From an uncultured Erysipelotrichaceae bacterium (lineage in GTDB: Bacteria; Bacillota_I; Bacilli_A; RFN20; CAG-826), in assembly GCA_900316365.1 (NCBI GenBank), contig ONCO01000001.1, positions 3,675 to 67,674 of the forward strand: DNA of 64,000 nt. Direction: 5' to 3'. Under the pieces are notes generated by a model. The model was given only the letters and a program-made list of their open reading frames with translations, searched no databases and had not been told where the DNA came from. A program made the translations under genes and the position numbers. Below are positions 1 to 64,000 of the stretch, piece by piece. Numbering within the stretch: position 1 is the stretch's first letter; every line of letters begins with the position of its first letter.

Positions 1-1
1 A

Positions 2-61
2 CTTGAGGAATTGGTCGGCAAAATCGCTGAATCGACGAAAGACGAGGAGGGCAAAAGATGA
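2..61 (+). CDS. 3' end of an upstream CBS-domain (CNNM/hemolysin-family) gene, partial
   Basis: Frame 2 reads LEELVGKIAESTKDEEGKR*, containing the LEELVG motif that ends CBS pairs; its TGA overlaps the next ATG (ATGA 58-61). Confidence 0.6.
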   Translation, partial: LEELVGKIAESTKDEEGKR

Positions 62-1347
62 AGACTGTTGCTTATATCATTGCCATCTGCGTTTTGCTCC
101 TTTTCTGCGCCTTCTTCGCGATGGCTGACACGGTTTATACCACCGTCAATAGACTCCGTTTGGAGAAGAAAGCCAAAGCCGGCTCTAAGGTTGCTAAAGC
201 TGCCTTACGCCTCGCGGATGATTACGAAAAGACCATCGCGACCATCCTCTTTGGTAACGACCTCGCTTCCTTGATTGCCCCAGTCATCGGCACCCTTCTG
301 GCGTATCAAATCTGGGGTGCGGATAACTCGATGGCCCCGACTTATATGTCGATTATCCTTATCCTTTCCGTTTTGCTCTTTGGCGAAATCATGCCTAAGG
401 CCTTCGGTAAGATCTATAGCTATCAGTTGTCATTGGCCTTTGTTTATCCAATCCGCTTCTTCCAGATCATCTTCTTCCCATTCGTCTTCGTCACCGCGAA
501 GATCGCCGAATTCTTGGCTAAGCCATTCGGTCCTAAGAAAGCGGTGGATGATGAAGCCGCAAGCGAGGAGATGCTCCTTACCATGATCGATGAGATTGAG
601 GACGAAGGCATCATCGATGAATCTAAGTCTACGTTGTTACAAAGATCCATCGGCTTCAAAGACACGACGGTTGAAGAGATTATGACCCCTCGCGTCGATA
701 TCGTTGGCTATAACACCGAGCATGACTTCAATGCCTGGGTCAAAGAACCTGGGGCCTTACGTCATTCCCGCATCATCGTCTATAACCAGTTCTTCGATAG
801 AATCATCGGCTATATCCCAACCAAGTCGTTGCTTAAAGCGATGCTCACGAACGAAAAGAAGCTTGATTATAAGTCCTTGCTCCTCCCTATCCTCGCCGTT
901 CCAAGCACGATGGAGGTTTCCAGCGTTCTTAAGTTGATGAAGAAGAGCCATCACCATATCGCCGTCGTCAAAGACGAATATGGCGGAACCGATGGCATCT
1001 TGACCCTTGAGGATATCCTTGAGGAACTTGTCGGCGAGCTCTATGACGAATCGGAGACCATCCACCTTGATGTTGTTCCAACCAAGAAACGCAATCTCTT
1101 CTTAGTCTCTGGCAAGATGGGCATCCATGACTTCTTCGACCGTTTCAACATGGACCAGGACAAGGTAGACGAAGACTATAACACCGTCTCCGGCTGGGTC
1201 ATCGATAAGCTTGGCCGTTTCGCAGTGGTAGGGGACTCTTTCTCCTACGGTCGCGTCGACGTCGAAGTCAAAAAGACGACCGAGTATACGGTCAAGGAAC
1301 TCGAAGTCAAATATCACCCAAGACGCAAGATAAAAGACGACGAATGA
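58..1347 (+). CDS. Hemolysin/CNNM family protein (DUF21 TM + CBS pair + CorC_HlyC)
   Basis: N-terminal TM helices, FGEIMPK, IMTPRVDI, DEYGGTDGILTLEDILEELVGE, C-terminal YNTVSGW motif. Confidence 0.92.
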   Translation: MKTVAYIIAICVLLLFCAFFAMADTVYTTVNRLRLEKKAKAGSKVAKAALRLADDYEKTIATILFGNDLASLIAPVIGTLLAYQIWGADNSMAPTYMSIILILSVLLFGEIMPKAFGKIYSYQLSLAFVYPIRFFQIIFFPFVFVTAKIAEFLAKPFGPKKAVDDEAASEEMLLTMIDEIEDEGIIDESKSTLLQRSIGFKDTTVEEIMTPRVDIVGYNTEHDFNAWVKEPGALRHSRIIVYNQFFDRIIGYIPTKSLLKAMLTNEKKLDYKSLLLPILAVPSTMEVSSVLKLMKKSHHHIAVVKDEYGGTDGILTLEDILEELVGELYDESETIHLDVVPTKKRNLFLVSGKMGIHDFFDRFNMDQDKVDEDYNTVSGWVIDKLGRFAVVGDSFSYGRVDVEVKKTTEYTVKELEVKYHPRRKIKDDE

Positions 1348-1351
1348 AAAT

Positions 1352-1385
1352 AGGCCTCACTATTTGCGTGAGGCCTTCTTTTTTA
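1352..1385. terminator. Hairpin terminator between convergent genes
   Basis: AGGCCTCAC-N7-GTGAGGCCT followed by T-rich run. Confidence 0.65.
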
Positions 1386-1911
1386 ACGCTTCTATATAGG
1401 TGGTATAGACGAGGTTAGCGATCTCTTCGATGCTTTTACCTTCGGTAGCGATCTCATAGTCGGTATGTCCGATGGCTTCCTTAGAGAAGGCCACGCGGTC
1501 ATTGACGATACGTTTTTCGATCGCTTCTTTGGCATCGCCTCTAATGCCCATTCTCTCTCTTCTGGTTTCTTCTTCCGCGGTGAGGAGGAAGGTGATGAGG
1601 CTTGGGTCATTGAGGGATTGGAATTTCTTTAAGCCATTTGGGTCAAGGATGACGACTTTGTCTTTGGCGATCTCTTTTTTCGAGCAGCCATAGTAGTTGC
1701 CATTATAGAGGGTATTCTCGATGAGTTTCCCTTCGTCCCAGAGGCGTTGGAATGTTTCTTTCGTGACGAAATGATAGTCAACCCCATCGACCTCGCTTGG
1801 GCGGATAGGCCTGGAGGTATGGGTGATGGCTTTCTTCATGCCGAATTTGGACAGCAAGACTTTCGCGACTTCCGTTTTGCCTGAAGCCGAGGCGCCGATT
1901 AAAAGAATCAT
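1360..1911 (-). CDS. gmk: Guanylate kinase
   Basis: GASASGKT P-loop, THTSRPIRPSEVDGVDYHFV, GNYYG; ATG at 1911 preferred as start. Confidence 0.9.
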   Translation of the reverse strand: MILLIGASASGKTEVAKVLLSKFGMKKAITHTSRPIRPSEVDGVDYHFVTKETFQRLWDEGKLIENTLYNGNYYGCSKKEIAKDKVVILDPNGLKKFQSLNDPSLITFLLTAEEETRRERMGIRGDAKEAIEKRIVNDRVAFSKEAIGHTDYEIATEGKSIEEIANLVYTTYIEALKKKASRK

Positions 1912-1997
1912 ATGGCTGATTATAAGCAATTTATCGCCATATTTGGGAGATTTTTATACAGTATCAAAAATCTTTTCGATGCAAGAGTCGATTTCCT

Positions 1998-2017
1998 TAC
2001 TACTTCCTAAGTAGGAG
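1998..2017 (+). promoter_or_regulatory. Conserved 20-bp promoter/RBS motif upstream of the pilus operon
   Basis: TACTACTTCCTAAGTAGGAG; 18/20 identical to 37113-37132. Confidence 0.5.
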
Positions 2018-2024
2018 GGCCCAT

Positions 2025-2375
2025 ATGGAAATTGAGCTGCTAAACGTTTCTATGAGCACGAAGGAACTCGTCGGATACGTCAAAAGTATCTACCGTTCGG
2101 CTTTGCTAGATCTCGGTCGGAGTCCTGATTCGCATATCTACGAACTAGGGGAACAGGATTTCTATTTAAGCAAGGAGCAGGAGAGGAGTAGGAAGAAGCT
2201 AGAGGAGATAGCTCTTTTCTATGCCTCTTTACCTAAATTCGAAGGCGAGATCTTCATCAATGATTGCCTCGAGTCCGGGCGTCATTATAGGTATTGGTAT
2301 CTTGGGGGCGCGGGCGTGAAGAATTACCAACGTTCCAAGAAGAACCTCTTCCTTAAGCTTAGGGAGGCTTTCTGA
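2025..2375 (+). CDS. Hypothetical protein, MG284/MPN403-like
   Basis: 116 aa, strong RBS; C-terminal IFIND..WY..YQR.KK..F pattern resembles the mollicute MG284/MPN403 family (recalled, not searched). Confidence 0.5.
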   Translation: MEIELLNVSMSTKELVGYVKSIYRSALLDLGRSPDSHIYELGEQDFYLSKEQERSRKKLEEIALFYASLPKFEGEIFINDCLESGRHYRYWYLGGAGVKNYQRSKKNLFLKLREAF

Positions 2376-3460
2376 TGAAGAAGCGATTTCGGGCTTTTCT
2401 TTTTCTTCCTGCCCTTACTTGTTTTTCTCTTGCCTCGTGCGGTTCTAAGACGGAAGAGGAAAGATGCTCCTACCTCCATGAGCTCGCGAAGCCATCGGCC
2501 ATAGATACCACCAACGAACTAGGCTCCTTCTCTGGCGGTAACTTAGGTCCGTTAATCAAGGGGCAGCTCTTCTCAACCACGATTGATTTCCAGGCTTCAA
2601 GCGCGGGCGCCTTTATCTTTGAAACCTACTTCGTAGTAGGTAGCAAAAGAACAAGGGTAGGGGGCTCTTCCTTCAGCGAGACCTATTACGCTTCATCGCT
2701 TAAAAAGAGCTATACGATCGAAGTTCCGTCTTCTTTGCTTAATTCCGATGATGGGGGCAAGTTCGAAGTCAAAGTTCGCAAGACCAGCGGCACGAATGCG
2801 AATAAGAGCTATTCCTGGAGCGTAAACGTCCCTTTGGGCAAAACCGGGGAGATAGCGACGTATGATTGCAAAGAGAGTGTAAGTTTCCCTTCCTATTACT
2901 TTTATTGGAGCAGCCCGAATCATTTGACTCCCTATTCTTTAAACGTCTCAATCGATGCTTCAGAGAGCAGGAAGCTCCTATACAAGGAACAAGATAACGA
3001 CGCCTACGATTACATATTGATGTCTGCTCCGGCCGTCTACATCGATTATAGAGGCAAAGGCACGGCCTCCTTTGAGGCGGAACTATGGCTATTCGACCAC
3101 TTTGAGGATTTCCCTTTAGCTAAAACTGGCAACCATATCGCCATCCCCATGAAAAGCGTTTATGTCTATGGTGGCGGCATCCATCTTTTAAGGTGCAGCG
3201 ACACTTACTGTTATAGCCGCGTAAACCTGGAGATGAGGAAACCAGGCGATATCAGGGATAACGATATCGTCTCGAATAACATCTTCTTACCTATAGGTAA
3301 GGGCAGGGTGAATGAGAAATATAATTTCTCCCTCCATATCCTCAATATCGGACCCCTTAAATGCGGCGTTCTTATTCCTGGATTTTTCTTACGTCACAAA
3401 GAGCATTACGGGAACCCCTTCTATGGGGAATACACCCTTAAATGCGGTTTGGGGGAATAG
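2375..3460 (+). CDS. Lipoprotein of unknown function in the pilus operon
   Basis: MKKRF..LASC lipobox; start overlaps upstream stop. Confidence 0.75.
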   Translation: MKKRFRAFLFLPALTCFSLASCGSKTEEERCSYLHELAKPSAIDTTNELGSFSGGNLGPLIKGQLFSTTIDFQASSAGAFIFETYFVVGSKRTRVGGSSFSETYYASSLKKSYTIEVPSSLLNSDDGGKFEVKVRKTSGTNANKSYSWSVNVPLGKTGEIATYDCKESVSFPSYYFYWSSPNHLTPYSLNVSIDASESRKLLYKEQDNDAYDYILMSAPAVYIDYRGKGTASFEAELWLFDHFEDFPLAKTGNHIAIPMKSVYVYGGGIHLLRCSDTYCYSRVNLEMRKPGDIRDNDIVSNNIFLPIGKGRVNEKYNFSLHILNIGPLKCGVLIPGFFLRHKEHYGNPFYGEYTLKCGLGE

Positions 3461-3462
3461 AG

Positions 3463-3852
3463 ATGGAGAACATGTTCCTTTGGAGTCTGATCCTTATCTT
3501 CTCGGTCCTCTCCTTCAACTTCAATTTCACCCTTTCCGGGGTCAATAGGGCCTTCTTGGGTCTATTTAAGGCCATCCCGATGAATAACGTCATGGCCTTC
3601 GAAAGCTATGGCGATAGGACGATTCCTTATTTCGATGAGGCAAGCCTAGAGGCGGCATCTAGAGCTTATGTCGCGGAGAGTCTTAGCCCTTATGGAGTTA
3701 AGGCTGATCTTTCCTTTAAGTATCGGACCATCGCTCCATTAAAGGGGAGTCGGCATAACTACGTCTCCGTGACTATGAAGAGCGATCTTGGCCTCTATGG
3801 CGAATTCACCAAGAGCCTACATTTTTCAATCGAGGCAAGCGGACATGAATGA
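3463..3852 (+). CDS. Pilin-like/TadE-like membrane-anchored protein
   Basis: N-terminal hydrophobic helix then soluble domain; lies directly before the CpaF ATPase. Confidence 0.5.
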   Translation: MENMFLWSLILIFSVLSFNFNFTLSGVNRAFLGLFKAIPMNNVMAFESYGDRTIPYFDEASLEAASRAYVAESLSPYGVKADLSFKYRTIAPLKGSRHNYVSVTMKSDLGLYGEFTKSLHFSIEASGHE

Positions 3853-4810
3853 CGAGAGATTAAAAGAATTCGTGGAAGCTTCTTTCCTTAAGCCTCTCCT
3901 CTTTAAAAAAGGCGTGACTGATATCTCCTATAACGGCGAGGAACTCTTTTATGAGACTAACCTCGAAGGCAGGAAGAAGGCGCGTCTTGAGGTCGATAGG
4001 AAAACAGTAGGCGACTTCCTAAGGCAAATCGCCAATTACGGCGAGAAGCAATTCTCCTTCAGCGAGCCGTTTTTAGACCTCTCCTTTTCCCGTTATAGGC
4101 TTAACGCCGCCTTCACGAATATCGTGAGGGTCAAAGACGGCAGGAGCTATTCCTTTTCCCTCCGAATCCTCGGTGAGCAAAGCGTCATCAAGGACAATTC
4201 CCCCTTCTTTGAAGGGGAAGCCAGGGAAATATTGGTCAAGGCCATCAATAACGGCGAATCAATCGTTATCGGTGGCATCACCTCCAGCGGAAAAACCGAA
4301 CTCCAGAAATACCTCTTATTGCACCTAAAGGAGGCGACTAGAGTCATCGTCGTCGATAACCTCCAAGAATTAGAAAGGATCCGTGGGGCATCCGGGATTG
4401 ATCTAACCTCCTGGCAGGTCGATGAAAGATATAACGCCTCCACCTATTCCTCGCTTATTAGAAACGCCTTAAGGAACTGTCCTGATTTGATTGTCGTCGC
4501 CGAGGCCAGGGGCGCGGAGATGAATGAAGCCATCACTTCCGTTTCTTCAGGGCACCCCATCCTCATGACTATCCACTCAAAGGATTTGGTGTCCATGCCA
4601 GAACGAATGGTTAGGCTAGCCCTATTAGGCGGTCAAAGAATCCTTAGGGAAGAACTCCTTGAGGAGGTCTATCACCATTTCACCATCTTTGTTTATCTGG
4701 CCAAGAAGATAAAAGAGGATGGGACCATCTTCCGTTATGTCCAAAGCATAGGAAGGCTGAACGAGAAAGAGATGAAGATGGACATCATCTACGAAAGGAA
4801 GGACGTATGA
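3845..4810 (+). CDS. CpaF/TadA/VirB11-family secretion ATPase
   Basis: VTDISYNG, Walker A GITSSGKT, ALRNCPDLIVVAEARG, His box SGHPILMTIH. Confidence 0.9.
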   Translation: MNDERLKEFVEASFLKPLLFKKGVTDISYNGEELFYETNLEGRKKARLEVDRKTVGDFLRQIANYGEKQFSFSEPFLDLSFSRYRLNAAFTNIVRVKDGRSYSFSLRILGEQSVIKDNSPFFEGEAREILVKAINNGESIVIGGITSSGKTELQKYLLLHLKEATRVIVVDNLQELERIRGASGIDLTSWQVDERYNASTYSSLIRNALRNCPDLIVVAEARGAEMNEAITSVSSGHPILMTIHSKDLVSMPERMVRLALLGGQRILREELLEEVYHHFTIFVYLAKKIKEDGTIFRYVQSIGRLNEKEMKMDIIYERKDV

Positions 4811-5523
4811 TCGACGCGTTTATCCTCCTTTTGCCTTGCTCCTTTGGCCTACTCGCCTTTTGGCTAAGCGATAACTTAATCATCGCCATTTCGATTGCCT
4901 TAATTTACCTACTTTCCGCCTTCTTTTTGCTTAAGCCTTGGATGAAGTCTCTCTACGAGAGAAGGCGTAAAAGGAAGGAGAGTTTCCGTTTTATCTCCTC
5001 CTTCGTTATCTCTTTGGCCTTAACCGGTTCCTTGGAGAAAAGCTATGACGGGGCGATAAGCGACGCTTCAGGCGAATTTGGCTCAGTGGTCAAAGGCATA
5101 GAAAGCGAGGCCGTCAGAGACCGCATCGTCTATCTCAATAACTATTTCGAGATGGAGAGCTACCGCATGTTCTTAAGTCTCTATTCCTTATATGAGGCCC
5201 AAGGCGGGGACCTCCTTGATATCTCCAAAGGGCTTCTAGACGAATTAACAAGAATCGAAGAAAGCGAGAATGCGATTGAAAAGGAGGGGAAGGCCTCAAT
5301 GAGGGAGTACCTCATCATGTGGGTAATCTCCCTGGGCATCTTCTCTTTCCTTCGCCTTGGCTTAGCCAACTTCTATGACGCCTTGGAGAAGAACCCATTC
5401 TTCCTTTGCTCCATCTCCATCTTCTTCGCTTTCTTCTTAGGCTCGATCCTTTTCTATTTCTACGTCTATTCCGGTAAGCCGAAGCTCTCATTCAGGAGGA
5501 AAAAGCATGAAGAAAAGAAATGA
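4807..5523 (+). CDS. TadB-like pilus assembly platform protein
   Basis: TM-cytoplasmic-TM topology with YEAQGGDL motif, directly after the ATPase. Confidence 0.7.
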   Translation: MIDAFILLLPCSFGLLAFWLSDNLIIAISIALIYLLSAFFLLKPWMKSLYERRRKRKESFRFISSFVISLALTGSLEKSYDGAISDASGEFGSVVKGIESEAVRDRIVYLNNYFEMESYRMFLSLYSLYEAQGGDLLDISKGLLDELTRIEESENAIEKEGKASMREYLIMWVISLGIFSFLRLGLANFYDALEKNPFFLCSISIFFAFFLGSILFYFYVYSGKPKLSFRRKKHEEKK

Positions 5524-6175
5524 GATGTGGGACGCGCTTGGGCTAGACCCAAAGAAAGAATATGCGAAGCTCTTTGCTTTGGAGTTTCTTTTAATCGCGA
5601 TCGCTATCGGAAGCTATCTCTATCTAAGACGTATCTTCATCCTTCCGGGCGTGGCCATCTTCGCCTTGGTATTCGGCTTCTTCTATTTCAGCCGTTACGA
5701 CATCTTGCTTAAGGAAAAAGAACAAAGGGCGACGGACCAATTCGTCGAAAGCTTTACCTATTTCTCGATCTATATCAGCAATGGCTATAACGTTTACCGC
5801 GCCTTAGAGGAGGCGTCGTTATTATCCCAAAGCGACATCAAGCCATATTTCGATGAACTGCTTGATGGCATAGATAACGATAAGAGCCTCGCCCCGTTTC
5901 TAGCTTTCTCCAAACATTTCTCCTCCCTATCCATAAAGGAGGTCATGTTAAGCGTCTATCAGATGGTCGATGAAGGTGGTGGAATGGCCCATATCAGGCA
6001 ATTCGAAAGCCTCTTCGCCTCCTTCAGCGAGGAACGCCATCTCTTAGAGAGGGAGAGGAAGAAAAAGACCTTAGGGAACATGCAGGCCTTCCCGCTTATC
6101 GGAAGTGGGCTAACCATGCTTACCTTAACGGCCTCTTTAGTCATCATCATGGGGAGTATCTACAATGTCTTATAA
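5507..6175 (+). CDS. TadC-like (T2SS F domain) protein
   Basis: ISNGYNVYRALEE motif, TM helices at both ends, tandem with the TadB-like gene. Confidence 0.7.
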   Translation: MKKRNEMWDALGLDPKKEYAKLFALEFLLIAIAIGSYLYLRRIFILPGVAIFALVFGFFYFSRYDILLKEKEQRATDQFVESFTYFSIYISNGYNVYRALEEASLLSQSDIKPYFDELLDGIDNDKSLAPFLAFSKHFSSLSIKEVMLSVYQMVDEGGGMAHIRQFESLFASFSEERHLLERERKKKTLGNMQAFPLIGSGLTMLTLTASLVIIMGSIYNVL

Positions 6176-6512
6176 GTTCTCATTGCTCCTATCGATGTTT
6201 TTCTTAGTTCAGGTGTTTTTATACGCCGGGGACTTAGCTTGCATCGAATCGATACATAGTCAGCTAGACGCCATCTCGCTTACCGCTTCATATCAAATAT
6301 CGATGCAAGGCGGGCTGAACGATAGCATTGCCAAATTCGTCTACGAAGAAGCGAAGGCGAAGATCTATTACACCGACGATAAACAGTCATACAAAGCCTA
6401 TGGGGAATCGGTCTCTTTTTATGTGAGCCGCGATTACATCCCATTCGTTATCTCAGATAAGGCGATCGCCATCACCGTCAGACGCAGCGCGGTGATCGGC
6501 TATTTCCAATGA
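6165..6512 (+). CDS. Minor pilin-like (TadE/F-like) protein
   Basis: N-terminal hydrophobic helix and small beta-rich domain; overlaps tadC-like stop. Confidence 0.55.
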   Translation: MSYKFSLLLSMFFLVQVFLYAGDLACIESIHSQLDAISLTASYQISMQGGLNDSIAKFVYEEAKAKIYYTDDKQSYKAYGESVSFYVSRDYIPFVISDKAIAITVRRSAVIGYFQ

Positions 6513-6530
6513 AAGAAAGGAGGTGGAGTT

Positions 6531-6680
6531 ATGGGAGAAATCAAAGGGCAGCTTCTCGGCATCATTCTCGTTCTTACCATTTTCGCCCTCGTCGGCGGTG
6601 TCATGGTCAGTGCCTTTAATAGCAGCACAAGCACTATCTCCAGCCGCATCGCGGCCGAGGATAACTGGGACGGAAAATAG
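6531..6680 (+). CDS. Flp-like major pilin, 49 aa (not in the ORF track)
   Basis: RBS AAGGAGGTGG; MGEIKG|QLLGIILVLTIFALVGGVMVSAFNSSTSTISSRIAAEDNWDGK*: class III signal-like leader plus hydrophobic helix. Confidence 0.75.
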   Translation: MGEIKGQLLGIILVLTIFALVGGVMVSAFNSSTSTISSRIAAEDNWDGK

Positions 6681-6749
6681 ACGAAAATTCTTCAAATTGA
6701 AGGCCATGTGGCAACCTTCTATAATAGTTGGGCGAGGTAATACCAACAT

Positions 6750-6983
6750 ATGGCCGGAAAACAAATCGAACAAATCAAAAAATTATTCTGCGAAAGACTT
6801 GCTGTCGCCAATCTTGATGAGAACAAATCCCTCGAAGAACTTGGCTTGGACAGCTTAGACGTCGTCGATATGTGCTTAGACGTCGAAGATAAATTCGGCG
6901 TGCATTTCGAGACTGAGGAACTCGTGGCCTTCAAGACCGTGAAAGACCTCTTTGAGGCGATCGAAAAGAAACTCGGCGAATAA
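6750..6983 (+). CDS. acpP: Acyl carrier protein
   Basis: 77 aa, acidic, LGLDSLD phosphopantetheine site. Confidence 0.92.
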   Translation: MAGKQIEQIKKLFCERLAVANLDENKSLEELGLDSLDVVDMCLDVEDKFGVHFETEELVAFKTVKDLFEAIEKKLGE

Positions 6984-6995
6984 GAAATTGATACG

Positions 6996-7024
6996 AAAGA
7001 GGCGGCGTCGTACCGCCTCTTTTT
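6996..7024 (+). terminator. Intrinsic terminator after acpP
   Basis: AAAGAGGCGG-N7-CCGCCTCTTTTT. Confidence 0.8.
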
Positions 7025-7053
7025 GTTTCCTAAGATAATGCGTCATTTTTTTG

Positions 7054-7082
7054 TTGCAAAGGCGCTTTCATTACACTATTAT
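7054..7082 (+). promoter_or_regulatory. Sigma-A promoter of the tRNA pair
   Basis: TTGCAA-N17-TATTAT, 26 nt upstream of tRNA-Asn. Confidence 0.6.
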
Positions 7083-7108
7083 TTGTCATGCGCTTCAAAG
7101 CGCAACGC

Positions 7109-7183
7109 GCGCACTTAGCTCAGCGGTAGAGCAATCGGCTGTTAACCGATCGGTCGGAGGTTCGAACCCTCTAGTGCGCGCCA
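7109..7183 (+). tRNA. tRNA-Asn (GTT)
   Basis: GCGCACT/AGTGCGC acceptor stem, anticodon loop CT-GTT-AA, GTTCGAA T-loop, encoded CCA. Confidence 0.97.
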
Positions 7184-7185
7184 CT

Positions 7186-7262
7186 GGCCCGTTGGAGAAG
7201 CGGCTTAACTCACATGCCTTTCACGCATGCATTCACGCGTTCGAATCGCGTACGGGTCACCA
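7186..7262 (+). tRNA. tRNA-Glu (TTC)
   Basis: GGCCCGT/ACGGGTC stem, CATGC-CTTTCAC-GCATG anticodon arm, GTTCGAA, ACCA end. Confidence 0.97.
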
Positions 7263-7302
7263 ACTTAGTTAAATGGGATTGATACAATGTGTCAGTCCTT
7301 TT
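7260..7302 (+). repeat. Cassette-junction repeat, copy 1 (tRNA CCA + 12 nt + TGAT/TCAG hairpin; attL-like)
   Basis: CCA-ACTTAGTTAAAT-GGGATTGATACAATGTGTCAGTCCTTTT; closely matches 15001-15044. Confidence 0.7.
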
Positions 7303-7324
7303 ATTTTTTTGTTATCATGTGTAT

Positions 7325-7876
7325 ATGAAAAAAAGTATTAAAGCTTTGTTATATATTCAAATGATATTAGTCCTTGTTGGTCTGCTTACCCAACTTGGGT
7401 TATTTATCTTTGCCATTGCGAACAACTTAAACGCTCTAATGATTGTTAGCTATGGTGTTTTACTGTTGGCCCATGTCGGAGCGATAGTGTACGGCATTAT
7501 TGGATATAAGAGAGGCCCAATTAGATACATTCTTCTTGTATCATCATTCCTTTTAGCTATTTTGTTAAACATCATTTTGCCATTTAGAGATATTCCTCAA
7601 AGAATCTCGTTAGTGTTATTGTTCGGACTCATGTCTGTATTCATGCTCAAACAAGATGATTATAAGTTTACTAACTACTTGATTTTGGTTGCAGTAGTAG
7701 TGGCGTTATTCTTCTCTATTTATTCTTCAATCAATGCGAATCCTAACGCTTTAGGGGATGTTAAATATAAAGAATTAGCAACAGTGTTCATGTATTTATC
7801 CATCTTTGCCCCTGTGATGTTCGTTGGTTTCTTTGGCGTCTCTTATAACGCTAAAAAGAGCTTAAAAAGCTATTAA
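7325..7876 (+). CDS. Multi-pass membrane protein (AT-rich cassette)
   Basis: About 6 hydrophobic segments; visibly AT-richer than core genes. Confidence 0.8.
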   Translation: MKKSIKALLYIQMILVLVGLLTQLGLFIFAIANNLNALMIVSYGVLLLAHVGAIVYGIIGYKRGPIRYILLVSSFLLAILLNIILPFRDIPQRISLVLLFGLMSVFMLKQDDYKFTNYLILVAVVVALFFSIYSSINANPNALGDVKYKELATVFMYLSIFAPVMFVGFFGVSYNAKKSLKSY

Positions 7877-7906
7877 AGAAATAGCGTTCGGTCTGTGATT
7901 GTTGGT

Positions 7907-7983
7907 GTTCGGTTGTATCAAAACACTGAAACCCTGCCAGTTAGAGATTCAAAGCCTTGATATGAAATATCAGGGCTTTTTTT
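7907..7983 (+). repeat. Cassette-junction repeat, copy 2 (33-mer + hairpin)
   Basis: GTTCGGTTGTATCAAAACACTGAAACCCTGCCA, then AAAGCCTTGATA-TGAAA-TATCAGGGCTTT and a T-run. Confidence 0.7.
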
Positions 7984-8104
7984 GTGCATCGGTTCGATCG
8001 CTAGAGTTTGATCGCCTTTTTTTGCTATCATAAAGGCAACCAAGAAACATAGAAAAAACAAAAAGTCTTTACGCTTTTTCTTGATTTAGAGACAGGAGGT
8101 TTTT

Positions 8105-8959
8105 ATGGCAAGAGAAGATGACATCACAAATCGCGGAAGCGATACGCCGGCGAAGGTCGGCGCGATCATAAACACCGTGGCGGCGATTATCATTACTCCG
8201 GTTTATGGGATTGTGCTGGGGCAGCTTCCTCTGGGCATTGTTGTCCCTAAGTTCGTGGATGTGATCGTTGCGATTTTAGACGTTGCCGTTTTATTCGAGG
8301 CAATCATGGGGTGGATCATCTACAAACGCTGGATGAAGACTTCGGCTACCTGGCCGTATAAGTGGTTAAGGGTCATGGGCTTTATCCCGTTTGGCTTTAT
8401 CACTTACCTCATCGCCGCTAAAGAGTGGCTGATAGATTATCGTTTCTGCTATCAAGGCGGTAGAGAAGAGCTTGCCGCTAGAAATAAGGCTTTTCGAGCA
8501 AGGCAAGCCGCCGAAGAGGAAGAAAGAAAACGTAAAGAAGCCGCTTTTAGGGCGACTCCAGAAGGGCGGAGACTCACTGAGAAAGAAGATCAAATTAGGT
8601 ACTTCTCTGACTCTGTGAAATCCTTATGCGAAAACGGTTCTTGGAATTACAGTAAAGATGTGGCAACTTCGCCTGCAATTTTTGATTTAAGGTTTAAGGG
8701 CGTTGATTTGGATGAAAAATCCGGAACCATCTATATTTACTTCGAATCCGAAATCAACTTGTATATCCCAATTGATTCGGCGGGCTCTCGAGTTAAAGTT
8801 GAGTACGACTGCAGATCCTTCTGCAAAGGGCGAGCGACTAAATTCGCTTCACGCGTTCGCGAGGAGATTCTGCCAGAATACCAAAGAGGCTCGGTTGGGT
8901 ATTATTTCTCTCGGTTTCAAAAAGTGGAAAGCCTCATCAAATTCCGTGTCAAAAAATAG
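8105..8959 (+). CDS. Hypothetical membrane protein (about 3 TM + coiled coil + soluble domain)
   Basis: RBS AGGAGG; hydrophobic N-terminus, EEEERKRKE charged helix. Confidence 0.75.
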   Translation: MAREDDITNRGSDTPAKVGAIINTVAAIIITPVYGIVLGQLPLGIVVPKFVDVIVAILDVAVLFEAIMGWIIYKRWMKTSATWPYKWLRVMGFIPFGFITYLIAAKEWLIDYRFCYQGGREELAARNKAFRARQAAEEEERKRKEAAFRATPEGRRLTEKEDQIRYFSDSVKSLCENGSWNYSKDVATSPAIFDLRFKGVDLDEKSGTIYIYFESEINLYIPIDSAGSRVKVEYDCRSFCKGRATKFASRVREEILPEYQRGSVGYYFSRFQKVESLIKFRVKK

Positions 8960-9006
8960 CGGTTTTTCAGTAACACAATATAAAATTAATCGAAGGAGTC
9001 GTAGTT

Positions 9007-9948
9007 ATGGACTTTGAATTGGCTTACATCGCTGAACGCGATACAGATTTCGCTCTCATGAGAGAGGCGAGTCTATCAAAAGAGGTGCAGAACCTCTTCT
9101 TAAGAAAGGTCGGGGAATCAGGGACCTTGGTAAAAATAATCCATTCATTGACTCAAGAGGAAGAACCGGGAAAAGTCGGCGAGTCTGATGTTGTTTTAAT
9201 TTTTGAAAGACCAGATAAGAGCCGTTTTGCTATTTTCATTGAGGATAAAATTGCGGCAAGCGCCCAGCCAAGACAAAGAGAGAGGTATGAGCTAAGGGCG
9301 CCTAAATTAGAAACCGAATTGGGCTTAAAAGGCCATCATGTCGTTCTATTTGCCCCTAAAAAATACCTGGATAAAGAAACTTCTCAAGATTATAAATTAC
9401 AAATTTCCCACGAAAGCGTCGTTGATTTATGCGTCGATGAATTAGATAAAAAGGTCTTAAGCGACTCTTGCAAAGTAAAACAACACGGCAAAACACAAAT
9501 AGATTATCAAATCACCGATTTTTGGAACCATCTTATCGATTATATAGGCGATTATCATGTTGATTTGGCGTTTACAAAAGACAAGGTGGATAGGGGGCCA
9601 AACTCTTATTGGCCTGAATTCGGTACCAGTTTGAAGGGCGTTGCTGTTGTGTATAAATCGGACCAAAACGTTGTTGACCTCACGTTTAATAAAATGGCCA
9701 CGAAAAGAATCAACATCATTACGATATTCGAAACCATCGGTATTGATCCTGGAGATAGATATTTTACGGACGTCGGGGAGAGCTTGGCTTTAAGAAAGAA
9801 TCTGTTGGGCGATGCGAAAATCGACTTCAGAAAACCTTTCGATGCCCAAAAAGACAATGTGGACAAGGTTATCGACGAAGTCCGCAAGATGGTCGAGATG
9901 GCTAGAAAGATCGGAAATAGCAAATATTCGTCTATCTTTGCTCAATAA
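9007..9948 (+). CDS. PD-(D/E)XK nuclease family protein
   Basis: ERDTD, GESDVV..IFIEDKI..QPRQRERY motifs. Confidence 0.8.
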   Translation: MDFELAYIAERDTDFALMREASLSKEVQNLFLRKVGESGTLVKIIHSLTQEEEPGKVGESDVVLIFERPDKSRFAIFIEDKIAASAQPRQRERYELRAPKLETELGLKGHHVVLFAPKKYLDKETSQDYKLQISHESVVDLCVDELDKKVLSDSCKVKQHGKTQIDYQITDFWNHLIDYIGDYHVDLAFTKDKVDRGPNSYWPEFGTSLKGVAVVYKSDQNVVDLTFNKMATKRINIITIFETIGIDPGDRYFTDVGESLALRKNLLGDAKIDFRKPFDAQKDNVDKVIDEVRKMVEMARKIGNSKYSSIFAQ

Positions 9949-9973
9949 CTTCTTTCAGTTGGCACTATGAGGC

Positions 9974-10048
9974 GTTCGACCGCATCAAAACGTTGTAAGC
10001 CGGCCAACAGACAAAAACAGGGTTGATGCGATTACGTCTGCCCTTTTT
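9974..10048 (+). repeat. Cassette-junction repeat, copy 3
   Basis: GTTCGACCGCATCAAAACGTTGTAAGCCGGCCA (24/33 identical to copy 2, no gaps), then AGGGTTGATG..CGTCTGCCCT hairpin and a T-run. Confidence 0.7.
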
Positions 10049-10090
10049 ATAGCCAAAAAGGTTTTGTATAATCCACTTTGAGGTATTTTC

Positions 10091-11107
10091 ATGAAAAGGA
10101 TTGCGAAGTTTTTCTTTTTTCCAATGATGGCGATCGGCCTTGCTGGCTGCGGTTTCCTTGGCGAGATGTTCGGTGGAGACACCGACAACATCCATAAGCA
10201 GTCATACGAACCGATCACCGGCAAATTCGTTTTGCATGACGCCACAGACAAGAGATTAGAGAATCCTGACGCCTATTTCGAATTCGATGGCAGCAAGGGC
10301 AATTTCTCCATGAAATACTACGAAAACGGCGTCCTCAAAAGAGAAGGCCAATTCAACCGCGTAGTCACCTACGAGAACTACATCGGTAAGATCAAAGACA
10401 ATCTGCATTTCAACATCAAGATCGGAGATGCCACCGAGCATATCGGCACTTACACAGAGTCCTTAGACCCGATCGACCAATTTAGGATTCTAGAGGAATA
10501 CACCGGCGCAGAAACGAAGTTCTATTACTCTGAGCTCCCGTATATCATCGGAACATACGTGAGGGAGGGGAAAGAATATAAGCAAGAGTCCAAGACTGAT
10601 GCGGAGACGGATTATTCGATCCCAACCGTTGAGAATTTCACCTGCCTCCTTAATGGCAAATACGCTTTAGACGAAGATACGTATTTCTATTTCATCTACC
10701 CATATAAGAATGATTATTACGCGAAGGCGTACTTCCAATACTTTTCCCCGGACTTAGAGAAGCCTCTTGAAGGCTTTGTGGCTGGCAGAACCTATACTAA
10801 CATCGGCAGCAATACCGAAATGATATTCACCTATTCCCGCCAGGTATCGATGTATAAGGCCGGTGGCAAAACGGACGAAGGTGGAATGTATTTCGGCTAT
10901 TACTCCATCGGTAGCGATGACCGTCTAAAAGAGCATTGGGGCACCGTGGATTATCAAGACGGAGTCCTCAATTCCTTCTCCTTTGAGCATCTATCGAGAA
11001 CCTGGACGGATGAGGAAATGGATAAGTGGACCAAGGACCTCGACTATAGGCTCCCAGACCCAATATATTACGAATACGTCGGAGGGACTTACTCCAAAGC
11101 CCAATGA
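10091..11107 (+). CDS. Lipoprotein of unknown function
   Basis: LAGC lipobox; Tyr-rich beta-type sequence. Confidence 0.8.
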   Translation: MKRIAKFFFFPMMAIGLAGCGFLGEMFGGDTDNIHKQSYEPITGKFVLHDATDKRLENPDAYFEFDGSKGNFSMKYYENGVLKREGQFNRVVTYENYIGKIKDNLHFNIKIGDATEHIGTYTESLDPIDQFRILEEYTGAETKFYYSELPYIIGTYVREGKEYKQESKTDAETDYSIPTVENFTCLLNGKYALDEDTYFYFIYPYKNDYYAKAYFQYFSPDLEKPLEGFVAGRTYTNIGSNTEMIFTYSRQVSMYKAGGKTDEGGMYFGYYSIGSDDRLKEHWGTVDYQDGVLNSFSFEHLSRTWTDEEMDKWTKDLDYRLPDPIYYEYVGGTYSKAQ

Positions 11108-11385
11108 GTGATTCGGGCCCCGTGATCGCGGCGGCGAGCATCCAAGCAACCACCAAAAGCATTCAGACGAATATAAACTTAGCGACCCTTCCTCCGGGCT
11201 TTATGTCACCTCTTTTGAAGTGCGGGAAACAGTCGACGCAGCGGCTTGGAACTTTTATTTCAGCGCATTCGGATTCACGGTCAGTTACAGAGCGATCGCA
11301 TAAAAAGAGCTTCTTTGATAGCAAGTGCCATGAGCTTCTATCATTTTGTGTTCAAAAATCTTAATTACTGTTGTTTAATAAAGAT

Positions 11386-12948
11386 ATGAAAAAAGGAATA
11401 ATTTGTGGCGCTTTGCTGCTTTCTCTTTTGACGTCCTGCAACGTCGTTTCTTTGAACTCCGATTCAGGGGAAAGTAAAAGCGGTAATCTATCCGTAGGCA
11501 CTTCCACTTCGAAATCGCAGGGAGGCGAACTCCCGGTTTTCGAGGTTTTCGATGTTTTCGGCGACAGAGACAACGGACGCAGGGCGGATGAGTTTAAGCT
11601 TGAAGAATTCGGTGATTCGCCCTTTAAACTCGAATCGAATGGCGAATTAACGAACGGAACATACCGCGCGGACGTTTCCCACGCCCAGAGCCTATTCGTC
11701 AAAGACGTCAATAATGACGGGTACCGTGATTTCTGCATGGTCAGTTCCTCGGGCAGCGGCATTGTTTATTTCTTCGTCGAGATATACGACTTGCATAATC
11801 GCGAAAAAATATTCACTTTGTCTGAAAGGCAATGTTTCTCTTATTTCTTGTCTATCGATGATGGCGACCTCGCTATAAGGCGAGTCAAACAGTACTACGA
11901 TGACGAAGAATACGGGAGAGGCGTTTTCCGCTTCGATAAATCTAGAGGCGTCTATGTAGAATGGGAGAATAAGTATCACGTCAACGACTTTAGCTTTTCC
12001 ATTGCTTCGGTGGATCCTAATCACACCCCTTTGCGTTTGGAAGAAGAGCGGGGCGTCTATAACGCCATCGCAGATGCTTCTTCGACTTATTTCATCAGCA
12101 TCGACATCGATGCCCAGGATGCGTCGTTGTTGCCGGATTATCCGATTGTTTCCGTGAATATGGGCACTACCCCTTTCACGTGGTGGCGAAACGGTTCCAA
12201 AAGCAATTCCACTCATTACGAAGGGTTTTTCTTCTTCTCGGGCGATGATCAGCTTTACACGGTCGATATAAACGTTTCCGGAATAGAAAAAATGATTGTT
12301 TTCGGGATCAGCGATATCGGGACCGAACCAACCAAGATCAAAGACCTTTATCCTTGGGCTAGGAATGTCACGACAGACACGCTGTCTTCGTTTAGATACG
12401 ATGTGGTCGGTGGGGCTCGCGGTTTTCGGACGATTTATCGCTCTTCAAGCAAAAACACTATCTCTCTCGCGGTCCGAAACCTAAATCTAATCGCCTATGA
12501 GTGCGACCCGAGCTTTTTCGTTAATATCGAACGCCTTTCTACAGCGAACGGCGATCGTTCTTATTATTACGTTGTTGATGGTGTTGAAAATGTGATTAAA
12601 ACCATTTCGAGTGTGTTGATCGTTGGGGAGAAATACTACTTTATAAGGGAGTCAATGCTATTCGGTTCGGCCGAAGAGATTAGATACGGCTTCGATGAGA
12701 GAACCCTCTCTATAACGATGAAAGCGGCGGCCGATGGTTTCTTTGACAAGATCGTTACCGACCTCGGAGATTTCGAATTTGCCGAAAAGACCAGCGATCA
12801 TCGTTACACCAAAGAAAACGCCAAATACAGTTTCGTGGCTGGTTCCACAGAATACTACGTAATTTCCCCTAAGGTCTTTATCTCATCCGATCTTAGATAC
12901 GAATATGAAATAACAACCGCCAGGGACTTCTCGGAACTGTTTGAATAG
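11386..12948 (+). CDS. Lipoprotein of unknown function
   Basis: LTSC lipobox, Ser-rich linker, Ca-binding-like DVNNDGYRD. Confidence 0.8.
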   Translation: MKKGIICGALLLSLLTSCNVVSLNSDSGESKSGNLSVGTSTSKSQGGELPVFEVFDVFGDRDNGRRADEFKLEEFGDSPFKLESNGELTNGTYRADVSHAQSLFVKDVNNDGYRDFCMVSSSGSGIVYFFVEIYDLHNREKIFTLSERQCFSYFLSIDDGDLAIRRVKQYYDDEEYGRGVFRFDKSRGVYVEWENKYHVNDFSFSIASVDPNHTPLRLEEERGVYNAIADASSTYFISIDIDAQDASLLPDYPIVSVNMGTTPFTWWRNGSKSNSTHYEGFFFFSGDDQLYTVDINVSGIEKMIVFGISDIGTEPTKIKDLYPWARNVTTDTLSSFRYDVVGGARGFRTIYRSSSKNTISLAVRNLNLIAYECDPSFFVNIERLSTANGDRSYYYVVDGVENVIKTISSVLIVGEKYYFIRESMLFGSAEEIRYGFDERTLSITMKAAADGFFDKIVTDLGDFEFAEKTSDHRYTKENAKYSFVAGSTEYYVISPKVFISSDLRYEYEITTARDFSELFE

Positions 12949-12963
12949 TCTTCGCTTAGGCGT

Positions 12964-13422
12964 TTAAGCCACGACGCTGTAAGGGATTAGTTTCAGGATG
13001 ATGTGATCGCTAAAATCACCGACTTGGTATTTTAAGGTCAGATCCTCTATTTCCGTGTCTTTTGGATATTCGAAACTGATGTTGTATATCGGATTCGCTT
13101 TCGAGGCTTCTTCGTCAAATGTAATCGTCCAATAATCCGATGCGGAGAACGTGGCGACGTTGCCACTGAAAACCACCTGTTTCGATCCACGCCACACAGG
13201 CCTGATTTCCAAGGAATAAATCCTGGAATTCATCACCTCGTAACGGGGGTAACTCTTGCCGTCCTTCTCTTTGATGCGTTCGATTGGAGTGACGACTTGC
13301 GGTTCTCCGTCCCCGTTAAGATAAAGAGTGTGGGTTACGCCGATGATTTCTGGTGTCCCGGATCCGCAGCCAGTAAGGGCGAGCATCATTAGCGGAAGCG
13401 GCAATAGTCTGTTTAATCTCAT
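12964..13422 (-). CDS. Small lipoprotein
   Basis: LTGC lipobox; RBS AAGGAG. Confidence 0.75.
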   Translation of the reverse strand: MRLNRLLPLPLMMLALTGCGSGTPEIIGVTHTLYLNGDGEPQVVTPIERIKEKDGKSYPRYEVMNSRIYSLEIRPVWRGSKQVVFSGNVATFSASDYWTITFDEEASKANPIYNISFEYPKDTEIEDLTLKYQVGDFSDHIILKLIPYSVVA

Positions 13423-13639
13423 GGGCGGTTCTCCTTTGGCGGACAGGTGCCGAAATCGACTTTATGGGGATAAAATCGATGTTAAGCGGCCCCATAAAAA
13501 GGGCCAGCACAATAATATCCGAATACTTTTGAAAAATAAGACTTGTGTTTATTTATCTAAAGTGGATTATATTAGCAATTTCATCACTCAATCAATCTCA
13601 AATTGATGCGATTCATTTTATCCACAGGAGGAAGTAGAG

Positions 13640-14920
13640 ATGAAAAGAAGCAAATCAATCATCATTCCATTAACTATAGCTTCCTTCGCCTTAAGTGGCT
13701 GTTTTGTTGATAACCGCTTAGCCCCCGGAACAAGCAGTCCCGACGTTTCTATGAGCAGCGAGCCTAGCGACGTAAAAACCATCAGCGGGCGCATCGGGGC
13801 CGATTATGGCTCGCTCGAAGAAGGCGAGGCTACGTTTCTTTTCGGCGATGTGCGCCTGCCGTTTTCTCCTGAATATGTTGGCGTGGATTATGCGGCCGTT
13901 GGGGATTTCGTCGAAATTAGCTACAAAGGTGAATGGACGGCCTCCAAGAAGCATCCAGATTATTATGATTGGGATAAAGCCACGATAGTGGGCGTAAAAG
14001 TCACCCATTGCCATATCGCCGAATTCGAGATTGCCGCCGTTCCGGGTGGTGGCAAAAGCCTTAGGGCACTAGACGCTTCCGTTTCTGTTGGCGAATTATC
14101 GACTACTAATTGCATATATCGCGACAGGACGTTCGAAGAATGGGAATCCTACCCTGCCGGGACGAAGATATATGGCACCTGCTCGGCCAAAGAAAAATCG
14201 GCAAAAGTTTTCGCCCTCTATTCCTATGATCCTAGTGAGCGCAGGGAAAGCCTGACTTTGAAAGAAAGTTATGGTTGGATCGGGAGGTTGAAGGAAGAGG
14301 ACATTGCTATGGTCATCTCTGGTTATCGCCATGGGTCTATTTGCCCGACTTTCGAAACGCTGGATTATTACACTTATAGCTATGAACCATCGGAGATTCA
14401 GAGAACTTATGAATACCTAAGCACGGCGAGGATCGTGTTCGATGATCCCGAAATGTTGATGGGCGGGGGTTTGTGGGAGCTGATCGTGGTAACAAAGACG
14501 GGAGAGAAACACTACGTCTCCGTGAGCGAGGGCAGGCCGGTTGCTATTTTCGACGGCAGATTTGTTTCATTCGACACCGCGCTTCCAATGTTCTCGAATC
14601 TATATGGAAATGGCTTCCTCTGGCAGTCCCTTCTGGACATGAAGGTGAGTAATGCCGACGGGACTATCGATTACACCGATTCCTTCCCTCGTCTCGAGAG
14701 TTTTGAAGACATGATTTTCCAGGAGATCGAGAACCCTTCTTTCTCTGGCGAGCCTAACGAATACAACGCCTACAAATTCTCTTGTGATTGTGGCGAGATA
14801 GTCTTCGAGTCCAATACGGCTTTCATGGTCAATACGTTGGAAGGCAAGACCCATTACTATAGAGTCGTTAATGAGGTCACCTTCGAATACCTAAGGGGTG
14901 GACCGCAAAGAACCATTTAA
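13640..14920 (+). CDS. Lipoprotein of unknown function
   Basis: LSGC lipobox; RBS AGGAGG. Confidence 0.8.
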   Translation: MKRSKSIIIPLTIASFALSGCFVDNRLAPGTSSPDVSMSSEPSDVKTISGRIGADYGSLEEGEATFLFGDVRLPFSPEYVGVDYAAVGDFVEISYKGEWTASKKHPDYYDWDKATIVGVKVTHCHIAEFEIAAVPGGGKSLRALDASVSVGELSTTNCIYRDRTFEEWESYPAGTKIYGTCSAKEKSAKVFALYSYDPSERRESLTLKESYGWIGRLKEEDIAMVISGYRHGSICPTFETLDYYTYSYEPSEIQRTYEYLSTARIVFDDPEMLMGGGLWELIVVTKTGEKHYVSVSEGRPVAIFDGRFVSFDTALPMFSNLYGNGFLWQSLLDMKVSNADGTIDYTDSFPRLESFEDMIFQEIENPSFSGEPNEYNAYKFSCDCGEIVFESNTAFMVNTLEGKTHYYRVVNEVTFEYLRGGPQRTI

Positions 14921-14984
14921 CGGTTTATCAAAGTTAAAAGGGCTCTCTAAATCCTGATGGGGTTGGTTGAAAAACAACCCAGAC

Positions 14985-15044
14985 AAACGCTGAAACCCCG
15001 CTAACTTGGGAGCATAGGATTGATATGGTGTGTCAGTCCTTTTA
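14985..15044 (+). repeat. Cassette-junction repeat, copy 4
   Basis: AAACGCTGAAACCCCGCTA (16/19 to the end of copy 2) + ACTTGGGAGCAT + AGGATTGATATGGTGTGTCAGTCCTTTT (near-identical to the copy 1 hairpin). Confidence 0.7.
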
Positions 15045-15066
15045 GACGCGGGGTTTTCCTACACTT

Positions 15067-15360
15067 AGAGCCGAGGAAGTGATCCCTCTCCTATAAATAA
15101 TCCGTTTCAAGGGTAATATACCTTCTTGGATTCCCGGAGAGAGGCCATGGCCTCGGCTTTCCTTTTGTAGGCATGCAAAGGGAATGGCGGATCAGCGCGC
15201 GGGGTTTTTGAGCGTAAGCTCGGCATGAAAAATGCGCGGTCCGCGCCTTTGGAGAAGCGCGCTTAACCCTAATGCGAAACGAACTCGTTATCGCGCGTAT
15301 ATCTTTGGAAAAAGCGTCGCCAAAAGGACTAACGCGGATCCCGGGAAGGATCCGAATGCC
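15067..15360 (+). ncRNA. Putative IS110 bridge RNA
   Basis: Stem-loops at 15069-15158, 15159-15184, 15187-15244, 15246-15327; 15198-15208 CGCGGGGTTTT is identical to the left flank 15047-15057. Confidence 0.65.
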
Positions 15361-15379
15361 GGAAAGGAAGGTCTATGAG

Positions 15380-16585
15380 ATGATAGACAGCGAAGCGCCC
15401 GTGCTGGCGTTCGACGTCTCGAAGGGATGCAGCCATTGCCAGGGCTTCGTTTCCTTCGGGGAGCCGCTTGGCAGGCCGATCAAGGTGGCGCATACGAAAA
15501 GCGGGATGGCGCCCGCGGAGGAAATCTCCAGATTGCTAGAGGAAAGGTCGGGCAGAAAGCCGAAGGCCGTCCTGGAGTCCACCGGGGTTTATTCCAAGCC
15601 CGTCATAAGATGGGCGGAATCGCTGGGGCTGGATGTCTACCTAATATCGCCTTTGGAGTCGGCGAAGGTCAGGAAAAGCAGGGTCAGGCCGACGAAGACG
15701 GATGCCCTGGACTGCGGAGTGATAGCGGAGGTCGCCTACACCAGAAGCCTGAGGAGGGCCACGCCAAAATCCTCCCTTTATTCCCAGCTGTATTCGCTCT
15801 CGCGAAGGAGGGCCGCAATCGCGGACAGGCTGGTCGCGTCAAAGAACCAATACAGGAAAAGCCTCGACTGCGTCTGGCCTTTATTGGATGAGGCGTGCGA
15901 CCCGTTCTCCGGATACGCGATGTGGGCGGTCGGGAAATACAGGCATCCCGAGAGGCTCGCGAAGGCGAAGGCGGAATCGCTCGCCAAGGCGATGGGCGGG
16001 GCCAAAATCAGATTAGGCAGTATCTCGAAGCAAGCCGTGGCGTCAAAGCTGATCGCCTACGCGAAGGGCGCCCTGAGCGGATGCTCGCCGAACGACGGCG
16101 AAGTCGATGCCCTCATGTCCGCCATGTCGGACGTCGAACGGGACATGGAGGCGCTGGGCGGGGCGACCGAAGAGCTGATCGCCTTGGCCAAGGAGCTCCC
16201 CCATTTCGCCCAGATCCTGTCCATCGACGGGATAGGCGAGCCGCTCGCCGCGTTGCTTTGCGCGGAGATAGGGGAGCCGTCGAGGTTCTCGTGCCGGAAC
16301 GGCTTGGTAGCGTACGCGGGGCTGGACCCGACGATCCTCCAGTCGGGCAGGAACGACGGCCTCCATTATTCCATCACCCGGAAGGGGAACGCGTTCCTGA
16401 GGAGATGCCTATACCTGGCCGTGGAGAACATGGGGATGCACAAAGCGTCCAACGCGATAACCGAATTCTACTCGAAAAAGAAAAGCAGCGGCCTTTGCCA
16501 CAAGGCGGCTGCGACGGCGGCCTGCAGGAAGCTCCTGGTATGCATCTGGGGAATGCTTCGCAGCGGGACGTTCTTCGATAGATAG
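15380..16585 (+). CDS. IS110 family transposase/recombinase
   Basis: DEDD residues (FDVSK, LESTG, KTDALD), SIDGIG, AYAGLDP..QSG serine, RKL motif; RBS AAGGAAGG before ATG 15380. Confidence 0.95.
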   Translation: MIDSEAPVLAFDVSKGCSHCQGFVSFGEPLGRPIKVAHTKSGMAPAEEISRLLEERSGRKPKAVLESTGVYSKPVIRWAESLGLDVYLISPLESAKVRKSRVRPTKTDALDCGVIAEVAYTRSLRRATPKSSLYSQLYSLSRRRAAIADRLVASKNQYRKSLDCVWPLLDEACDPFSGYAMWAVGKYRHPERLAKAKAESLAKAMGGAKIRLGSISKQAVASKLIAYAKGALSGCSPNDGEVDALMSAMSDVERDMEALGGATEELIALAKELPHFAQILSIDGIGEPLAALLCAEIGEPSRFSCRNGLVAYAGLDPTILQSGRNDGLHYSITRKGNAFLRRCLYLAVENMGMHKASNAITEFYSKKKSSGLCHKAAATAACRKLLVCIWGMLRSGTFFDR

Positions 16586-16701
16586 TGTAGCAAAAAGCCA
16601 ATGTTTTAAAAGACATTTTAAATGATGCCTCTTTTTCGATGCGCCCGAAAAGAGAAGGCGCAAAAAGAGAGAACACCGTTGACAAGACTTATCCTATTTT
16701 C

Positions 16702-16928
16702 TTCAGACTCCTGATTCTCTTCATCGGCACCAAATTATTCGATATGACCCTCTTCGATTTCTACTTATTGTGCTACTCGATTTTCTTCCCGCATTATTTC
16801 CCGGAATGCAAAGAATTGGTGGGGCAAGGCAATTGGGCTTTAACCTCAAATCGCAGCTGATTAAACTGCTCATCTATACCGCCGTAACTTTTGGCTTAGC
16901 CGCCTTAGCGGTTTTGGTTAAATGGTAA
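16702..16928 (+). pseudogene. Possible remnant of a membrane-protein gene truncated at the IS end
   Basis: Hydrophobic fragments FRLLILFIGTKLF... and LIYTAVTFGLAALAVLVKW* without an intact start. Confidence 0.35.
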
Positions 16929-17128
16929 GCAATAACCATAAGCTGGATATATAGCCTTCTTTAAGCGCAAATCGAGGGGCTGACGTAAACGTCAGTCATT
17001 TTTCATTTTATTAATACGCCTAATTAACCTAAGGCGATTTAAAACCACATTTTTGGGGGTTATAATCATAAAAAATTGAAATTACGCAAGAACGCGTCAA
17101 GGCTTTTTTGCCATTTAGGGAGTTCGCG

Positions 17129-20100
17129 ATGAAAAAGAGAATTGGTTTGATTGCTTCATTTTTGATGTTGGGTTCGCTCCTATTGTCGGGGTGCAGTTTC
17201 CTTTTCCCGTCGAATACAGGTTCTAAAGAGACGAATTCCAACACCAATAACACTTTGACTGATTTCGATTTCGTCACCGATGAAAGGATGACCATCGAAG
17301 ACTCTGACTCCGAACATCCATTCAAACTCCTAACCTTCTTCGTCGGCGACACCTATCAGGTTAAGACCAACGTCGATAGCAAACTCGGCGATGATTACCA
17401 CTTCGAATATAGTGGTTTCGACGAGAACATCATCTCCGTTTCTTCCTCCGGCTTAGTCAGTGCGAATGCCAAAGGCGTAGATTCCGTTACCGTCTCTTTG
17501 CATAAGAACGGCAGTGCCAAGAGGGTTGCGAGCAAATACTTCATCGTCGATGTTTTAGATCCGGAACAGGCCTATGCAAGAATCACCCTCAACGACTCTA
17601 GCCTCAGATACGAAGCAAGCGGCAGGAATTATTTCTTAACCGTCAATGGCGGCGATTCCTACCAGATCCGAACCGAGGTTAACTTTAATACCCCATATAT
17701 CAAAACCTTCGAGCTCGCCGATCAGGCCTTCTCTTCCTTCATGAGCGTTTCCTCTGCTGGTTTAGTTATCACCAAGAGAGTTAGCGAAGAAAAAGACGGC
17801 AAAATCGTCATCAAGACCTTGAGTCAGGATGCTTCTAGGGTCTATGACACCGTCTACCTCAATATCCATATCAACAAGGGCAGCGAGCGCCCACCAGAAA
17901 ACACCTTTGAGGTCACTAACCTCTCTAGCGGAGCCAAACTTAGTGATGGCGATTCCTTATCGATGTATGTCGGCGAATCCTTGTCTTTCGGAGCCAAATA
18001 CAATAACGGCAACGTCACCAATGTGATCACCGCCTCCAACACCGATGTCCTTACCGTTGATGGCGAGAATAACAAGATCACCGGTAAAGCCGCTGGTAAT
18101 AGCGACGTCACCTTCGCCCATCAGGGCAAATCCTTAACCGTCCATGTTGAGGTTAAGAATGATGTGCTTTTGGAGATCTACACCAAAAACGGCGCTGATG
18201 ATTTAGTCATCGTTAATGACACGCTCCATTTCTTAGGCAAGGTATACGCCAAATACCAGAGTGGAACGGAAGTGGATATCAGCGGTGAAACAAGCCTCAC
18301 CAAAAACATTGCCGCACTCGATGCCACCCATAAGCGCGTGACCCTTGGCTATAGCGCGAATGGTGTCAGCAAAACCGTTAACTATGATGTCCTCTTCTTT
18401 GTCACCGAAGATTATCAAGGAGATACAACCGCCTATACCTGGACCGATTATTTCAACAATAAATACAGGAATAGGGCCTATATCCTCCCAAACGAAGGAA
18501 CCATCAAGATGCTCGTCATCCCTGTTTGGTTTAACAACTCGACTTCCTTCTTCAGAGAAGACCAGAAGCAAGAGATTCTCACCGACCTTGAATATGTCTT
18601 TAACACCACGAGAGGCGAAGATGGTTTCCATTCCGTTAAGCAGTTCTACGAAGAGGAATCCAATGGCTTATTAAACCTCGATATCACCATCAGCGATTTC
18701 TATGAATCAGGCACCTCTAGCAAAGTCTATGGCGATACCGTCGAAGCGGACGTCCAACGCGTCCGTTCTTTGACCGACACCGCCATCGACTGGTACTTCA
18801 ATAACCATTCTGGCGAATCTAGAAGCGACTATGACCTTAATAACGACGGCTATATCGACGCTGTCTCCTTAGCCTATGCCGCGAACTATTACGGCACGAT
18901 CGGCGATTCTAACGGCACCGTTGCTTTCGAGTATACGAACGTCGATGGCGCCGCCCATAAATACAACAACGGCTCCTTCACCCCGATCGGTTCCATATAT
19001 GGTTTCAGCAAGAGCGCCGATCCTTCTGGGCAACTTGCTTGCAGTGACCTTTCCGCCTACTATCCAAGCTATTTTTTCGAAACCGGCTCCAGAACTTTCA
19101 TCCACGAGACCGGCCATATGTTCGGCTTCATCGACTTATACGAAGATAACCACGCGGTCACGAAGTATTACCCAGCGGGTAAATTCACCATGCAGGCCTA
19201 CAACTTCGGTGGTCACGACCCATATCAGATGAATGTCATCGGCTGGAGCAAACCTCAGATCTACGATGCTTCCAATTACGAAGTCGGTTATTCGACCAAA
19301 GTCCATATCAAAGACTTCGCCAGCAGTGGCAACAACATCCTCCTTACCAGAGACATGAATGAGGCGAATTCCTTATTCGACGAATACATGCTCCTTGAGC
19401 TTCTCGCCCCAACTGGCCTTAACGCCTATGACGCGAAGCATTCTTCCTATGTCTTCGATGACGCCGGCGTTAGACTCTGGCACATCAATTCCATTTTGGA
19501 GGATCTGTCCGAGAACGGCGAGGCGACCAACGAAATCGTCTCCACCAAATACGTCAATCTCAAGTATTCCAACTATGACCAGTCCAGCGAATGTGACGTC
19601 GTCCACTGGATCAGAAACAACGAGAATGAGGCCTATGACACCACCTCCAGCGTCAAAGACGAATATGGCTTATTCATGGCCGGCGACCATTTCGATATGG
19701 CCACCTTCCAGTCTCAGTTCGTCAATGGCGATAAGCTCGATAACAAAGAGAAACTCGGCTGGGAATTCGACGTCGATACCATCTATCAGGACGTCGATGG
19801 CACCTATGGTGCGATCATCACCCTCAATAGGGTCGACAACACCAGAACCGATTTCGAATATAGCTCTAGAATCGATAAAGACGTCACCACTCAGCCAACC
19901 GGCAATGACTACGAACTCGCAAACGTCTTATTGACTGACACCGACAGCTTCTCGCTTAAGTACAGCTTCAATAACGCGACCCCGCCAAGTTATTACGTCC
20001 AGGAAAAGCCTGTCTCCTATAAGGGTGTTTGCTTATTCGCTTCTCCAGACGGGAGTGGTGGCTCCCTCATTATCTCCATGCCTCCGGTTTTGGGATTGAA

Positions 20101-20362
20101 TCAGAGCATCAAGTCGGTCTCGATCACTTACTCCATGCTGACCAACGCCTCCTTGACTGCGACCGTTAATGGGGCAGAGGTGACTGGTACTTACTTTGAA
20201 GGACCTTTCAACTCTTACGATAACTACAACGAGAAAGGTATGAAGTACGAGGTCAACGGAAACTCCATTACCCTGCAGAATAAGTATTCTGAGAACATTA
20301 ACCATTTCTCCGTCATCGCCATCTATAGCATCGCCATCGAATACCATATGGAGCAGATGTGA
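17129..20362 (+). CDS. M6 (immune inhibitor A-like) metalloprotease lipoprotein with Ig-like domains
   Basis: LSGC lipobox, Big_2-like repeats, MLVIPVWF, YDLNNDGYID, HETGHMFGFIDLY zinc motif. Confidence 0.88.
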   Translation: MKKRIGLIASFLMLGSLLLSGCSFLFPSNTGSKETNSNTNNTLTDFDFVTDERMTIEDSDSEHPFKLLTFFVGDTYQVKTNVDSKLGDDYHFEYSGFDENIISVSSSGLVSANAKGVDSVTVSLHKNGSAKRVASKYFIVDVLDPEQAYARITLNDSSLRYEASGRNYFLTVNGGDSYQIRTEVNFNTPYIKTFELADQAFSSFMSVSSAGLVITKRVSEEKDGKIVIKTLSQDASRVYDTVYLNIHINKGSERPPENTFEVTNLSSGAKLSDGDSLSMYVGESLSFGAKYNNGNVTNVITASNTDVLTVDGENNKITGKAAGNSDVTFAHQGKSLTVHVEVKNDVLLEIYTKNGADDLVIVNDTLHFLGKVYAKYQSGTEVDISGETSLTKNIAALDATHKRVTLGYSANGVSKTVNYDVLFFVTEDYQGDTTAYTWTDYFNNKYRNRAYILPNEGTIKMLVIPVWFNNSTSFFREDQKQEILTDLEYVFNTTRGEDGFHSVKQFYEEESNGLLNLDITISDFYESGTSSKVYGDTVEADVQRVRSLTDTAIDWYFNNHSGESRSDYDLNNDGYIDAVSLAYAANYYGTIGDSNGTVAFEYTNVDGAAHKYNNGSFTPIGSIYGFSKSADPSGQLACSDLSAYYPSYFFETGSRTFIHETGHMFGFIDLYEDNHAVTKYYPAGKFTMQAYNFGGHDPYQMNVIGWSKPQIYDASNYEVGYSTKVHIKDFASSGNNILLTRDMNEANSLFDEYMLLELLAPTGLNAYDAKHSSYVFDDAGVRLWHINSILEDLSENGEATNEIVSTKYVNLKYSNYDQSSECDVVHWIRNNENEAYDTTSSVKDEYGLFMAGDHFDMATFQSQFVNGDKLDNKEKLGWEFDVDTIYQDVDGTYGAIITLNRVDNTRTDFEYSSRIDKDVTTQPTGNDYELANVLLTDTDSFSLKYSFNNATPPSYYVQEKPVSYKGVCLFASPDGSGGSLIISMPPVLGLNQSIKSVSITYSMLTNASLTATVNGAEVTGTYFEGPFNSYDNYNEKGMKYEVNGNSITLQNKYSENINHFSVIAIYSIAIEYHMEQM

Positions 20363-20569
20363 TATGAATATCGAAGCCCATCCTGAAGAAGGAGTGGGCC
20401 TCGAAATAGCAAAAACTAATTAAAAATATATATTTTTACCTTTGGTCGAATTGTTTAGACATAATCGCGTTTTTTGGCTACATATTTATGTCTATAAACT
20501 AGGTTTATCACCCTAAAGTTCTAGGAAAAGCGATAGTTTGAAAGTAGAATGCTCTCAGAGAAAACGACC

Positions 20570-21724
20570 ATGAAGAAAAATCTGCTTTTATTCGCGCCGA
20601 TTGTTGTAATAGCAATTTCCTCCTGCACACTTGCCAGGAATGAGAGTAGTGGTGAATCCAAGTCCATCGAGACTCCTGCTAGCAGCTCTTATAGCGCGCC
20701 TGCGAATGAATATTATTTAGACAAAACAACTCTTGGGCTTAAGCTTGGTCAAAAGAAAGAGCTTCATGTTTGGAGGGAAGGATACAAAAATAGCGTCTAC
20801 GGTTCCAATTGGCGCAGCGCTGACCCATCTATCGTCACCGTTAACGCCGGTGGCGAGGTTATCGGCGTTGGCGTAGGCGAAACGATGGTTTATGTCGACG
20901 CAGGAGGAGAAACCCTGAAGTGCAAAGTCACCGTTACCGAAGGGGATTATTCCTTAAGCGAGAACGAACTCATCGTGGTGGAGGGCGAAACCATTGAAGT
21001 TCCTGTCGTTTATCTCGATCAGAAACCTGTTGCCTTTACCGTGACTTGGGCGTCCTCGGATCCTAGTATCGCCAGAGTAAGCGGTAATAGCATCTCCGGC
21101 GTCAAAGAAGGCGCGGCCTATATCGGGGCCACTATCGGCAGCAAGAATTTACGCGCCAGAGTAACCGTTCTTTCCAAAGCGAAGGCTCTATTCATCCTTC
21201 AGGGTGGCTCTTTAAGCAGCCAAGACGATAGCCTTTATGGCTTCTCTGGCACCAAAACATATAGCAGCGAAACCTTCGAAACCGTTACTGCCACCTCGAA
21301 TAGCTATAGCTGGTTCTTTTATTACGATATAGGCGAAGATGTCTTCAACATTGAGAATGCCTGGGAGTTCGATTATCAGGGACAACATAAGAGATGCGTT
21401 TCTAGCATCACTTTCTCCTGGGGTAACTATAGGAACGCCTTATTCCAGTCGACTTGTTACCCAAGCTATTCCGCCTCCGCCGACTATAACAACAAGATGA
21501 AGGTTAGATTTAACCCATCTTGTATGACTTTTAACGTCGCTACCCAGGCCGTCACCGTCGATGAGTCTTATACCTACACCGCCTTGCATAACGATTTCCA
21601 GCAGATGGATAGCTATGACTTTGCCTTCATGTGGCATGCGGTGGAGAAGGCCAATGAATTCGCGGCCAATTGCCTTGCCACTAATAGCAAGATCTCCTCT
21701 TACGGATTAAAGCTCTTCCAATAA
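20570..21724 (+). CDS. Lipoprotein with two Big_2 Ig-like domains
   Basis: ISSC lipobox; WRSADPSIVTV and WASSDPSIARV repeats. Confidence 0.85.
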   Translation: MKKNLLLFAPIVVIAISSCTLARNESSGESKSIETPASSSYSAPANEYYLDKTTLGLKLGQKKELHVWREGYKNSVYGSNWRSADPSIVTVNAGGEVIGVGVGETMVYVDAGGETLKCKVTVTEGDYSLSENELIVVEGETIEVPVVYLDQKPVAFTVTWASSDPSIARVSGNSISGVKEGAAYIGATIGSKNLRARVTVLSKAKALFILQGGSLSSQDDSLYGFSGTKTYSSETFETVTATSNSYSWFFYYDIGEDVFNIENAWEFDYQGQHKRCVSSITFSWGNYRNALFQSTCYPSYSASADYNNKMKVRFNPSCMTFNVATQAVTVDESYTYTALHNDFQQMDSYDFAFMWHAVEKANEFAANCLATNSKISSYGLKLFQ

Positions 21725-21768
21725 CCCTTTTCTTTCTACCCCGCGCATACATGCGCTAAAATAACGCC

Positions 21769-22545
21769 ATGTTTGATCAGTGGACCAGAAGCGAACTCCT
21801 CTTCGGAGGTGAGAATATCGAAAAACTCCATAACGCCCGCGTGGCCGTTTTCGGTTTAGGCGGGGTAGGGGGCAATGCCTTTGAGGCTCTTCTTCGCGCT
21901 GGGGTGGGCACCATTGACGTCATCGATTCCGACTCTTTTAAACTCACTAACATCAACCGTCAGCTTTTAGCCACCCACGAAAGCATCGGTAAGCTCAAAG
22001 TCGACGTCGCTGAAGAAAGAGCTAAGCTCATCAATCCGTCCGCAATCATATACAAACACGCCCATTTTTATCTTCCAGACGATCCAGGCGACATTGATTT
22101 CTCCAAGTTCGACTATGTCGTGGACTGCATCGATACCGTTAAGGCGAAACTCGATATCATTGCCAAATGCAAGGAACTTAATATCCCTATCATTTCCGCG
22201 TTAGGATGCGGTAACCGCATTGACCCAAGCTTGCTCCGCGTCTCCGATATCAACAAAACCGAACTTGATCCTTTAGCCAAGGTCATCCGCAAGGGATGCC
22301 GCGAAAGAGGGATCAAACACCTCAAAGTGGTCTACTCGATCGAGAAGCCAATCAAGCCGTTGGTGATCCGCGAAGATAAACCAGGGGAGATGCATCAAAG
22401 AGACGTCCCTGGAAGTTCTTCTTTCGTCCCTCCTGCCGCCGGGCTTCTTTTAGCCGCGGAAGTGGTGAAGGACCTCACCTCGTTCTCAGAGGAGAATAGA
22501 CCGGAGGCGAGCATCAAACTCTCCGAATTAAAAGGAGAAGAATGA
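21769..22545 (+). CDS. tcdA: tRNA threonylcarbamoyladenosine dehydratase (ThiF family)
   Basis: GLGGVG, TNINRQ, VDCIDT, DPLAKVIRK, VVYS.E, GSSSFVP. Confidence 0.9.
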   Translation: MFDQWTRSELLFGGENIEKLHNARVAVFGLGGVGGNAFEALLRAGVGTIDVIDSDSFKLTNINRQLLATHESIGKLKVDVAEERAKLINPSAIIYKHAHFYLPDDPGDIDFSKFDYVVDCIDTVKAKLDIIAKCKELNIPIISALGCGNRIDPSLLRVSDINKTELDPLAKVIRKGCRERGIKHLKVVYSIEKPIKPLVIREDKPGEMHQRDVPGSSSFVPPAAGLLLAAEVVKDLTSFSEENRPEASIKLSELKGEE

Positions 22546-22648
22546 TCTCCTTATTGCCTCAAAAATGATGGCAAGAGATAATATAAGGATTCCCATATAA
22601 AGCCCGAGCAATTTGGGCTTTTTTCTTAGCCTTATTTATAGCTATATC

Positions 22649-22662
22649 TGAAAGCACTTTCA
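22649..22662. promoter_or_regulatory. cre/LacI-family operator-like palindrome
   Basis: TGAAAGCACTTTCA (13/14 to TGAAAGCGCTTTCA), upstream of uraA. Confidence 0.45.
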
Positions 22663-22819
22663 TAAGGCCTAAAAACACGTAATAACAAGCTTATCCATAA
22701 ATTCTTCCCCAATGGGGAAGGTTCTTAAAAATATACGAAAACGCGACTGAGAAAAATAATAAAAAAATCCTTTGAAATTTCTCCAAATCGCTTATAGTAA
22801 TTTAACGGTCAGGCGCATT

Positions 22820-22930
22820 ATGGAATCTAGAAGCATTAGAAAACCACATTCTTTCGAAGAGGCGAGTTTCCAATCTTGCTTCCATATTCGTCTTCCATTA
22901 ATTCTCTCGTCCAATCAAAGGGTGGCTTAG
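22820..22930 (+). CDS. Putative 36-aa leader peptide of uraA-upp
   Basis: MESRSIRKPHSFEEASFQSCFHIRLPLILSSNQRVA*; stop lies inside the terminator 5' arm; RBS is weak. Confidence 0.45.
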   Translation: MESRSIRKPHSFEEASFQSCFHIRLPLILSSNQRVA

Positions 22931-22953
22931 TCGTCTAAGTCTCCCTTTTTTTA
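22917..22953 (+). terminator. Leader attenuator terminator upstream of uraA
   Basis: AAAGGGTGGCTTAG-TCGT-CTAAGTCTCCC followed by T-run, about 34 nt before the uraA start. Confidence 0.75.
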
Positions 22954-22986
22954 TGGCTGGAGAATAAGGAAAGGAGGTTCCTGAAT

Positions 22987-24537
22987 ATGGAATCAGAAAA
23001 GAAACTCATTCTGGATGTGAATGAGAGCCCGAAGAAAATAGGGCAGTGGATCATCCTCGCGGTTCAGCATCTTCTCGCGATGTTCGTCGCTTGCATCACC
23101 GTACCGCTCATCGTCTTCAATTCTTATGTAGTCGGACAAGACTTCGCCAATGCTGGCGCCAAAGTCAGCTACGTCGGCCTCAATGGCCAGAGCTTCGCGA
23201 GCGCCCTTATCGCTCCGACCCTCGTCGCCGCCGGCGTCGGCACTCTCATCTACATTCTTCTCACCAAGATGAAGAGCCCTGTCTTCCTTGCTTCTAGCTT
23301 CGCTTACATCGCCCCGATGTGCGCTGCCATCTCCTTGGGTTCCGTCCCTCTCATGAAGGATGCGACCGGTGCCTTGGTCGCTGCTAGCGAGGGCGCCTCC
23401 GTCGTTGCCGCTTATGGCAACATCTGGGCCTTGCCAATCGGTATGGCTTTAGTCGGCCTCGTCTATGTCGCCGTCGCGCTCGTCGTCAAATTCGCCGGCG
23501 TTGCGTGGCTTAACAAGCTTCTTCCAACCATCGTCATCGGACCGGTCATCATGGTCATCGGCCTTGGTTTATCCGGCTCCGCCATCTCCAACCTCACCAC
23601 CGGTAGCGGCAACCAGATGAGCTACAACCTCATCGCCATCCTTTGCGGTTTGATCGCCATGGTCGTCACCGCCATCTGCGCTCACTACGGCAAAAAGACC
23701 ATCAGCTTAATCCCATTCGTCCTTGGCATGTGCGCAGGTTATGTCGCGGCCGCTCTCTTTACCGCCATCGGCTATGCCGCCAAGGTTGATTACCTCAAGA
23801 TCGTCGACTTCAGCCCAGTCGTCAACAACTGGTCCAACGTCAGCGTCAAATCCTTTATCGCCATTCCTGATTTCCTCTTCTTGGCGACCAAAAACCCTGT
23901 CGCCGTTCAGCCAGAGCATCTCGGCACCATCGCCCTTCTCTTTATCCCTGTCTCCCTCGTCACCATCTGCGAACACATCGGTGACCACAAGAACCTCTCC
24001 GGCATCATCGGCCGTGACTTGCTTGAAGAACCTGGCTTATCCAGAACCCTTATGGGTGACGGCATCGCTACCGCTGCCTCTGGCATCCTCTGCGGCGCTG
24101 CCAACACCACCTATGGTGAAAACGTCGCCGTCGTCGGCGTCACCAAGATCGCTTCCGTCAAAGTCATCATTCTCGCTTGCATCATGACCATCTTATTGGC
24201 CTTCTTGAGCCCGATCATGACCATTGTTCAGACCATCCCGGCCTGCGTCACCGGCGGCGTCTCGCTCGTTCTTTACGGCTTCATCGCCTCCTCCGGCGTC
24301 AAGATGCTAATCAATGAGAAAGTCGACTTCGGCAACACCAAAAACATCTTCGTCGCTTCCGCCATCCTCGTCGCTGGCATCGGCGGTCTCGCCATCAGCT
24401 TTGCTGCCGGAAACACCACCATCACCGTCACCAGCACCGCGGTTGCTATGATCCTCGGCATCATCATGAACCTCATCCTCAAGGATAAGAAACCAGCTGA
24501 GAAAGCTGAAAAAGTTGAAGAATCTAAGGCCGAATAA
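22987..24537 (+). CDS. uraA: Uracil permease (NCS2 family)
   Basis: QHLLAMF, SSFAY, EHIGD, NTTYGEN signature; upstream of upp. Confidence 0.92.
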   Translation: MESEKKLILDVNESPKKIGQWIILAVQHLLAMFVACITVPLIVFNSYVVGQDFANAGAKVSYVGLNGQSFASALIAPTLVAAGVGTLIYILLTKMKSPVFLASSFAYIAPMCAAISLGSVPLMKDATGALVAASEGASVVAAYGNIWALPIGMALVGLVYVAVALVVKFAGVAWLNKLLPTIVIGPVIMVIGLGLSGSAISNLTTGSGNQMSYNLIAILCGLIAMVVTAICAHYGKKTISLIPFVLGMCAGYVAAALFTAIGYAAKVDYLKIVDFSPVVNNWSNVSVKSFIAIPDFLFLATKNPVAVQPEHLGTIALLFIPVSLVTICEHIGDHKNLSGIIGRDLLEEPGLSRTLMGDGIATAASGILCGAANTTYGENVAVVGVTKIASVKVIILACIMTILLAFLSPIMTIVQTIPACVTGGVSLVLYGFIASSGVKMLINEKVDFGNTKNIFVASAILVAGIGGLAISFAAGNTTITVTSTAVAMILGIIMNLILKDKKPAEKAEKVEESKAE

Positions 24538-24567
24538 CCCTATAATGTTCCAAAAGGGAAAAAGTCT

Positions 24568-25209
24568 ATGAAACAATATCCAAACGTTACAGTTCTCGAA
24601 CACCCACTCATTACTCACAAGATCTCCATTCTTCGTGATAAGAACACTCCGACCAGCGAATTCCGTCAGCTTGTTAAGGAAATCGCCATCATGGAGGGCT
24701 ATGAGGCTCTTCGCAACGTCCCAACCAAGGACGTCGAAATCGAGACTCCTATCGAAAAGACCACCGTTAAGATGGTTCGCGGCAGCAAGCTTTGCTTCGT
24801 CCCGATCCTCCGTGCCGGCATGGGCATGGTCGATGGTTTGACCGAGCTTATCCCAACCGCCCGCGTCGGCCATATCGGCCTTTACCGCGATGAGGTCACC
24901 CATGAGCCGCATGAATATTATTGCAAGCTCCCGAACGACCTCGAAAACCTTGAGATCTACGTCATCGACCCGATGCTCGCCACCGGCGGCTCCGCGATCG
25001 ACGCCATCCGTCTCTTGAAGGAACATGGTGCGAAAAACCTCCATTTCATCTGCATCATCGCCGCCCCAGAGGGCATCAAAGCCTTCTGCGAGGCCAATCC
25101 CGACATTCCTCTCACCGTTGGCGCGCTTGACCGTCAGCTCAACGAGAACGCCTACATCTGCCCAGGCTTGGGTGATGCCGGCGATCGAATCTTCGGAACT
25201 GTCAAATAA
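24568..25209 (+). CDS. upp: Uracil phosphoribosyltransferase
   Basis: [38 protein letters not shown]. Confidence 0.97.
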
Positions 25210-25230
25210 GCTACCATCTAGCGAAATTAG

Positions 25231-25267
25231 GAGGGCTAACCCGCAAGGGAAGCCCTCTTTTTTCTTT
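25231..25267 (+). terminator. Terminator after upp
   Basis: GAGGGCT..AGCCCTC + T-run. Confidence 0.8.
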
Positions 25268-25310
25268 CGTCACTTATAATAGAAGTAGCGATAAATAAGA
25301 GGTGCTATCT

Positions 25311-26429
25311 ATGTTTAGCGAATCGGATATCAAAAGAAACGAATTCCAACTTTACGGAGGTCAGGGCAAGAAAGGCTATGACTGGTGGTGGCATTCTTTT
25401 ACCGCCTACCACAAGGAAAGCGGTGAGGCAAAGCCTTTCTATATCGAATTCTTCTTCTGCAACCCAAAGCTCGCGGAAGATAAACCGGTCTTTGGTCAGC
25501 TCAAGGAGAACCAAGAGAAGGGGAAGCGCCCATCATACTTGATGGTCAATGTTGGCACCTGGGGTAAGAAGCATCTCCAGCTCCATCGTTTCTTCGCCTA
25601 TAAAGACGTTGAGATTAAGCCAAAAGCCCCTTTCTCCATCAGCGCGGATGATTGTTTCCTTAATGAGACCCATACTCAGGGCAGCGTTTCCTTAAGCGAG
25701 GACGAGGTAGCAGCCCATCCAGAATATATGTCTGATGCCGGAACCATGAGCTGGGACTTAAAGATTAAGAAACTCATCCCATTCAATGTTGGTTATGGCG
25801 CCTCCCATCTATTTAGGAAACTTCAGCTCTTCGAGATGTTCTGGCATGCGGAAGGCATGAAGAGCACCTTTGAGGGCACGATCACTTTAGATGGAGAGGA
25901 ATATGTAGTTATTCCTGAGAAGAGCTATGGCTATAGCGACAAGAACTGGGGCAAAGATTTCACCTCGCCTTGGGTGTGGCTATCCTCCAATAACCTTGTC
26001 TCTAAGTTAACCGGTAAACGCCTTGAGAACAGCGTCTTCGATATCGGTGGCGGTAGACCGAAGATCGGCTTCGTCGCCCTTAATAGAAAGCTGCTTTCCG
26101 CCTTCTATTACGAAGGTAAGTGCTACGAATTCAATTTCTCCAAGTTCTGGACCTTTACCCGCACCAAGTTCGATTGCAAAGAAACTGATGACGAGATCAT
26201 CTGGCACATCGAGCAAAAGACCATCAATAATCGGATGGTGGTGGACGTCACCTGCAAGAAAGAAGATATGCTTTGGATTAACTACGAAGCCCCAAGCGGG
26301 CTTAAGAAGCATAACCGCCTCTGGAATGGTGGGAACGGCAAAGGAACCATATCCTTATATCACAAGAAAAAACTCGTCGATGTCATTGAGGCCGAGAACA
26401 TCGGCTGCGAATACGGCGAGTTCTGCTAA
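25311..26429 (+). CDS. Tocopherol cyclase family protein
   Basis: YDWWW, GYSDKNWGKDF..PWVW, GCEYG motifs. Confidence 0.8.
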   Translation: MFSESDIKRNEFQLYGGQGKKGYDWWWHSFTAYHKESGEAKPFYIEFFFCNPKLAEDKPVFGQLKENQEKGKRPSYLMVNVGTWGKKHLQLHRFFAYKDVEIKPKAPFSISADDCFLNETHTQGSVSLSEDEVAAHPEYMSDAGTMSWDLKIKKLIPFNVGYGASHLFRKLQLFEMFWHAEGMKSTFEGTITLDGEEYVVIPEKSYGYSDKNWGKDFTSPWVWLSSNNLVSKLTGKRLENSVFDIGGGRPKIGFVALNRKLLSAFYYEGKCYEFNFSKFWTFTRTKFDCKETDDEIIWHIEQKTINNRMVVDVTCKKEDMLWINYEAPSGLKKHNRLWNGGNGKGTISLYHKKKLVDVIEAENIGCEYGEFC

Positions 26430-26445
26430 AAAGAAAAATCAACCC

Positions 26446-27027
26446 TCAGCGGTTGATTTTCTTTACTGGGTTCTTGTCTAATAACTCATCCCATTCCTTA
26501 ACGTCTTCTGGAGTTGGGACGAAGACAAAGGCGTCGTTACGGTGGAGTTCCCTATAGTCGAGGCCATAACCTACTAAGAAGGCATTTTCCTCAAGTCTCT
26601 TGCCATAATAATCAATCTTAACGTCGCAACGTCTCGCGGCGACTTTATCGAATAAGCAGGCGATGATGATGTCCTTTGGATGATATTTCTCTTTGAGGTA
26701 ATCGACGAGGTACTTCATCGATAAACCCGTATCGACGACGTCCTCGCAGATGACGATGGTTCTGCCTTCTGGATCATAGGTCAAATCCTTCAAGAGATTG
26801 ATCTTGCCGGTGGATTCGGTTCCTTCGTAAGAGGAGATCTGAATGAAGTCGGTGATGATTGGGCAGTGGACGTGCTTAATGAGGTCGACGGTGAAATTCA
26901 TCGCGCCTTTCATGACGCAGAGGAAAATCGGGGCTTTCTCTTCGTTTTTGAGCCTAGCGGTAATCTGATGACCCATATGGGTGCAGACTTCCTGGATTTC
27001 GTTAGAGGACATTACCAATTCTTTCAT
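26446..27027 (-). CDS. hpt: Hypoxanthine phosphoribosyltransferase
   Basis: VMKGA, SSY.G, EDVVDTG, FLVGYGLDY. Confidence 0.93.
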   Translation of the reverse strand: MKELVMSSNEIQEVCTHMGHQITARLKNEEKAPIFLCVMKGAMNFTVDLIKHVHCPIITDFIQISSYEGTESTGKINLLKDLTYDPEGRTIVICEDVVDTGLSMKYLVDYLKEKYHPKDIIIACLFDKVAARRCDVKIDYYGKRLEENAFLVGYGLDYRELHRNDAFVFVPTPEDVKEWDELLDKNPVKKINR

Positions 27028-27124
27028 TTTTATGCTTCCTAAAAAGATTTGTTTATATTACTACCTAAGCCACAAAAAGACAAAAGGAGTGGCTTTAGGC
27101 CACTCCGATTGTTCTTTAGCGTGC

Positions 27125-27346
27125 TTATTTCGCAAGCAAGAGATGATTGAAGAGAAGGACCCAAACAAGGTCAATCCAGCCGAAGATCGGGATGATGATA
27201 CCGAAGATAAGGCCGAGGAGATTGCCAAGGTTTGGCTTCTCAAGGACCGCGGTCACGCGCACAAAAATCTCAACAATCCAGTTGACGACTGGGATGAGGA
27301 GAAGGATGAGCTGGACGAGGCGGGATTGGGAATTAAACCACTTCAT
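27125..27346 (-). CDS. Small membrane protein
   Basis: 73 aa hydrophobic ORF with AAGGGG RBS and a downstream terminator near 27082-27106. Confidence 0.7.
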   Translation of the reverse strand: MKWFNSQSRLVQLILLLIPVVNWIVEIFVRVTAVLEKPNLGNLLGLIFGIIIPIFGWIDLVWVLLFNHLLLAK

Positions 27347-27437
27347 TATGTGTGCCCCCTTTTTTACTGATGATAGAACAAAAACACCTATTTTGAGTAG
27401 TCTTTTTTTGCTGGATTATCCTGCGATAGACAAAGAT

Positions 27438-27464
27438 TTAGCACTCTACTTGCCAGAGTGCCAA
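27438..27464 (+). promoter_or_regulatory. CIRCE element (HrcA operator) overlapping the clpB promoter
   Basis: TTAGCACTC-N9-GAGTGCCAA; overlapping TTGCCA-N16-TATAAT. Confidence 0.9.
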
Positions 27465-27522
27465 AACGTTATATAATGATGTCGCTCGAAGAAATCGGGC
27501 TTACTTCAAAGGAGGTAAGAAT

Positions 27523-29661
27523 ATGAATATGCAGCAAATGGGACCAGAAGATTATTCTCAGGATCCAGAAGTTTTAAATAAATTCGGCCGCGATGTTAAT
27601 CAGGCGGTCAAAGACGGCAAGATAGATCCAGTCATCGGGAGAGACGAAGAAATCCGCAAAGTGGTGGAGATTCTTGCCCGTAAGACTAAGAACAACGTTA
27701 TCCTTTTAGGCGAGCCAGGCGTTGGTAAGACTGCGATCGTCGAAGGTCTTGCCGAACGTATTGTCAAACATGACGTTCCATCAACCTTAGCTGATAAGAC
27801 CATCTATGAATTAGATATGGGCGCGCTTGTCGCCGGGGCTAAGTATCGCGGCGAATTCGAAGAGAGACTCAAAGCCGTCCTTAATAAGATTAAGGAGAGC
27901 AATGGCAAAATCATCCTCTTCATCGATGAGATTCACCTTATCGTCGGCGCAGGGCGCACCGATGGTGCGCTCGACGCCTCCAACATGCTTAAACCAATGC
28001 TCGCCCGCGGCGAGATTGATTGCATCGGCGCGACCACCCTTAACGAATATCGACTCTACATCGAGAAAGATAGGGCTTTGGAAAGACGTTTCCAGACCGT
28101 TATGATCAACGAACCGACGGTTGAGGATACGGTCACCATCCTTAGAGGTCTCAAAGAGAGATTCGAATCCTATCATGGCGTCAAGATCACCGATGGCGCC
28201 CTCGTGGCAGCCTCTGTGCTCTCTAACCGTTACATCACCAACCGCTTCTTGCCGGATAAGGCCATCGACTTAATCGATGAGGCCTGCGCGGGCATCAAAG
28301 TGGAGATCGCCTCCATGCCGGCGGAGCTTGATGAGCTTAATAGACGCATCCGTTCCTTGGAGGTCGAGAAAGTCGCCCTTAAGAAAGAAAACGATGAAAG
28401 CTCCAAACGCCGTCTCTTTGACCTTGAGGAAGAACTCTCCAAAGCCAAAGAGGAAAGCGCCAAGATGACCAAAGAATGGGAGGAGGAAAGAGCCGATATC
28501 GCCCAGTCCAAGTCCATCAAAGGCCAGATTGAAGAGGAGAATATCAAACTCCAAGACGCCTTCCTTCGCGGCGATTATCAGCTCGCCTCCAAGATCCAAT
28601 ACAAGGACATCCCGGACTTAAAGAAGACGCTTGCCGATATCGAAGAGAAACATAAAGGCAAAGAAAGACTCGTCGATGAAGTGGTGGACGAAGAATCCAT
28701 CGCTAGAATCGTCTCCAAGGCTACCGGCATTCCTGCCAATAAGATCGCTAAAGGCGATAGGGAGAAAGTCCTCTTCTTAAAGAAGACCCTCGCCGAAAGA
28801 GTCATCGGCCAGGATGAGGCCATCACCTTGGTCTCTAACGCCATCCTCCGTCAGAGGGCTGGCATCCAGAACCCTAACCGTCCAATCGGCTCCTTCCTTT
28901 TCCTTGGTCCGACTGGTGTTGGCAAAACCGAGGTCGCGAAGGCTTTAGCCGAAGACTTATTCGACGATGAGAATGCGATTATCCGTATCGATATGTCCGA
29001 ATATATGGAGCGTTATAGCGTCTCTCGCCTTATCGGCGCGGCCCCGGGCTACGTCGGCTATGAAGAAGGCGGTCAGCTCACTGAGAAAGTCAGAAGACGC
29101 CCATATTCGATCGTCCTCTTCGATGAAATCGAAAAGGCTAACCCAGAGGTCTTTAACCTCTTGCTCCAGATCCTCGATGATGGCCGCTTGACCGATTCCC
29201 AGGGTCACCTCGTCGACTTCAAGAACACGATCATCATCATGACCTCGAACCTTGGCTCCGAATACATCCTCTCTGGCAACAAGGCCCCGGTGGAGCAGTT
29301 ACTCCATAACACCTTTAAGCCAGAATTCCTTAACCGCATCGACGAGATCGTCTACTTCAATCCTCTTTCTAGAGACGTCCAGAAGGCGATCGTCGCGAAG
29401 ATGCTTAAGGAACTTAAGAAACGTTTATCCGGCCAATACTTCGACTTCGAATGGACCGACGCGCTTAAGGAAGCCATCCTCGACGCGGCCTATAGCCCTG
29501 AATTTGGCGCGAGACCTTTAAAGAGATACATCCAAGATAAGGTCGAAACCCCGATCGCGGAGAAGATCATCAAAGGCGAAGTCGAGCCAGAGAAGCCATA
29601 TGTCGTCGATAGCGATTCTAACGGCGGCATCGTCGTTTCTCCTCGAGCTTTGACGGCTTAA
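27523..29661 (+). CDS. clpB: ClpB disaggregase lacking the N-terminal domain
   Basis: Two AAA modules ([16 protein letters not shown]), coiled-coil M domain, GYVGYEEGG; begins just before DPVIGR. Confidence 0.92.
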
Positions 29662-29670
29662 CCTAGTCTA

Positions 29671-29704
29671 GGCCCCAAGCTTATACTTGGGGTCTTTTCT
29701 TTTT
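29671..29704 (+). terminator. Terminator after clpB
   Basis: GGCCCCAAG-N6-CTTGGGGTC + T-run. Confidence 0.75.
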
Positions 29705-29722
29705 GTCCTATAATTAGGTGAT

Positions 29723-30451
29723 ATGGATAACGAGATTTTAGCCCGTATCAGGCAGATTGTAAGAGATGCTAGATATGTTGTTTTTCTTGGTGGCGCGGGG
29801 GTCTCTACCGGAAGCGGCATCCCCGATTTCCGTTCTCCTCAAGGCATATATCATGTGAGGTCCAAATACGGCGTTCCTTATGAGGAGATGCTTTCGCATG
29901 ATTATTTCTATGAGCACCCAGAGACCTTCTATGAGTTCTATTGGGAATGCATGGTCAAGAAAGACGCGAAACCCAATAAAGCACATCTAGCTTTAGCCAA
30001 GTTTGAAAGGATGGGGCATAACATCTGCGTCATCACCCAAAACATCGATGGCTTACATCAAGACGCGGGTTCCCATATCGTCTTAGAGGTCCATGGCTCG
30101 ACGAAGAGATATTTCTGCCCAATATGCGGGAAGAGGTATTCATTAGACGAGATAACCCCGAAAGGGGTGCCGCATTGTTCCTGCGGGGCGATCCTTAAGC
30201 CTGACGTCGTCCTTTATGGGGAGCCGTTAGACGAAGACACCCTCACGAAGGCGATGGCGGCCACCATCCACGCGAACGTACTCATCATCGGGGGAACTTC
30301 GCTTAACGTCTATCCGTTCGCCTCTCTCCCAAGCTACTTCGAAGGGAGCACCAAAATCATCATCAACAAGGAAGAAACGGCCTACGATTCCAAGTGCGAT
30401 TACGTCATCCACGAGGATATCGGCGAGGTGCTTGAGCAAATCTTGTCCTAG
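29723..30451 (+). CDS. cobB: NAD-dependent protein deacylase (Sir2)
   Basis: GAGVSTGSGIPDFRS, TQNIDGLH, HGS, Zn-Cys, GTSL.VYP. Confidence 0.93.
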   Translation: MDNEILARIRQIVRDARYVVFLGGAGVSTGSGIPDFRSPQGIYHVRSKYGVPYEEMLSHDYFYEHPETFYEFYWECMVKKDAKPNKAHLALAKFERMGHNICVITQNIDGLHQDAGSHIVLEVHGSTKRYFCPICGKRYSLDEITPKGVPHCSCGAILKPDVVLYGEPLDEDTLTKAMAATIHANVLIIGGTSLNVYPFASLPSYFEGSTKIIINKEETAYDSKCDYVIHEDIGEVLEQILS

Positions 30452-30549
30452 GCAACTCTCTTAATAAGAGAGTCGAGAAGTTTGTCTAATTAAAGGAGGC
30501 GAGTTATAATCCGTCTCAAATAGCCCTGAACCAGGAGGAAAAACGTAGC

Positions 30550-30963
30550 ATGAGAAAAAAGACATTCATCATTGGCTGCGGCCGCCTCGGTAGCTCCATC
30601 GCTTTGGATGCCTACGCGAGAGGCGATAACGTCACGGTGATCGATATCGACGAGAATTCGTTCGATCGACTCAGTGACTCTTTTGCTGGCTATACCGAAG
30701 TCGCCGACGCGACCGATGCGAAAAGCCTTGAGGTTTTGGGCATCCACGACGTTACCGAACTCATCATCACGACCGGCAATGATAACGATAACCTCTTCAT
30801 TGCCCACCTCGCGAATAAGATTTACAACGTTCCGAATATCTATGTTCGTTTGAACAATCCAGAGGAACGCGCCCTTATCGAAGAAACCGGCATCAAAGCC
30901 ATTTATCCATTCCAGTTAAGCTTTGAAGCCTTCAGCAAACTCAAGAAGGAGGGCGAGAAATGA
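30550..30963 (+). CDS. TrkA-N (RCK_N-only) K+ uptake protein
   Basis: GCGRLG Rossmann motif, TGNDNDN. Confidence 0.85.
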   Translation: MRKKTFIIGCGRLGSSIALDAYARGDNVTVIDIDENSFDRLSDSFAGYTEVADATDAKSLEVLGIHDVTELIITTGNDNDNLFIAHLANKIYNVPNIYVRLNNPEERALIEETGIKAIYPFQLSFEAFSKLKKEGEK

Positions 30964-31814
30964 AAATAGTCATCGCTGGCGGTACCCACGAAGCTGAGTA
31001 CATCGTCCATATGTTCCATAAGCGTGGCAATAAGCTCGTCGTCATTAACCCATCCAAAGATGAGGCCAGCCTTTTGCTTGAGCGCGAATCAGTGCGTGTC
31101 TATGTCGGCGACCCATGGAAGGGTCACGTCCTCGAAGAGGCCGATGCCGAGGATGCGGATTTATTTATCTCCCTTTGCGATAGAGACACCGATAACTATG
31201 TTACCTGCCAGAACGCGAAGAAGCGTTTCGGCGCGAAGAGGTGCATCTGCGTCGTCAACAACCCGAATAACGTCGAACTTTATAAGCGTTTAGGCGTCGA
31301 TTCGGTCATTTCCTCTACTTACCTTTTAGGTAATTCCGTCCAGAACGAATCTTCCGTCGAGGACATCATCAGGTCCGTGGCCTTCGATAACAACCAGGTC
31401 ATGATGATCGAAATGAAGGTCCTCCCGAAATTCAAGATCGCCGAAAAGAAGATTATGGATCTCGACTTCCCGAAGTACGCCTCCATTTCCTGCATCGTCA
31501 GGAATGGCGAGGTCATCATTCCTAATGGTCAAGTCGCCATCCATGCGAACGATAAGCTCATGATCGTCTGCTCCCCAATGGATCAGAAGAGACTCACCGC
31601 TTGGCTCAAATTAGAGAAGAGCGAGGAAGAGCAGAAGGCCGAATTCAACGCCGAAATGGCCAGACAAAAGAAAGAGGCCGACGAGAAGAAGTGGGCTGCC
31701 GAGGCTAAAGCAAGAGCCAAAGAAGCCGCCAAATTGGCCGAAAAGAAGAAAGCTGCTCCGAAAAAGAAGAAAGCGGCCAGCAAAAAGAAACCAACATCCA
31801 AAAAGAAGAAATAA
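30960..31814 (+). CDS. trkA: TrkA-family protein (RCK_N + RCK_C) with Lys/Ala-rich tail
   Basis: LGVDSVIS, IVRNGEVIIPNG; C-terminal KKKAAPKKKK. Confidence 0.85.
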   Translation: MKIVIAGGTHEAEYIVHMFHKRGNKLVVINPSKDEASLLLERESVRVYVGDPWKGHVLEEADAEDADLFISLCDRDTDNYVTCQNAKKRFGAKRCICVVNNPNNVELYKRLGVDSVISSTYLLGNSVQNESSVEDIIRSVAFDNNQVMMIEMKVLPKFKIAEKKIMDLDFPKYASISCIVRNGEVIIPNGQVAIHANDKLMIVCSPMDQKRLTAWLKLEKSEEEQKAEFNAEMARQKKEADEKKWAAEAKARAKEAAKLAEKKKAAPKKKKAASKKKPTSKKKK

Positions 31815-31830
31815 CTAGGTTGTTTTATCT

Positions 31831-33606
31831 ATGAAACTCAAAGCGTTGCTAAAACGTAAGAATGCAGGCACCGCTAGGGGCTGGCGCTTAATCGCCGGCT
31901 ACTTAGGCGCTTTCCTCATGCTCATTGGGGCCATCGTCTTGATACCGATGGTCATGATGATCTTTTTCCCAAGGGAAAGCGCGGCTTGGGCCTCTTTCCT
32001 CATCACGGGTTTAAGCGCCATCATAATCGGCTTCCTTGTTTACTATTTCTGCTTAGCAGGGGCCGAGAAAGGAAAACTAGAGAAACACCAAGACGCCTTG
32101 TTGTTGGTGCTCCTTTGGTTGATGGCCTTAATAATTGGCGCTTTCCCATTCTTCTTACATGGCTATTTGTCCCCAGGAGCCTATAGGTATTCCTTCATTG
32201 AGTGCTTATTCGAATCTACTTCTGGCTTTACCACCACGGGCTTATCCGTCTACCGTCATTTCTTAGACTGCTACATGGATTCCGCGGGCGAGTGGCATGA
32301 GATTGGCGTGGGGGCCGATGCGGAACTTATTAAAGCTTCCCTCGCCGCGAACTGCCCGCATATCTTCATCTTCTATCGCTCCGTCCTTCATTTCTTCGGC
32401 GGCGTAGGCCTTGTCTTAATCGCCGCGAGCGCGATTTCCGATGCGCACGGCATGAAGCTATACACCGCGGAAGGCCATAACGATAAACTCCTTCCTAACT
32501 TAAAGAAGAGCTCCCGTTTGATCCTCACCATCTACGCGGGCTATATCTTGGCCGGCACGATCGCCTTATGGCTATTCGGTATGGATTGGTTCGACGCTCT
32601 CCAGCATTCCGTCGCGGCCCTTGCTACCGGCGGCTTATCTTCTAGAAGCACGTCCTTCTATTACTTCCTTAACCCGGAAACGATTTCCACCTATGAAGCC
32701 GCGTATAAAGGCATTAGCAGTGGATGCATCTTCTCTAACCTCTCTGGCTTTAACGGCATCACTCCGGTCAACACCATGGGCATGGAGATCGTCGGTATCG
32801 TCCTTATGTTCCTTGGTGCCACGAACTTCGTCATCCACACCGAGCTATTTACCGCCAAATTCAAACAGTTCTTCCGCGATATCGAGATCAGGTTCGTCGC
32901 CTTATTGCTCGCAGTCGGCATCCCTCTCATGCTTATCGGCACATTGTCGCAGTGGAGTGGTGATGGCACTATCAGCTTCGGTACCGCTCTCCGTTATGCG
33001 ATATTCCAATTCGTCTCTTGCTTAACCACGACCGGCTTCTCCAACGTCAAGACGATCGTCTATTTAGGTCCAAGCGTACTCTTCCTCTCCGTCGTTACGA
33101 TGAGTATCGGTGGCGGAATGGGTTCGACCGGCGGTGGTCTAAAGCAATTTAGAACCGCGATCTGCTTAAAAGAGGTCTGGCTTGAGATTAAGTATCATTC
33201 CTCGCCTAAGCGCATGCTCATCCCGAAACCATTCTACCGTTTCGGCGTTAAGAGACAGCTTAGCGATGCCGAATTCAAGGACGCCTCGCAGTATACGACC
33301 GTATATGTGGCGATGATTCTCATCGGCACCGTCTTCTTGGCGTTATTGCCAACCGTTACCTTTGACCAGGCTATCTATGAAGTTTCCTCCGCCATCTCTG
33401 GCACCGGCAACTCCATGATCGACTTCCTTAAGTACTTCGGCGAAGCAAGCGCCGCCAACAGGATCTGGTCCTATAACCTATTATTAATAATTCTCGTTAT
33501 CTATATGTACCTTGGCCGTTTGGAAATTCTCCCGGTCTTCTATGCCGCGAGTTATGTCTTCCAGCCAAGCCGTGGGGCAACGAGAACTGGAGGAGAAATT
33601 AACTAA
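31831..33606 (+). CDS. trkH: TrkH-family K+ uptake permease
   Basis: FESTSGFTTTG, ATGG, TTTGF, GSTGGGLK, YLGRLE. Confidence 0.92.
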   Translation: MKLKALLKRKNAGTARGWRLIAGYLGAFLMLIGAIVLIPMVMMIFFPRESAAWASFLITGLSAIIIGFLVYYFCLAGAEKGKLEKHQDALLLVLLWLMALIIGAFPFFLHGYLSPGAYRYSFIECLFESTSGFTTTGLSVYRHFLDCYMDSAGEWHEIGVGADAELIKASLAANCPHIFIFYRSVLHFFGGVGLVLIAASAISDAHGMKLYTAEGHNDKLLPNLKKSSRLILTIYAGYILAGTIALWLFGMDWFDALQHSVAALATGGLSSRSTSFYYFLNPETISTYEAAYKGISSGCIFSNLSGFNGITPVNTMGMEIVGIVLMFLGATNFVIHTELFTAKFKQFFRDIEIRFVALLLAVGIPLMLIGTLSQWSGDGTISFGTALRYAIFQFVSCLTTTGFSNVKTIVYLGPSVLFLSVVTMSIGGGMGSTGGGLKQFRTAICLKEVWLEIKYHSSPKRMLIPKPFYRFGVKRQLSDAEFKDASQYTTVYVAMILIGTVFLALLPTVTFDQAIYEVSSAISGTGNSMIDFLKYFGEASAANRIWSYNLLLIILVIYMYLGRLEILPVFYAASYVFQPSRGATRTGGEIN

Positions 33607-33607
33607 A

Positions 33608-34021
33608 ATGCTTATCCAAGACATCAAAAAAGCCAACATCGAGGCCATGAAGGCCCATGACGCCGACAAAAGAGGCGCCTATTCCATCGTCATCTCCCGT
33701 TATCAGACCTTAGCCACTTCCGGCAAAGGCGAGCCAACTGATGCGGATGTTATCCAGATCATCCAGAAGCTCGGCAAGGAATTAGATGAGGAGAGGGAGG
33801 GCTATCTCAAGGCTGGTCGCGAAGAAAGCGCCGCCAAGATCGCCGCCCAGAAAGAAGCCATCTCCGCCTTCCTTCCAAAGCAGTTAAGCGAAGAGGAAAT
33901 CAAGAATATCATCCTCGGACTTGATGATCGTTCCATCCCAGCGGTCATGAAACACTTCACTTTGAATTACAAAGGGCAGTGCGATATGGGCTTAGTCTCT
34001 AGGCTTGCCAAGACTCTCTAA
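33608..34021 (+). CDS. yqeY: GatB/YqeY domain protein
   Basis: EAMKA.D, KAGRE, FLPKQLSEEEI. Confidence 0.85.
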   Translation: MLIQDIKKANIEAMKAHDADKRGAYSIVISRYQTLATSGKGEPTDADVIQIIQKLGKELDEEREGYLKAGREESAAKIAAQKEAISAFLPKQLSEEEIKNIILGLDDRSIPAVMKHFTLNYKGQCDMGLVSRLAKTL

Positions 34022-34108
34022 AATAACCTTTTCTAGGCGTCCTGATATCGGGGCGCTTTTTTTCTTTTCCTGCGATAAGAACCTAGTTTTGAACGCGTGC
34101 TATTTTAT

Positions 34109-34122
34109 ATGAATCGATTCAT
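34109..34122. promoter_or_regulatory. LacI/cre-like perfect palindrome
   Basis: ATGAATCGATTCAT upstream of the CBM-like lipoprotein gene. Confidence 0.5.
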
Positions 34123-34330
34123 TTAAACCAAAAAAATGAAAAAGTCAAAATACTGAAATAATGCATGAAACAAAGGCAAAAACAATGAAAAATGATATTA
34201 AATGTTGATATTCCTACCAAAATGAAATATATTTTAGGAAATGAACAAGCATCTTCCAGAGGCCTGCGAAGTTTATTTTTCGTTTACACCTTTAAAGATG
34301 CAAAAATTCTTCAATGAAAGGAAATTAGAG

Positions 34331-35833
34331 ATGAAGAAAAGAAAAGTAGTTGTACCATTTATGGCTTTTATGCTCATGGCCGGCTTAGCTGCTTGCACTA
34401 GCGAAGCGCAAAAGTCAGTCGTCGAAGGAAGCACACCTGGTACTTCCGCATCCGCTCCAAAACCGAGCTCTTCGGCGCTTCCAAAACTCGCCGTCACCGC
34501 CGCTAAAAACAGCATCATGGTAGAAGAGACCACGACTGTTAGCTGCGAAGTCGCTGGTGTCACTTGGACTACCAGTGATGCCAAGGTCGCCACTGTTAAC
34601 GATGCTGGTGTTGTCACCGGCGTCGCCGCTGGCACCGTCACCATCACCGCGAAAAAAGAAGGCTACAAGAATGGCAGTGTTTCCATCGCCGTTACCAGAC
34701 CAGCCGCTATCGCGACTCTCCATATGGAAGATGCCCTTCACGAATCTGCCGATGGGTGGTGGGGCTCTAGCTCCATGGGACAGGAGCGCGGTCCTGGCGC
34801 TACCCCAATCTATAGCAAAGCCGCCGCTTCCGATGGTACCTGCATCGCCTACTTTGGTCAGGGCGATAAAGAAACTTTGACCTTCACTTCCAGCGCCGTC
34901 GCCAAAGTCGAATTGGTCTTGACCATGGGTTCCTCCAGTTCCGTTGAGGATCTAAGCACCGTCATGAGCGCTAAGTTCAACGATGCCGATCTTTCCCTTG
35001 CTGGCGTCGCCTATGAATCCGAGGGCTCCGATTACACCTTCCAGGGCGTATCTCTCGGCTATGTTAACCTCAAAGCCGGCGATAACGTCCTTGAGCTCTC
35101 CATGCTTGGCTCCACCCCATATCTTGATGACCTCGTGATCCATTCCAAACAGACCGCGACCATCGCCGTTAAGGCAGCCACCATGGGCACAATCGCTCTT
35201 ACTGGCATTCCAGAAGATAACACTATCACCATCGAAGCCGAGCAGACTTCTCAGCTCACTTGCCCGACCGCTGGCGTGTCTTATATCACGTCTAACGAAG
35301 CCGTTGCCATCGTTAGCGAAACCGGCCTTATCACCGGTGTCGCCAAAGGCAATTGCAACATCACCGTTAAAAAGTCCGGCATGTATTCCGCCAGAGTAAA
35401 AGTCGTTGTCACCGAAAAGGTCAATCCTGGTGAAATCAAGGTCGAAGCCGAATCTGGCATCGGGGAAGGAAGCACCATCACCACCAGAAATACGAGCACA
35501 GGCGAGACCATCACCAATGCTTGGCCGGTCGATGCGGTCTTAACCCTTAAGTTCCAGGCCACCGAAGCCAAAGCCATGAAGCTCATCATGAATGCTAGAG
35601 GCACCCCAGGCGTCGAAGGCGGTTACAATGCCAATGATGTCGATCTCTCTACCGCGATCGAGCTCAAGTTTAACAATGCTAAGTTGAATCTCACCGGTAC
35701 CGTCACTGGAAGAAGCAACGCTGACTATGAACTCGGCGTTGTTACCACCCAGGTTGGTGAAAATACCATCACCATCACCAACAAGGAAGCTGCTCCGGCA
35801 ATCGATTTCTTCAAATTAGTTCCGAACGCTTAA
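34331..35833 (+). CDS. Lipoprotein with alternating Big_2 and CBM6/35-like domains
   Basis: LAAC lipobox; (Ig - MEDA/VEAES...LKAGDN..YLD/AIDFF) repeated twice; no catalytic domain evident. Confidence 0.8.
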   Translation: MKKRKVVVPFMAFMLMAGLAACTSEAQKSVVEGSTPGTSASAPKPSSSALPKLAVTAAKNSIMVEETTTVSCEVAGVTWTTSDAKVATVNDAGVVTGVAAGTVTITAKKEGYKNGSVSIAVTRPAAIATLHMEDALHESADGWWGSSSMGQERGPGATPIYSKAAASDGTCIAYFGQGDKETLTFTSSAVAKVELVLTMGSSSSVEDLSTVMSAKFNDADLSLAGVAYESEGSDYTFQGVSLGYVNLKAGDNVLELSMLGSTPYLDDLVIHSKQTATIAVKAATMGTIALTGIPEDNTITIEAEQTSQLTCPTAGVSYITSNEAVAIVSETGLITGVAKGNCNITVKKSGMYSARVKVVVTEKVNPGEIKVEAESGIGEGSTITTRNTSTGETITNAWPVDAVLTLKFQATEAKAMKLIMNARGTPGVEGGYNANDVDLSTAIELKFNNAKLNLTGTVTGRSNADYELGVVTTQVGENTITITNKEAAPAIDFFKLVPNA

Positions 35834-35941
35834 CTGCTTCTCCTTTCTTTCTGCTTAGGCTCTCTGGTTAACAGAGGGCCTTTGCTTTTATTTACTTGAA
35901 AGCAGCGGTGCCTGCTTATATAATTGCACATGCTGAAACCT

Positions 35942-36015
35942 AGGGGCTTGGTTCAGTGGTAGAACAGAGGTCTCCAAAACCTTTGATGAGGGTTCGATTC
36001 CTTCAGCCCCTGCCA
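35942..36015 (+). tRNA. tRNA-Trp (CCA)
   Basis: AGGGGCT/AGCCCCT stem, CT-CCA-AA loop, GTTCGA, GCCA end. Confidence 0.97.
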
Positions 36016-36022
36016 CGCAACA

Positions 36023-36041
36023 AATCGGCGTCGAAAGACGC
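36023..36041 (+). repeat. 19-bp direct repeat/terminator, copy 1
   Basis: AATCGGCGTCGAAAGACGC, identical to 37058-37076; followed by T-run. Confidence 0.8.
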
Positions 36042-36168
36042 CTTTTTTGTTGGTGGCATGGGGCTGATTATGCGTTGTGTTCCCTACGGACTTTTCCCTG
36101 CCAACCTTCGATAAAAAAAGTTGATCCACCATGTTATTGGTTCCCTCGCTCGCTTATAATGAATAACC

Positions 36169-37047
36169 ATGGAACGTCAAAATCTACTTGGCACAAAAAC
36201 CAAAACCATTTTCGCAGTACTAATCATCTATCTCATTTGCTTCTCTTTTAGAGTGTTGGAGTATTTCGTAATAAGAACGGATCAAACCTTCTTCGGCGAG
36301 GCTTTTATCCACAAATTGATCGGGATTGCCATTCTCGTTGGAGCGGCCCTCTTGTTCCAATACAAATTCTCGGAACTTGGCATAAAGACCGGTAAGGCAT
36401 TCCTAGATATCTTAAAAGGTATCGCCTTCGGTTTAGGCGTCTTCGTTTTGTCCTATGGCGTTGAGATCCTTATATTGGCCGCCAGCAAAGAATTCCAAGG
36501 ATTGGAGTTCTATGTTTCCGCTTATTCGGTCAACGGCAATCAAGGCAAACGAACAGAGTTTATCTTTTTCTTCTTCTGCATCGTCGGCAATATCATCAAT
36601 GTCATGATGGAGGAAGGCGTCTTTAGGGGGCTTTTCCAAAAGATGCTTGGCGACAAATGCAAGTTCGTCGTCGCAGCGATTATCGCCTCTGCCTTATTCG
36701 GCGTGTGGCACATCATGTCCCCATTAAGGGGCTATATCGATGGCGAGATGAGCCTAGGCGGCTTCATTGCTAATTCGTGCTTACTTATCGGCACATCCGC
36801 TTTGGTGGGCTTTAAATTCGCGTTAATCGGCAAAATGACCGGCAACTTATATATGGCGATGGGCGACCACTTCGTGAATAACACCATCGTGAATATCCTT
36901 CACGTAATCTCCACCGAAGAAGCCGATCACCTTATGACCGTTAGGATCACGATCGCCCAGTCTGTTTCCTTTGTCATTGTGCTGGTTTGGTATTTAATCA
37001 TCTACTTCAAGAACAAGCATAAACCTATCGAAACTCAGGCTGCCTAA
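36169..37047 (+). CDS. CPBP (CAAX/Abi) intramembrane metalloprotease
   Basis: EEGVFRG, FGVWH, HFVNN motifs; multi-TM. Confidence 0.9.
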   Translation: MERQNLLGTKTKTIFAVLIIYLICFSFRVLEYFVIRTDQTFFGEAFIHKLIGIAILVGAALLFQYKFSELGIKTGKAFLDILKGIAFGLGVFVLSYGVEILILAASKEFQGLEFYVSAYSVNGNQGKRTEFIFFFFCIVGNIINVMMEEGVFRGLFQKMLGDKCKFVVAAIIASALFGVWHIMSPLRGYIDGEMSLGGFIANSCLLIGTSALVGFKFALIGKMTGNLYMAMGDHFVNNTIVNILHVISTEEADHLMTVRITIAQSVSFVIVLVWYLIIYFKNKHKPIETQAA

Positions 37048-37057
37048 GCAAAGAATC

Positions 37058-37076
37058 AATCGGCGTCGAAAGACGC
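37058..37076 (+). repeat. 19-bp direct repeat/terminator, copy 2
   Basis: Identical to 36023-36041. Confidence 0.8.
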
Positions 37077-37140
37077 TTTTTTTCGTTTTTGCTGCCAAAA
37101 AACCTTTTTGTCTACTACTTACTAAGCAGGAGAGCAAAAA

Positions 37141-37887
37141 ATGGACAACACTAAAATTTCCGAATACAAAATGAGAGACTCATTCCACAACAAACGTTTT
37201 GGAGACCTCACCGATAGGCAAAAGGAATTGATAAGGCGGTTTCACCCAACAATAAGCGATGATCAAATCTTAAATTGCGATCTGTGTAATCGTTATTCCA
37301 AACCTGACATCTATGTTTCAGTAGGAAGTTCGATGACCTATTTATCCTTAAAAGACGGCCGAAGCGACTCTTTACACTTCGAATCGGTCAAAGGCATTGT
37401 TTTGTTTTTAAGATCGTTAGGCGTTTCCGCGAAAACCCAGAAAACCATCCTTCTTTTCCATTATGGAGACGGAACCTTGGATGGCAGCGGCCAGAAGCGC
37501 ATCCTTTTCGAAGACCTGCTACCAAAGCTATCTTCAAGGCTAAAAGAAGCAAACGAGGAACTGGGCCAAAGGAATATCGTCGATGCCTGTTTGGAACGCT
37601 TCATGTTTTCGGGGACTGAGAATAGGCGACAGGGGATCGATGCCGTCGTCTTTGGTTCGCCGGATTGCCCGGTCTACGCGACGAAAGACGAAATTCGGGA
37701 CGCGGTGTTAAACCGGCACTTCCGCCATATCCGCACCCTTCACATCGGGCCAATGACCCTTCAGCCGTATTTAAGGGACGTCAATCGGAAGAGCAAACAC
37801 CCAGAGAAGCGAGAAGTAGTTCAGGTGAAATGGCATTATCTTCTGACCGACATCGAGAAGATCGAAGCCGCAAGAAACCGCGGATAA
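37141..37887 (+). CDS. Restriction-endonuclease-like PD-(D/E)XK protein
   Basis: KPDIYV...YLSLK...SLHFE, C-terminal QVKW; no adjacent methyltransferase. Confidence 0.6.
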   Translation: MDNTKISEYKMRDSFHNKRFGDLTDRQKELIRRFHPTISDDQILNCDLCNRYSKPDIYVSVGSSMTYLSLKDGRSDSLHFESVKGIVLFLRSLGVSAKTQKTILLFHYGDGTLDGSGQKRILFEDLLPKLSSRLKEANEELGQRNIVDACLERFMFSGTENRRQGIDAVVFGSPDCPVYATKDEIRDAVLNRHFRHIRTLHIGPMTLQPYLRDVNRKSKHPEKREVVQVKWHYLLTDIEKIEAARNRG

Positions 37888-37892
37888 TGAAA

Positions 37893-37912
37893 AGACCACC
37901 CGAAGGTGGTCT
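37893..37912. terminator. Hairpin between convergent genes
   Basis: AGACCACC-CGAA-GGTGGTCT. Confidence 0.65.
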
Positions 37913-37926
37913 AGTTTGCCAATGGC

Positions 37927-40806
37927 TTATTTTAGGTCGATTCCAACCTCTGCGAAGTCGTCGCTATCCCAAACGTTATTGGAATGAGCGCAGACATAGA
38001 GGATGTTCTTGCTGCTTCTTCTAAAGAGCTTGAGCATGTCATTCGGAGCAGCGTTATAGGCGCTGACGGCGGTTCTAGAGGAGTTGTTAGGATCGAGGTA
38101 GAGGTCGTTCTGAGCTCTGACGCCCTGAGCAACACCCATGTAGGTGTGGTCGTTGACGTAGTCGGTGACGACGACGCCGTGGAAGCCCCATTCATTACGG
38201 ACAACCTCGGTGAGCATGCCTTCATGAGCACCAGCCCAAGTGGAGCCGATACGGTTGAAGGAGGTCATATAGCCTAAGCCACCCAAATCGCTATAGAGCT
38301 CGAATGGCTTGAGGTAGATCTCGCGGATAGCCTGCTCGCTAGCCCAGGTGTTGACCTTAACGCGTTCTTTCTCCTGGTCGTTGAGGGCCATGTGCTTGGC
38401 GTAGCAATAGACGCCGAATTCCATGGTGCCCTGAGAGGTGTAACCAGCCATAAGACCAGAGATGAGTGGGTCTTCGCTGTAGTATTCGAAGTTACGTCCG
38501 CCATATGGGGAGCGGTGGATGTTGATGCCAGGGGCATACCAACCGGTTAAGCCGGCGGCAGCGCCTTCTTTGCCGATGGATTCGCCGAAGAGAATGGCGG
38601 CATCGATGTTCCAGGTGCTGGCGACGATAACGCCGCATGGATGGCCGGAACCGCTATGGAAGGCGGCAGCTGGGCCGTCATAGTCAGTGGCTTTGGCTTT
38701 GCCAATGTTATCGATCTTCGCGGTCTGGAAGCCACCATGTTCGATGAGGTTTTCCATATCGCTGACGGTCAACTGGTCGAGGAGATCTTCCCATCTCTCG
38801 TCATCCCAATCGGCGTCTTTGAGGTCTCTTAAGGTGAGGCCGTTCTTCGCGCCGGTGATCGGGGTGTCGCCATCGATGGTGTTGTCGTCATATCTCTTGG
38901 AGCCGAGGTTGATAGCTTCGTTATGACGGGAGTCGAGGCTGACGTTGTTCTTAAGGTCGCTGCTGCTGGTCCAAGTGCCATCCCAGTCATCACGGCTGAG
39001 ATAGGTGATTGGCGTCGTATCAGGACCTAATTCGGCCTCTTCGAAGTGTTTCGCGTATTCGTAGCCGGTCTGATAGGAGGTTTTGTACTCAATCTTTGGG
39101 AGGTTGAATTTGTAGATGTTGGAGTGGCCCTGGCTATGAGCTTCATGCCAGACGTCATCGCGGAGGGAGATTTCATATTCGCCTTCTTCTAAGACGTAAT
39201 AGCCATTCTCGCTATCCCAGGAAGCCATATCTCTGAGCTTGAATGGGATTTCGTAGGTCTTGGTTTCGCCTGGTTCGATGACATTGGTTTTACGGAAGGC
39301 CAAGAGGCTCTGCCAGGCCTTTTCGATATTGCCGGTATATGGCGCGTGGTTATAAAGCTCGATGACTTCTTTGCCAGCGACATCGCCGGTGTTCTTGACG
39401 GAGACGGTGATTTTGCCTTCGCCGGTGGTCTGGTTGAGTTCGTGGGCGGCAATCCATTTTTCGAAAGTGGTGTAGGATTTGCCTTCGCCGAAGGAATACA
39501 TGACCTCGTCTTCGTAATCGAAGGAAGAATCAGTCATAGCGCGGGTGACGTAATAACGGTAGCCGACGTAGATGCCCTCGGTATATTCGACGAACTTCTC
39601 GCTGCTGTTCTTGTAGGAGAAGGTGCTGTAGTTACCCATGGACTGGAAGGATGGTGCGCTCTGGGAGTTCTTGGCCCATGTGTCGCTCAATTTACCAGAT
39701 GGGACATATTCGCCTTCGAGGATTTTGGCGACGGCGCGGTTGCCGGTTAAGCCCGGAGTACCGATGAGGAGGATTGCGCCAATGCCATCATCCAACAATT
39801 CATTGATCTCCATCGCGTGGGAGACGTTGAGGAGGATGATGACCTTATCGAAGTTCTGCTTAAGGAGGTTAATGACCTCTCTCTCGTTGGTCTTGAGGCG
39901 GATTTCCTCTTCTCTCATGTCGCTATCTTCGGTGCCATAACGGGAGATGGCGAAGATCGCGGTGTCGCTCCATTCCTTGGCCTGATCAAGCAAGGACTGT
40001 CCGCCGAGCTCTGGATAAGAAGCGGTATAGGCGCTCACATCTGGCTCGTGGTTATACGGGAGACAGGTTCTAACGATTTCGGCATAGCCATAGGTGTTGA
40101 CGCCGCAATCGATGACGTTGTCGCTATCGGCAACGCTATATGGGGTTCTGCTTGGACGGTCGCTGTTACTGGTATCACGGCTTCCAGCGTTGACCGGGAA
40201 GTAGTTCTTGACGAGGTTGAATAAGTACGGGTTGATCTCGAAGCCTTCCTCTTCCATGGCTTCTTCGAATTTGACGACGTCGCGGTTCTTGACGGCGCTG
40301 TTATCGCGGTAGGTGGTCTGGACCGCGCCGGAGCCGCCGTTACCGTAGAACATACCGAAGGCGCCAGCGCCGAATAAGTTGACCTTATTGCTTTCGCTCT
40401 TCTTAAGTGGGAGGCAGTTGTTCTCGTTTCTAAGCAAGACCGCGCCTTCCTTTTCGATGACTTCGATGTTCTCTCCAGCTTCCGCCGCGGCGATACGGCT
40501 GGATTCGTTATCGATGGCGCCGATGCCGGCGTTACCGGTCATAGCCATGTAGATGTTAGACCAGTTCGCGGCTAAGGCCGGGCCGCCGATCATACCGATG
40601 AGGGTTAAGAAACCAATGATTGGCGTGAGGACGAAGAAGATGATCTTACGACCCTTCTTGCCTTCCTCTCCTTTGTCTAAATATTTCGGTAACCAGAAAA
40701 GAAGGAAGTAGAGGACGGTGACGAGTAAGAAGGCGCCGCCGAAAACCACTAACATGACCCAGTAGTGGCTTTCATAACCCATATCAATAAAGATAGGAAG
40801 TGTCAT
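37927..40806 (-). CDS. Membrane-anchored GH3 beta-glucosidase with permuted domain order
   Basis: 2 N-terminal TM; AVLLRNENNCLPL (GH3_C), Fn3-like, then GGRNFEYYSEDP, KHMALN, VVTDY nucleophile (GH3_N). Confidence 0.92.
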   Translation of the reverse strand: MTLPIFIDMGYESHYWVMLVVFGGAFLLVTVLYFLLFWLPKYLDKGEEGKKGRKIIFFVLTPIIGFLTLIGMIGGPALAANWSNIYMAMTGNAGIGAIDNESSRIAAAEAGENIEVIEKEGAVLLRNENNCLPLKKSESNKVNLFGAGAFGMFYGNGGSGAVQTTYRDNSAVKNRDVVKFEEAMEEEGFEINPYLFNLVKNYFPVNAGSRDTSNSDRPSRTPYSVADSDNVIDCGVNTYGYAEIVRTCLPYNHEPDVSAYTASYPELGGQSLLDQAKEWSDTAIFAISRYGTEDSDMREEEIRLKTNEREVINLLKQNFDKVIILLNVSHAMEINELLDDGIGAILLIGTPGLTGNRAVAKILEGEYVPSGKLSDTWAKNSQSAPSFQSMGNYSTFSYKNSSEKFVEYTEGIYVGYRYYVTRAMTDSSFDYEDEVMYSFGEGKSYTTFEKWIAAHELNQTTGEGKITVSVKNTGDVAGKEVIELYNHAPYTGNIEKAWQSLLAFRKTNVIEPGETKTYEIPFKLRDMASWDSENGYYVLEEGEYEISLRDDVWHEAHSQGHSNIYKFNLPKIEYKTSYQTGYEYAKHFEEAELGPDTTPITYLSRDDWDGTWTSSSDLKNNVSLDSRHNEAINLGSKRYDDNTIDGDTPITGAKNGLTLRDLKDADWDDERWEDLLDQLTVSDMENLIEHGGFQTAKIDNIGKAKATDYDGPAAAFHSGSGHPCGVIVASTWNIDAAILFGESIGKEGAAAGLTGWYAPGINIHRSPYGGRNFEYYSEDPLISGLMAGYTSQGTMEFGVYCYAKHMALNDQEKERVKVNTWASEQAIREIYLKPFELYSDLGGLGYMTSFNRIGSTWAGAHEGMLTEVVRNEWGFHGVVVTDYVNDHTYMGVAQGVRAQNDLYLDPNNSSRTAVSAYNAAPNDMLKLFRRSSKNILYVCAHSNNVWDSDDFAEVGIDLK

Positions 40807-41162
40807 TGTTGCTCCTCCTTCTGGGCGTTACCCTTTTTCTTTTTGATGATGCTTAAGGCGACCATCGTGCCGATTAAGCAGACGGAGACGCCCATGGTAA
40901 TGCCGAAAATGACAAAGCCCGTGTCTTTGTCTTCCCATTGCCTTGCCGGGGCGGCGCCAGTCTTCTTCTCCCCTTCGCTCTCTTTCTCTTCAAAGTGGAG
41001 AATCTTCAGTCCCAGCTCGTCATCATTATGATTGGCTTCTCTGAAACTGATTTTCTCTGCCGGATGAATCTTGCTTTCGCCTTTAGCCGCCATCGATGCA
41101 AATGCCGCACTAAAAGCCAAACCAAGGATTCCGGCAAATAACAGAAATTTGCCTTTATTCAT
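40803..41162 (-). CDS. Small exported protein with C-terminal TM anchor
   Basis: Signal peptide, C-terminal TM + KKKK; stop overlaps the GH3 start. Confidence 0.65.
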   Translation of the reverse strand: MNKGKFLLFAGILGLAFSAAFASMAAKGESKIHPAEKISFREANHNDDELGLKILHFEEKESEGEKKTGAAPARQWEDKDTGFVIFGITMGVSVCLIGTMVALSIIKKKKGNAQKEEQQ

Positions 41163-41527
41163 ATGTTCATCTCCTTGTTTTAGGAACAATTGGCATTAAT
41201 AGAATATTCTAATTCGCATGAAAAACAATATGTAATAATGAAAGAAACGTAGCAATATTCCGTGTTATTTGCGACTACCAACTTTCCGCGATAATTGCCC
41301 AAATGGCAAAATAGTACACTAAATACCCTCCTTCATAACGGTGGTAAGGGTTCAGTAAAATGAGATGGCAAGCCAACTTTATAGAGAAGATATCGCCATT
41401 TCTTTAGCGATTACTTATACGCGCGCTCTTAGAAAAATGAAATGAAAGAATGCTATATAAGGTCTATCAATTTTATAAATCTTCCTGTTTGATTTTTCTT
41501 TCTTTCGGGGGCAATCTTTATGTAACG

Positions 41528-42769
41528 ATGGATTACTATTCGATTATTATCTGTCTGGTTTTGGTGATGATGGTCGTCTTGACCATTCTCACCATCGAGA
41601 ACAACCGTTTCACCAAAGAAGAGAAAAGGACTTTTCATATTGCCCATGTTTTGGTTGGTTTAGCGGCCATCATGGAATGGCTAGGTTTGCTCTTTGACGG
41701 CAACACCGACATCCCGGCCGAATTAATCAAGACGGTCAAGTTCTTTGACTATGTCCTCACCCCGATCACCGGTGTGGCCATCGTTTGGCAGATGAGCAAG
41801 AAGAGCGTCATCAAAGACGTCATCATCCTCCTACTTGGCCTTAACTTCATTTTGCAGATGGTCTGCTTCCCGATGGGCTGGATGGTTAAAGTAGATGAGG
41901 CCAACCATTATTCCCATGGCGTCCTCTATCCGGCTTACATCGCCATTTATTCCCTGGTCATCGCCCTTGTTTTGGTCGAGTTCGTCAAATATGGCATCAA
42001 GTTTAGAAAGCATAACCGCGTATCTTTATATGCGATTATCGCTTTGATTGCCGGCGGTATCATTGCCCAAGAGGTCTCTGGCGGTGTGTATAGAACCGCC
42101 TATCTAGTTGTTGCTATTGGCATGGTCTTCCTCTTCATCCATTACAGCGAATTCTTCCAGCAAAAGATGGATGAGACACTCGAAGAAAACAAGAATGAAC
42201 TCGTGCTCTCGCGGATCAAGCCTTATTTCATAAATAGTTGTTTGTCTTCCATCTCCGAATTATGCAAAACCGATCCTAAAGCTGCCCAAAAGCTTACTGA
42301 TGATTTCTCCGAATACCTTAAAAATCAGCTCGATTCGCTTAGTAACGAAAGGATGATTCCATTCGGCCGAGCCTTAGAACAAGTGGAAGTCTACCTAAAA
42401 ATAGAAGAGACTCGTTTCGGCGACCGCATCAAAGTCATCTTCGATATCCAGGCCGATAAGTTCCTTGTACCAACCCTTACGATCCAACCTTTGGTTGAGA
42501 ACGCGATTAGACATGGTATTTGCAAGAAGAAAGAGGGCGGAACGGTCTTTGTTAAGAGCTATGAGCGGGAGAAAGAATACGTCATCGAGATAATTGATGA
42601 CGGCGTAGGCTTCGACAAGAAGGATGTTTTTGGCAAGGCGAAAAAACATTTTGGTATCGATAACGTTAAAACTCGCTTGGAGTATTGCGGTGGCAAACTC
42701 GAGATCAATAGCGAAAAGAACTTTGGCACGACCGTGACCATCAGGATGCCTAAGAACATCCGCATCTGA
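41528..42769 (+). CDS. LytS/YehU-family sensor histidine kinase-like protein
   Basis: About 7 TM; YLKIE..RF, IQPLVENAIRHG, DDGVG, GIDNV..RL; H-box reads KPYF. Confidence 0.85.
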   Translation: MDYYSIIICLVLVMMVVLTILTIENNRFTKEEKRTFHIAHVLVGLAAIMEWLGLLFDGNTDIPAELIKTVKFFDYVLTPITGVAIVWQMSKKSVIKDVIILLLGLNFILQMVCFPMGWMVKVDEANHYSHGVLYPAYIAIYSLVIALVLVEFVKYGIKFRKHNRVSLYAIIALIAGGIIAQEVSGGVYRTAYLVVAIGMVFLFIHYSEFFQQKMDETLEENKNELVLSRIKPYFINSCLSSISELCKTDPKAAQKLTDDFSEYLKNQLDSLSNERMIPFGRALEQVEVYLKIEETRFGDRIKVIFDIQADKFLVPTLTIQPLVENAIRHGICKKKEGGTVFVKSYEREKEYVIEIIDDGVGFDKKDVFGKAKKHFGIDNVKTRLEYCGGKLEINSEKNFGTTVTIRMPKNIRI

Positions 42770-42834
42770 TGCTTGTCGACCTATAACCAACAAGGAGTTC
42801 TTCCAAAGCCGTCGATGACGGTTTTTTCTTCATC

Positions 42835-45081
42835 TTAAAGCGGGTTCTTCAAGAAATGGCCGCGGGTGTCATTCATCTTGTTGAAGGACATATCGCTATG
42901 GCCGGTGGCTAATTTATCCTGGAAAGCTTCGATGATGCGTTTGGTGTCTTCTTTGCTTTCGGTGGTGAAGGAGAGTCGGTAATAGTTGACCCCAGAAAGG
43001 CCATCGAGGTCATCGATGAGGTTAAGGGTTTTGCTATTTAGAAGCGTGGTGGTGCAGTCGTCGTTAAATAGGATCGGGAAGGAGGCGAATTCATCCTTTA
43101 AGGCGAACTTGCCTTTCTTGCAATCACCGCAATGCCCGAGACGTTTAAGCGGGCAATAACGAGAATGCATGATCTTCGCTCTGCCATAGACGATTAACTC
43201 AAGATTCGGGTCGGTGTTATAGCTTTCCTGATAGGAAGCGATAAGGGCTTTGATCTTCTCTTTGTTGATTTCCTGGGACAAAGTGACCCGGTTTACGCCG
43301 AGAGTGGAGAGTAAAGCCACCGTTTTGGCGTTGACGACGTTAAGGGAATAATCGCTGACGAGATAGTTCTTGCCAGAATAATGTTTGATGCCGCCCAAGC
43401 CTCCAACGAGGACTTCGCCTTCTTGCTCTAAGTATTTCGCGTTGTTCCTACGGACAATGTTCTTGTAATAGATATGCTTGATGCCAAGTTCTTTGGCAAC
43501 TTCATATTGCTCGTCGTTAGAAACTTCGACAGTTAATTCCGGCGCATGGATTTCGTCCTCTTTTGGAGATATGGCAATCTCAATTCCTGGAGTGACGTCT
43601 TTCTTAAGGCGGGAGGCATTGAGTTTTTCAATCGCGGCTCTCCTTAATTCGTTGATGGCCTTTAACGGCACGAAAATGCCCTCGTCCTTCTTAATTTCAA
43701 GGGAAGATAAGGCATACGGTGTGTCGTTTAGCTTGTTTAATTGTTTCTTGATGTTGCCTTCATCGACAGAGGATGTGAGGGATTTCTCGACGTTGAAGTC
43801 GCTTAGAACGCTTTCGCTATAGGCGCCATAAGAGACGCTTAAAGAAAGAGGTTTTCCGATTCTGGCTTCAAAGACCATATCCAAAGGAAGCTTACGGTAT
43901 TCAAGGCTTCTATTATCTTCGATGGTCTTATCAACGAATTCGACGTCTTTGGTTTTATATACCTTCGCGCCGAGCTCGACGAATTGGTCGCAGAAAGTGA
44001 CCGCGAACTTATCCGCGGAGACGATCTCCTTGCCGTTATTGTCAAACATCTTGGTGATAGGAAGGGAGATTTCCTTGAAGATGTTCTTGGTCTCGATTCT
44101 GATTTGGTCGCCTTTGTTTAATCTCTCATTAAGGCGAATCCAAATCTTGCCTTTGAATTGCCTGGTGATAACCCCGATTTGGTAACCATAGTTATTCGGC
44201 TTCTCGATGTTGGTTACGCTTCTAGAGTCTTCGCCGCCGATAAAGCCTTTGGTGTAGGTGCGGTTAAAGATCTTATCGAAATCATGCTTATCGACCTTTT
44301 CGCCATCTAAGAGGCGACGGTATGCTCTAGCGACGCCGGAGACATAGCTTGGCTCCTTCATTCGTCCTTCGATCTTTAAGGAATCGACGAAAGACATATC
44401 CTGCACCTTATCAGAGAGGTTTAAGTCCTTCATCGAGAGGAGATAGCCTTTGGCGATGACTTCTTTGCTCTCCCTATCAATTAAGGAATAAGGTTTGCGG
44501 CAGCATCCGGCGCATCTGCCGCGGTTGCCGCTGCGCTCACCGATCATGGAGGACATAAAGCAGTTACCAGAATAAGAAACGCACAAAGCGCCATGGATGA
44601 AGGTTTCGACCTCAACTTTGCTCTCTTCTTTGATCGCTTTAAGTTTCTCTAACGGAGTTTCTCTGGCGAAGACGACTCTCTTAACGCCTAGCTCCTGGGC
44701 TAAACGCACTCCGTCGACGTCATCAATGCCGCATTGGGTGGAGGCGCTGATCTCTAAGGAGGAATAATGGGTGGCGATATAAGTAAGGACGGCCAAGTCT
44801 TGGACGATGACCCCATCGACATGGATGGCGGCTAAAGCATCAATGGTCTTATAGACTTCCTCTAATTCATCGTCATAGGTGATGGTGTTGACCGTGACGT
44901 AGATCCTGACATTCCTAAGGTGGGCGAATTCCACTAAGCCCTTAAGGTTATCTAAATTAAAGTTCTCGGCGTAGGCTCTCGCGGAGAACTTATCGAGTCC
45001 GAGGTAGATGGCATCCGCGCCATTGGATATAGCGGTGTGGAAGGATTCTAATGTTCCGGCTGGGCAAAGTAATTCACTCAT
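42835..45081 (-). CDS. U32 family protein (RlhA/YdcP-like RNA hydroxylation, DUF3656)
   Basis: ELLCPAG, GADAIYLG, HGALCVSYSGNC, SGNRGRCAGCCR, LKIEGRMK. Confidence 0.9.
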   Translation of the reverse strand: MSELLCPAGTLESFHTAISNGADAIYLGLDKFSARAYAENFNLDNLKGLVEFAHLRNVRIYVTVNTITYDDELEEVYKTIDALAAIHVDGVIVQDLAVLTYIATHYSSLEISASTQCGIDDVDGVRLAQELGVKRVVFARETPLEKLKAIKEESKVEVETFIHGALCVSYSGNCFMSSMIGERSGNRGRCAGCCRKPYSLIDRESKEVIAKGYLLSMKDLNLSDKVQDMSFVDSLKIEGRMKEPSYVSGVARAYRRLLDGEKVDKHDFDKIFNRTYTKGFIGGEDSRSVTNIEKPNNYGYQIGVITRQFKGKIWIRLNERLNKGDQIRIETKNIFKEISLPITKMFDNNGKEIVSADKFAVTFCDQFVELGAKVYKTKDVEFVDKTIEDNRSLEYRKLPLDMVFEARIGKPLSLSVSYGAYSESVLSDFNVEKSLTSSVDEGNIKKQLNKLNDTPYALSSLEIKKDEGIFVPLKAINELRRAAIEKLNASRLKKDVTPGIEIAISPKEDEIHAPELTVEVSNDEQYEVAKELGIKHIYYKNIVRRNNAKYLEQEGEVLVGGLGGIKHYSGKNYLVSDYSLNVVNAKTVALLSTLGVNRVTLSQEINKEKIKALIASYQESYNTDPNLELIVYGRAKIMHSRYCPLKRLGHCGDCKKGKFALKDEFASFPILFNDDCTTTLLNSKTLNLIDDLDGLSGVNYYRLSFTTESKEDTKRIIEAFQDKLATGHSDMSFNKMNDTRGHFLKNPL

Positions 45082-45174
45082 GGGAGCAAATATACCACAT
45101 ATATAAAAGGTAAGTTGCTCCAAAGGGTCTAAAATGAGAGAATCTTTTCATTATTTAATGAAAGAGGAGTTTTC

Positions 45175-46617
45175 ATGGCGTTAAAAGACAATAAGACATT
45201 CCGCTGGATCATCATTCCGCTTTGCATCGCGCTTTGCTTCGTCGGACGTTTCATCCCGGCCTTTGGCGGACTTACTAAGGACGGTTTCAGCGTCCTTCTC
45301 ATCTTCCTTGGCTCCCTTATCCTTTGGCTTACCATCGGCATCGATTGGCCAAGCCTTGTCTGCCTTTTCGCCCTCGGTTTCCTCGATAACATCTCTTTCG
45401 GCAATGTCTTTACCTCTAGCTTTGGTAACTCCACCTGGCTCTTCCTTCTCTTTACCTTTATCTGCACCTACGCCCTGACCAAGACTTCATTGATTAAGCG
45501 CATCGCGATTGCCTTCGTTGACAACAAGGTCGCCAAAAAGAGCGGATATCTCTTTATCCTCCTTTTCCTTACCGCCGTCCTTTTGCTTGGCTTATTCATC
45601 GCTCCAACGGTCTTATTCGTCGTCATCCTTCCAATTCTCGAGGAAATCTTCAAAGTCGCCAAGATCGAGAAAGGCGACCGCATTGGCAAAGTCCTTATGA
45701 TGGGCTTAGGCTTCACTGTCTCTATCTCCTCTGGTATGACGACCATCGCCCATGTCTTCCCGCTTTTAGCCATGTCAGCGGCAGGGGTCTCCGTTGGCCC
45801 AATCGCCTATATGGCCGTCGGCATGCCGGTTGGCTTACTCCTCTTCGCCGCGATGATCGGCATCTTCTTCCTTTTTGCTAGACCAGAAGTCGATAAGCTT
45901 AAGAACCTCGATGTCTCTTCCCTTAAAGCTGATTTGCCTCCCGTCGGCAAGAAAGACATCATCACCGTCATCGTCTTCGCGCTTGTCGTTCTCCTTTGGA
46001 TTGTTCCATCTCTCTTTAAAGGAGTGGCGCCTGAGTTCTATAACAAGATCAACGGCTATACGACCGCGATGCCGCCTCTCCTTGGCGCGATTGCCCTTTG
46101 CATCATCAGAGTAGATGGTCAGCCGATCATCAAAGTTGATGACGCACTTAAGAACGGCGTTCCATGGGGCAGCCTCATTATGTGCGCGGCTACCTTAGCC
46201 TTAGGCGCCGTCCTAACCAATAACGATGTTGGCTTAAAGGCCTTCCTTGAAACCAACCTCAAGAGCGGTTTAACCGGTTTTGGTGTGGTAGGGCTCCTTA
46301 TCATCTTCGCTATGTGGGCGGCCCTTCAGACCAATGTCTCGTCCAATATGGTTACCGCCACTTTGGTCGCCGGGGTTGCTGGCGTGGTTATCGGCGCGGC
46401 GAATAACGGAATGAATGTCGCGGCAGTGGCCTCCATCATCGGCATGCTTGCTAGCTTCGCTTTCGCCACACCTCCGTCGATGCCGCATATCGCCATCGTC
46501 GCCGGAAGCGAGCATTGCTCCACCAAAGACGTTCTTATCTATGGTGGTCTCCTAATGATCGTCTCCGTTTTATTGGCTTGCTTAGTCGGCTATCCATTAG
46601 GTAGCCTTGTTATGTGA
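45175..46617 (+). CDS. SLC13/DASS family transporter
   Basis: Many TM helices, TNVSSN, SFAFATPPS. Confidence 0.85.
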   Translation: MALKDNKTFRWIIIPLCIALCFVGRFIPAFGGLTKDGFSVLLIFLGSLILWLTIGIDWPSLVCLFALGFLDNISFGNVFTSSFGNSTWLFLLFTFICTYALTKTSLIKRIAIAFVDNKVAKKSGYLFILLFLTAVLLLGLFIAPTVLFVVILPILEEIFKVAKIEKGDRIGKVLMMGLGFTVSISSGMTTIAHVFPLLAMSAAGVSVGPIAYMAVGMPVGLLLFAAMIGIFFLFARPEVDKLKNLDVSSLKADLPPVGKKDIITVIVFALVVLLWIVPSLFKGVAPEFYNKINGYTTAMPPLLGAIALCIIRVDGQPIIKVDDALKNGVPWGSLIMCAATLALGAVLTNNDVGLKAFLETNLKSGLTGFGVVGLLIIFAMWAALQTNVSSNMVTATLVAGVAGVVIGAANNGMNVAAVASIIGMLASFAFATPPSMPHIAIVAGSEHCSTKDVLIYGGLLMIVSVLLACLVGYPLGSLVM

Positions 46618-46626
46618 GGTAACCTT

Positions 46627-46902
46627 ATGAATAAGTTAGAGGAATGCCGTTTGAAGATCGACGCAATCGATAATGAGATCATCCGTCTTTACGAAGAAAG
46701 AATGAAAGACGTGAAAGACATCGCGGAATACAAAATCGAAAACGGACTCGAGGTCCTTGATTCAAGCCGTGAAAAAACGATGCTTGAGAAAAATTTGCTC
46801 AAGATTAGCAATGTTGAACTGAAGAAATATTACCATCATGTCCTGACTGGATTCTTGGACGCCAGCAAGGAGATGCAGAAGGAAATAATTGCCAAAAAAT
46901 AA
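46627..46902 (+). CDS. Chorismate mutase (AroQ, CM_2)
   Basis: R..ID.ID..I..L..ER....IA.YK....V.D..RE. Confidence 0.85.
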   Translation: MNKLEECRLKIDAIDNEIIRLYEERMKDVKDIAEYKIENGLEVLDSSREKTMLEKNLLKISNVELKKYYHHVLTGFLDASKEMQKEIIAKK

Positions 46903-47089
46903 GGCAAAAATCCCAATACTTTGAAGAAGCGGTTATCGGTAAAACGATAATCGTTTTTCGTATACAAAGTCCTCTCTTTTTGAAAATCTACTGGCGAAAG
47001 TAGTGGTTTAAAAATGTAAATGTTTTCATGCTACGTAGCGCGCATGCTTGCCTCTATAATTGTCAGTAGAGTCAAGGGGGTATTGGGGT

Positions 47090-50000
47090 ATGACGGAATC
47101 ACTTTCGCTTAAGAAGTGTCGCGATAAATTATTGGATTTGGGTAAGAAGAATCGATTGCTTTATTTTTCTTACGGCGCGAGCGCTCTAAGGATCCTCTCG
47201 CCTGAGAAAGAATGGCTCTTCGACGCCATCAAAGGCGGCAAAAAAGTCCCATTTTTCGATTTGGATTCCTATTTGGAGAACATTGGGAAGCCATTTCACT
47301 TCTTACTCGATGACGAATGCACCGAAGATGACCTTCAGGCCGCGATCGCCTCGTCTAGAGGAGACCGCATCTTCCTTCAGCCTACATCCGCTAGAAAGAA
47401 ACTCTCCCAAGTCTTGAGGATCATCAAGAATACCGCGGATGACGCTTTCGCTAACCGCGGCATCCAGACCTTATATCTCGCTTTCGGGCTTTTGAAATGG
47501 AAAGACGCCCAGGAATCTAACCTCGAAGTTCTTTCTCCTCTCGTCTTGATCCCGGTCTACATGATCAAGAATGAGAACGGCCAATATTCCATTTATGCCG
47601 ATGAAGGTGCCGAACCAAGCGTTAATGGCACCCTCCAATATCAATTGAAAGGCCAGTATGGCTTTGTCTTACCAGCCTTAAAAGAAGAATCCAATCTCAG
47701 CGATTATCTTGCCTTGGTTAAATCTAAAGCCGAGACCATGGGCTGGGACGTCATTGATGAATGCAACTTAGGTCTTTATACCTTCGCCAAGATCGACATG
47801 TATAGCGACCTCCTCAATAACGAGTCCTCCGTTCTCCGTAACGAATATGTCGCTAAGCTTTTCGACGCCGGGGCCAATGATGAGCAGGAATGCTTGCCTG
47901 ATGTCGCCGATGAAGAAAAAGCCGAGGAATCCTTAAGGAATGGCACCGCCAAACTCCATAACGTCGTCGATGCCGATTCCAGCCAATTGAAGGCTATTTT
48001 AGCCGCTAAAAAAGGCCGTTCTTTCGTCCTTCAAGGCCCGCCTGGCACTGGTAAGTCGCAGACCATCACCAACATCATCGCCGAGGCTTTACATGATGGC
48101 AAAAACGTCCTCTTCGTTTCCGAGAAGATGGCGGCTCTCGAAGTCGTTTATAACAAACTTTCCTCGGTTGGACTTGGCGATTTCTGCTTAAGGCTCCACG
48201 GTCATAAGGCCAATAAGAAATCCGTCGTCGAGGACATCGACCATGCGATGAATCTTCCTAACGTCCGCTTAAAGGAAGAGGCCGTTGAGGCGCTTAATTC
48301 CCTCGAAAAAGAGACCGAGATGCTCAATAGCTATGAAAGCGCCCTTCATGATGTCATTCCTGAATTCGGGGTTTCGCCATTCCAGTTATACGCCGAGATG
48401 GACCGCCTCGATGACATCGACGTCCCATTATTCTCCTTTGAGCATATCGAGAATTGCGGCAAGGAATTCTTAGATGATGCGGTCGCTAATTTCGAGACCA
48501 TCCGCGAAGGCATCAACATCATGGGCAACCATTATGCTGACTATTGCCTCTATGGATATCGCGGTGAAGACAGCTATGAAGGTGAGATCGCCTTTGCCTC
48601 CGCTTTAAGCGAGGCGAAGGTTGATTTAGACGCGCTTAAGGAAACCTTGGAGCCATTAAACGATGACCTTAACGTCTCTGATGGTTTCGCCTCCAAGGAT
48701 ATGGCGCATCTATTCGCCTTCCTTAAGTTCTTCAAGACCTCCTCTTTCTTCGAGCCTTCCTTATTCGACAAGCATCGCGATGCCATCGCGACCGTCGTTA
48801 AAGAAGCCATCGATACCGAAGATAGGATCAAAGCCCTCCATGACAGTGTTATCACTTGCTTCACCGAGGATATCTTCACCGATGTTAAGACTGAGGCCAT
48901 CGCCGAAAGGTATGAGAAGAAATACGGCAATATCTTCCGTGGTCTCATGCCGCAGCATCACCGTGACCGTAAGCATCTGAGGACTTTCGCTAGAGATGAC
49001 GCCCTCCCATTCAAGAAGACCCGCGCCGCCCTCCACGATTACGCCGAACATCAGAAGGCCACACGCCGCTTAGAAGAACTCCGCAACGAGCTTTCCGATT
49101 CCTTTGACAATAAGCGTAACTGCAGTGATAAGAAGTTCTTAGATTTCCTTTCCAAGGTCAGAGGCTACCTCCCATTTATCGACCTCAACCTTGAGCATCT
49201 TGCCGCTCTACGTGAGAAAGATTGGGCCGAGATCAAGAAGAAGATCGACGCTAAAAACCTCGACGAATCCCGTTTAGAGAAACCTCTTTCGGTGCAATCA
49301 TTCTATGAAGAGGAAAAACGTAACCTCAGCAGCCTTTCCTTCAACGAGTTAAGGAAACTCATCTACGAAGCCGACGACGCCAAGAGCCAACTTCATACCA
49401 ATAACCGCTTCGTCGCGGCTATGAAGAAGACCCATGACGATGGTTATGGTTCCTTCGTCGAGGAATGCTTATCCCACGACTTGCCGATAGATCAATTGGT
49501 CGATGCCTTTAAGAAGGTCCTCACCAAACAGAGAATCTATTACGCGGAGAGCAAGAGAAGCATCCTCTCCGAACTTACGAGACAACGTCATGACGAGCTC
49601 ATCGAGAAGTTCCAGGGCCATGACAAGATGCGTTTCGCCATCGCCCAGGCGGAAGTCAAGAAAGCCGTCCTTTCTCGCTTCCCGGCCTCCAAGGCCAGAG
49701 GGGTCTATGGCAAGCTCTCCTTCGAAGTCAGCAAGAAACGCAACATCAAACCTGTCCGCGCCCTTATGGATTCCTATCAGGGGCAGATTCAGACCTTCAA
49801 GCCATGCTTCATGATGTCGCCTCTATCCGTATCTACCTTCCTTAAACCGGATTATAGGTTCGACCTCGTCGTCTTTGATGAAGCCTCCCAAGTTTATCCT
49901 TGGGATGCCATTGGTGCGATTTATCGCGCCAACCAGGTCATCGTCGTCGGCGACAACAAGCAGATGCCGCCAACCAACTTCTTCGTCAGCATGGACGCCC

Positions 50001-51712
50001 TTGAGGACGACTATAACGCCGATGAGGCCGATGTTAATGACGTCGGTGACTTCGAATCCATCTTGGATTTCTTCATGAATTTCCCGCATTATCGCTTGCT
50101 CTGGCACTATAGAAGCAAGAACGAAGCCTTAATCGCTTTCAGCAACCATCATTTCTACGATGATTCGCTTATCACTTTCCCATCCTCCCAGAAAGCCGTT
50201 CCTGGCTTCGGCGTGGATTTCGTCTACGCCAAAGGAACGTATAACCATGGCTCCAGATTTAACCCAATCGAGGCTAAGAAGGTCGCCAATGTCGTCTATG
50301 AGAACGTCATGAAGCATCCAGAACGCTCCATCGGCGTCGTCTCCTTCAACGTCCGCCAGCAGGAAGAAATCGAGAACTGCATCGAAGATCTCTGCGACGC
50401 CCATCCATCCTTCCGCAAAGCCTTATCCGAAAAGGTTGATGAGCCCTTATTTGTCAAGAACCTCGAAACCGTCCAAGGCGATGAAAGAGACGTCATCGTC
50501 CTCTCCGTCGGCTATGGCAAAGATAAATCCGGCAATGTCGGACATAACTTCGGTCCGCTTAACCGCGCTGGCGGCGAACGCCGTCTTAACGTCGCGATCA
50601 CCCGCGCCAAGATCAACACCATCGTCGTCAGTTCCATCCGTTACAGCGACCTTGATATCTCCAAATGCAAATCCGAAGGCTCCAAGTTGCTTAGAAGTTA
50701 CCTCAACTACGCCGAAAATGGCGTCACTGAGGATAGCGTGCCAAGCGGAAACGGCCTTTGCTTCGAATCCCCGTTCGAAGAAGAGGTCTATAACTTCTTG
50801 GACAAGAACGGCTATAAGGTCGATACCCAGGTCGGTTGCAGCTCTTACCGCATCGACCTCGGCGTCAAACATCCAAAGAAGCCGGCCTATGTTCTTGCCG
50901 TTGAATGCGATGGCGCTTCCTATCATTCCTCCCGCGTGGCGAGGGATAGAGACCGCCTCCGTCAGGAAGTCCTCGAAAGCCAAGGCTGGAATTTCCATCG
51001 TGTCTGGTCGACCGACTGGTTCAGAGACCGTAAGAACGAGGAGATGAGGCTCCTCGATGCGGTTAGGAACGCGATGGCGCGCTTCAACGCGAAGGATGCG
51101 GATGACCCTCTCCCGGAAGTCAAAGAGGAAGAGGTTAAGAAAGAGGCCATCGCCGACGTCGAAGAAGTCGCTCCAAAGAGACTTATCGATTACCTCAATC
51201 AGTTTGTTCCGTTTGTCCCGGTCGTTCAAAGCCCATTACCGTTACAAAACGTCGGTGTTGCCGCTAGACAATTCGGCGTGCAGATCATTGAAAAAGAAGG
51301 CCCAATCACCTTGCATAGGCTTTGCTCCCTTCTAATTCAGTTCTGCGGTCGCACCAAAGTAACCAAAGACGTTAAGGAAAGGGTTGAGGAAGCGATGATT
51401 CTCCTTAAGCCTCGCGGCGTCTATCAATATGGCGATTGCTATGCCTTGAAAGATCCAAAGGACGTCATGCTCCGCTTCGGCGGCGGTCGTGACTTTGGCG
51501 ACATCCCGCAGGTCGAATACCGCAATGCGATGCTTAAGTCCTTGGAGATTGACCCAGGACAAAACGAAGATGCGCTTTACCGTTCTATCGGCGAGGCCAT
51601 CGGGTATAATCGCGCGGTCAAGCAGCTCCGTTTGATCCTCAGCGAGTGCCTCGGCGCCTTAAAAGAAGCCGGCCTCGTCTATGAGGACGAAGGTTGTTAC
51701 TACCTTAAATGA
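47090..51712 (+). CDS. DUF4011 - SF1 helicase - Vsr-like nuclease - DUF3320-like protein (Hhe-like defence)
   Basis: LLDLGKKNRLL, QGPPGTGKSQTI, DEASQ, GDNKQMPP, WHYRS, VQGDERD, RLNVAITRA, FESPFEEEV..RIDL..AVECDG..YH..RDRLRQ..GW. Confidence 0.88.
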   Translation: MTESLSLKKCRDKLLDLGKKNRLLYFSYGASALRILSPEKEWLFDAIKGGKKVPFFDLDSYLENIGKPFHFLLDDECTEDDLQAAIASSRGDRIFLQPTSARKKLSQVLRIIKNTADDAFANRGIQTLYLAFGLLKWKDAQESNLEVLSPLVLIPVYMIKNENGQYSIYADEGAEPSVNGTLQYQLKGQYGFVLPALKEESNLSDYLALVKSKAETMGWDVIDECNLGLYTFAKIDMYSDLLNNESSVLRNEYVAKLFDAGANDEQECLPDVADEEKAEESLRNGTAKLHNVVDADSSQLKAILAAKKGRSFVLQGPPGTGKSQTITNIIAEALHDGKNVLFVSEKMAALEVVYNKLSSVGLGDFCLRLHGHKANKKSVVEDIDHAMNLPNVRLKEEAVEALNSLEKETEMLNSYESALHDVIPEFGVSPFQLYAEMDRLDDIDVPLFSFEHIENCGKEFLDDAVANFETIREGINIMGNHYADYCLYGYRGEDSYEGEIAFASALSEAKVDLDALKETLEPLNDDLNVSDGFASKDMAHLFAFLKFFKTSSFFEPSLFDKHRDAIATVVKEAIDTEDRIKALHDSVITCFTEDIFTDVKTEAIAERYEKKYGNIFRGLMPQHHRDRKHLRTFARDDALPFKKTRAALHDYAEHQKATRRLEELRNELSDSFDNKRNCSDKKFLDFLSKVRGYLPFIDLNLEHLAALREKDWAEIKKKIDAKNLDESRLEKPLSVQSFYEEEKRNLSSLSFNELRKLIYEADDAKSQLHTNNRFVAAMKKTHDDGYGSFVEECLSHDLPIDQLVDAFKKVLTKQRIYYAESKRSILSELTRQRHDELIEKFQGHDKMRFAIAQAEVKKAVLSRFPASKARGVYGKLSFEVSKKRNIKPVRALMDSYQGQIQTFKPCFMMSPLSVSTFLKPDYRFDLVVFDEASQVYPWDAIGAIYRANQVIVVGDNKQMPPTNFFVSMDALEDDYNADEADVNDVGDFESILDFFMNFPHYRLLWHYRSKNEALIAFSNHHFYDDSLITFPSSQKAVPGFGVDFVYAKGTYNHGSRFNPIEAKKVANVVYENVMKHPERSIGVVSFNVRQQEEIENCIEDLCDAHPSFRKALSEKVDEPLFVKNLETVQGDERDVIVLSVGYGKDKSGNVGHNFGPLNRAGGERRLNVAITRAKINTIVVSSIRYSDLDISKCKSEGSKLLRSYLNYAENGVTEDSVPSGNGLCFESPFEEEVYNFLDKNGYKVDTQVGCSSYRIDLGVKHPKKPAYVLAVECDGASYHSSRVARDRDRLRQEVLESQGWNFHRVWSTDWFRDRKNEEMRLLDAVRNAMARFNAKDADDPLPEVKEEEVKKEAIADVEEVAPKRLIDYLNQFVPFVPVVQSPLPLQNVGVAARQFGVQIIEKEGPITLHRLCSLLIQFCGRTKVTKDVKERVEEAMILLKPRGVYQYGDCYALKDPKDVMLRFGGGRDFGDIPQVEYRNAMLKSLEIDPGQNEDALYRSIGEAIGYNRAVKQLRLILSECLGALKEAGLVYEDEGCYYLK

Positions 51713-51773
51713 CAAACGCCCCACATCAGCCAATATCTGAAGTGGGGTTTTCTCTTTCGCGTGTCATGACAGA

Positions 51774-54524
51774 TTATGCTTTAAGGATGTCAATCGGCTC
51801 GATATTACGGTTGCGCCAAATTGGAATAAAAGCGGCGATGAGGGACGAGGCTATGGCCGAGCCAAAAATTACTAGGGGTTCAAAGAAGGAGATAGCAAAA
51901 ATGTTGGAGGCAATTGAATAGTGGATGCTTACGTAGACGTTGAGAAGCAGGCAAGCTATGCTCGATCCAATTATGGATATGGTTCCGGTCAATAAAGCAA
52001 TCAGAAGGGCCTCAAAAAGGTAAATGGAGAGTAAATCTTTGTTCCTTGCCCCCAAAGCCATTAATATTCCTCGCTCTTTTTTGGTATAAGAAAGAGAAAT
52101 CGAGATGTAGTTGTTGAGCACTAGGGCGGAAATTGCGGCTAAGAAAACCACGGCAAAAGCACTGAGAATGTCTATAGGGAAATGGAAGAATAAATCGACC
52201 TCTTCTATTAAATCCGTGGTGCTGTTATCGATGTAATTTCTCCCTTTCTGAAGGAAGTAATCAAGGAAATGCTCGTCTACGGACGGATCTGCGCTACAAA
52301 CAACTTTGAAGGCATAAAAACATTCGCTGTTCGCTTTTAGATAAGCGTAATCGTTTCCGCCAACCACAAGTTCACGTTCGAAAGTTGGTATATTCAAGGT
52401 TGTCTCATCATTGATGTTTTTATAGAAAGCCTTAATCGTCTTGATATTTGTTTCTTCGTTATTGTTCCAAACGCTAGCCGCGAGTTGCCCTTTTTTCCAA
52501 GACTTTATCATTTTCTCTTTATCGGAGTCGTTTGTTCCAGATTCTGATAAAGAGAGCATTATGTCCCCGTTGGTTATTTCGATGAATTCGTCGTTATTCT
52601 TTAATAGTTCGGCAATATTATGCCCATTTGGCATGATGAAATAAGTTTCTAGAAAATCTCTTCTTGAGAGATATTCGACATCAACCTTTTCCGCTTCAGT
52701 TATTCTCCCGTCTTCTCTCTCGCTGCTTCTGATAAATATGCCTCTACCTTTATCAAAACGATAAGTTACGACATATTCGCCATTCTCGTCCGATAGAGTC
52801 GCGGAATAGACGGATCCGCCATTCTCATCTAAGGTGTAGCCATGAGTTGCGAACCATCTTTGCCCGACTCTGATGTCCCCGTTAGTGTGGTCGACGTCAT
52901 ATTCTGTATGGTACGCGGTAAACACTTTTCCGACTCCAACTTTGTAATCGATGTAGAGAGTTTCTAACGAATCGGCGGTTTTATTTATGTCAATGTCGTC
53001 AAAGGCGTAAGACTTTTCGTTACTGTAAGCACTAACCATTATGGTAGAAAGAAGCGCTGAATAATCAGTCTCATATGCCTCTTTTGATAAAAAAACGGTC
53101 GTGGAAAAGCTATTCTCCAACTCGTTCTCGAGTCGGGATTCTAAACCAATGTCTCTGGTGATATCCCTTTCCCGAAGGTGTTCGTAGTCGGAAGTGTCAA
53201 AATGATTGTCGACGACGCCGACGACGTGGAAAACTGTGGATGAGTGATTTAAACTTATTTCTACCCCCTCATAAGTATTAAGGCCTTTGCTGCGGGCTAA
53301 AGAATCATAGAGTAATTTCGAAATTGCGATTTCATCTGTTTTTTCGGGTAGTGTGCCATCGATGGTGAATCCAGATTTGCGAAGATCGTCTTCGACAAGG
53401 TAGGAATAGCTATCAAAATAGGTGATGTCATAGACTTTCCTTGCGCGTGAACCTTGAATCCCTGAGTTAGCGTGCCCTTTGCCGACGACTTCGACATCTC
53501 CGCGATTATATTTGGGCTGAGAAACCTCTTTAAAAAACACTTTCCCTCTAGCCGCCTTTTCAATCTGGTCTATTTCCCTTTTGTAGATGGGGGATTCGTT
53601 TGAGCGATTACAAATGAGCAACTCCTTGTTTTTGGCGAATGAGATTGAAGTTGCGATTGCCCTCGCTGGGTTGATGCTTTTGGCGGCGCTGATGAGCCCG
53701 AAAAGCGTGAAAGAGGTAACGGAGAGAAGGACGGAAGCGATCAATCTTTTTCCTTTGTGGCGGAGAGACTTCAACCCCATGCGAGAACCATCTTTAAAGG
53801 AAAGACGCGATTTTTTCAGAATAAGTGTGTTTTTGGAAGGATCTTCGACAAAGTTTTTGTTTGAGTCTTTTACGATTTTTCCATCGCTAAGTTCGATGAC
53901 TCTATCACCAAAACGTTCGGCAAAACTACGGTCGTGACTTACTACGACGATGAGTTTTTCCTTTGACAATTCCTTGAGCAATTCCATTATGGCCGCTCCA
54001 GCGGTTGAGTCTAAAGAACCTGTCGGCTCATCGGCCAAGATAAAAGTCGGGTTTTTGACTATGGCCCTCGCTAAAGCTACTCGTTGCCTTTGCCCGCCGG
54101 ATAACTTAAGGCTTTTTCTTTTTGCGTAGCTGTCCATGCCGACTTTAGCCAAAGCAGACTTGACCTCGCCGCAATCTTTTTTTCCTTGTAGCGACAAGGG
54201 TAGGGCGACGTTATCGGCTACGCTTAAATCATCGAGCAGTTTGAAGTCTTGGAACACGAATCCGACGCAGGTGTTTCTGTATTTTTCTAACGAGTTTCTA
54301 TCAAGGGATGATATTGAAACGCCATCAACGATAATATCGCCAGAAGTAGGACGAAGAAGGCCACCTAAAAGATGCAGAAGGGTAGATTTGCCGCTTCCGG
54401 ATTTCCCAAGAACGAATACCAATCCTTTTTCCGCGAGTTTAAAAGAGATACCATCAAGCGCTTTGCTCTCAGACGTCGAGCCTTTGGTCGCGAATGTTTT
54501 CGATAAAGCCCTGGCCTCGATCAT
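51774..54524 (-). CDS. MacB-like ABC transporter, ATPase + FtsX permease fusion
   Basis: GKSGSGKS, LSGGQRQR, ADEPTG, large extracellular loop, C-terminal GILMALGA FtsX domain. Confidence 0.92.
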   Translation of the reverse strand: MIEARALSKTFATKGSTSESKALDGISFKLAEKGLVFVLGKSGSGKSTLLHLLGGLLRPTSGDIIVDGVSISSLDRNSLEKYRNTCVGFVFQDFKLLDDLSVADNVALPLSLQGKKDCGEVKSALAKVGMDSYAKRKSLKLSGGQRQRVALARAIVKNPTFILADEPTGSLDSTAGAAIMELLKELSKEKLIVVVSHDRSFAERFGDRVIELSDGKIVKDSNKNFVEDPSKNTLILKKSRLSFKDGSRMGLKSLRHKGKRLIASVLLSVTSFTLFGLISAAKSINPARAIATSISFAKNKELLICNRSNESPIYKREIDQIEKAARGKVFFKEVSQPKYNRGDVEVVGKGHANSGIQGSRARKVYDITYFDSYSYLVEDDLRKSGFTIDGTLPEKTDEIAISKLLYDSLARSKGLNTYEGVEISLNHSSTVFHVVGVVDNHFDTSDYEHLRERDITRDIGLESRLENELENSFSTTVFLSKEAYETDYSALLSTIMVSAYSNEKSYAFDDIDINKTADSLETLYIDYKVGVGKVFTAYHTEYDVDHTNGDIRVGQRWFATHGYTLDENGGSVYSATLSDENGEYVVTYRFDKGRGIFIRSSEREDGRITEAEKVDVEYLSRRDFLETYFIMPNGHNIAELLKNNDEFIEITNGDIMLSLSESGTNDSDKEKMIKSWKKGQLAASVWNNNEETNIKTIKAFYKNINDETTLNIPTFERELVVGGNDYAYLKANSECFYAFKVVCSADPSVDEHFLDYFLQKGRNYIDNSTTDLIEEVDLFFHFPIDILSAFAVVFLAAISALVLNNYISISLSYTKKERGILMALGARNKDLLSIYLFEALLIALLTGTISIIGSSIACLLLNVYVSIHYSIASNIFAISFFEPLVIFGSAIASSLIAAFIPIWRNRNIEPIDILKA

Positions 54525-54528
54525 AATT

Positions 54529-57252
54529 CTACCTGTTTGTTAGGGTCTCGATTGGTTTCTTGTTGCGGTTCTTCCAAATCGGAAGAGAAACCGCCAAAAG
54601 GGAAAATAGAATCGACAATCCGAATATCATAATCGGCTCTAGGAAAGAGAAACTAAAAATGTTTATTTCGACATAGAGATAACTGATGATTTTCTCGTTG
54701 ATGATCGAGGCTCCTATTAATGAGCCCAAGATGCCAAGACATGTGTTGATTAAAGCGACGACGAGGCTTTCGATAACATAGATCGACAAAACGTCTCTAT
54801 TACTCGCCCCCAAAGCGCGAAGGATTCCGATTTCTCTTTTTCCATATGACATCGAGAGGCTGATGAAATTCATAAGGATTAGCGAGGACAGAAGAGCCAA
54901 GACGAACGCGGCTCCCAAAACTGTTGGCAAAGTTGGACCCGAATAAACCGTGTTAAGGGTGTCGATTGCGCTCTCGCTGATATTAGAAACCTTAAGTGAG
55001 ATTCCTAAGTTATCTTTGTTGGTGCAGTAGGAGTAGAAAGCGCGAATTATCTCCGGATTATCAGGGAGTTTAGCGATTAGTCTGTAGCTTCCAGTAGCCC
55101 TCTCTTCGAGAGACTCTTTCATTTGAGATGACACTAACATCGATGAGTTTGTGAAACACCTATTTGAATCATCTCTTTTGAGGCATACGCCCTTAATTCT
55201 GGCTGTCATCTCATCGCCGTCGGCAATTAAAGCGACATCGCTTTTTCCGGAAAGATAATGTGCGCAAATCGGCGAATTTTCATTATCGGTGACCAAAATC
55301 GCCTCTTCCGCTCCTAATGGAGCGAATGTGTCGTCGTCGATGAATAAGGCGTTTTTACTGCTTTGATTTGAGAAAAGGAATCGCTGATCGACAAATTCTC
55401 TCCGCGAGATGTTGATGGGGGCCTTCTCCGGGATTATCAAATTGGGATCTTCCTCTTCAGACACTCTTCCGCGCTCATACTCGTAAATAACGATGTAATC
55501 TCCGTCTGGAACGCTGATCGTTTTTGTGAATGTCCCGTTGTTGATGTTATATGTGTAGCCGTTAACGTCGTACCATTCTCTGCTAAAAAGAACTTCCCCT
55601 GTTTCTGAGTCGTAAATGTAATACTGAGGGTAAGCGAGGTAATACTGCTTTTCCTTATCGGCAATAAATTCTGTGTAAAGCTGTTCCAAACTGCTTCCCA
55701 CCGTTTCGTATGCGACGTCTAAAGATGCGTGGCCGTTCGAAACGGCAATTGGTCTCGCGTCCTTTAATGTCAAGTGCTCTGATAGAGAATCATTGACTAT
55801 GATGTTGCCGCTGAAACTGTTTCTTAGCTCATCATAAACGCAATCGAGTATTCTTTCGTTTTGGCGGTCAATCGGTTTCCTTTCAACGGAACCATAAGAA
55901 TTACCATTAAAGTTGGTAGATAATTCGCCGACGATTTCGTACTCTCGGCCGAACAAATCCCCGATGTCGAGCTTCACTTTTACGTCGGAATAGGTCCAAA
56001 GGCCAAGCTGCTTCATGTGATACGAAGAGATGACAATCTCGTTTTCTTTTTCAGGGAGTCTGCCATTCAAAGTGAACCTAGACGGGAAAAGGTCGCCTTG
56101 GCTGAACTGCATGTATCCAAACACGTCGCCTAGATAATATGGGTTGTTGCTTCCGCTGTACGGAGGAAGGCTAGCGTTCGTTTTACCTTTGTCAACGTCG
56201 CTAAGATATTCGACCTCATTGCCATAAATGTCGGCCCCCAAGCATTCTTTTATGAATACTTTATTTGCGAATTGTTTTTTGAGAGTTTCGATTCGACGCT
56301 TGGAAATAAAAGATGGCCCTTTCTCGTCATAGCATGTAATGCCTATGGATTTATGGTCGATAGAACTGAGGATGGAATTTAGTGTCGCCTCGTCAGCGTC
56401 CCACGAAGAATATGCGCACGCCATTCCGAAGGCTGCAAAAGAAACCGCAGAGAGGACGATGGTCATAGCCAAACGCGATATCTTGGTCTTAAATGAATGG
56501 GCCGCCATAGAGATGGCGCTCTTTAAACCCATCCTGGATTTTACAAGGGTCAACGATTTCTCTTGGGCGGTTGTGTTTATTGGGTCAGTGTCTGATGCGA
56601 TTCTGCCGTCCTCGATTTTGATGACGCGGTCACCGTATTTTTCAGCAAAAGACTCGTCATGAGAGACAACGACGACCAACCTGGTGGCGGAAATCTCTTT
56701 GAGAAGTTCCATTATCTGCGTGCCAGTTTCGAAATCTAAGGCTCCAGTCGGTTCATCACAAAGGAGGAAAGAAGGCTCTTTGACGAGCGCCCTGGCAATG
56801 GCGGTTCTTTGCTTTTCGCCGCCAGATAGAGTTGAAACCTTCCTTTTTGATAGACCAGCGATAGATACTTTGTTTATAACCTCATCGATAGCCGTTTTGT
56901 TACTTTTTCGTTGCAAACTTAAAGCTAGAGAGACGTTTTCTATTACGGTTTTGTTCTCAAGTAGGTTGAATTCTTGGAAGACAAAACCAACGCAACCATT
57001 TCTATATGAATCGAGGTCGCGCCCTTTTAGAGACGCTAGGGAGACACCATTTACCACGATGTCGCCAAAATCGATGTTGTCGAGTCCGCCTAAGAGGTTA
57101 AGGAGCGTTGATTTGCCGCTTCCTGATTTGCCCAAAACGAAAACCAACCCTTTGTCTTTTAAACCAAAAGAGACATGATCCAAGGCTTTTACGTCTGGAC
57201 CATCCCCTTCCTCAGAATGGTATATTTTGGTTAAACCTAAAACATTTATCAT
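54529..57252 (-). CDS. MacB-like ABC transporter, ATPase + FtsX permease fusion (paralog)
   Basis: GKSGSGKS, LSGGEKQR, CDEPTG, REIGILRALGA. Confidence 0.92.
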   Translation of the reverse strand: MINVLGLTKIYHSEEGDGPDVKALDHVSFGLKDKGLVFVLGKSGSGKSTLLNLLGGLDNIDFGDIVVNGVSLASLKGRDLDSYRNGCVGFVFQEFNLLENKTVIENVSLALSLQRKSNKTAIDEVINKVSIAGLSKRKVSTLSGGEKQRTAIARALVKEPSFLLCDEPTGALDFETGTQIMELLKEISATRLVVVVSHDESFAEKYGDRVIKIEDGRIASDTDPINTTAQEKSLTLVKSRMGLKSAISMAAHSFKTKISRLAMTIVLSAVSFAAFGMACAYSSWDADEATLNSILSSIDHKSIGITCYDEKGPSFISKRRIETLKKQFANKVFIKECLGADIYGNEVEYLSDVDKGKTNASLPPYSGSNNPYYLGDVFGYMQFSQGDLFPSRFTLNGRLPEKENEIVISSYHMKQLGLWTYSDVKVKLDIGDLFGREYEIVGELSTNFNGNSYGSVERKPIDRQNERILDCVYDELRNSFSGNIIVNDSLSEHLTLKDARPIAVSNGHASLDVAYETVGSSLEQLYTEFIADKEKQYYLAYPQYYIYDSETGEVLFSREWYDVNGYTYNINNGTFTKTISVPDGDYIVIYEYERGRVSEEEDPNLIIPEKAPINISRREFVDQRFLFSNQSSKNALFIDDDTFAPLGAEEAILVTDNENSPICAHYLSGKSDVALIADGDEMTARIKGVCLKRDDSNRCFTNSSMLVSSQMKESLEERATGSYRLIAKLPDNPEIIRAFYSYCTNKDNLGISLKVSNISESAIDTLNTVYSGPTLPTVLGAAFVLALLSSLILMNFISLSMSYGKREIGILRALGASNRDVLSIYVIESLVVALINTCLGILGSLIGASIINEKIISYLYVEINIFSFSFLEPIMIFGLSILFSLLAVSLPIWKNRNKKPIETLTNR

Positions 57253-57322
57253 GGTGAAGTTTTCCCATTTCGGGAGCGCCCTAACTTTTATAAGCCATAG
57301 TTATAAAAGTGCAACACTATTT

Positions 57323-58924
57323 TTAAGCATTAATAAGGTTTCTGTATTCTTTTAAAGAGCCGCTTTTGAGATTGTCGGCGTAGGTAATGTAACGCTTGCC
57401 ATTAAAAACCGTTGATACGACAATCGAGGTGGCAAACCAGTTCTCGGAAAAGGTTAGATCTACATAAGATAAAGGCTCGATTGTGAAATCTGATAAATCG
57501 ACCAGGGAGGAACTCCATGTCTTTGCATCATTAAGGTTGCACATTTTGCGATTGTATTGGCCTTGGATTTTTACGTATGTAGTGTTTTTAACTCTGACGG
57601 TCCAAGTGCTTCCGCTTTTTCTTGGGAGCGATAATTGTAGGTATATGTTGCTTGCGGATAAGAATCTTGTTGGCGAATAGCATGTTTTGCCGTAGGAACT
57701 AATAAGGGTTGTGTTGCCGATGTCCTCATATAAAGCCACCTCGACTATATAGCTGCCGTCGTGATACAGGTTTCGGCTTATGGCCCTGACGTCTTCTTTA
57801 CCCAACATAAAGATATGACTCATGTTAACGTTAATATGGCGAAATACGGTGTAATTATTGCTGCGAAGGAATCTAACCTCGTAGTGACCCTTACTTAAAA
57901 ACCATTTTTCTTTGAGACCATCCCACTCGAAAACTGGGGCCACGTCGACGTAGTTGAAATCGTCGATGATGTTGTTCGGCGCTGCGGTTTCGCAAGCGCA
58001 GTGAGTGATGATTCGGTCGCCGTCGTGATATTCGTAATTGTTGGAGTGTGAGTGTTCGTTTTTGAAGACAAAGGCGACCACGCTAGCATATACATCATAC
58101 CCCTTAACTTCAGCGGTCTTATGTGTTTGATTGGTGCCCCAACCGAAATGGCAATACAATCTGTCGGTCGGTTCGTAATAATCATAAGCAACGACAACGT
58201 GTCCAATTCGACGATAACTGTCGGTGTAAACACATAAAGCTACAGGGATGCCTTGCTTAACATATTGAATGGCTTTTTGTTTGACAGAATTGGAATCACG
58301 ACTAGCGTAAAGTTCCACATCTACAGTTTCCTTGGCATAGCCTCTATAGTCGTAGATATAATGCTGGGAGAGTTCTTTGATTGTTTCTCCATATACGAGG
58401 TAATTACCTTCGTGATTAAGAGAATAGTTTTTGCCTATATCCAGCAAAAGGTAGTGAAGATAATCGTTTTTGTAAGTGGTTATATTATCGTGGTATTCAG
58501 ACGCTGACGTATTGATATAAGTAGCTTCGTCTTCTCTTGTGGCACCAGGCGATTCAACCTCGAGTGTGATATGGTTGCTAGATAAAACTGTATGGGTCTC
58601 GTAGCGTTCTTCGACAATGTTATCGTCCCAATACGTGTCCCAAAAAGAAAGGAGCATTCCAGTAGCAATGTATCCGCACGAATTATGCTCGTTGGAACCG
58701 TAGTTATGAGTCAAATTGTTGAAGTAATACGGGGCATAATAATCCCGCAAACAAATGTTGTCGTTTGTATTTAGAGCTTCAAGGCGTTGAGACGGAGCTG
58801 CATTAAAATTAACGGAATTGTCGAGATTCGCCTGGGCAAAACCGCGGTGATTTTGCTCGTTGCCACGGCTGCTTGTCATAGCGAACGAAAGCGCAATAAA
58901 AAACGGCAGTATTTTTTCCAACAT
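57323..58924 (-). CDS. Secreted papain-like (C39/C10-like) cysteine peptidase
   Basis: Signal peptide; SCGYIA..MLLSFWD (Cys), GHVVVAY (His), CHFGW; RBS AAGGAAG before ATG 58924. Confidence 0.75.
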   Translation of the reverse strand: MLEKILPFFIALSFAMTSSRGNEQNHRGFAQANLDNSVNFNAAPSQRLEALNTNDNICLRDYYAPYYFNNLTHNYGSNEHNSCGYIATGMLLSFWDTYWDDNIVEERYETHTVLSSNHITLEVESPGATREDEATYINTSASEYHDNITTYKNDYLHYLLLDIGKNYSLNHEGNYLVYGETIKELSQHYIYDYRGYAKETVDVELYASRDSNSVKQKAIQYVKQGIPVALCVYTDSYRRIGHVVVAYDYYEPTDRLYCHFGWGTNQTHKTAEVKGYDVYASVVAFVFKNEHSHSNNYEYHDGDRIITHCACETAAPNNIIDDFNYVDVAPVFEWDGLKEKWFLSKGHYEVRFLRSNNYTVFRHINVNMSHIFMLGKEDVRAISRNLYHDGSYIVEVALYEDIGNTTLISSYGKTCYSPTRFLSASNIYLQLSLPRKSGSTWTVRVKNTTYVKIQGQYNRKMCNLNDAKTWSSSLVDLSDFTIEPLSYVDLTFSENWFATSIVVSTVFNGKRYITYADNLKSGSLKEYRNLINA

Positions 58925-59357
58925 TGTTTGTTCTTCCTTTTGCTTGTTCCACCAAGAAAGTTCAATTAAGTCTTGGCCGGACGCCATATCAAGGTAACTC
59001 GGGAAGAAAAAATGACTACGCCAGATATGCGTTTATTAATATGCCAATGTTGCTATTTTGATTACTAATTAGTCAAAATAATGAAGAAAATTGAAAAACT
59101 GAGATATGATACTACAAACATTCGGAAAATACGGAAAATTCGAGATTAGATAGAAATGAATATTAATTGCAAATCCAATTTGAAGAAAATGCATTTAAAG
59201 AGCCTTTAAATGCAAACGCTTTGGTACATTCGTTTTTCATCAACAAAATATTGTCGAATTTTTGACGACGCAGCGAAGGAAACAAAACCGAGTAAGCGAA
59301 TGCCGATGCTGGGCCACTTAATGAATCGACAAAAAAGCCGGTCAACCGGCGTTTTGC

Positions 59358-60359
59358 TTATTCAGCTTTGAGGGAACGTTCCATTAAGGCTGCGGCCATC
59401 TTTTTTGGTGAGACGCCCTCATAGAGGACGGCATATACCGCATCGACGATCGGGGTTGAGATACCTTCTTTCGCCGCGTGCTCATGGATAGTTTTGCAGG
59501 CAAGCACGCCTTCGACGGTCTTTTTGTTTTCTTTTAAGACCGAGGCGGCTTCGCCGCGCTTACCGATTTCTAAGCCGAAGCTATAGTTACGGCTAGATGG
59601 GCTAGAGCAGGTAAGGAAGAGGTCGCCAACGCCGGTAAGGCCTAAGAAGGTTTTCTCCTGGGCGCCTTTATAAACGCCATAACGGGTGATTTCCGCTAAA
59701 CCGCGGGTGATAAGGGAGGCTCGCGCATTGTCTTGGTAGCCAAGGCCCATGAGGATGCCGGAAGCGATGGCGATGATATTCTTCATGCCCGCCCCGATTT
59801 CAGCACCGATGACGTCGGTGTTGGTATAGACGCGGAAGGTGGTGGAGGAAAAGGTCCTTTGGACTTCCTGAGCCGCTTCTAAATCGTCACTAACGGCGCA
59901 GACGCAGGTGTTGTCGTGGTGGATGACGTCTTTGGCAAAAGATGGACCGACCAAGGAGACGACGCTCCTAACCATATCTTTATTAGGAAGGGCCTTCTTA
60001 ATGACGGAAGTGATGCCCTCGGCAGTATTTGGATCAAAGCCTTTGATGACGTTGACGAGGAGGGGTTTGCCATCGAGGTGCTCCTTGAGCATCGCCATGA
60101 CGTTACCAATTTGGCTAGATGGCGTAGCTAAGACCAAAAGCTCAGCGCCTTTTAAAGCGACGTCCTCGTCTAAGGTAGCAGTGATGGAATCTTTGAGGGT
60201 GACGTCAGGAAAATAAGCGGCGTTCTTATGATTAAGGTTAATGTCATCGACCTCTTCTTTGCGTTTGCCGTAGAGGACGATTTCGTTATCTTCGTGCTCG
60301 GCTAGCACGCTGGCAAGGGCAGTGGCCCAGGCGCCAGATCCAATAAAAGCGATTTTCAT
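59358..60359 (-). CDS. gpsA: NAD(P)H-dependent glycerol-3-phosphate dehydrogenase
   Basis: GSGAWATALA, GPSFA, KNIIAIASG, GLTGVGDL..TC.S..SRN. Confidence 0.95.
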   Translation of the reverse strand: MKIAFIGSGAWATALASVLAEHEDNEIVLYGKRKEEVDDINLNHKNAAYFPDVTLKDSITATLDEDVALKGAELLVLATPSSQIGNVMAMLKEHLDGKPLLVNVIKGFDPNTAEGITSVIKKALPNKDMVRSVVSLVGPSFAKDVIHHDNTCVCAVSDDLEAAQEVQRTFSSTTFRVYTNTDVIGAEIGAGMKNIIAIASGILMGLGYQDNARASLITRGLAEITRYGVYKGAQEKTFLGLTGVGDLFLTCSSPSSRNYSFGLEIGKRGEAASVLKENKKTVEGVLACKTIHEHAAKEGISTPIVDAVYAVLYEGVSPKKMAAALMERSLKAE

Positions 60360-60756
60360 ACTGGGCAAGTATACCCGAAAGAGACATTTTTGGGTGTAAA
60401 AAGAAGATACTCTTTCAATTATTCGCTTTGTTTTGACATTTTTGACGTTTTCCTTGCGTGTGACTCTCGATTTGTGGAGAATATTCTTCTAACCGTCGAA
60501 TTCAGATAAAGTCAGGAATCTGAAACGGTGGTTGGATACTTCATATATACGTACAAACTATTAAATAAGTAGTGAAAACCAAATAAATCTCAAAAGCCGT
60601 ATTAATTGAGATTAGTTCGTTGGCTTCAAGTTTATTTGAAGAAAATGGTGAAAATGGTGATTAATTAAGTATTTTTAGAGATTGTATGTTCCTTGCTTTT
60701 CTCTAGAAAATGCAAATAATGAAAGTACTTAGATAATCTTTGAAAGGAGGTTCAGT

Positions 60757-61275
60757 ATGCCAAAAATTCTTGATAAGCCGCGTGAAGGTATTTTGGGAGC
60801 AGCGGAACAAGAGCTTGCTGAGAAAGGCGTTAGCGGATTCAACATCCGTGACGTTGCAAGTCTTTCTGGTGTTGCCATCGGTACCATCTACAACTATTAC
60901 GGGAACAAATTCAGTTTAATTAATTCCGTTCTCGCCAGCCTTTGGGCTAAAAGCCTTGCCAAGGCGGTCGCGATGATTAAACCTGGGGACCCAGTCGGTG
61001 CTGTTCTTGCCCTTTACGAGGCCGCCCGTGGCTACATGGATGCTGAGAGGGAAACCATCGAAGCCATTCGTGAAGCCGGACCGTACTTCGGTGATGGCGA
61101 ATTCGAGGACGATGTCATCCAGGCTGAGATCGCGAAATCTATCGCCCCAGCTCTTAGCGATGGTGTCATCCGCTGCGCCGAAACCATTTTGGCCGAACTT
61201 ATCGTCTTCGCTGCCGTTGAGCACAAGATCTCCGGCGAAGAGCTTAGAAAAGTCGTCCAGAAAATCGTTGCCTAA
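60757..61275 (+). CDS. TetR/AcrR family regulator
   Basis: FNIRDVA..SGVAIGTIYNYYGNK HTH. Confidence 0.92.
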   Translation: MPKILDKPREGILGAAEQELAEKGVSGFNIRDVASLSGVAIGTIYNYYGNKFSLINSVLASLWAKSLAKAVAMIKPGDPVGAVLALYEAARGYMDAERETIEAIREAGPYFGDGEFEDDVIQAEIAKSIAPALSDGVIRCAETILAELIVFAAVEHKISGEELRKVVQKIVA

Positions 61276-62712
61276 TTAGAGCGACTCACTATTTAACAAA
61301 GATGAAGGCGTTCCGATTTCTCGGAACGCTTTTTTCTGTATTGTGATAACGACCGGGATATAGACCAAGTCGACGAGGACCCAGCTGATTGGGAAAGCGG
61401 CATAGAGCCAAGTGACGTTATGGAATGGCTCAAGTTTGAATAAAGTGAAGAGGAAGATGATGCGGCTTACGGTGCAGCCAAAGAAGATGATGATAGCAGG
61501 AGCGGTGCTTCTCTTCATGCCGCGGACATAGGAAGAATCGATGTCCATAATGCCGTCTAACCAATAGGTGCAAAGGAAGAGGAAGAGTCTCTGTTTGCCC
61601 GCTTCGATGGCAAAAGATAAGTGTTCCTGATCAGCCTCATGGATGAATAGGCCGAGAAGTGGGTTAGCAAGAACGAAGCAGACTAAGGATGCGAGAAGGT
61701 TGGCTATGATGCTCCAGATTTGGGCGTACCAAAATACCTTTCGGATATTCTCCTTTTTACGTGCGCCATAGTTCTGGCCGACGAAAGCGACGCAGGCGCC
61801 GCTTAAGGCCTCGATAAGGGCGTAGATATAACCTTCGACCTGACCGCTAGCAGCAGAACCGTTAACGATGTCCTCGACTGGAATCCTATCGTTGGTGATG
61901 GTGTAAAGGCTCGACTGGATGAGCACGTTAGGCACACTGAAGGCCAAACCTTGCAAACCGGCTGGCAAACCGATGCGGACGATTTCCTTTAAGGCGATTG
62001 AATCGATAGCGAGTTTTTTCGGAGAAAATGATACAAATCCGCCTTTGTTGAAGGTGAAGGCCAAAATAGAGAGTATGGCGGAGACCGCTTCGGAGATGAC
62101 GGTGGCCCAGGCGACACCGGCGACATCAAGCTTGAAAACAACGACGAACAATAAGTCGAAGAGGACGTTGATTATGCCGGAGATGGTAAGGATGATTAGT
62201 GGTTTATTGGAGTCGCCTAAGGCACGCATGATCTGCGCGCAGTAGTTATAGATCATCAAGAAAGGAAGACCGACGAAATAGATGGTGAGGTAAGTGGTGG
62301 CTTTATCGATGATTGAGTCGATTGTGCCCATGAGTTTAAGGAGTGGGCCAGATAAGAAAGCACCGGCCACACCGACGGCAATGCCGAGGAATAAAGCCAA
62401 AACTAGGGCTGTATGTAGTACTTTTTCGGCGTAAACCTTGTTCCCAGAACCCTTTGCATTCGCGATTGCGACATTCGCGCCCAAGGACATCGCGAGGAAG
62501 ACCGTGATGATCATGTGGATGAGCGCACCGTTGCTGCCGACCGCCGACATAGAGCTAGAGCCGCCACCGAAATTAGCGACGGTCCAAAGGTCGATTGTGG
62601 TGTAAAGAAGCTGCAACCAAGTGGTCAAAGCCATCGGCAAAGCGAAAAGAGGAATCTTCCAGAAGAGATTCCCGGAGGTTAGATCCATCTCTTTTCCAAA
62701 CGCTTTCTTCAT
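61276..62712 (-). CDS. MATE efflux transporter
   Basis: DLTSG, QLLYTTID, RALGDS..PL, VGQNYGA. Confidence 0.93.
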   Translation of the reverse strand: MKKAFGKEMDLTSGNLFWKIPLFALPMALTTWLQLLYTTIDLWTVANFGGGSSSMSAVGSNGALIHMIITVFLAMSLGANVAIANAKGSGNKVYAEKVLHTALVLALFLGIAVGVAGAFLSGPLLKLMGTIDSIIDKATTYLTIYFVGLPFLMIYNYCAQIMRALGDSNKPLIILTISGIINVLFDLLFVVVFKLDVAGVAWATVISEAVSAILSILAFTFNKGGFVSFSPKKLAIDSIALKEIVRIGLPAGLQGLAFSVPNVLIQSSLYTITNDRIPVEDIVNGSAASGQVEGYIYALIEALSGACVAFVGQNYGARKKENIRKVFWYAQIWSIIANLLASLVCFVLANPLLGLFIHEADQEHLSFAIEAGKQRLFLFLCTYWLDGIMDIDSSYVRGMKRSTAPAIIIFFGCTVSRIIFLFTLFKLEPFHNVTWLYAAFPISWVLVDLVYIPVVITIQKKAFREIGTPSSLLNSESL

Positions 62713-62788
62713 AATCGGCCAAAATAAAAAGGCGAGCCCTATTCTATTCTTTCCTTAAAGGAAAGCAACAAGAACGGCTCGCCCTTTG

Positions 62789-63496
62789 CTATTTAGAGAA
62801 TTCGTATAGGGCAATCGAGACGGCGTTATCGAGGTTTAAGCTGTCGATTAATGGGCTGTGCGGAATAATAAGCGGCTCGCCAAGTTCGAGGAAGGAACGG
62901 TCAAGTCCGGTGGCTTCATTTCCGAAAAGAAGGGCGCACGGGTAACGTTTTTCGGCCTTCTTCAACTCCTGGGTAGCCTGCAACATGAATGGGTACGGAT
63001 ATTGCTTTTTATAGGTTTCTTGGTAGTCCTGATAGCTATCGAACATCGCGACGTGCATATCAAAGATAGCGCCCATCGAGGCACGGACCGCTTTCGGGTC
63101 GAATGGGTCGCAGGCTGGACGGATGATGGCGAGGTTAAGGAAAGAGAAACCGGCCATTGCGCGGACGATGGTGCCAAGGTTTCCGAGGTTGCTTGGATTG
63201 ACCAAAACGACATGGTTCTCATTCTCATCGAGCTTGTCGTAGAACTTCTCGAATTCGGCGATGACCATGACGTTGTCCTTCTCGGTCAACTCACGGAAGA
63301 TCTTCTCGTTATTCTCAATGATGGCGACGTGATGTTCCCTGGCCAAAGAAACAAGTTGCTTATAAGTGTCATCCCTTTTTTGGAGTGGGCTGATATAAAG
63401 CCTTCTCGCCATCTCTGGGCGATGCTTCAAGAGCTCGAAGGCGAGGGTGGTTCCTAAGGCGTAGGAAGTAGGGTTATCTTTCTTGTACTTAAACAT
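62789..63496 (-). CDS. TrmH/SpoU family RNA methyltransferase
   Basis: GNLGTIVR, VRASMGA, FGNEATGL, DSLNL. Confidence 0.92.
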   Translation of the reverse strand: MFKYKKDNPTSYALGTTLAFELLKHRPEMARRLYISPLQKRDDTYKQLVSLAREHHVAIIENNEKIFRELTEKDNVMVIAEFEKFYDKLDENENHVVLVNPSNLGNLGTIVRAMAGFSFLNLAIIRPACDPFDPKAVRASMGAIFDMHVAMFDSYQDYQETYKKQYPYPFMLQATQELKKAEKRYPCALLFGNEATGLDRSFLELGEPLIIPHSPLIDSLNLDNAVSIALYEFSK

Positions 63497-63567
63497 GGCT
63501 ACAATTATCTATCTTTTTACGACCAAAATCACTTCTTCCCTCCTATTTCTATAAAGGAGGGTTGTTT

Positions 63568-63963
63568 ATGAATGCTCAGACTAACGATGATCTTTTGATT
63601 GGGCGCATTAACAGGAAGGAGGAGAAAGCGCTTGGGATTTCGCTTACTTCCAGCGTCCTGATTTACGTCCAGGATGCGGACTTAAATAGGATGGCGGCTA
63701 AACGTCCTAATACCTATTTGGCGGATTTGGAGGAGATAGGCTCCATCATCAAAACCCCTGATTACGTTTTATATCGCGATGATGAAGAGCAATTCTATTT
63801 CGTCAGGGAATACCTTAGGAATCACGATTTTCAGAAGATTCTCGTCAAGGTTGCCCATTTAGGCACTCCGAAGCGTTGGGTGCTTCTCTCCGTCAGCAGA
63901 ACGTCAATCGAAGAGATGCGCGCGGATGACATCCGTTATGGATATGCGAAAATAAAAGCATAA
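63568..63963 (+). CDS. PBECR (Barnase/EndoU/ColE5/RelE-like) nuclease-fold protein
   Basis: RBS AAGGAGG; LEEIGSIIKTPDYV motif resembles PBECR2/3 proteins. Confidence 0.55.
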   Translation: MNAQTNDDLLIGRINRKEEKALGISLTSSVLIYVQDADLNRMAAKRPNTYLADLEEIGSIIKTPDYVLYRDDEEQFYFVREYLRNHDFQKILVKVAHLGTPKRWVLLSVSRTSIEEMRADDIRYGYAKIKA

Positions 63964-64000
63964 AACTAGTATAGTTTTCGAATCTGTGTCCCTATAATAA

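Follow-up and report, generated by a model that had tools for sequence, protein, structure and literature searches.

A putative serine-recombinase cassette array at the CCA end of a tRNA-Glu gene in an uncultured Erysipelotrichaceae bacterium

Organization of the locus

The window, i.e., the whole stretch of 64,000 nucleotides that was analysed, belongs to the genome of an uncultured Erysipelotrichaceae bacterium (designated G000; 35 contigs, 1.47 Mb, 93.7%-complete assembly). It is a gut bacterium of cattle and sheep. A pair of tRNA genes is followed by three segments of 0.7, 2.1, and 5.0 kb (cassettes A, B, and C), which are bounded by four related junctions, each with a left (P) and a right (P') arm, and by an IS110-family insertion sequence beyond the last junction (Table 1).

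Table 1. Features of the tRNA-Glu locus, in positions of the window
Feature	Position	Strand	Basis
tRNA-Asn(gtt), first of the anchoring tRNA pair	7109-7183	+	ARAGORN, Rfam
tRNA-Glu(ttc), 3' end as putative chromosomal (B-type) left arm, CCA ends at 7262	7186-7262	+	ARAGORN, Rfam
Junction 1, profile match	7259-7309	+	nhmmer, E 2.9e-12
Junction 1, right (P') arm	7263-7311	+	profile match, terminator-like call
Cassette A, 183-aa membrane-protein-like ORF	7325-7876	+	ORF list
Junction 2, left (P) arm, about 57 nt	7883-7939	+	identity to G238, profile match
Junction 2, profile match	7907-7984	+	nhmmer, E 2.3e-5
Junction 2, P' arm, diverged: spacer, hairpin 7951-7979 with TTGATAT, T-run	7940-7986	+	terminator call, profile
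Cassette B, 284-aa ORF	8105-8959	+	ORF list
Cassette B, 313-aa PD-(D/E)XK-nuclease-like ORF	9007-9948	+	look-alikes
Junction 3, P arm, GCCA end	9974-10006	+	profile match, identity to copy 2
Junction 3, profile match	9982-10050	+	nhmmer, E 4.8e-6
Junction 3, P' arm, diverged: hairpin with TTGATG, T-run	10007-10050	+	profile match
Cassette C, cargo span	10091-14920	mixed	ORF list
Cassette C, ORF	10091-11107	+	ORF list
Cassette C, ORF	11104-11364	+	ORF list
Cassette C, ORF	11371-12948	+	ORF list
Cassette C, ORF	12964-13422	-	ORF list
Cassette C, ORF	13640-14920	+	ORF list
Junction 4, P arm, worn, GCTA end	14985-15003	+	identity to copy 2, profile
Junction 4, profile match	14985-15043	+	nhmmer, E 1.6e-7
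Junction 4, P' arm, near-canonical	15004-15044	+	identity to copy 1, profile
IS110-family insertion sequence	15055-16700	+	Pfam PF01548, PF02371; ends from four partial copies
IS110 transposase gene	15272-16585	+	starts 228 nt after copy 4

The cargo of the three cassettes is unrelated, as a sequence-only reading of the locus had described: a membrane-protein-like ORF in the first, a membrane-protein-like and a nuclease-like ORF in the second, and four ORFs with lipoprotein-type N-termini (recognised by eye) together with one 86-aa ORF in the third. None of the eight cassette ORFs matched a family over the curated cut-off in Pfam, NCBIfam, or PADLOC. Look-alikes of the 313-aa protein of cassette B carry PDDEXK_4 (score 0.98), and residues 23–95 of this protein gave a weak match to PADLOC PDC-S26 (E 4.4e-5). 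The protein was not found in 200 other genomes of the order (0/200), which prevented tracing it to further arrays. Searches of 57 other species of the genus gave no match to the cargo DNA; in 10 of these 57, the sites do match. These data support the view that the junctions delimit cargo unique to this species. In G005, a member of the same genus, a homolog of the cassette A gene lies behind tRNA-Glu (38–50% identity in tblastx pieces), and no site was found at that locus.

Junction copies and their architecture

A nhmmer profile was built from 22 junctions, G000 excluded, and run unfiltered on all 35 contigs. It gave exactly four matches at E < 1e-4, all on the + strand (Table 1), and the match ranked fifth had only E 0.8. 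The four related junctions claimed from the sequence alone are therefore real, since a profile made without this genome finds precisely these four genome-wide. The site family occurs in related genomes as well, in which a search had been proposed. The identity counts given earlier were recomputed and hold: 24/33 between copy 2 (7907-7939) and copy 3 (9974-10006), 16/19 between the left arms of copies 4 and 2, and 32/41 between the right arms of copy 4 (15004-15044) and copy 1 (7263-7303). The last two arms were also paired by a repeat search as a 42-nt repeat with 79% identity. Ungapped 33-mer pairs with at least 24 identities numbered two in 6900-15400 and zero in each of five block shuffles. 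Terminator-like hairpins with a T-run were called at 7275-7299 and 7951-7979, and those of copies 3 and 4 were identified by eye. At the gathering score, Rfam gave nothing beyond three tRNAs.

The left arm of a junction contains TTGTATCAA and ends in GCCA, and the right arm consists of a spacer and a hairpin with TTGATACAA. TTGTATC and GATACAA delimit a 52-nt imperfect dyad, the midpoint of which is the non-palindromic CA of the CCA, and the distance from motif to CCA is gap-free in about 20 of the 22 aligned junctions. Attachment sites of large serine recombinases are imperfect dyads of about 40–50 bp around a non-palindromic central dinucleotide, and the junctions agree with this. At junction 1, the left arm is supplied by tRNA-Glu, and the P' arm, 86–96% identical copies of which are present in other genera, has a 12-nt spacer followed by the hairpin 7275-7299 with GATTGATACAA and a T-run. 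The P arm of junction 2 carries a GTTCGG repeat and TTGTATCAAAAC, with GCCA at its end. From this layout, each junction is predicted to be a serine-integrase-type attachment site with attP-like geometry, and tRNA-Glu together with the P' arm of junction 1 to be an attL-type site. We infer that crossover takes place at the CA of the CCA, 7261-7262. The proposal that the site is unlike attC is supported, with the generally known features of attC as the point of comparison. The junction profile represents a different sequence family, and the junction geometry is of the attP type of large serine recombinases (LSRs).

TTGTATC sits 21–27 nt from the 3' A in the P arms, and the T-loop TCGAATC of the tRNA sits 16–22 nt from the 3' end, i.e., it is shifted inward by 5 nt and shares only 5 of 7 letters with TTGTATC. 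The P arms and the tRNA share just the CCA and this shifted T-loop-like motif. In attB of serine integrases, the zinc-ribbon motif is described as lying 5 bp nearer the centre than in attP (PMC3783163). A terminal P/B' junction after copy 4 was not detected by the junction profile in G000 at E < 1, and a comparison of where the arrays of G191 and G102 end revealed no common B'.

Site family in other genomes and phages

Among 52 distinct junctions of other genomes, 17 directly abut called tRNAs of 11 anticodon types and approximately 24 sit behind P arms. The gap between the tRNA end and GATTGATAC was 14 nt in 14 of these 17 junctions and 13 nt in the other 3. Identical P' arms with their downstream DNA were found joined to different tRNAs. 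The region of the junction 2 P arm (7873-7945) is 92% identical to G238:C30:596-667, where it lies behind an unrelated gene. The genome G191 has the same Asn-Glu anchor as G000; here, tRNA-Asn/Glu is followed by P', three P.P' junctions, and, after the last of them, an LSR gene in a phage-like layout. One cassette of 1.6–2.6 kb is common to G191 (family f1) and G125 (family f3), with 83–89% identity confined junction to junction, and an acetyltransferase-like unit is common to G238 and G094. In G102, one array slot is filled by a unit of prophage size that carries tandem LSR genes. The left end of this prophage lies beyond its contig.

The exact 21-nt hairpin core had no matches in viral contigs. 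These contigs were then screened with a degenerate two-arm pattern, which gave 53 loci; six of them matched the profile with E < 1e-3, whereas the other 47 did not. LSR genes were present in five of the six fitting loci. In four of these, a tandem LSR pair (435–437 and 527 aa) ends 0.3–0.4 kb from the site; the pairs are transcribed towards P', with tail, holin-like, and lysis-like ORFs upstream. In the two contigs scanned, L076 and L113, both LSRs of the pair have Resolvase, Recombinase, and Zn_ribbon_recom domains. The P' arm of these phage contigs is joined to tRNA-Met in 3/3 genome records that contain its 25-mer. The join is to the CCA, or in one record to a 3' part of tRNA-Met, and LSR genes lie on the opposite strand. 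Genes for recombinases beside the same site, which the earlier reading had suggested looking for, thus occur in phage contigs, in G191, and in the tRNA-Met records. LSR genes were not enriched per genome (21/46 site-bearing vs. 74/154 other genomes), and among 73 bacterial loci (378 kb), G191 and G102 were the only genomes with such genes near sites. Overall, the comparisons show that a site family exists, that it is joined exactly to tRNA ends and linked to LSR phages, and that junction-bounded units are exchanged between genomes.

A dispersed terminator, considered from the outset as an alternative, fails to account for these data: there are only four copies in G000, all in one array, and the copies of relatives abut a tRNA CCA or a conserved left arm. 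This supports the reading of the junctions as recombination sites. The same confinement to one array argues against an RNA-level element, i.e., a conserved terminator or processing signal behind tRNAs and behind genes whose transcripts have CCA-bearing tRNA-like tails, spread by ordinary duplication instead of a site-specific recombinase. We consider this explanation very unlikely. It would agree with the terminator-like call of the hairpin and T-run, with a compensatory change at the stem base between families (GGATTGA..TCAGTCC vs. AGATTGA..TCAGTCT), and with G.T pairs that favour folding of the + strand transcript. However, the loop and the 5' arm (TTGATACAA) are conserved in sequence and mirror the P arm about the CA, identical P' arms with downstream DNA occur at different tRNAs, and LSR genes lie beside the site in phage contigs and in prophages. 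With RNAalifold, the 22-junction alignment yielded no consensus structure; this null result is uninformative, as the 3' arm is displaced by the loop lengths and poorly aligned.

Recombinase genes and the adjacent IS110 element

No match to PF00239 or PF07508, and hence no LSR gene, was found in the 93.7%-complete assembly of G000; so we infer the enzyme for the array from elsewhere. PF00589 (Phage_integrase) matched only two genes of ~300 aa, on contigs C12 and C24. No tyrosine integrase was found in 7263-17000 with Pfam, and no IntI-type recombinase is present at the array. The two PF00589 genes are the sole members of their class in G000, and the hairpin is an imperfect palindrome, as might be expected if host Xer-type tyrosine recombinases had built the array in the manner of IMEX or pdif modules. 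This is hardly plausible: both genes are on contigs other than that of the array, they have counterparts with near-identical scores in 4/4 other genomes searched, as for housekeeping Xer, and the site family travels with LSR genes. The 52-nt dyad about the CA is also unlike the layout of dif, which is 11-6-11.

The statement that no integrase is present is correct for recombinases of the serine and tyrosine types within the array; it did not extend to the IS110 transposase gene, which adjoins the array outside the range then described. IS110-family elements are site-specific, and the closeness of this gene to copy 4 could suggest that the element made or moves the repeats. Such an origin of the repeats has next to no probability and is contradicted by metagenome runs that lack the element yet cover the array: the 1642-nt element is precisely missing in contigs of 3/4 runs, with 15054/15058 joined to 16697/16701, and the array was covered in all four. 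Other IS110 copies adjoin unrelated hairpins. The IS110 element is an unrelated, polymorphic insertion with no part in the array mechanism.

Metagenome coverage and mobility

All three cassettes are covered by contigs from four independent runs of gut metagenomes, which came from four studies, and the array therefore looks fixed. Only the covered stretches were interpreted. Metagenome contigs were also seen to break at junctions. The gain or loss of cassettes at the CCA between strains, which the sequence-only reading had proposed as a check, was not seen across the contigs of the four runs. Circular junctions were likewise proposed as a check. The go-back joint 7936 to 7260, which would correspond to a circle of cassette A, had sides of only ~32 nt; it is no evidence for such circles because these sides match P.P' junctions of other organisms. 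Joints with inserted letters were rejected as circles likewise, with ~32-nt sides matching P.P' junctions of other organisms. The array in G000 contains no recombinase and appears fixed, and junctions 2, 3, and 4 are worn.

The one-by-one capture of small cassettes in trans, suggested from the sequence alone, is one possible origin of the stack; the units may instead be remnants of larger elements that bore a recombinase. The features above would suit such a fossil stack. In this scenario, the units never existed as small mobile cassettes: tandem integration of complete LSR phages or elements at tRNA-Glu was followed by internal deletions that left only the ends and a few cargo genes, with no mobilisation in trans. 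Such an origin accepts the reading of the junctions as att sites and differs in origin and dynamics alone. The divergence of junctions 2, 3, and 4 (E 2e-5 to 2e-7) relative to junction 1 (3e-12), the coverage of the array in contigs of four runs, the lack of an LSR gene in G000, and the unit of prophage size in one array slot of G102, with its tandem LSR genes, are all in its favour. Nevertheless, we regard it as unlikely. Small units with intact, highly conserved ends recur, and G000 and G238 share a 57-nt P arm at 92% identity behind unrelated genes. The 1.6–2.6 kb unit common to two families is homologous junction to junction, and G238 and G094 have the acetyltransferase-like unit in common. 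Decay alone would not preserve both ends so well.

Proposed mechanism

The preferred reading is that 7263-15044 is probably a tandem stack of three segments, assembled by LSR-type site-specific recombination at the CCA of tRNA-Glu. A mobile unit would carry a two-arm attP, P plus P'. The P arm of ~57 nt would comprise GTTCG/GTTCC repeats and TTGTATCAA and end in GCCA; the P' arm would consist of a 14-nt spacer, the hairpin with TTGATACAA, and the T-run. Integration would join the tRNA end to P', and later units would leave P.P' junctions between neighbours, the entry of a second unit into the occupied site being a presumed step. The P' hairpin may double as a transcription terminator insulating each unit. 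To the recombinase, the tRNA T-loop TCGAATC is probably the attB-type equivalent of TTGTATC, and this would account for the use of many different tRNAs. Canonical serine integrases are described as not recombining attP with attL (PMC3783163), so P.P' arrays would need a permissive enzyme or another route.

A broader scheme is possible, though we hold it only tentatively. A tandem LSR clade of gut and rumen Bacillota phages, with the T-loop plus CCA as attB, may drive an integron-like exchange in trans behind any tRNA, and tRNA genes would then be order-wide gene-capture platforms. In this exchange, small, self-contained cassettes would be cut out, form circles, and be inserted again in trans; each would have a ~57-nt left end and a right end that is a terminator and perhaps also a promoter.

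Comparison with known systems and significance

Integron arrays consist of small unrelated cassettes in the same orientation, separated by a recurring imperfect palindrome, and integrase-less ones are known as CALINs. The present array shares this layout, including the conserved sites and the variable cargo. It differs in the lack of IntI, in a 52-nt duplex-type dyad with accessory repeats instead of a folded attC, in a tRNA gene anchor instead of attI, and in that at least some cassettes have their own promoters.

Composite islands of the staphylococcal cassette chromosome (SCC; rlmH; CcrAB/CcrC LSRs) share tandem cassettes at one site with internal att boundaries, and some of their att-bounded units are without recombinase genes (PMC13739063). 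In SCC, the newest unit is assumed to be nearest the anchor gene, and two recombinase genes are often in tandem (PMC13739063). In contrast, the anchor here is not rlmH but the exact CCA end of tRNAs of at least 11 anticodon types across genomes; units are as small as 0.7 kb, and the right arm has a terminator hairpin. The ssrA islands of Dehalococcoides (DsiB, CcrB-like) are also serine-recombinase islands in tandem behind a small stable-RNA gene (PMC3146451). They have a reverse-strand integration module beside attL, and units lacking the module are thought to be mobilisable in cis (PMC3146451); the position of the integration module and the units without it can be likened to the arrays described here. 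Unlike in these islands, the tRNA is not duplicated beyond the CCA, and crossover would be at the terminal CA.

Serine-recombinase elements at tRNA genes include phage phiRSM1 at tRNA-Ser and Mycobacterium AICEs at tRNA-Leu, and such tRNA use is called 'rare' (PMC3218068); the Islander paper gives serine recombinases at tRNA genes as 'not known' (PMC4383910). The former are single elements at one tRNA, for which the available text reports no arrays, multi-tRNA use, or CCA-end junction. Tyrosine-integrase islands of the Islander type share the tRNA anchor, and tandem arrays occur among them; there, a displaced tRNA fragment repairs the gene and, as a direct repeat, defines the far end, and the tyrosine integrase is on board (PMC4383910). 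The present array, in contrast, has neither a displaced tRNA fragment nor a tyrosine integrase. A literature search returned no published account of cassette arrays of the serine-recombinase type at the CCA ends of tRNAs.

Large DNA is inserted mainly with serine integrases, which in nature usually target a single protein-coding gene. If the proposed mechanism is true, a CCA-centred, perhaps T-loop-reading family would have dozens of targets in every genome. It would represent a second type of cassette array besides integrons, with a different mechanism. In bacteria of the gut and rumen, it would also account for a hidden class of variable loci, namely, small arrays that are probably overlooked by island finders keyed to tyrosine integrases and duplicated tRNA fragments. 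In G000 itself, the array reading would account for 7.8 kb of surface and nuclease-like genes specific to the species.

Junction layout and anatomy of the site

The 7.8 kb located 3' of tRNA-Glu had a G+C content of 0.40–0.46 vs. ~0.47 upstream, and all ORFs of this stretch except one were on the + strand. The four junctions, at each of which a left arm (P arm, ending in GCCA or, at junction 4, GCTA) or the tRNA itself is followed by a right arm (P' arm: spacer, hairpin, and T-run), were confirmed at the positions proposed by the sequence-only reading, and the identities reported for them held (24/33, 16/19, and 32/41). Only two pairs of 33-mers with 24 identities were found in 6900–15400, compared to none in each of five block shuffles.

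Features of the array and of neighboring sequence (window positions unless a contig is named)
Feature	Position	Remarks
tRNA-Asn	7109–7183	directly before tRNA-Glu
tRNA-Glu	7186–7262	array starts at its end
Junction 1	7262/7263	
Junction 2	7907–7939 (33-mer of left arm)	
Junction 3	9974–10006 (33-mer of left arm)	
Junction 4	14985–15044	
Cassettes A, B, C	within 7263–15044	0.7, 2.1, and 5.0 kb
IS110-family element	15055–16700	directly after junction 4
IS110 transposase	15272–16585	PF01548 + PF02371
Other IS110 copies	C20:1–785; C31:155323–end; C7:15–944; C14:12397–13326	same assembly
1084-aa lipoprotein-like ORF	17108–20362	after the IS
391-aa ORF	20549–21724	
tRNA-Trp	35942–36015	no P.P' site 3' of the gene

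The left arm has the outer motif TTGTATCAA and the right arm its reverse complement, TTGATACAA, from which the 5' side and the loop of the hairpin are formed. The span between the outer motifs is 52 nt, with the CA of CCA at its center. Positions 7873–7945 were 92% identical to G238:C30:596–667, a copy in another genome located after an unrelated gene; the conserved left arm is therefore ~57 nt long, and the arm initially noticed, while present, was too short. It includes repeated GTTCG/GTTCC with copies 22–24 nt apart, and the left arm in another family of the order carries GCGTGCA with an 11-nt period. These direct repeats (loci L050, L051, L037, and left arms of other junctions; GCGTGCA three to four times in the one family, GTTCC/GTTCG twice in the window's family) lie just outside the 52-nt core and may be accessory binding sites. 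In the GCGTGCA family, T-arm-like GAGTTCGACTC was observed ~45 nt 3' of CCA. The hairpin, followed by the T-run, scored as terminator-like, the pair that closes it shows covariation from family to family (G-C vs. A-T), and it probably also terminates transcription.

Promoter-like sequences were observed next to the P' arm. Window positions 7279–7327 contain TTGATA (inside the hairpin), 17 nt, and TATTTT, as well as GTGTCA, 18 nt, and TATCAT with TG; by consensus, the P' arm may carry a putative outward promoter. The ATG of the cassette A gene (7325) is ~7 nt after the second -10 with no visible ribosome-binding site, and its message may be leaderless, as far as a consensus scan can suggest. 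In three other genomes, the P' arm is followed by TTGACC, a 19-nt spacer with the palindrome TAGAGTTAACTCTA, and TACAAT (L059 of G018, ~2440–2480; L044 of G125; L047 of G102), a MerR-like spacing. In G125, a MerR-like ORF follows.

Distribution across the order and joining to tRNA ends

The 50 nt located 3' of tRNA-Glu had 86–96% identical copies in other genera, after tRNAs and elsewhere. Among 200 further genomes of the order that were searched, 46 had matches, often as 2–5 copies on one strand, 1–12 kb apart (G191, G125, G094, G102, G108, G063, G074, and G142). The same spacer and hairpin had two kinds of left neighbor, either a tRNA CCA end or a conserved arm with TTGTAT(C/T)AA ending in GCCA. 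An nhmmer profile was built from 22 complete aligned junctions, none of them from the present genome (G000). Unfiltered search of its whole assembly with this profile, a check proposed along with the original observation, yielded exactly the four known sites (E 2.9e-12 to 2.3e-5; next E 0.8), and related genomes contained more. The motif as a dispersed terminator was thus ruled out, since the profile matches only these four sites in the whole assembly. In G005, a species of the same genus, a lone complete P.P' junction was observed 5 kb after tRNA-Trp (G005:C24, L052+L053, joint coordinates 25159–25236); this tRNA-Trp itself directly precedes a plain terminator.

In genomes other than G000, 52 distinct profile-matched junctions were counted. 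Seventeen came directly after a tRNA called by ARAGORN, and 11 anticodon types were represented (Glu-ttc, Glu-ctc, His, Leu-tag, Leu-gag, Val, Ala, Trp, Gln, Thr, and Gly), with a gap from the tRNA end to GATTGATAC of 14 nt (14/17) or 13 nt (3/17). About 24 followed P arms, one further row was a locus-edge artefact, and the remaining 10 included two tRNA ends uncalled by ARAGORN and diverged P arms. One family of the order had different tRNAs in front of right arms and downstream DNA that were identical.

Link to large serine recombinases

The earlier statement that no integrase is present was borne out for serine recombinases: domain search of the G000 assembly gave no matches to Resolvase or Recombinase. 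Large serine recombinase (LSR) genes were found in G191 at the end of a tRNA-Asn/Glu array, and in G102 as two tandem genes that end a prophage-like stretch abutting two junctions. A two-arm pattern search yielded 53 viral contig loci, six of which fitted the profile at E < 1e-3; five of these six had LSR genes. In four of these loci, a tandem pair (435–437 + 527 aa), located after ORFs resembling tail, holin, and lysis genes and transcribed toward the right arm, ends 0.3–0.4 kb from the site. In L076 and L113, the two contigs scanned, each protein of the pair had the domains Resolvase, Recombinase, and Zn_ribbon_recom.

The right arm of the phage contigs (25-mer) was sought in 185,579 species genomes and found in three records (Ruminococcus sp. 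CAG:403, a Ruminococcaceae MAG, and an uncultured bacterium). Each record has it immediately after the CCA of tRNA-Met (after a tRNA-Met 3' part in one of them), with LSR genes ~0.3 kb beyond the arm on the opposite strand. The left neighbor of this right arm is thus a P arm where the contig is from a phage and a tRNA end where the genome is bacterial, as expected of attP and attL. The sequence-only reading was right about the nature of the sites; its one-by-one capture of cassettes in trans is unproven.

A second kind of 52-nt site, matching on both strands (TTGTATCAAT...ATTGATACAA), was observed in viral loci L066, L069, L086, L088, L091, L102, and L106, and may represent a sister site family. 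In the stretch examined, LSR matches were strong in L066, L088, L091, and L102, weak in L086, and absent from L069 and L106.

Exchange of units and present mobility

Several comparisons speak for exchange of units between species. A MerR-like + hydrolase unit was common to G191 and G125, members of different families; the two copies were 83–89% identical over the interval between the junctions, the similarity stopped there, and genes amounting to ~1 kb were present only within the G191 copy. G238 and G094 both have an acetyltransferase-like unit together with its P arm. Compared with 57 other species of the genus, 7263–15060 had no DNA match except the sites themselves (the right arm matched nine genomes, the junction 2 left arm one), and a search of 200 further genomes from the order did not detect the 313-aa nuclease-like protein of cassette B. 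Cassettes A, B, and C were covered by contigs of four runs from four studies (cattle and sheep gut), and G005 has a homolog of the cassette A gene after tRNA-Glu without the sites. Both observations speak against present mobility, and for these reasons we regard the array of this species as an old, fixed one. The small units may move in trans or may be what is left of larger elements.

The IS110 element, which is polymorphic between strains, is a recent insertion beside junction 4, unrelated to the array. In contigs of three of the four runs, 15054/15058 was joined to 16697/16701, skipping 1642 nt; the element was present in one run. The four other copies were partial, 77–81% identical, and located at contig ends. 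All three left flanks seen in G000 were hairpin-like sequences followed by TTTTCC. In the 1084-aa ORF, the match to an M6-metalloprotease-type domain (TIGR03296, E 6e-20) stayed below cut-off at 72 vs. 110.8 bits, and a Big_2 match was weak; for this and the 391-aa ORF, only short chance-level tblastx pieces were found in the G005 locus compared.

Known systems and fit to serine-integrase rules

Of known systems, SCC composite islands (PMC13739063) and the ssrA islands of Dehalococcoides (PMC3146451) come closest; the resemblance to integrons is one of form alone. The use of tRNA genes by serine recombinases is described as rare in one article (PMC3218068) and was "not known" to the Islander authors in 2014 (PMC4383910). 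No description of serine-recombinase cassette arrays at tRNA CCA ends was found in the portions of full-text literature retrieved.

According to Rutherford et al. (PMC3783163), recombination between attP and attL is not carried out by canonical serine integrases, so stacking requires either an enzyme that is permissive or a different route. The same authors showed a 9-bp zinc-ribbon motif at positions 16–24 of the attP half-site that is shifted 5 bp toward the center in attB. No native right half of attB emerged from the comparisons: G005 has only a plain terminator after tRNA-Glu, and the arrays of G191 and G102 do not end alike. In P arms, TTGTATC is 21–27 nt from the 3' A, and in tRNAs, the T-loop TCGAATC is 16–22 nt from it, a 5-nt shift with 5/7 letters in common. 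This shift is suggestive, not proof, of the T-loop as the attB-type counterpart of TTGTATC. The match, if real, would account for any tRNA serving as a target.
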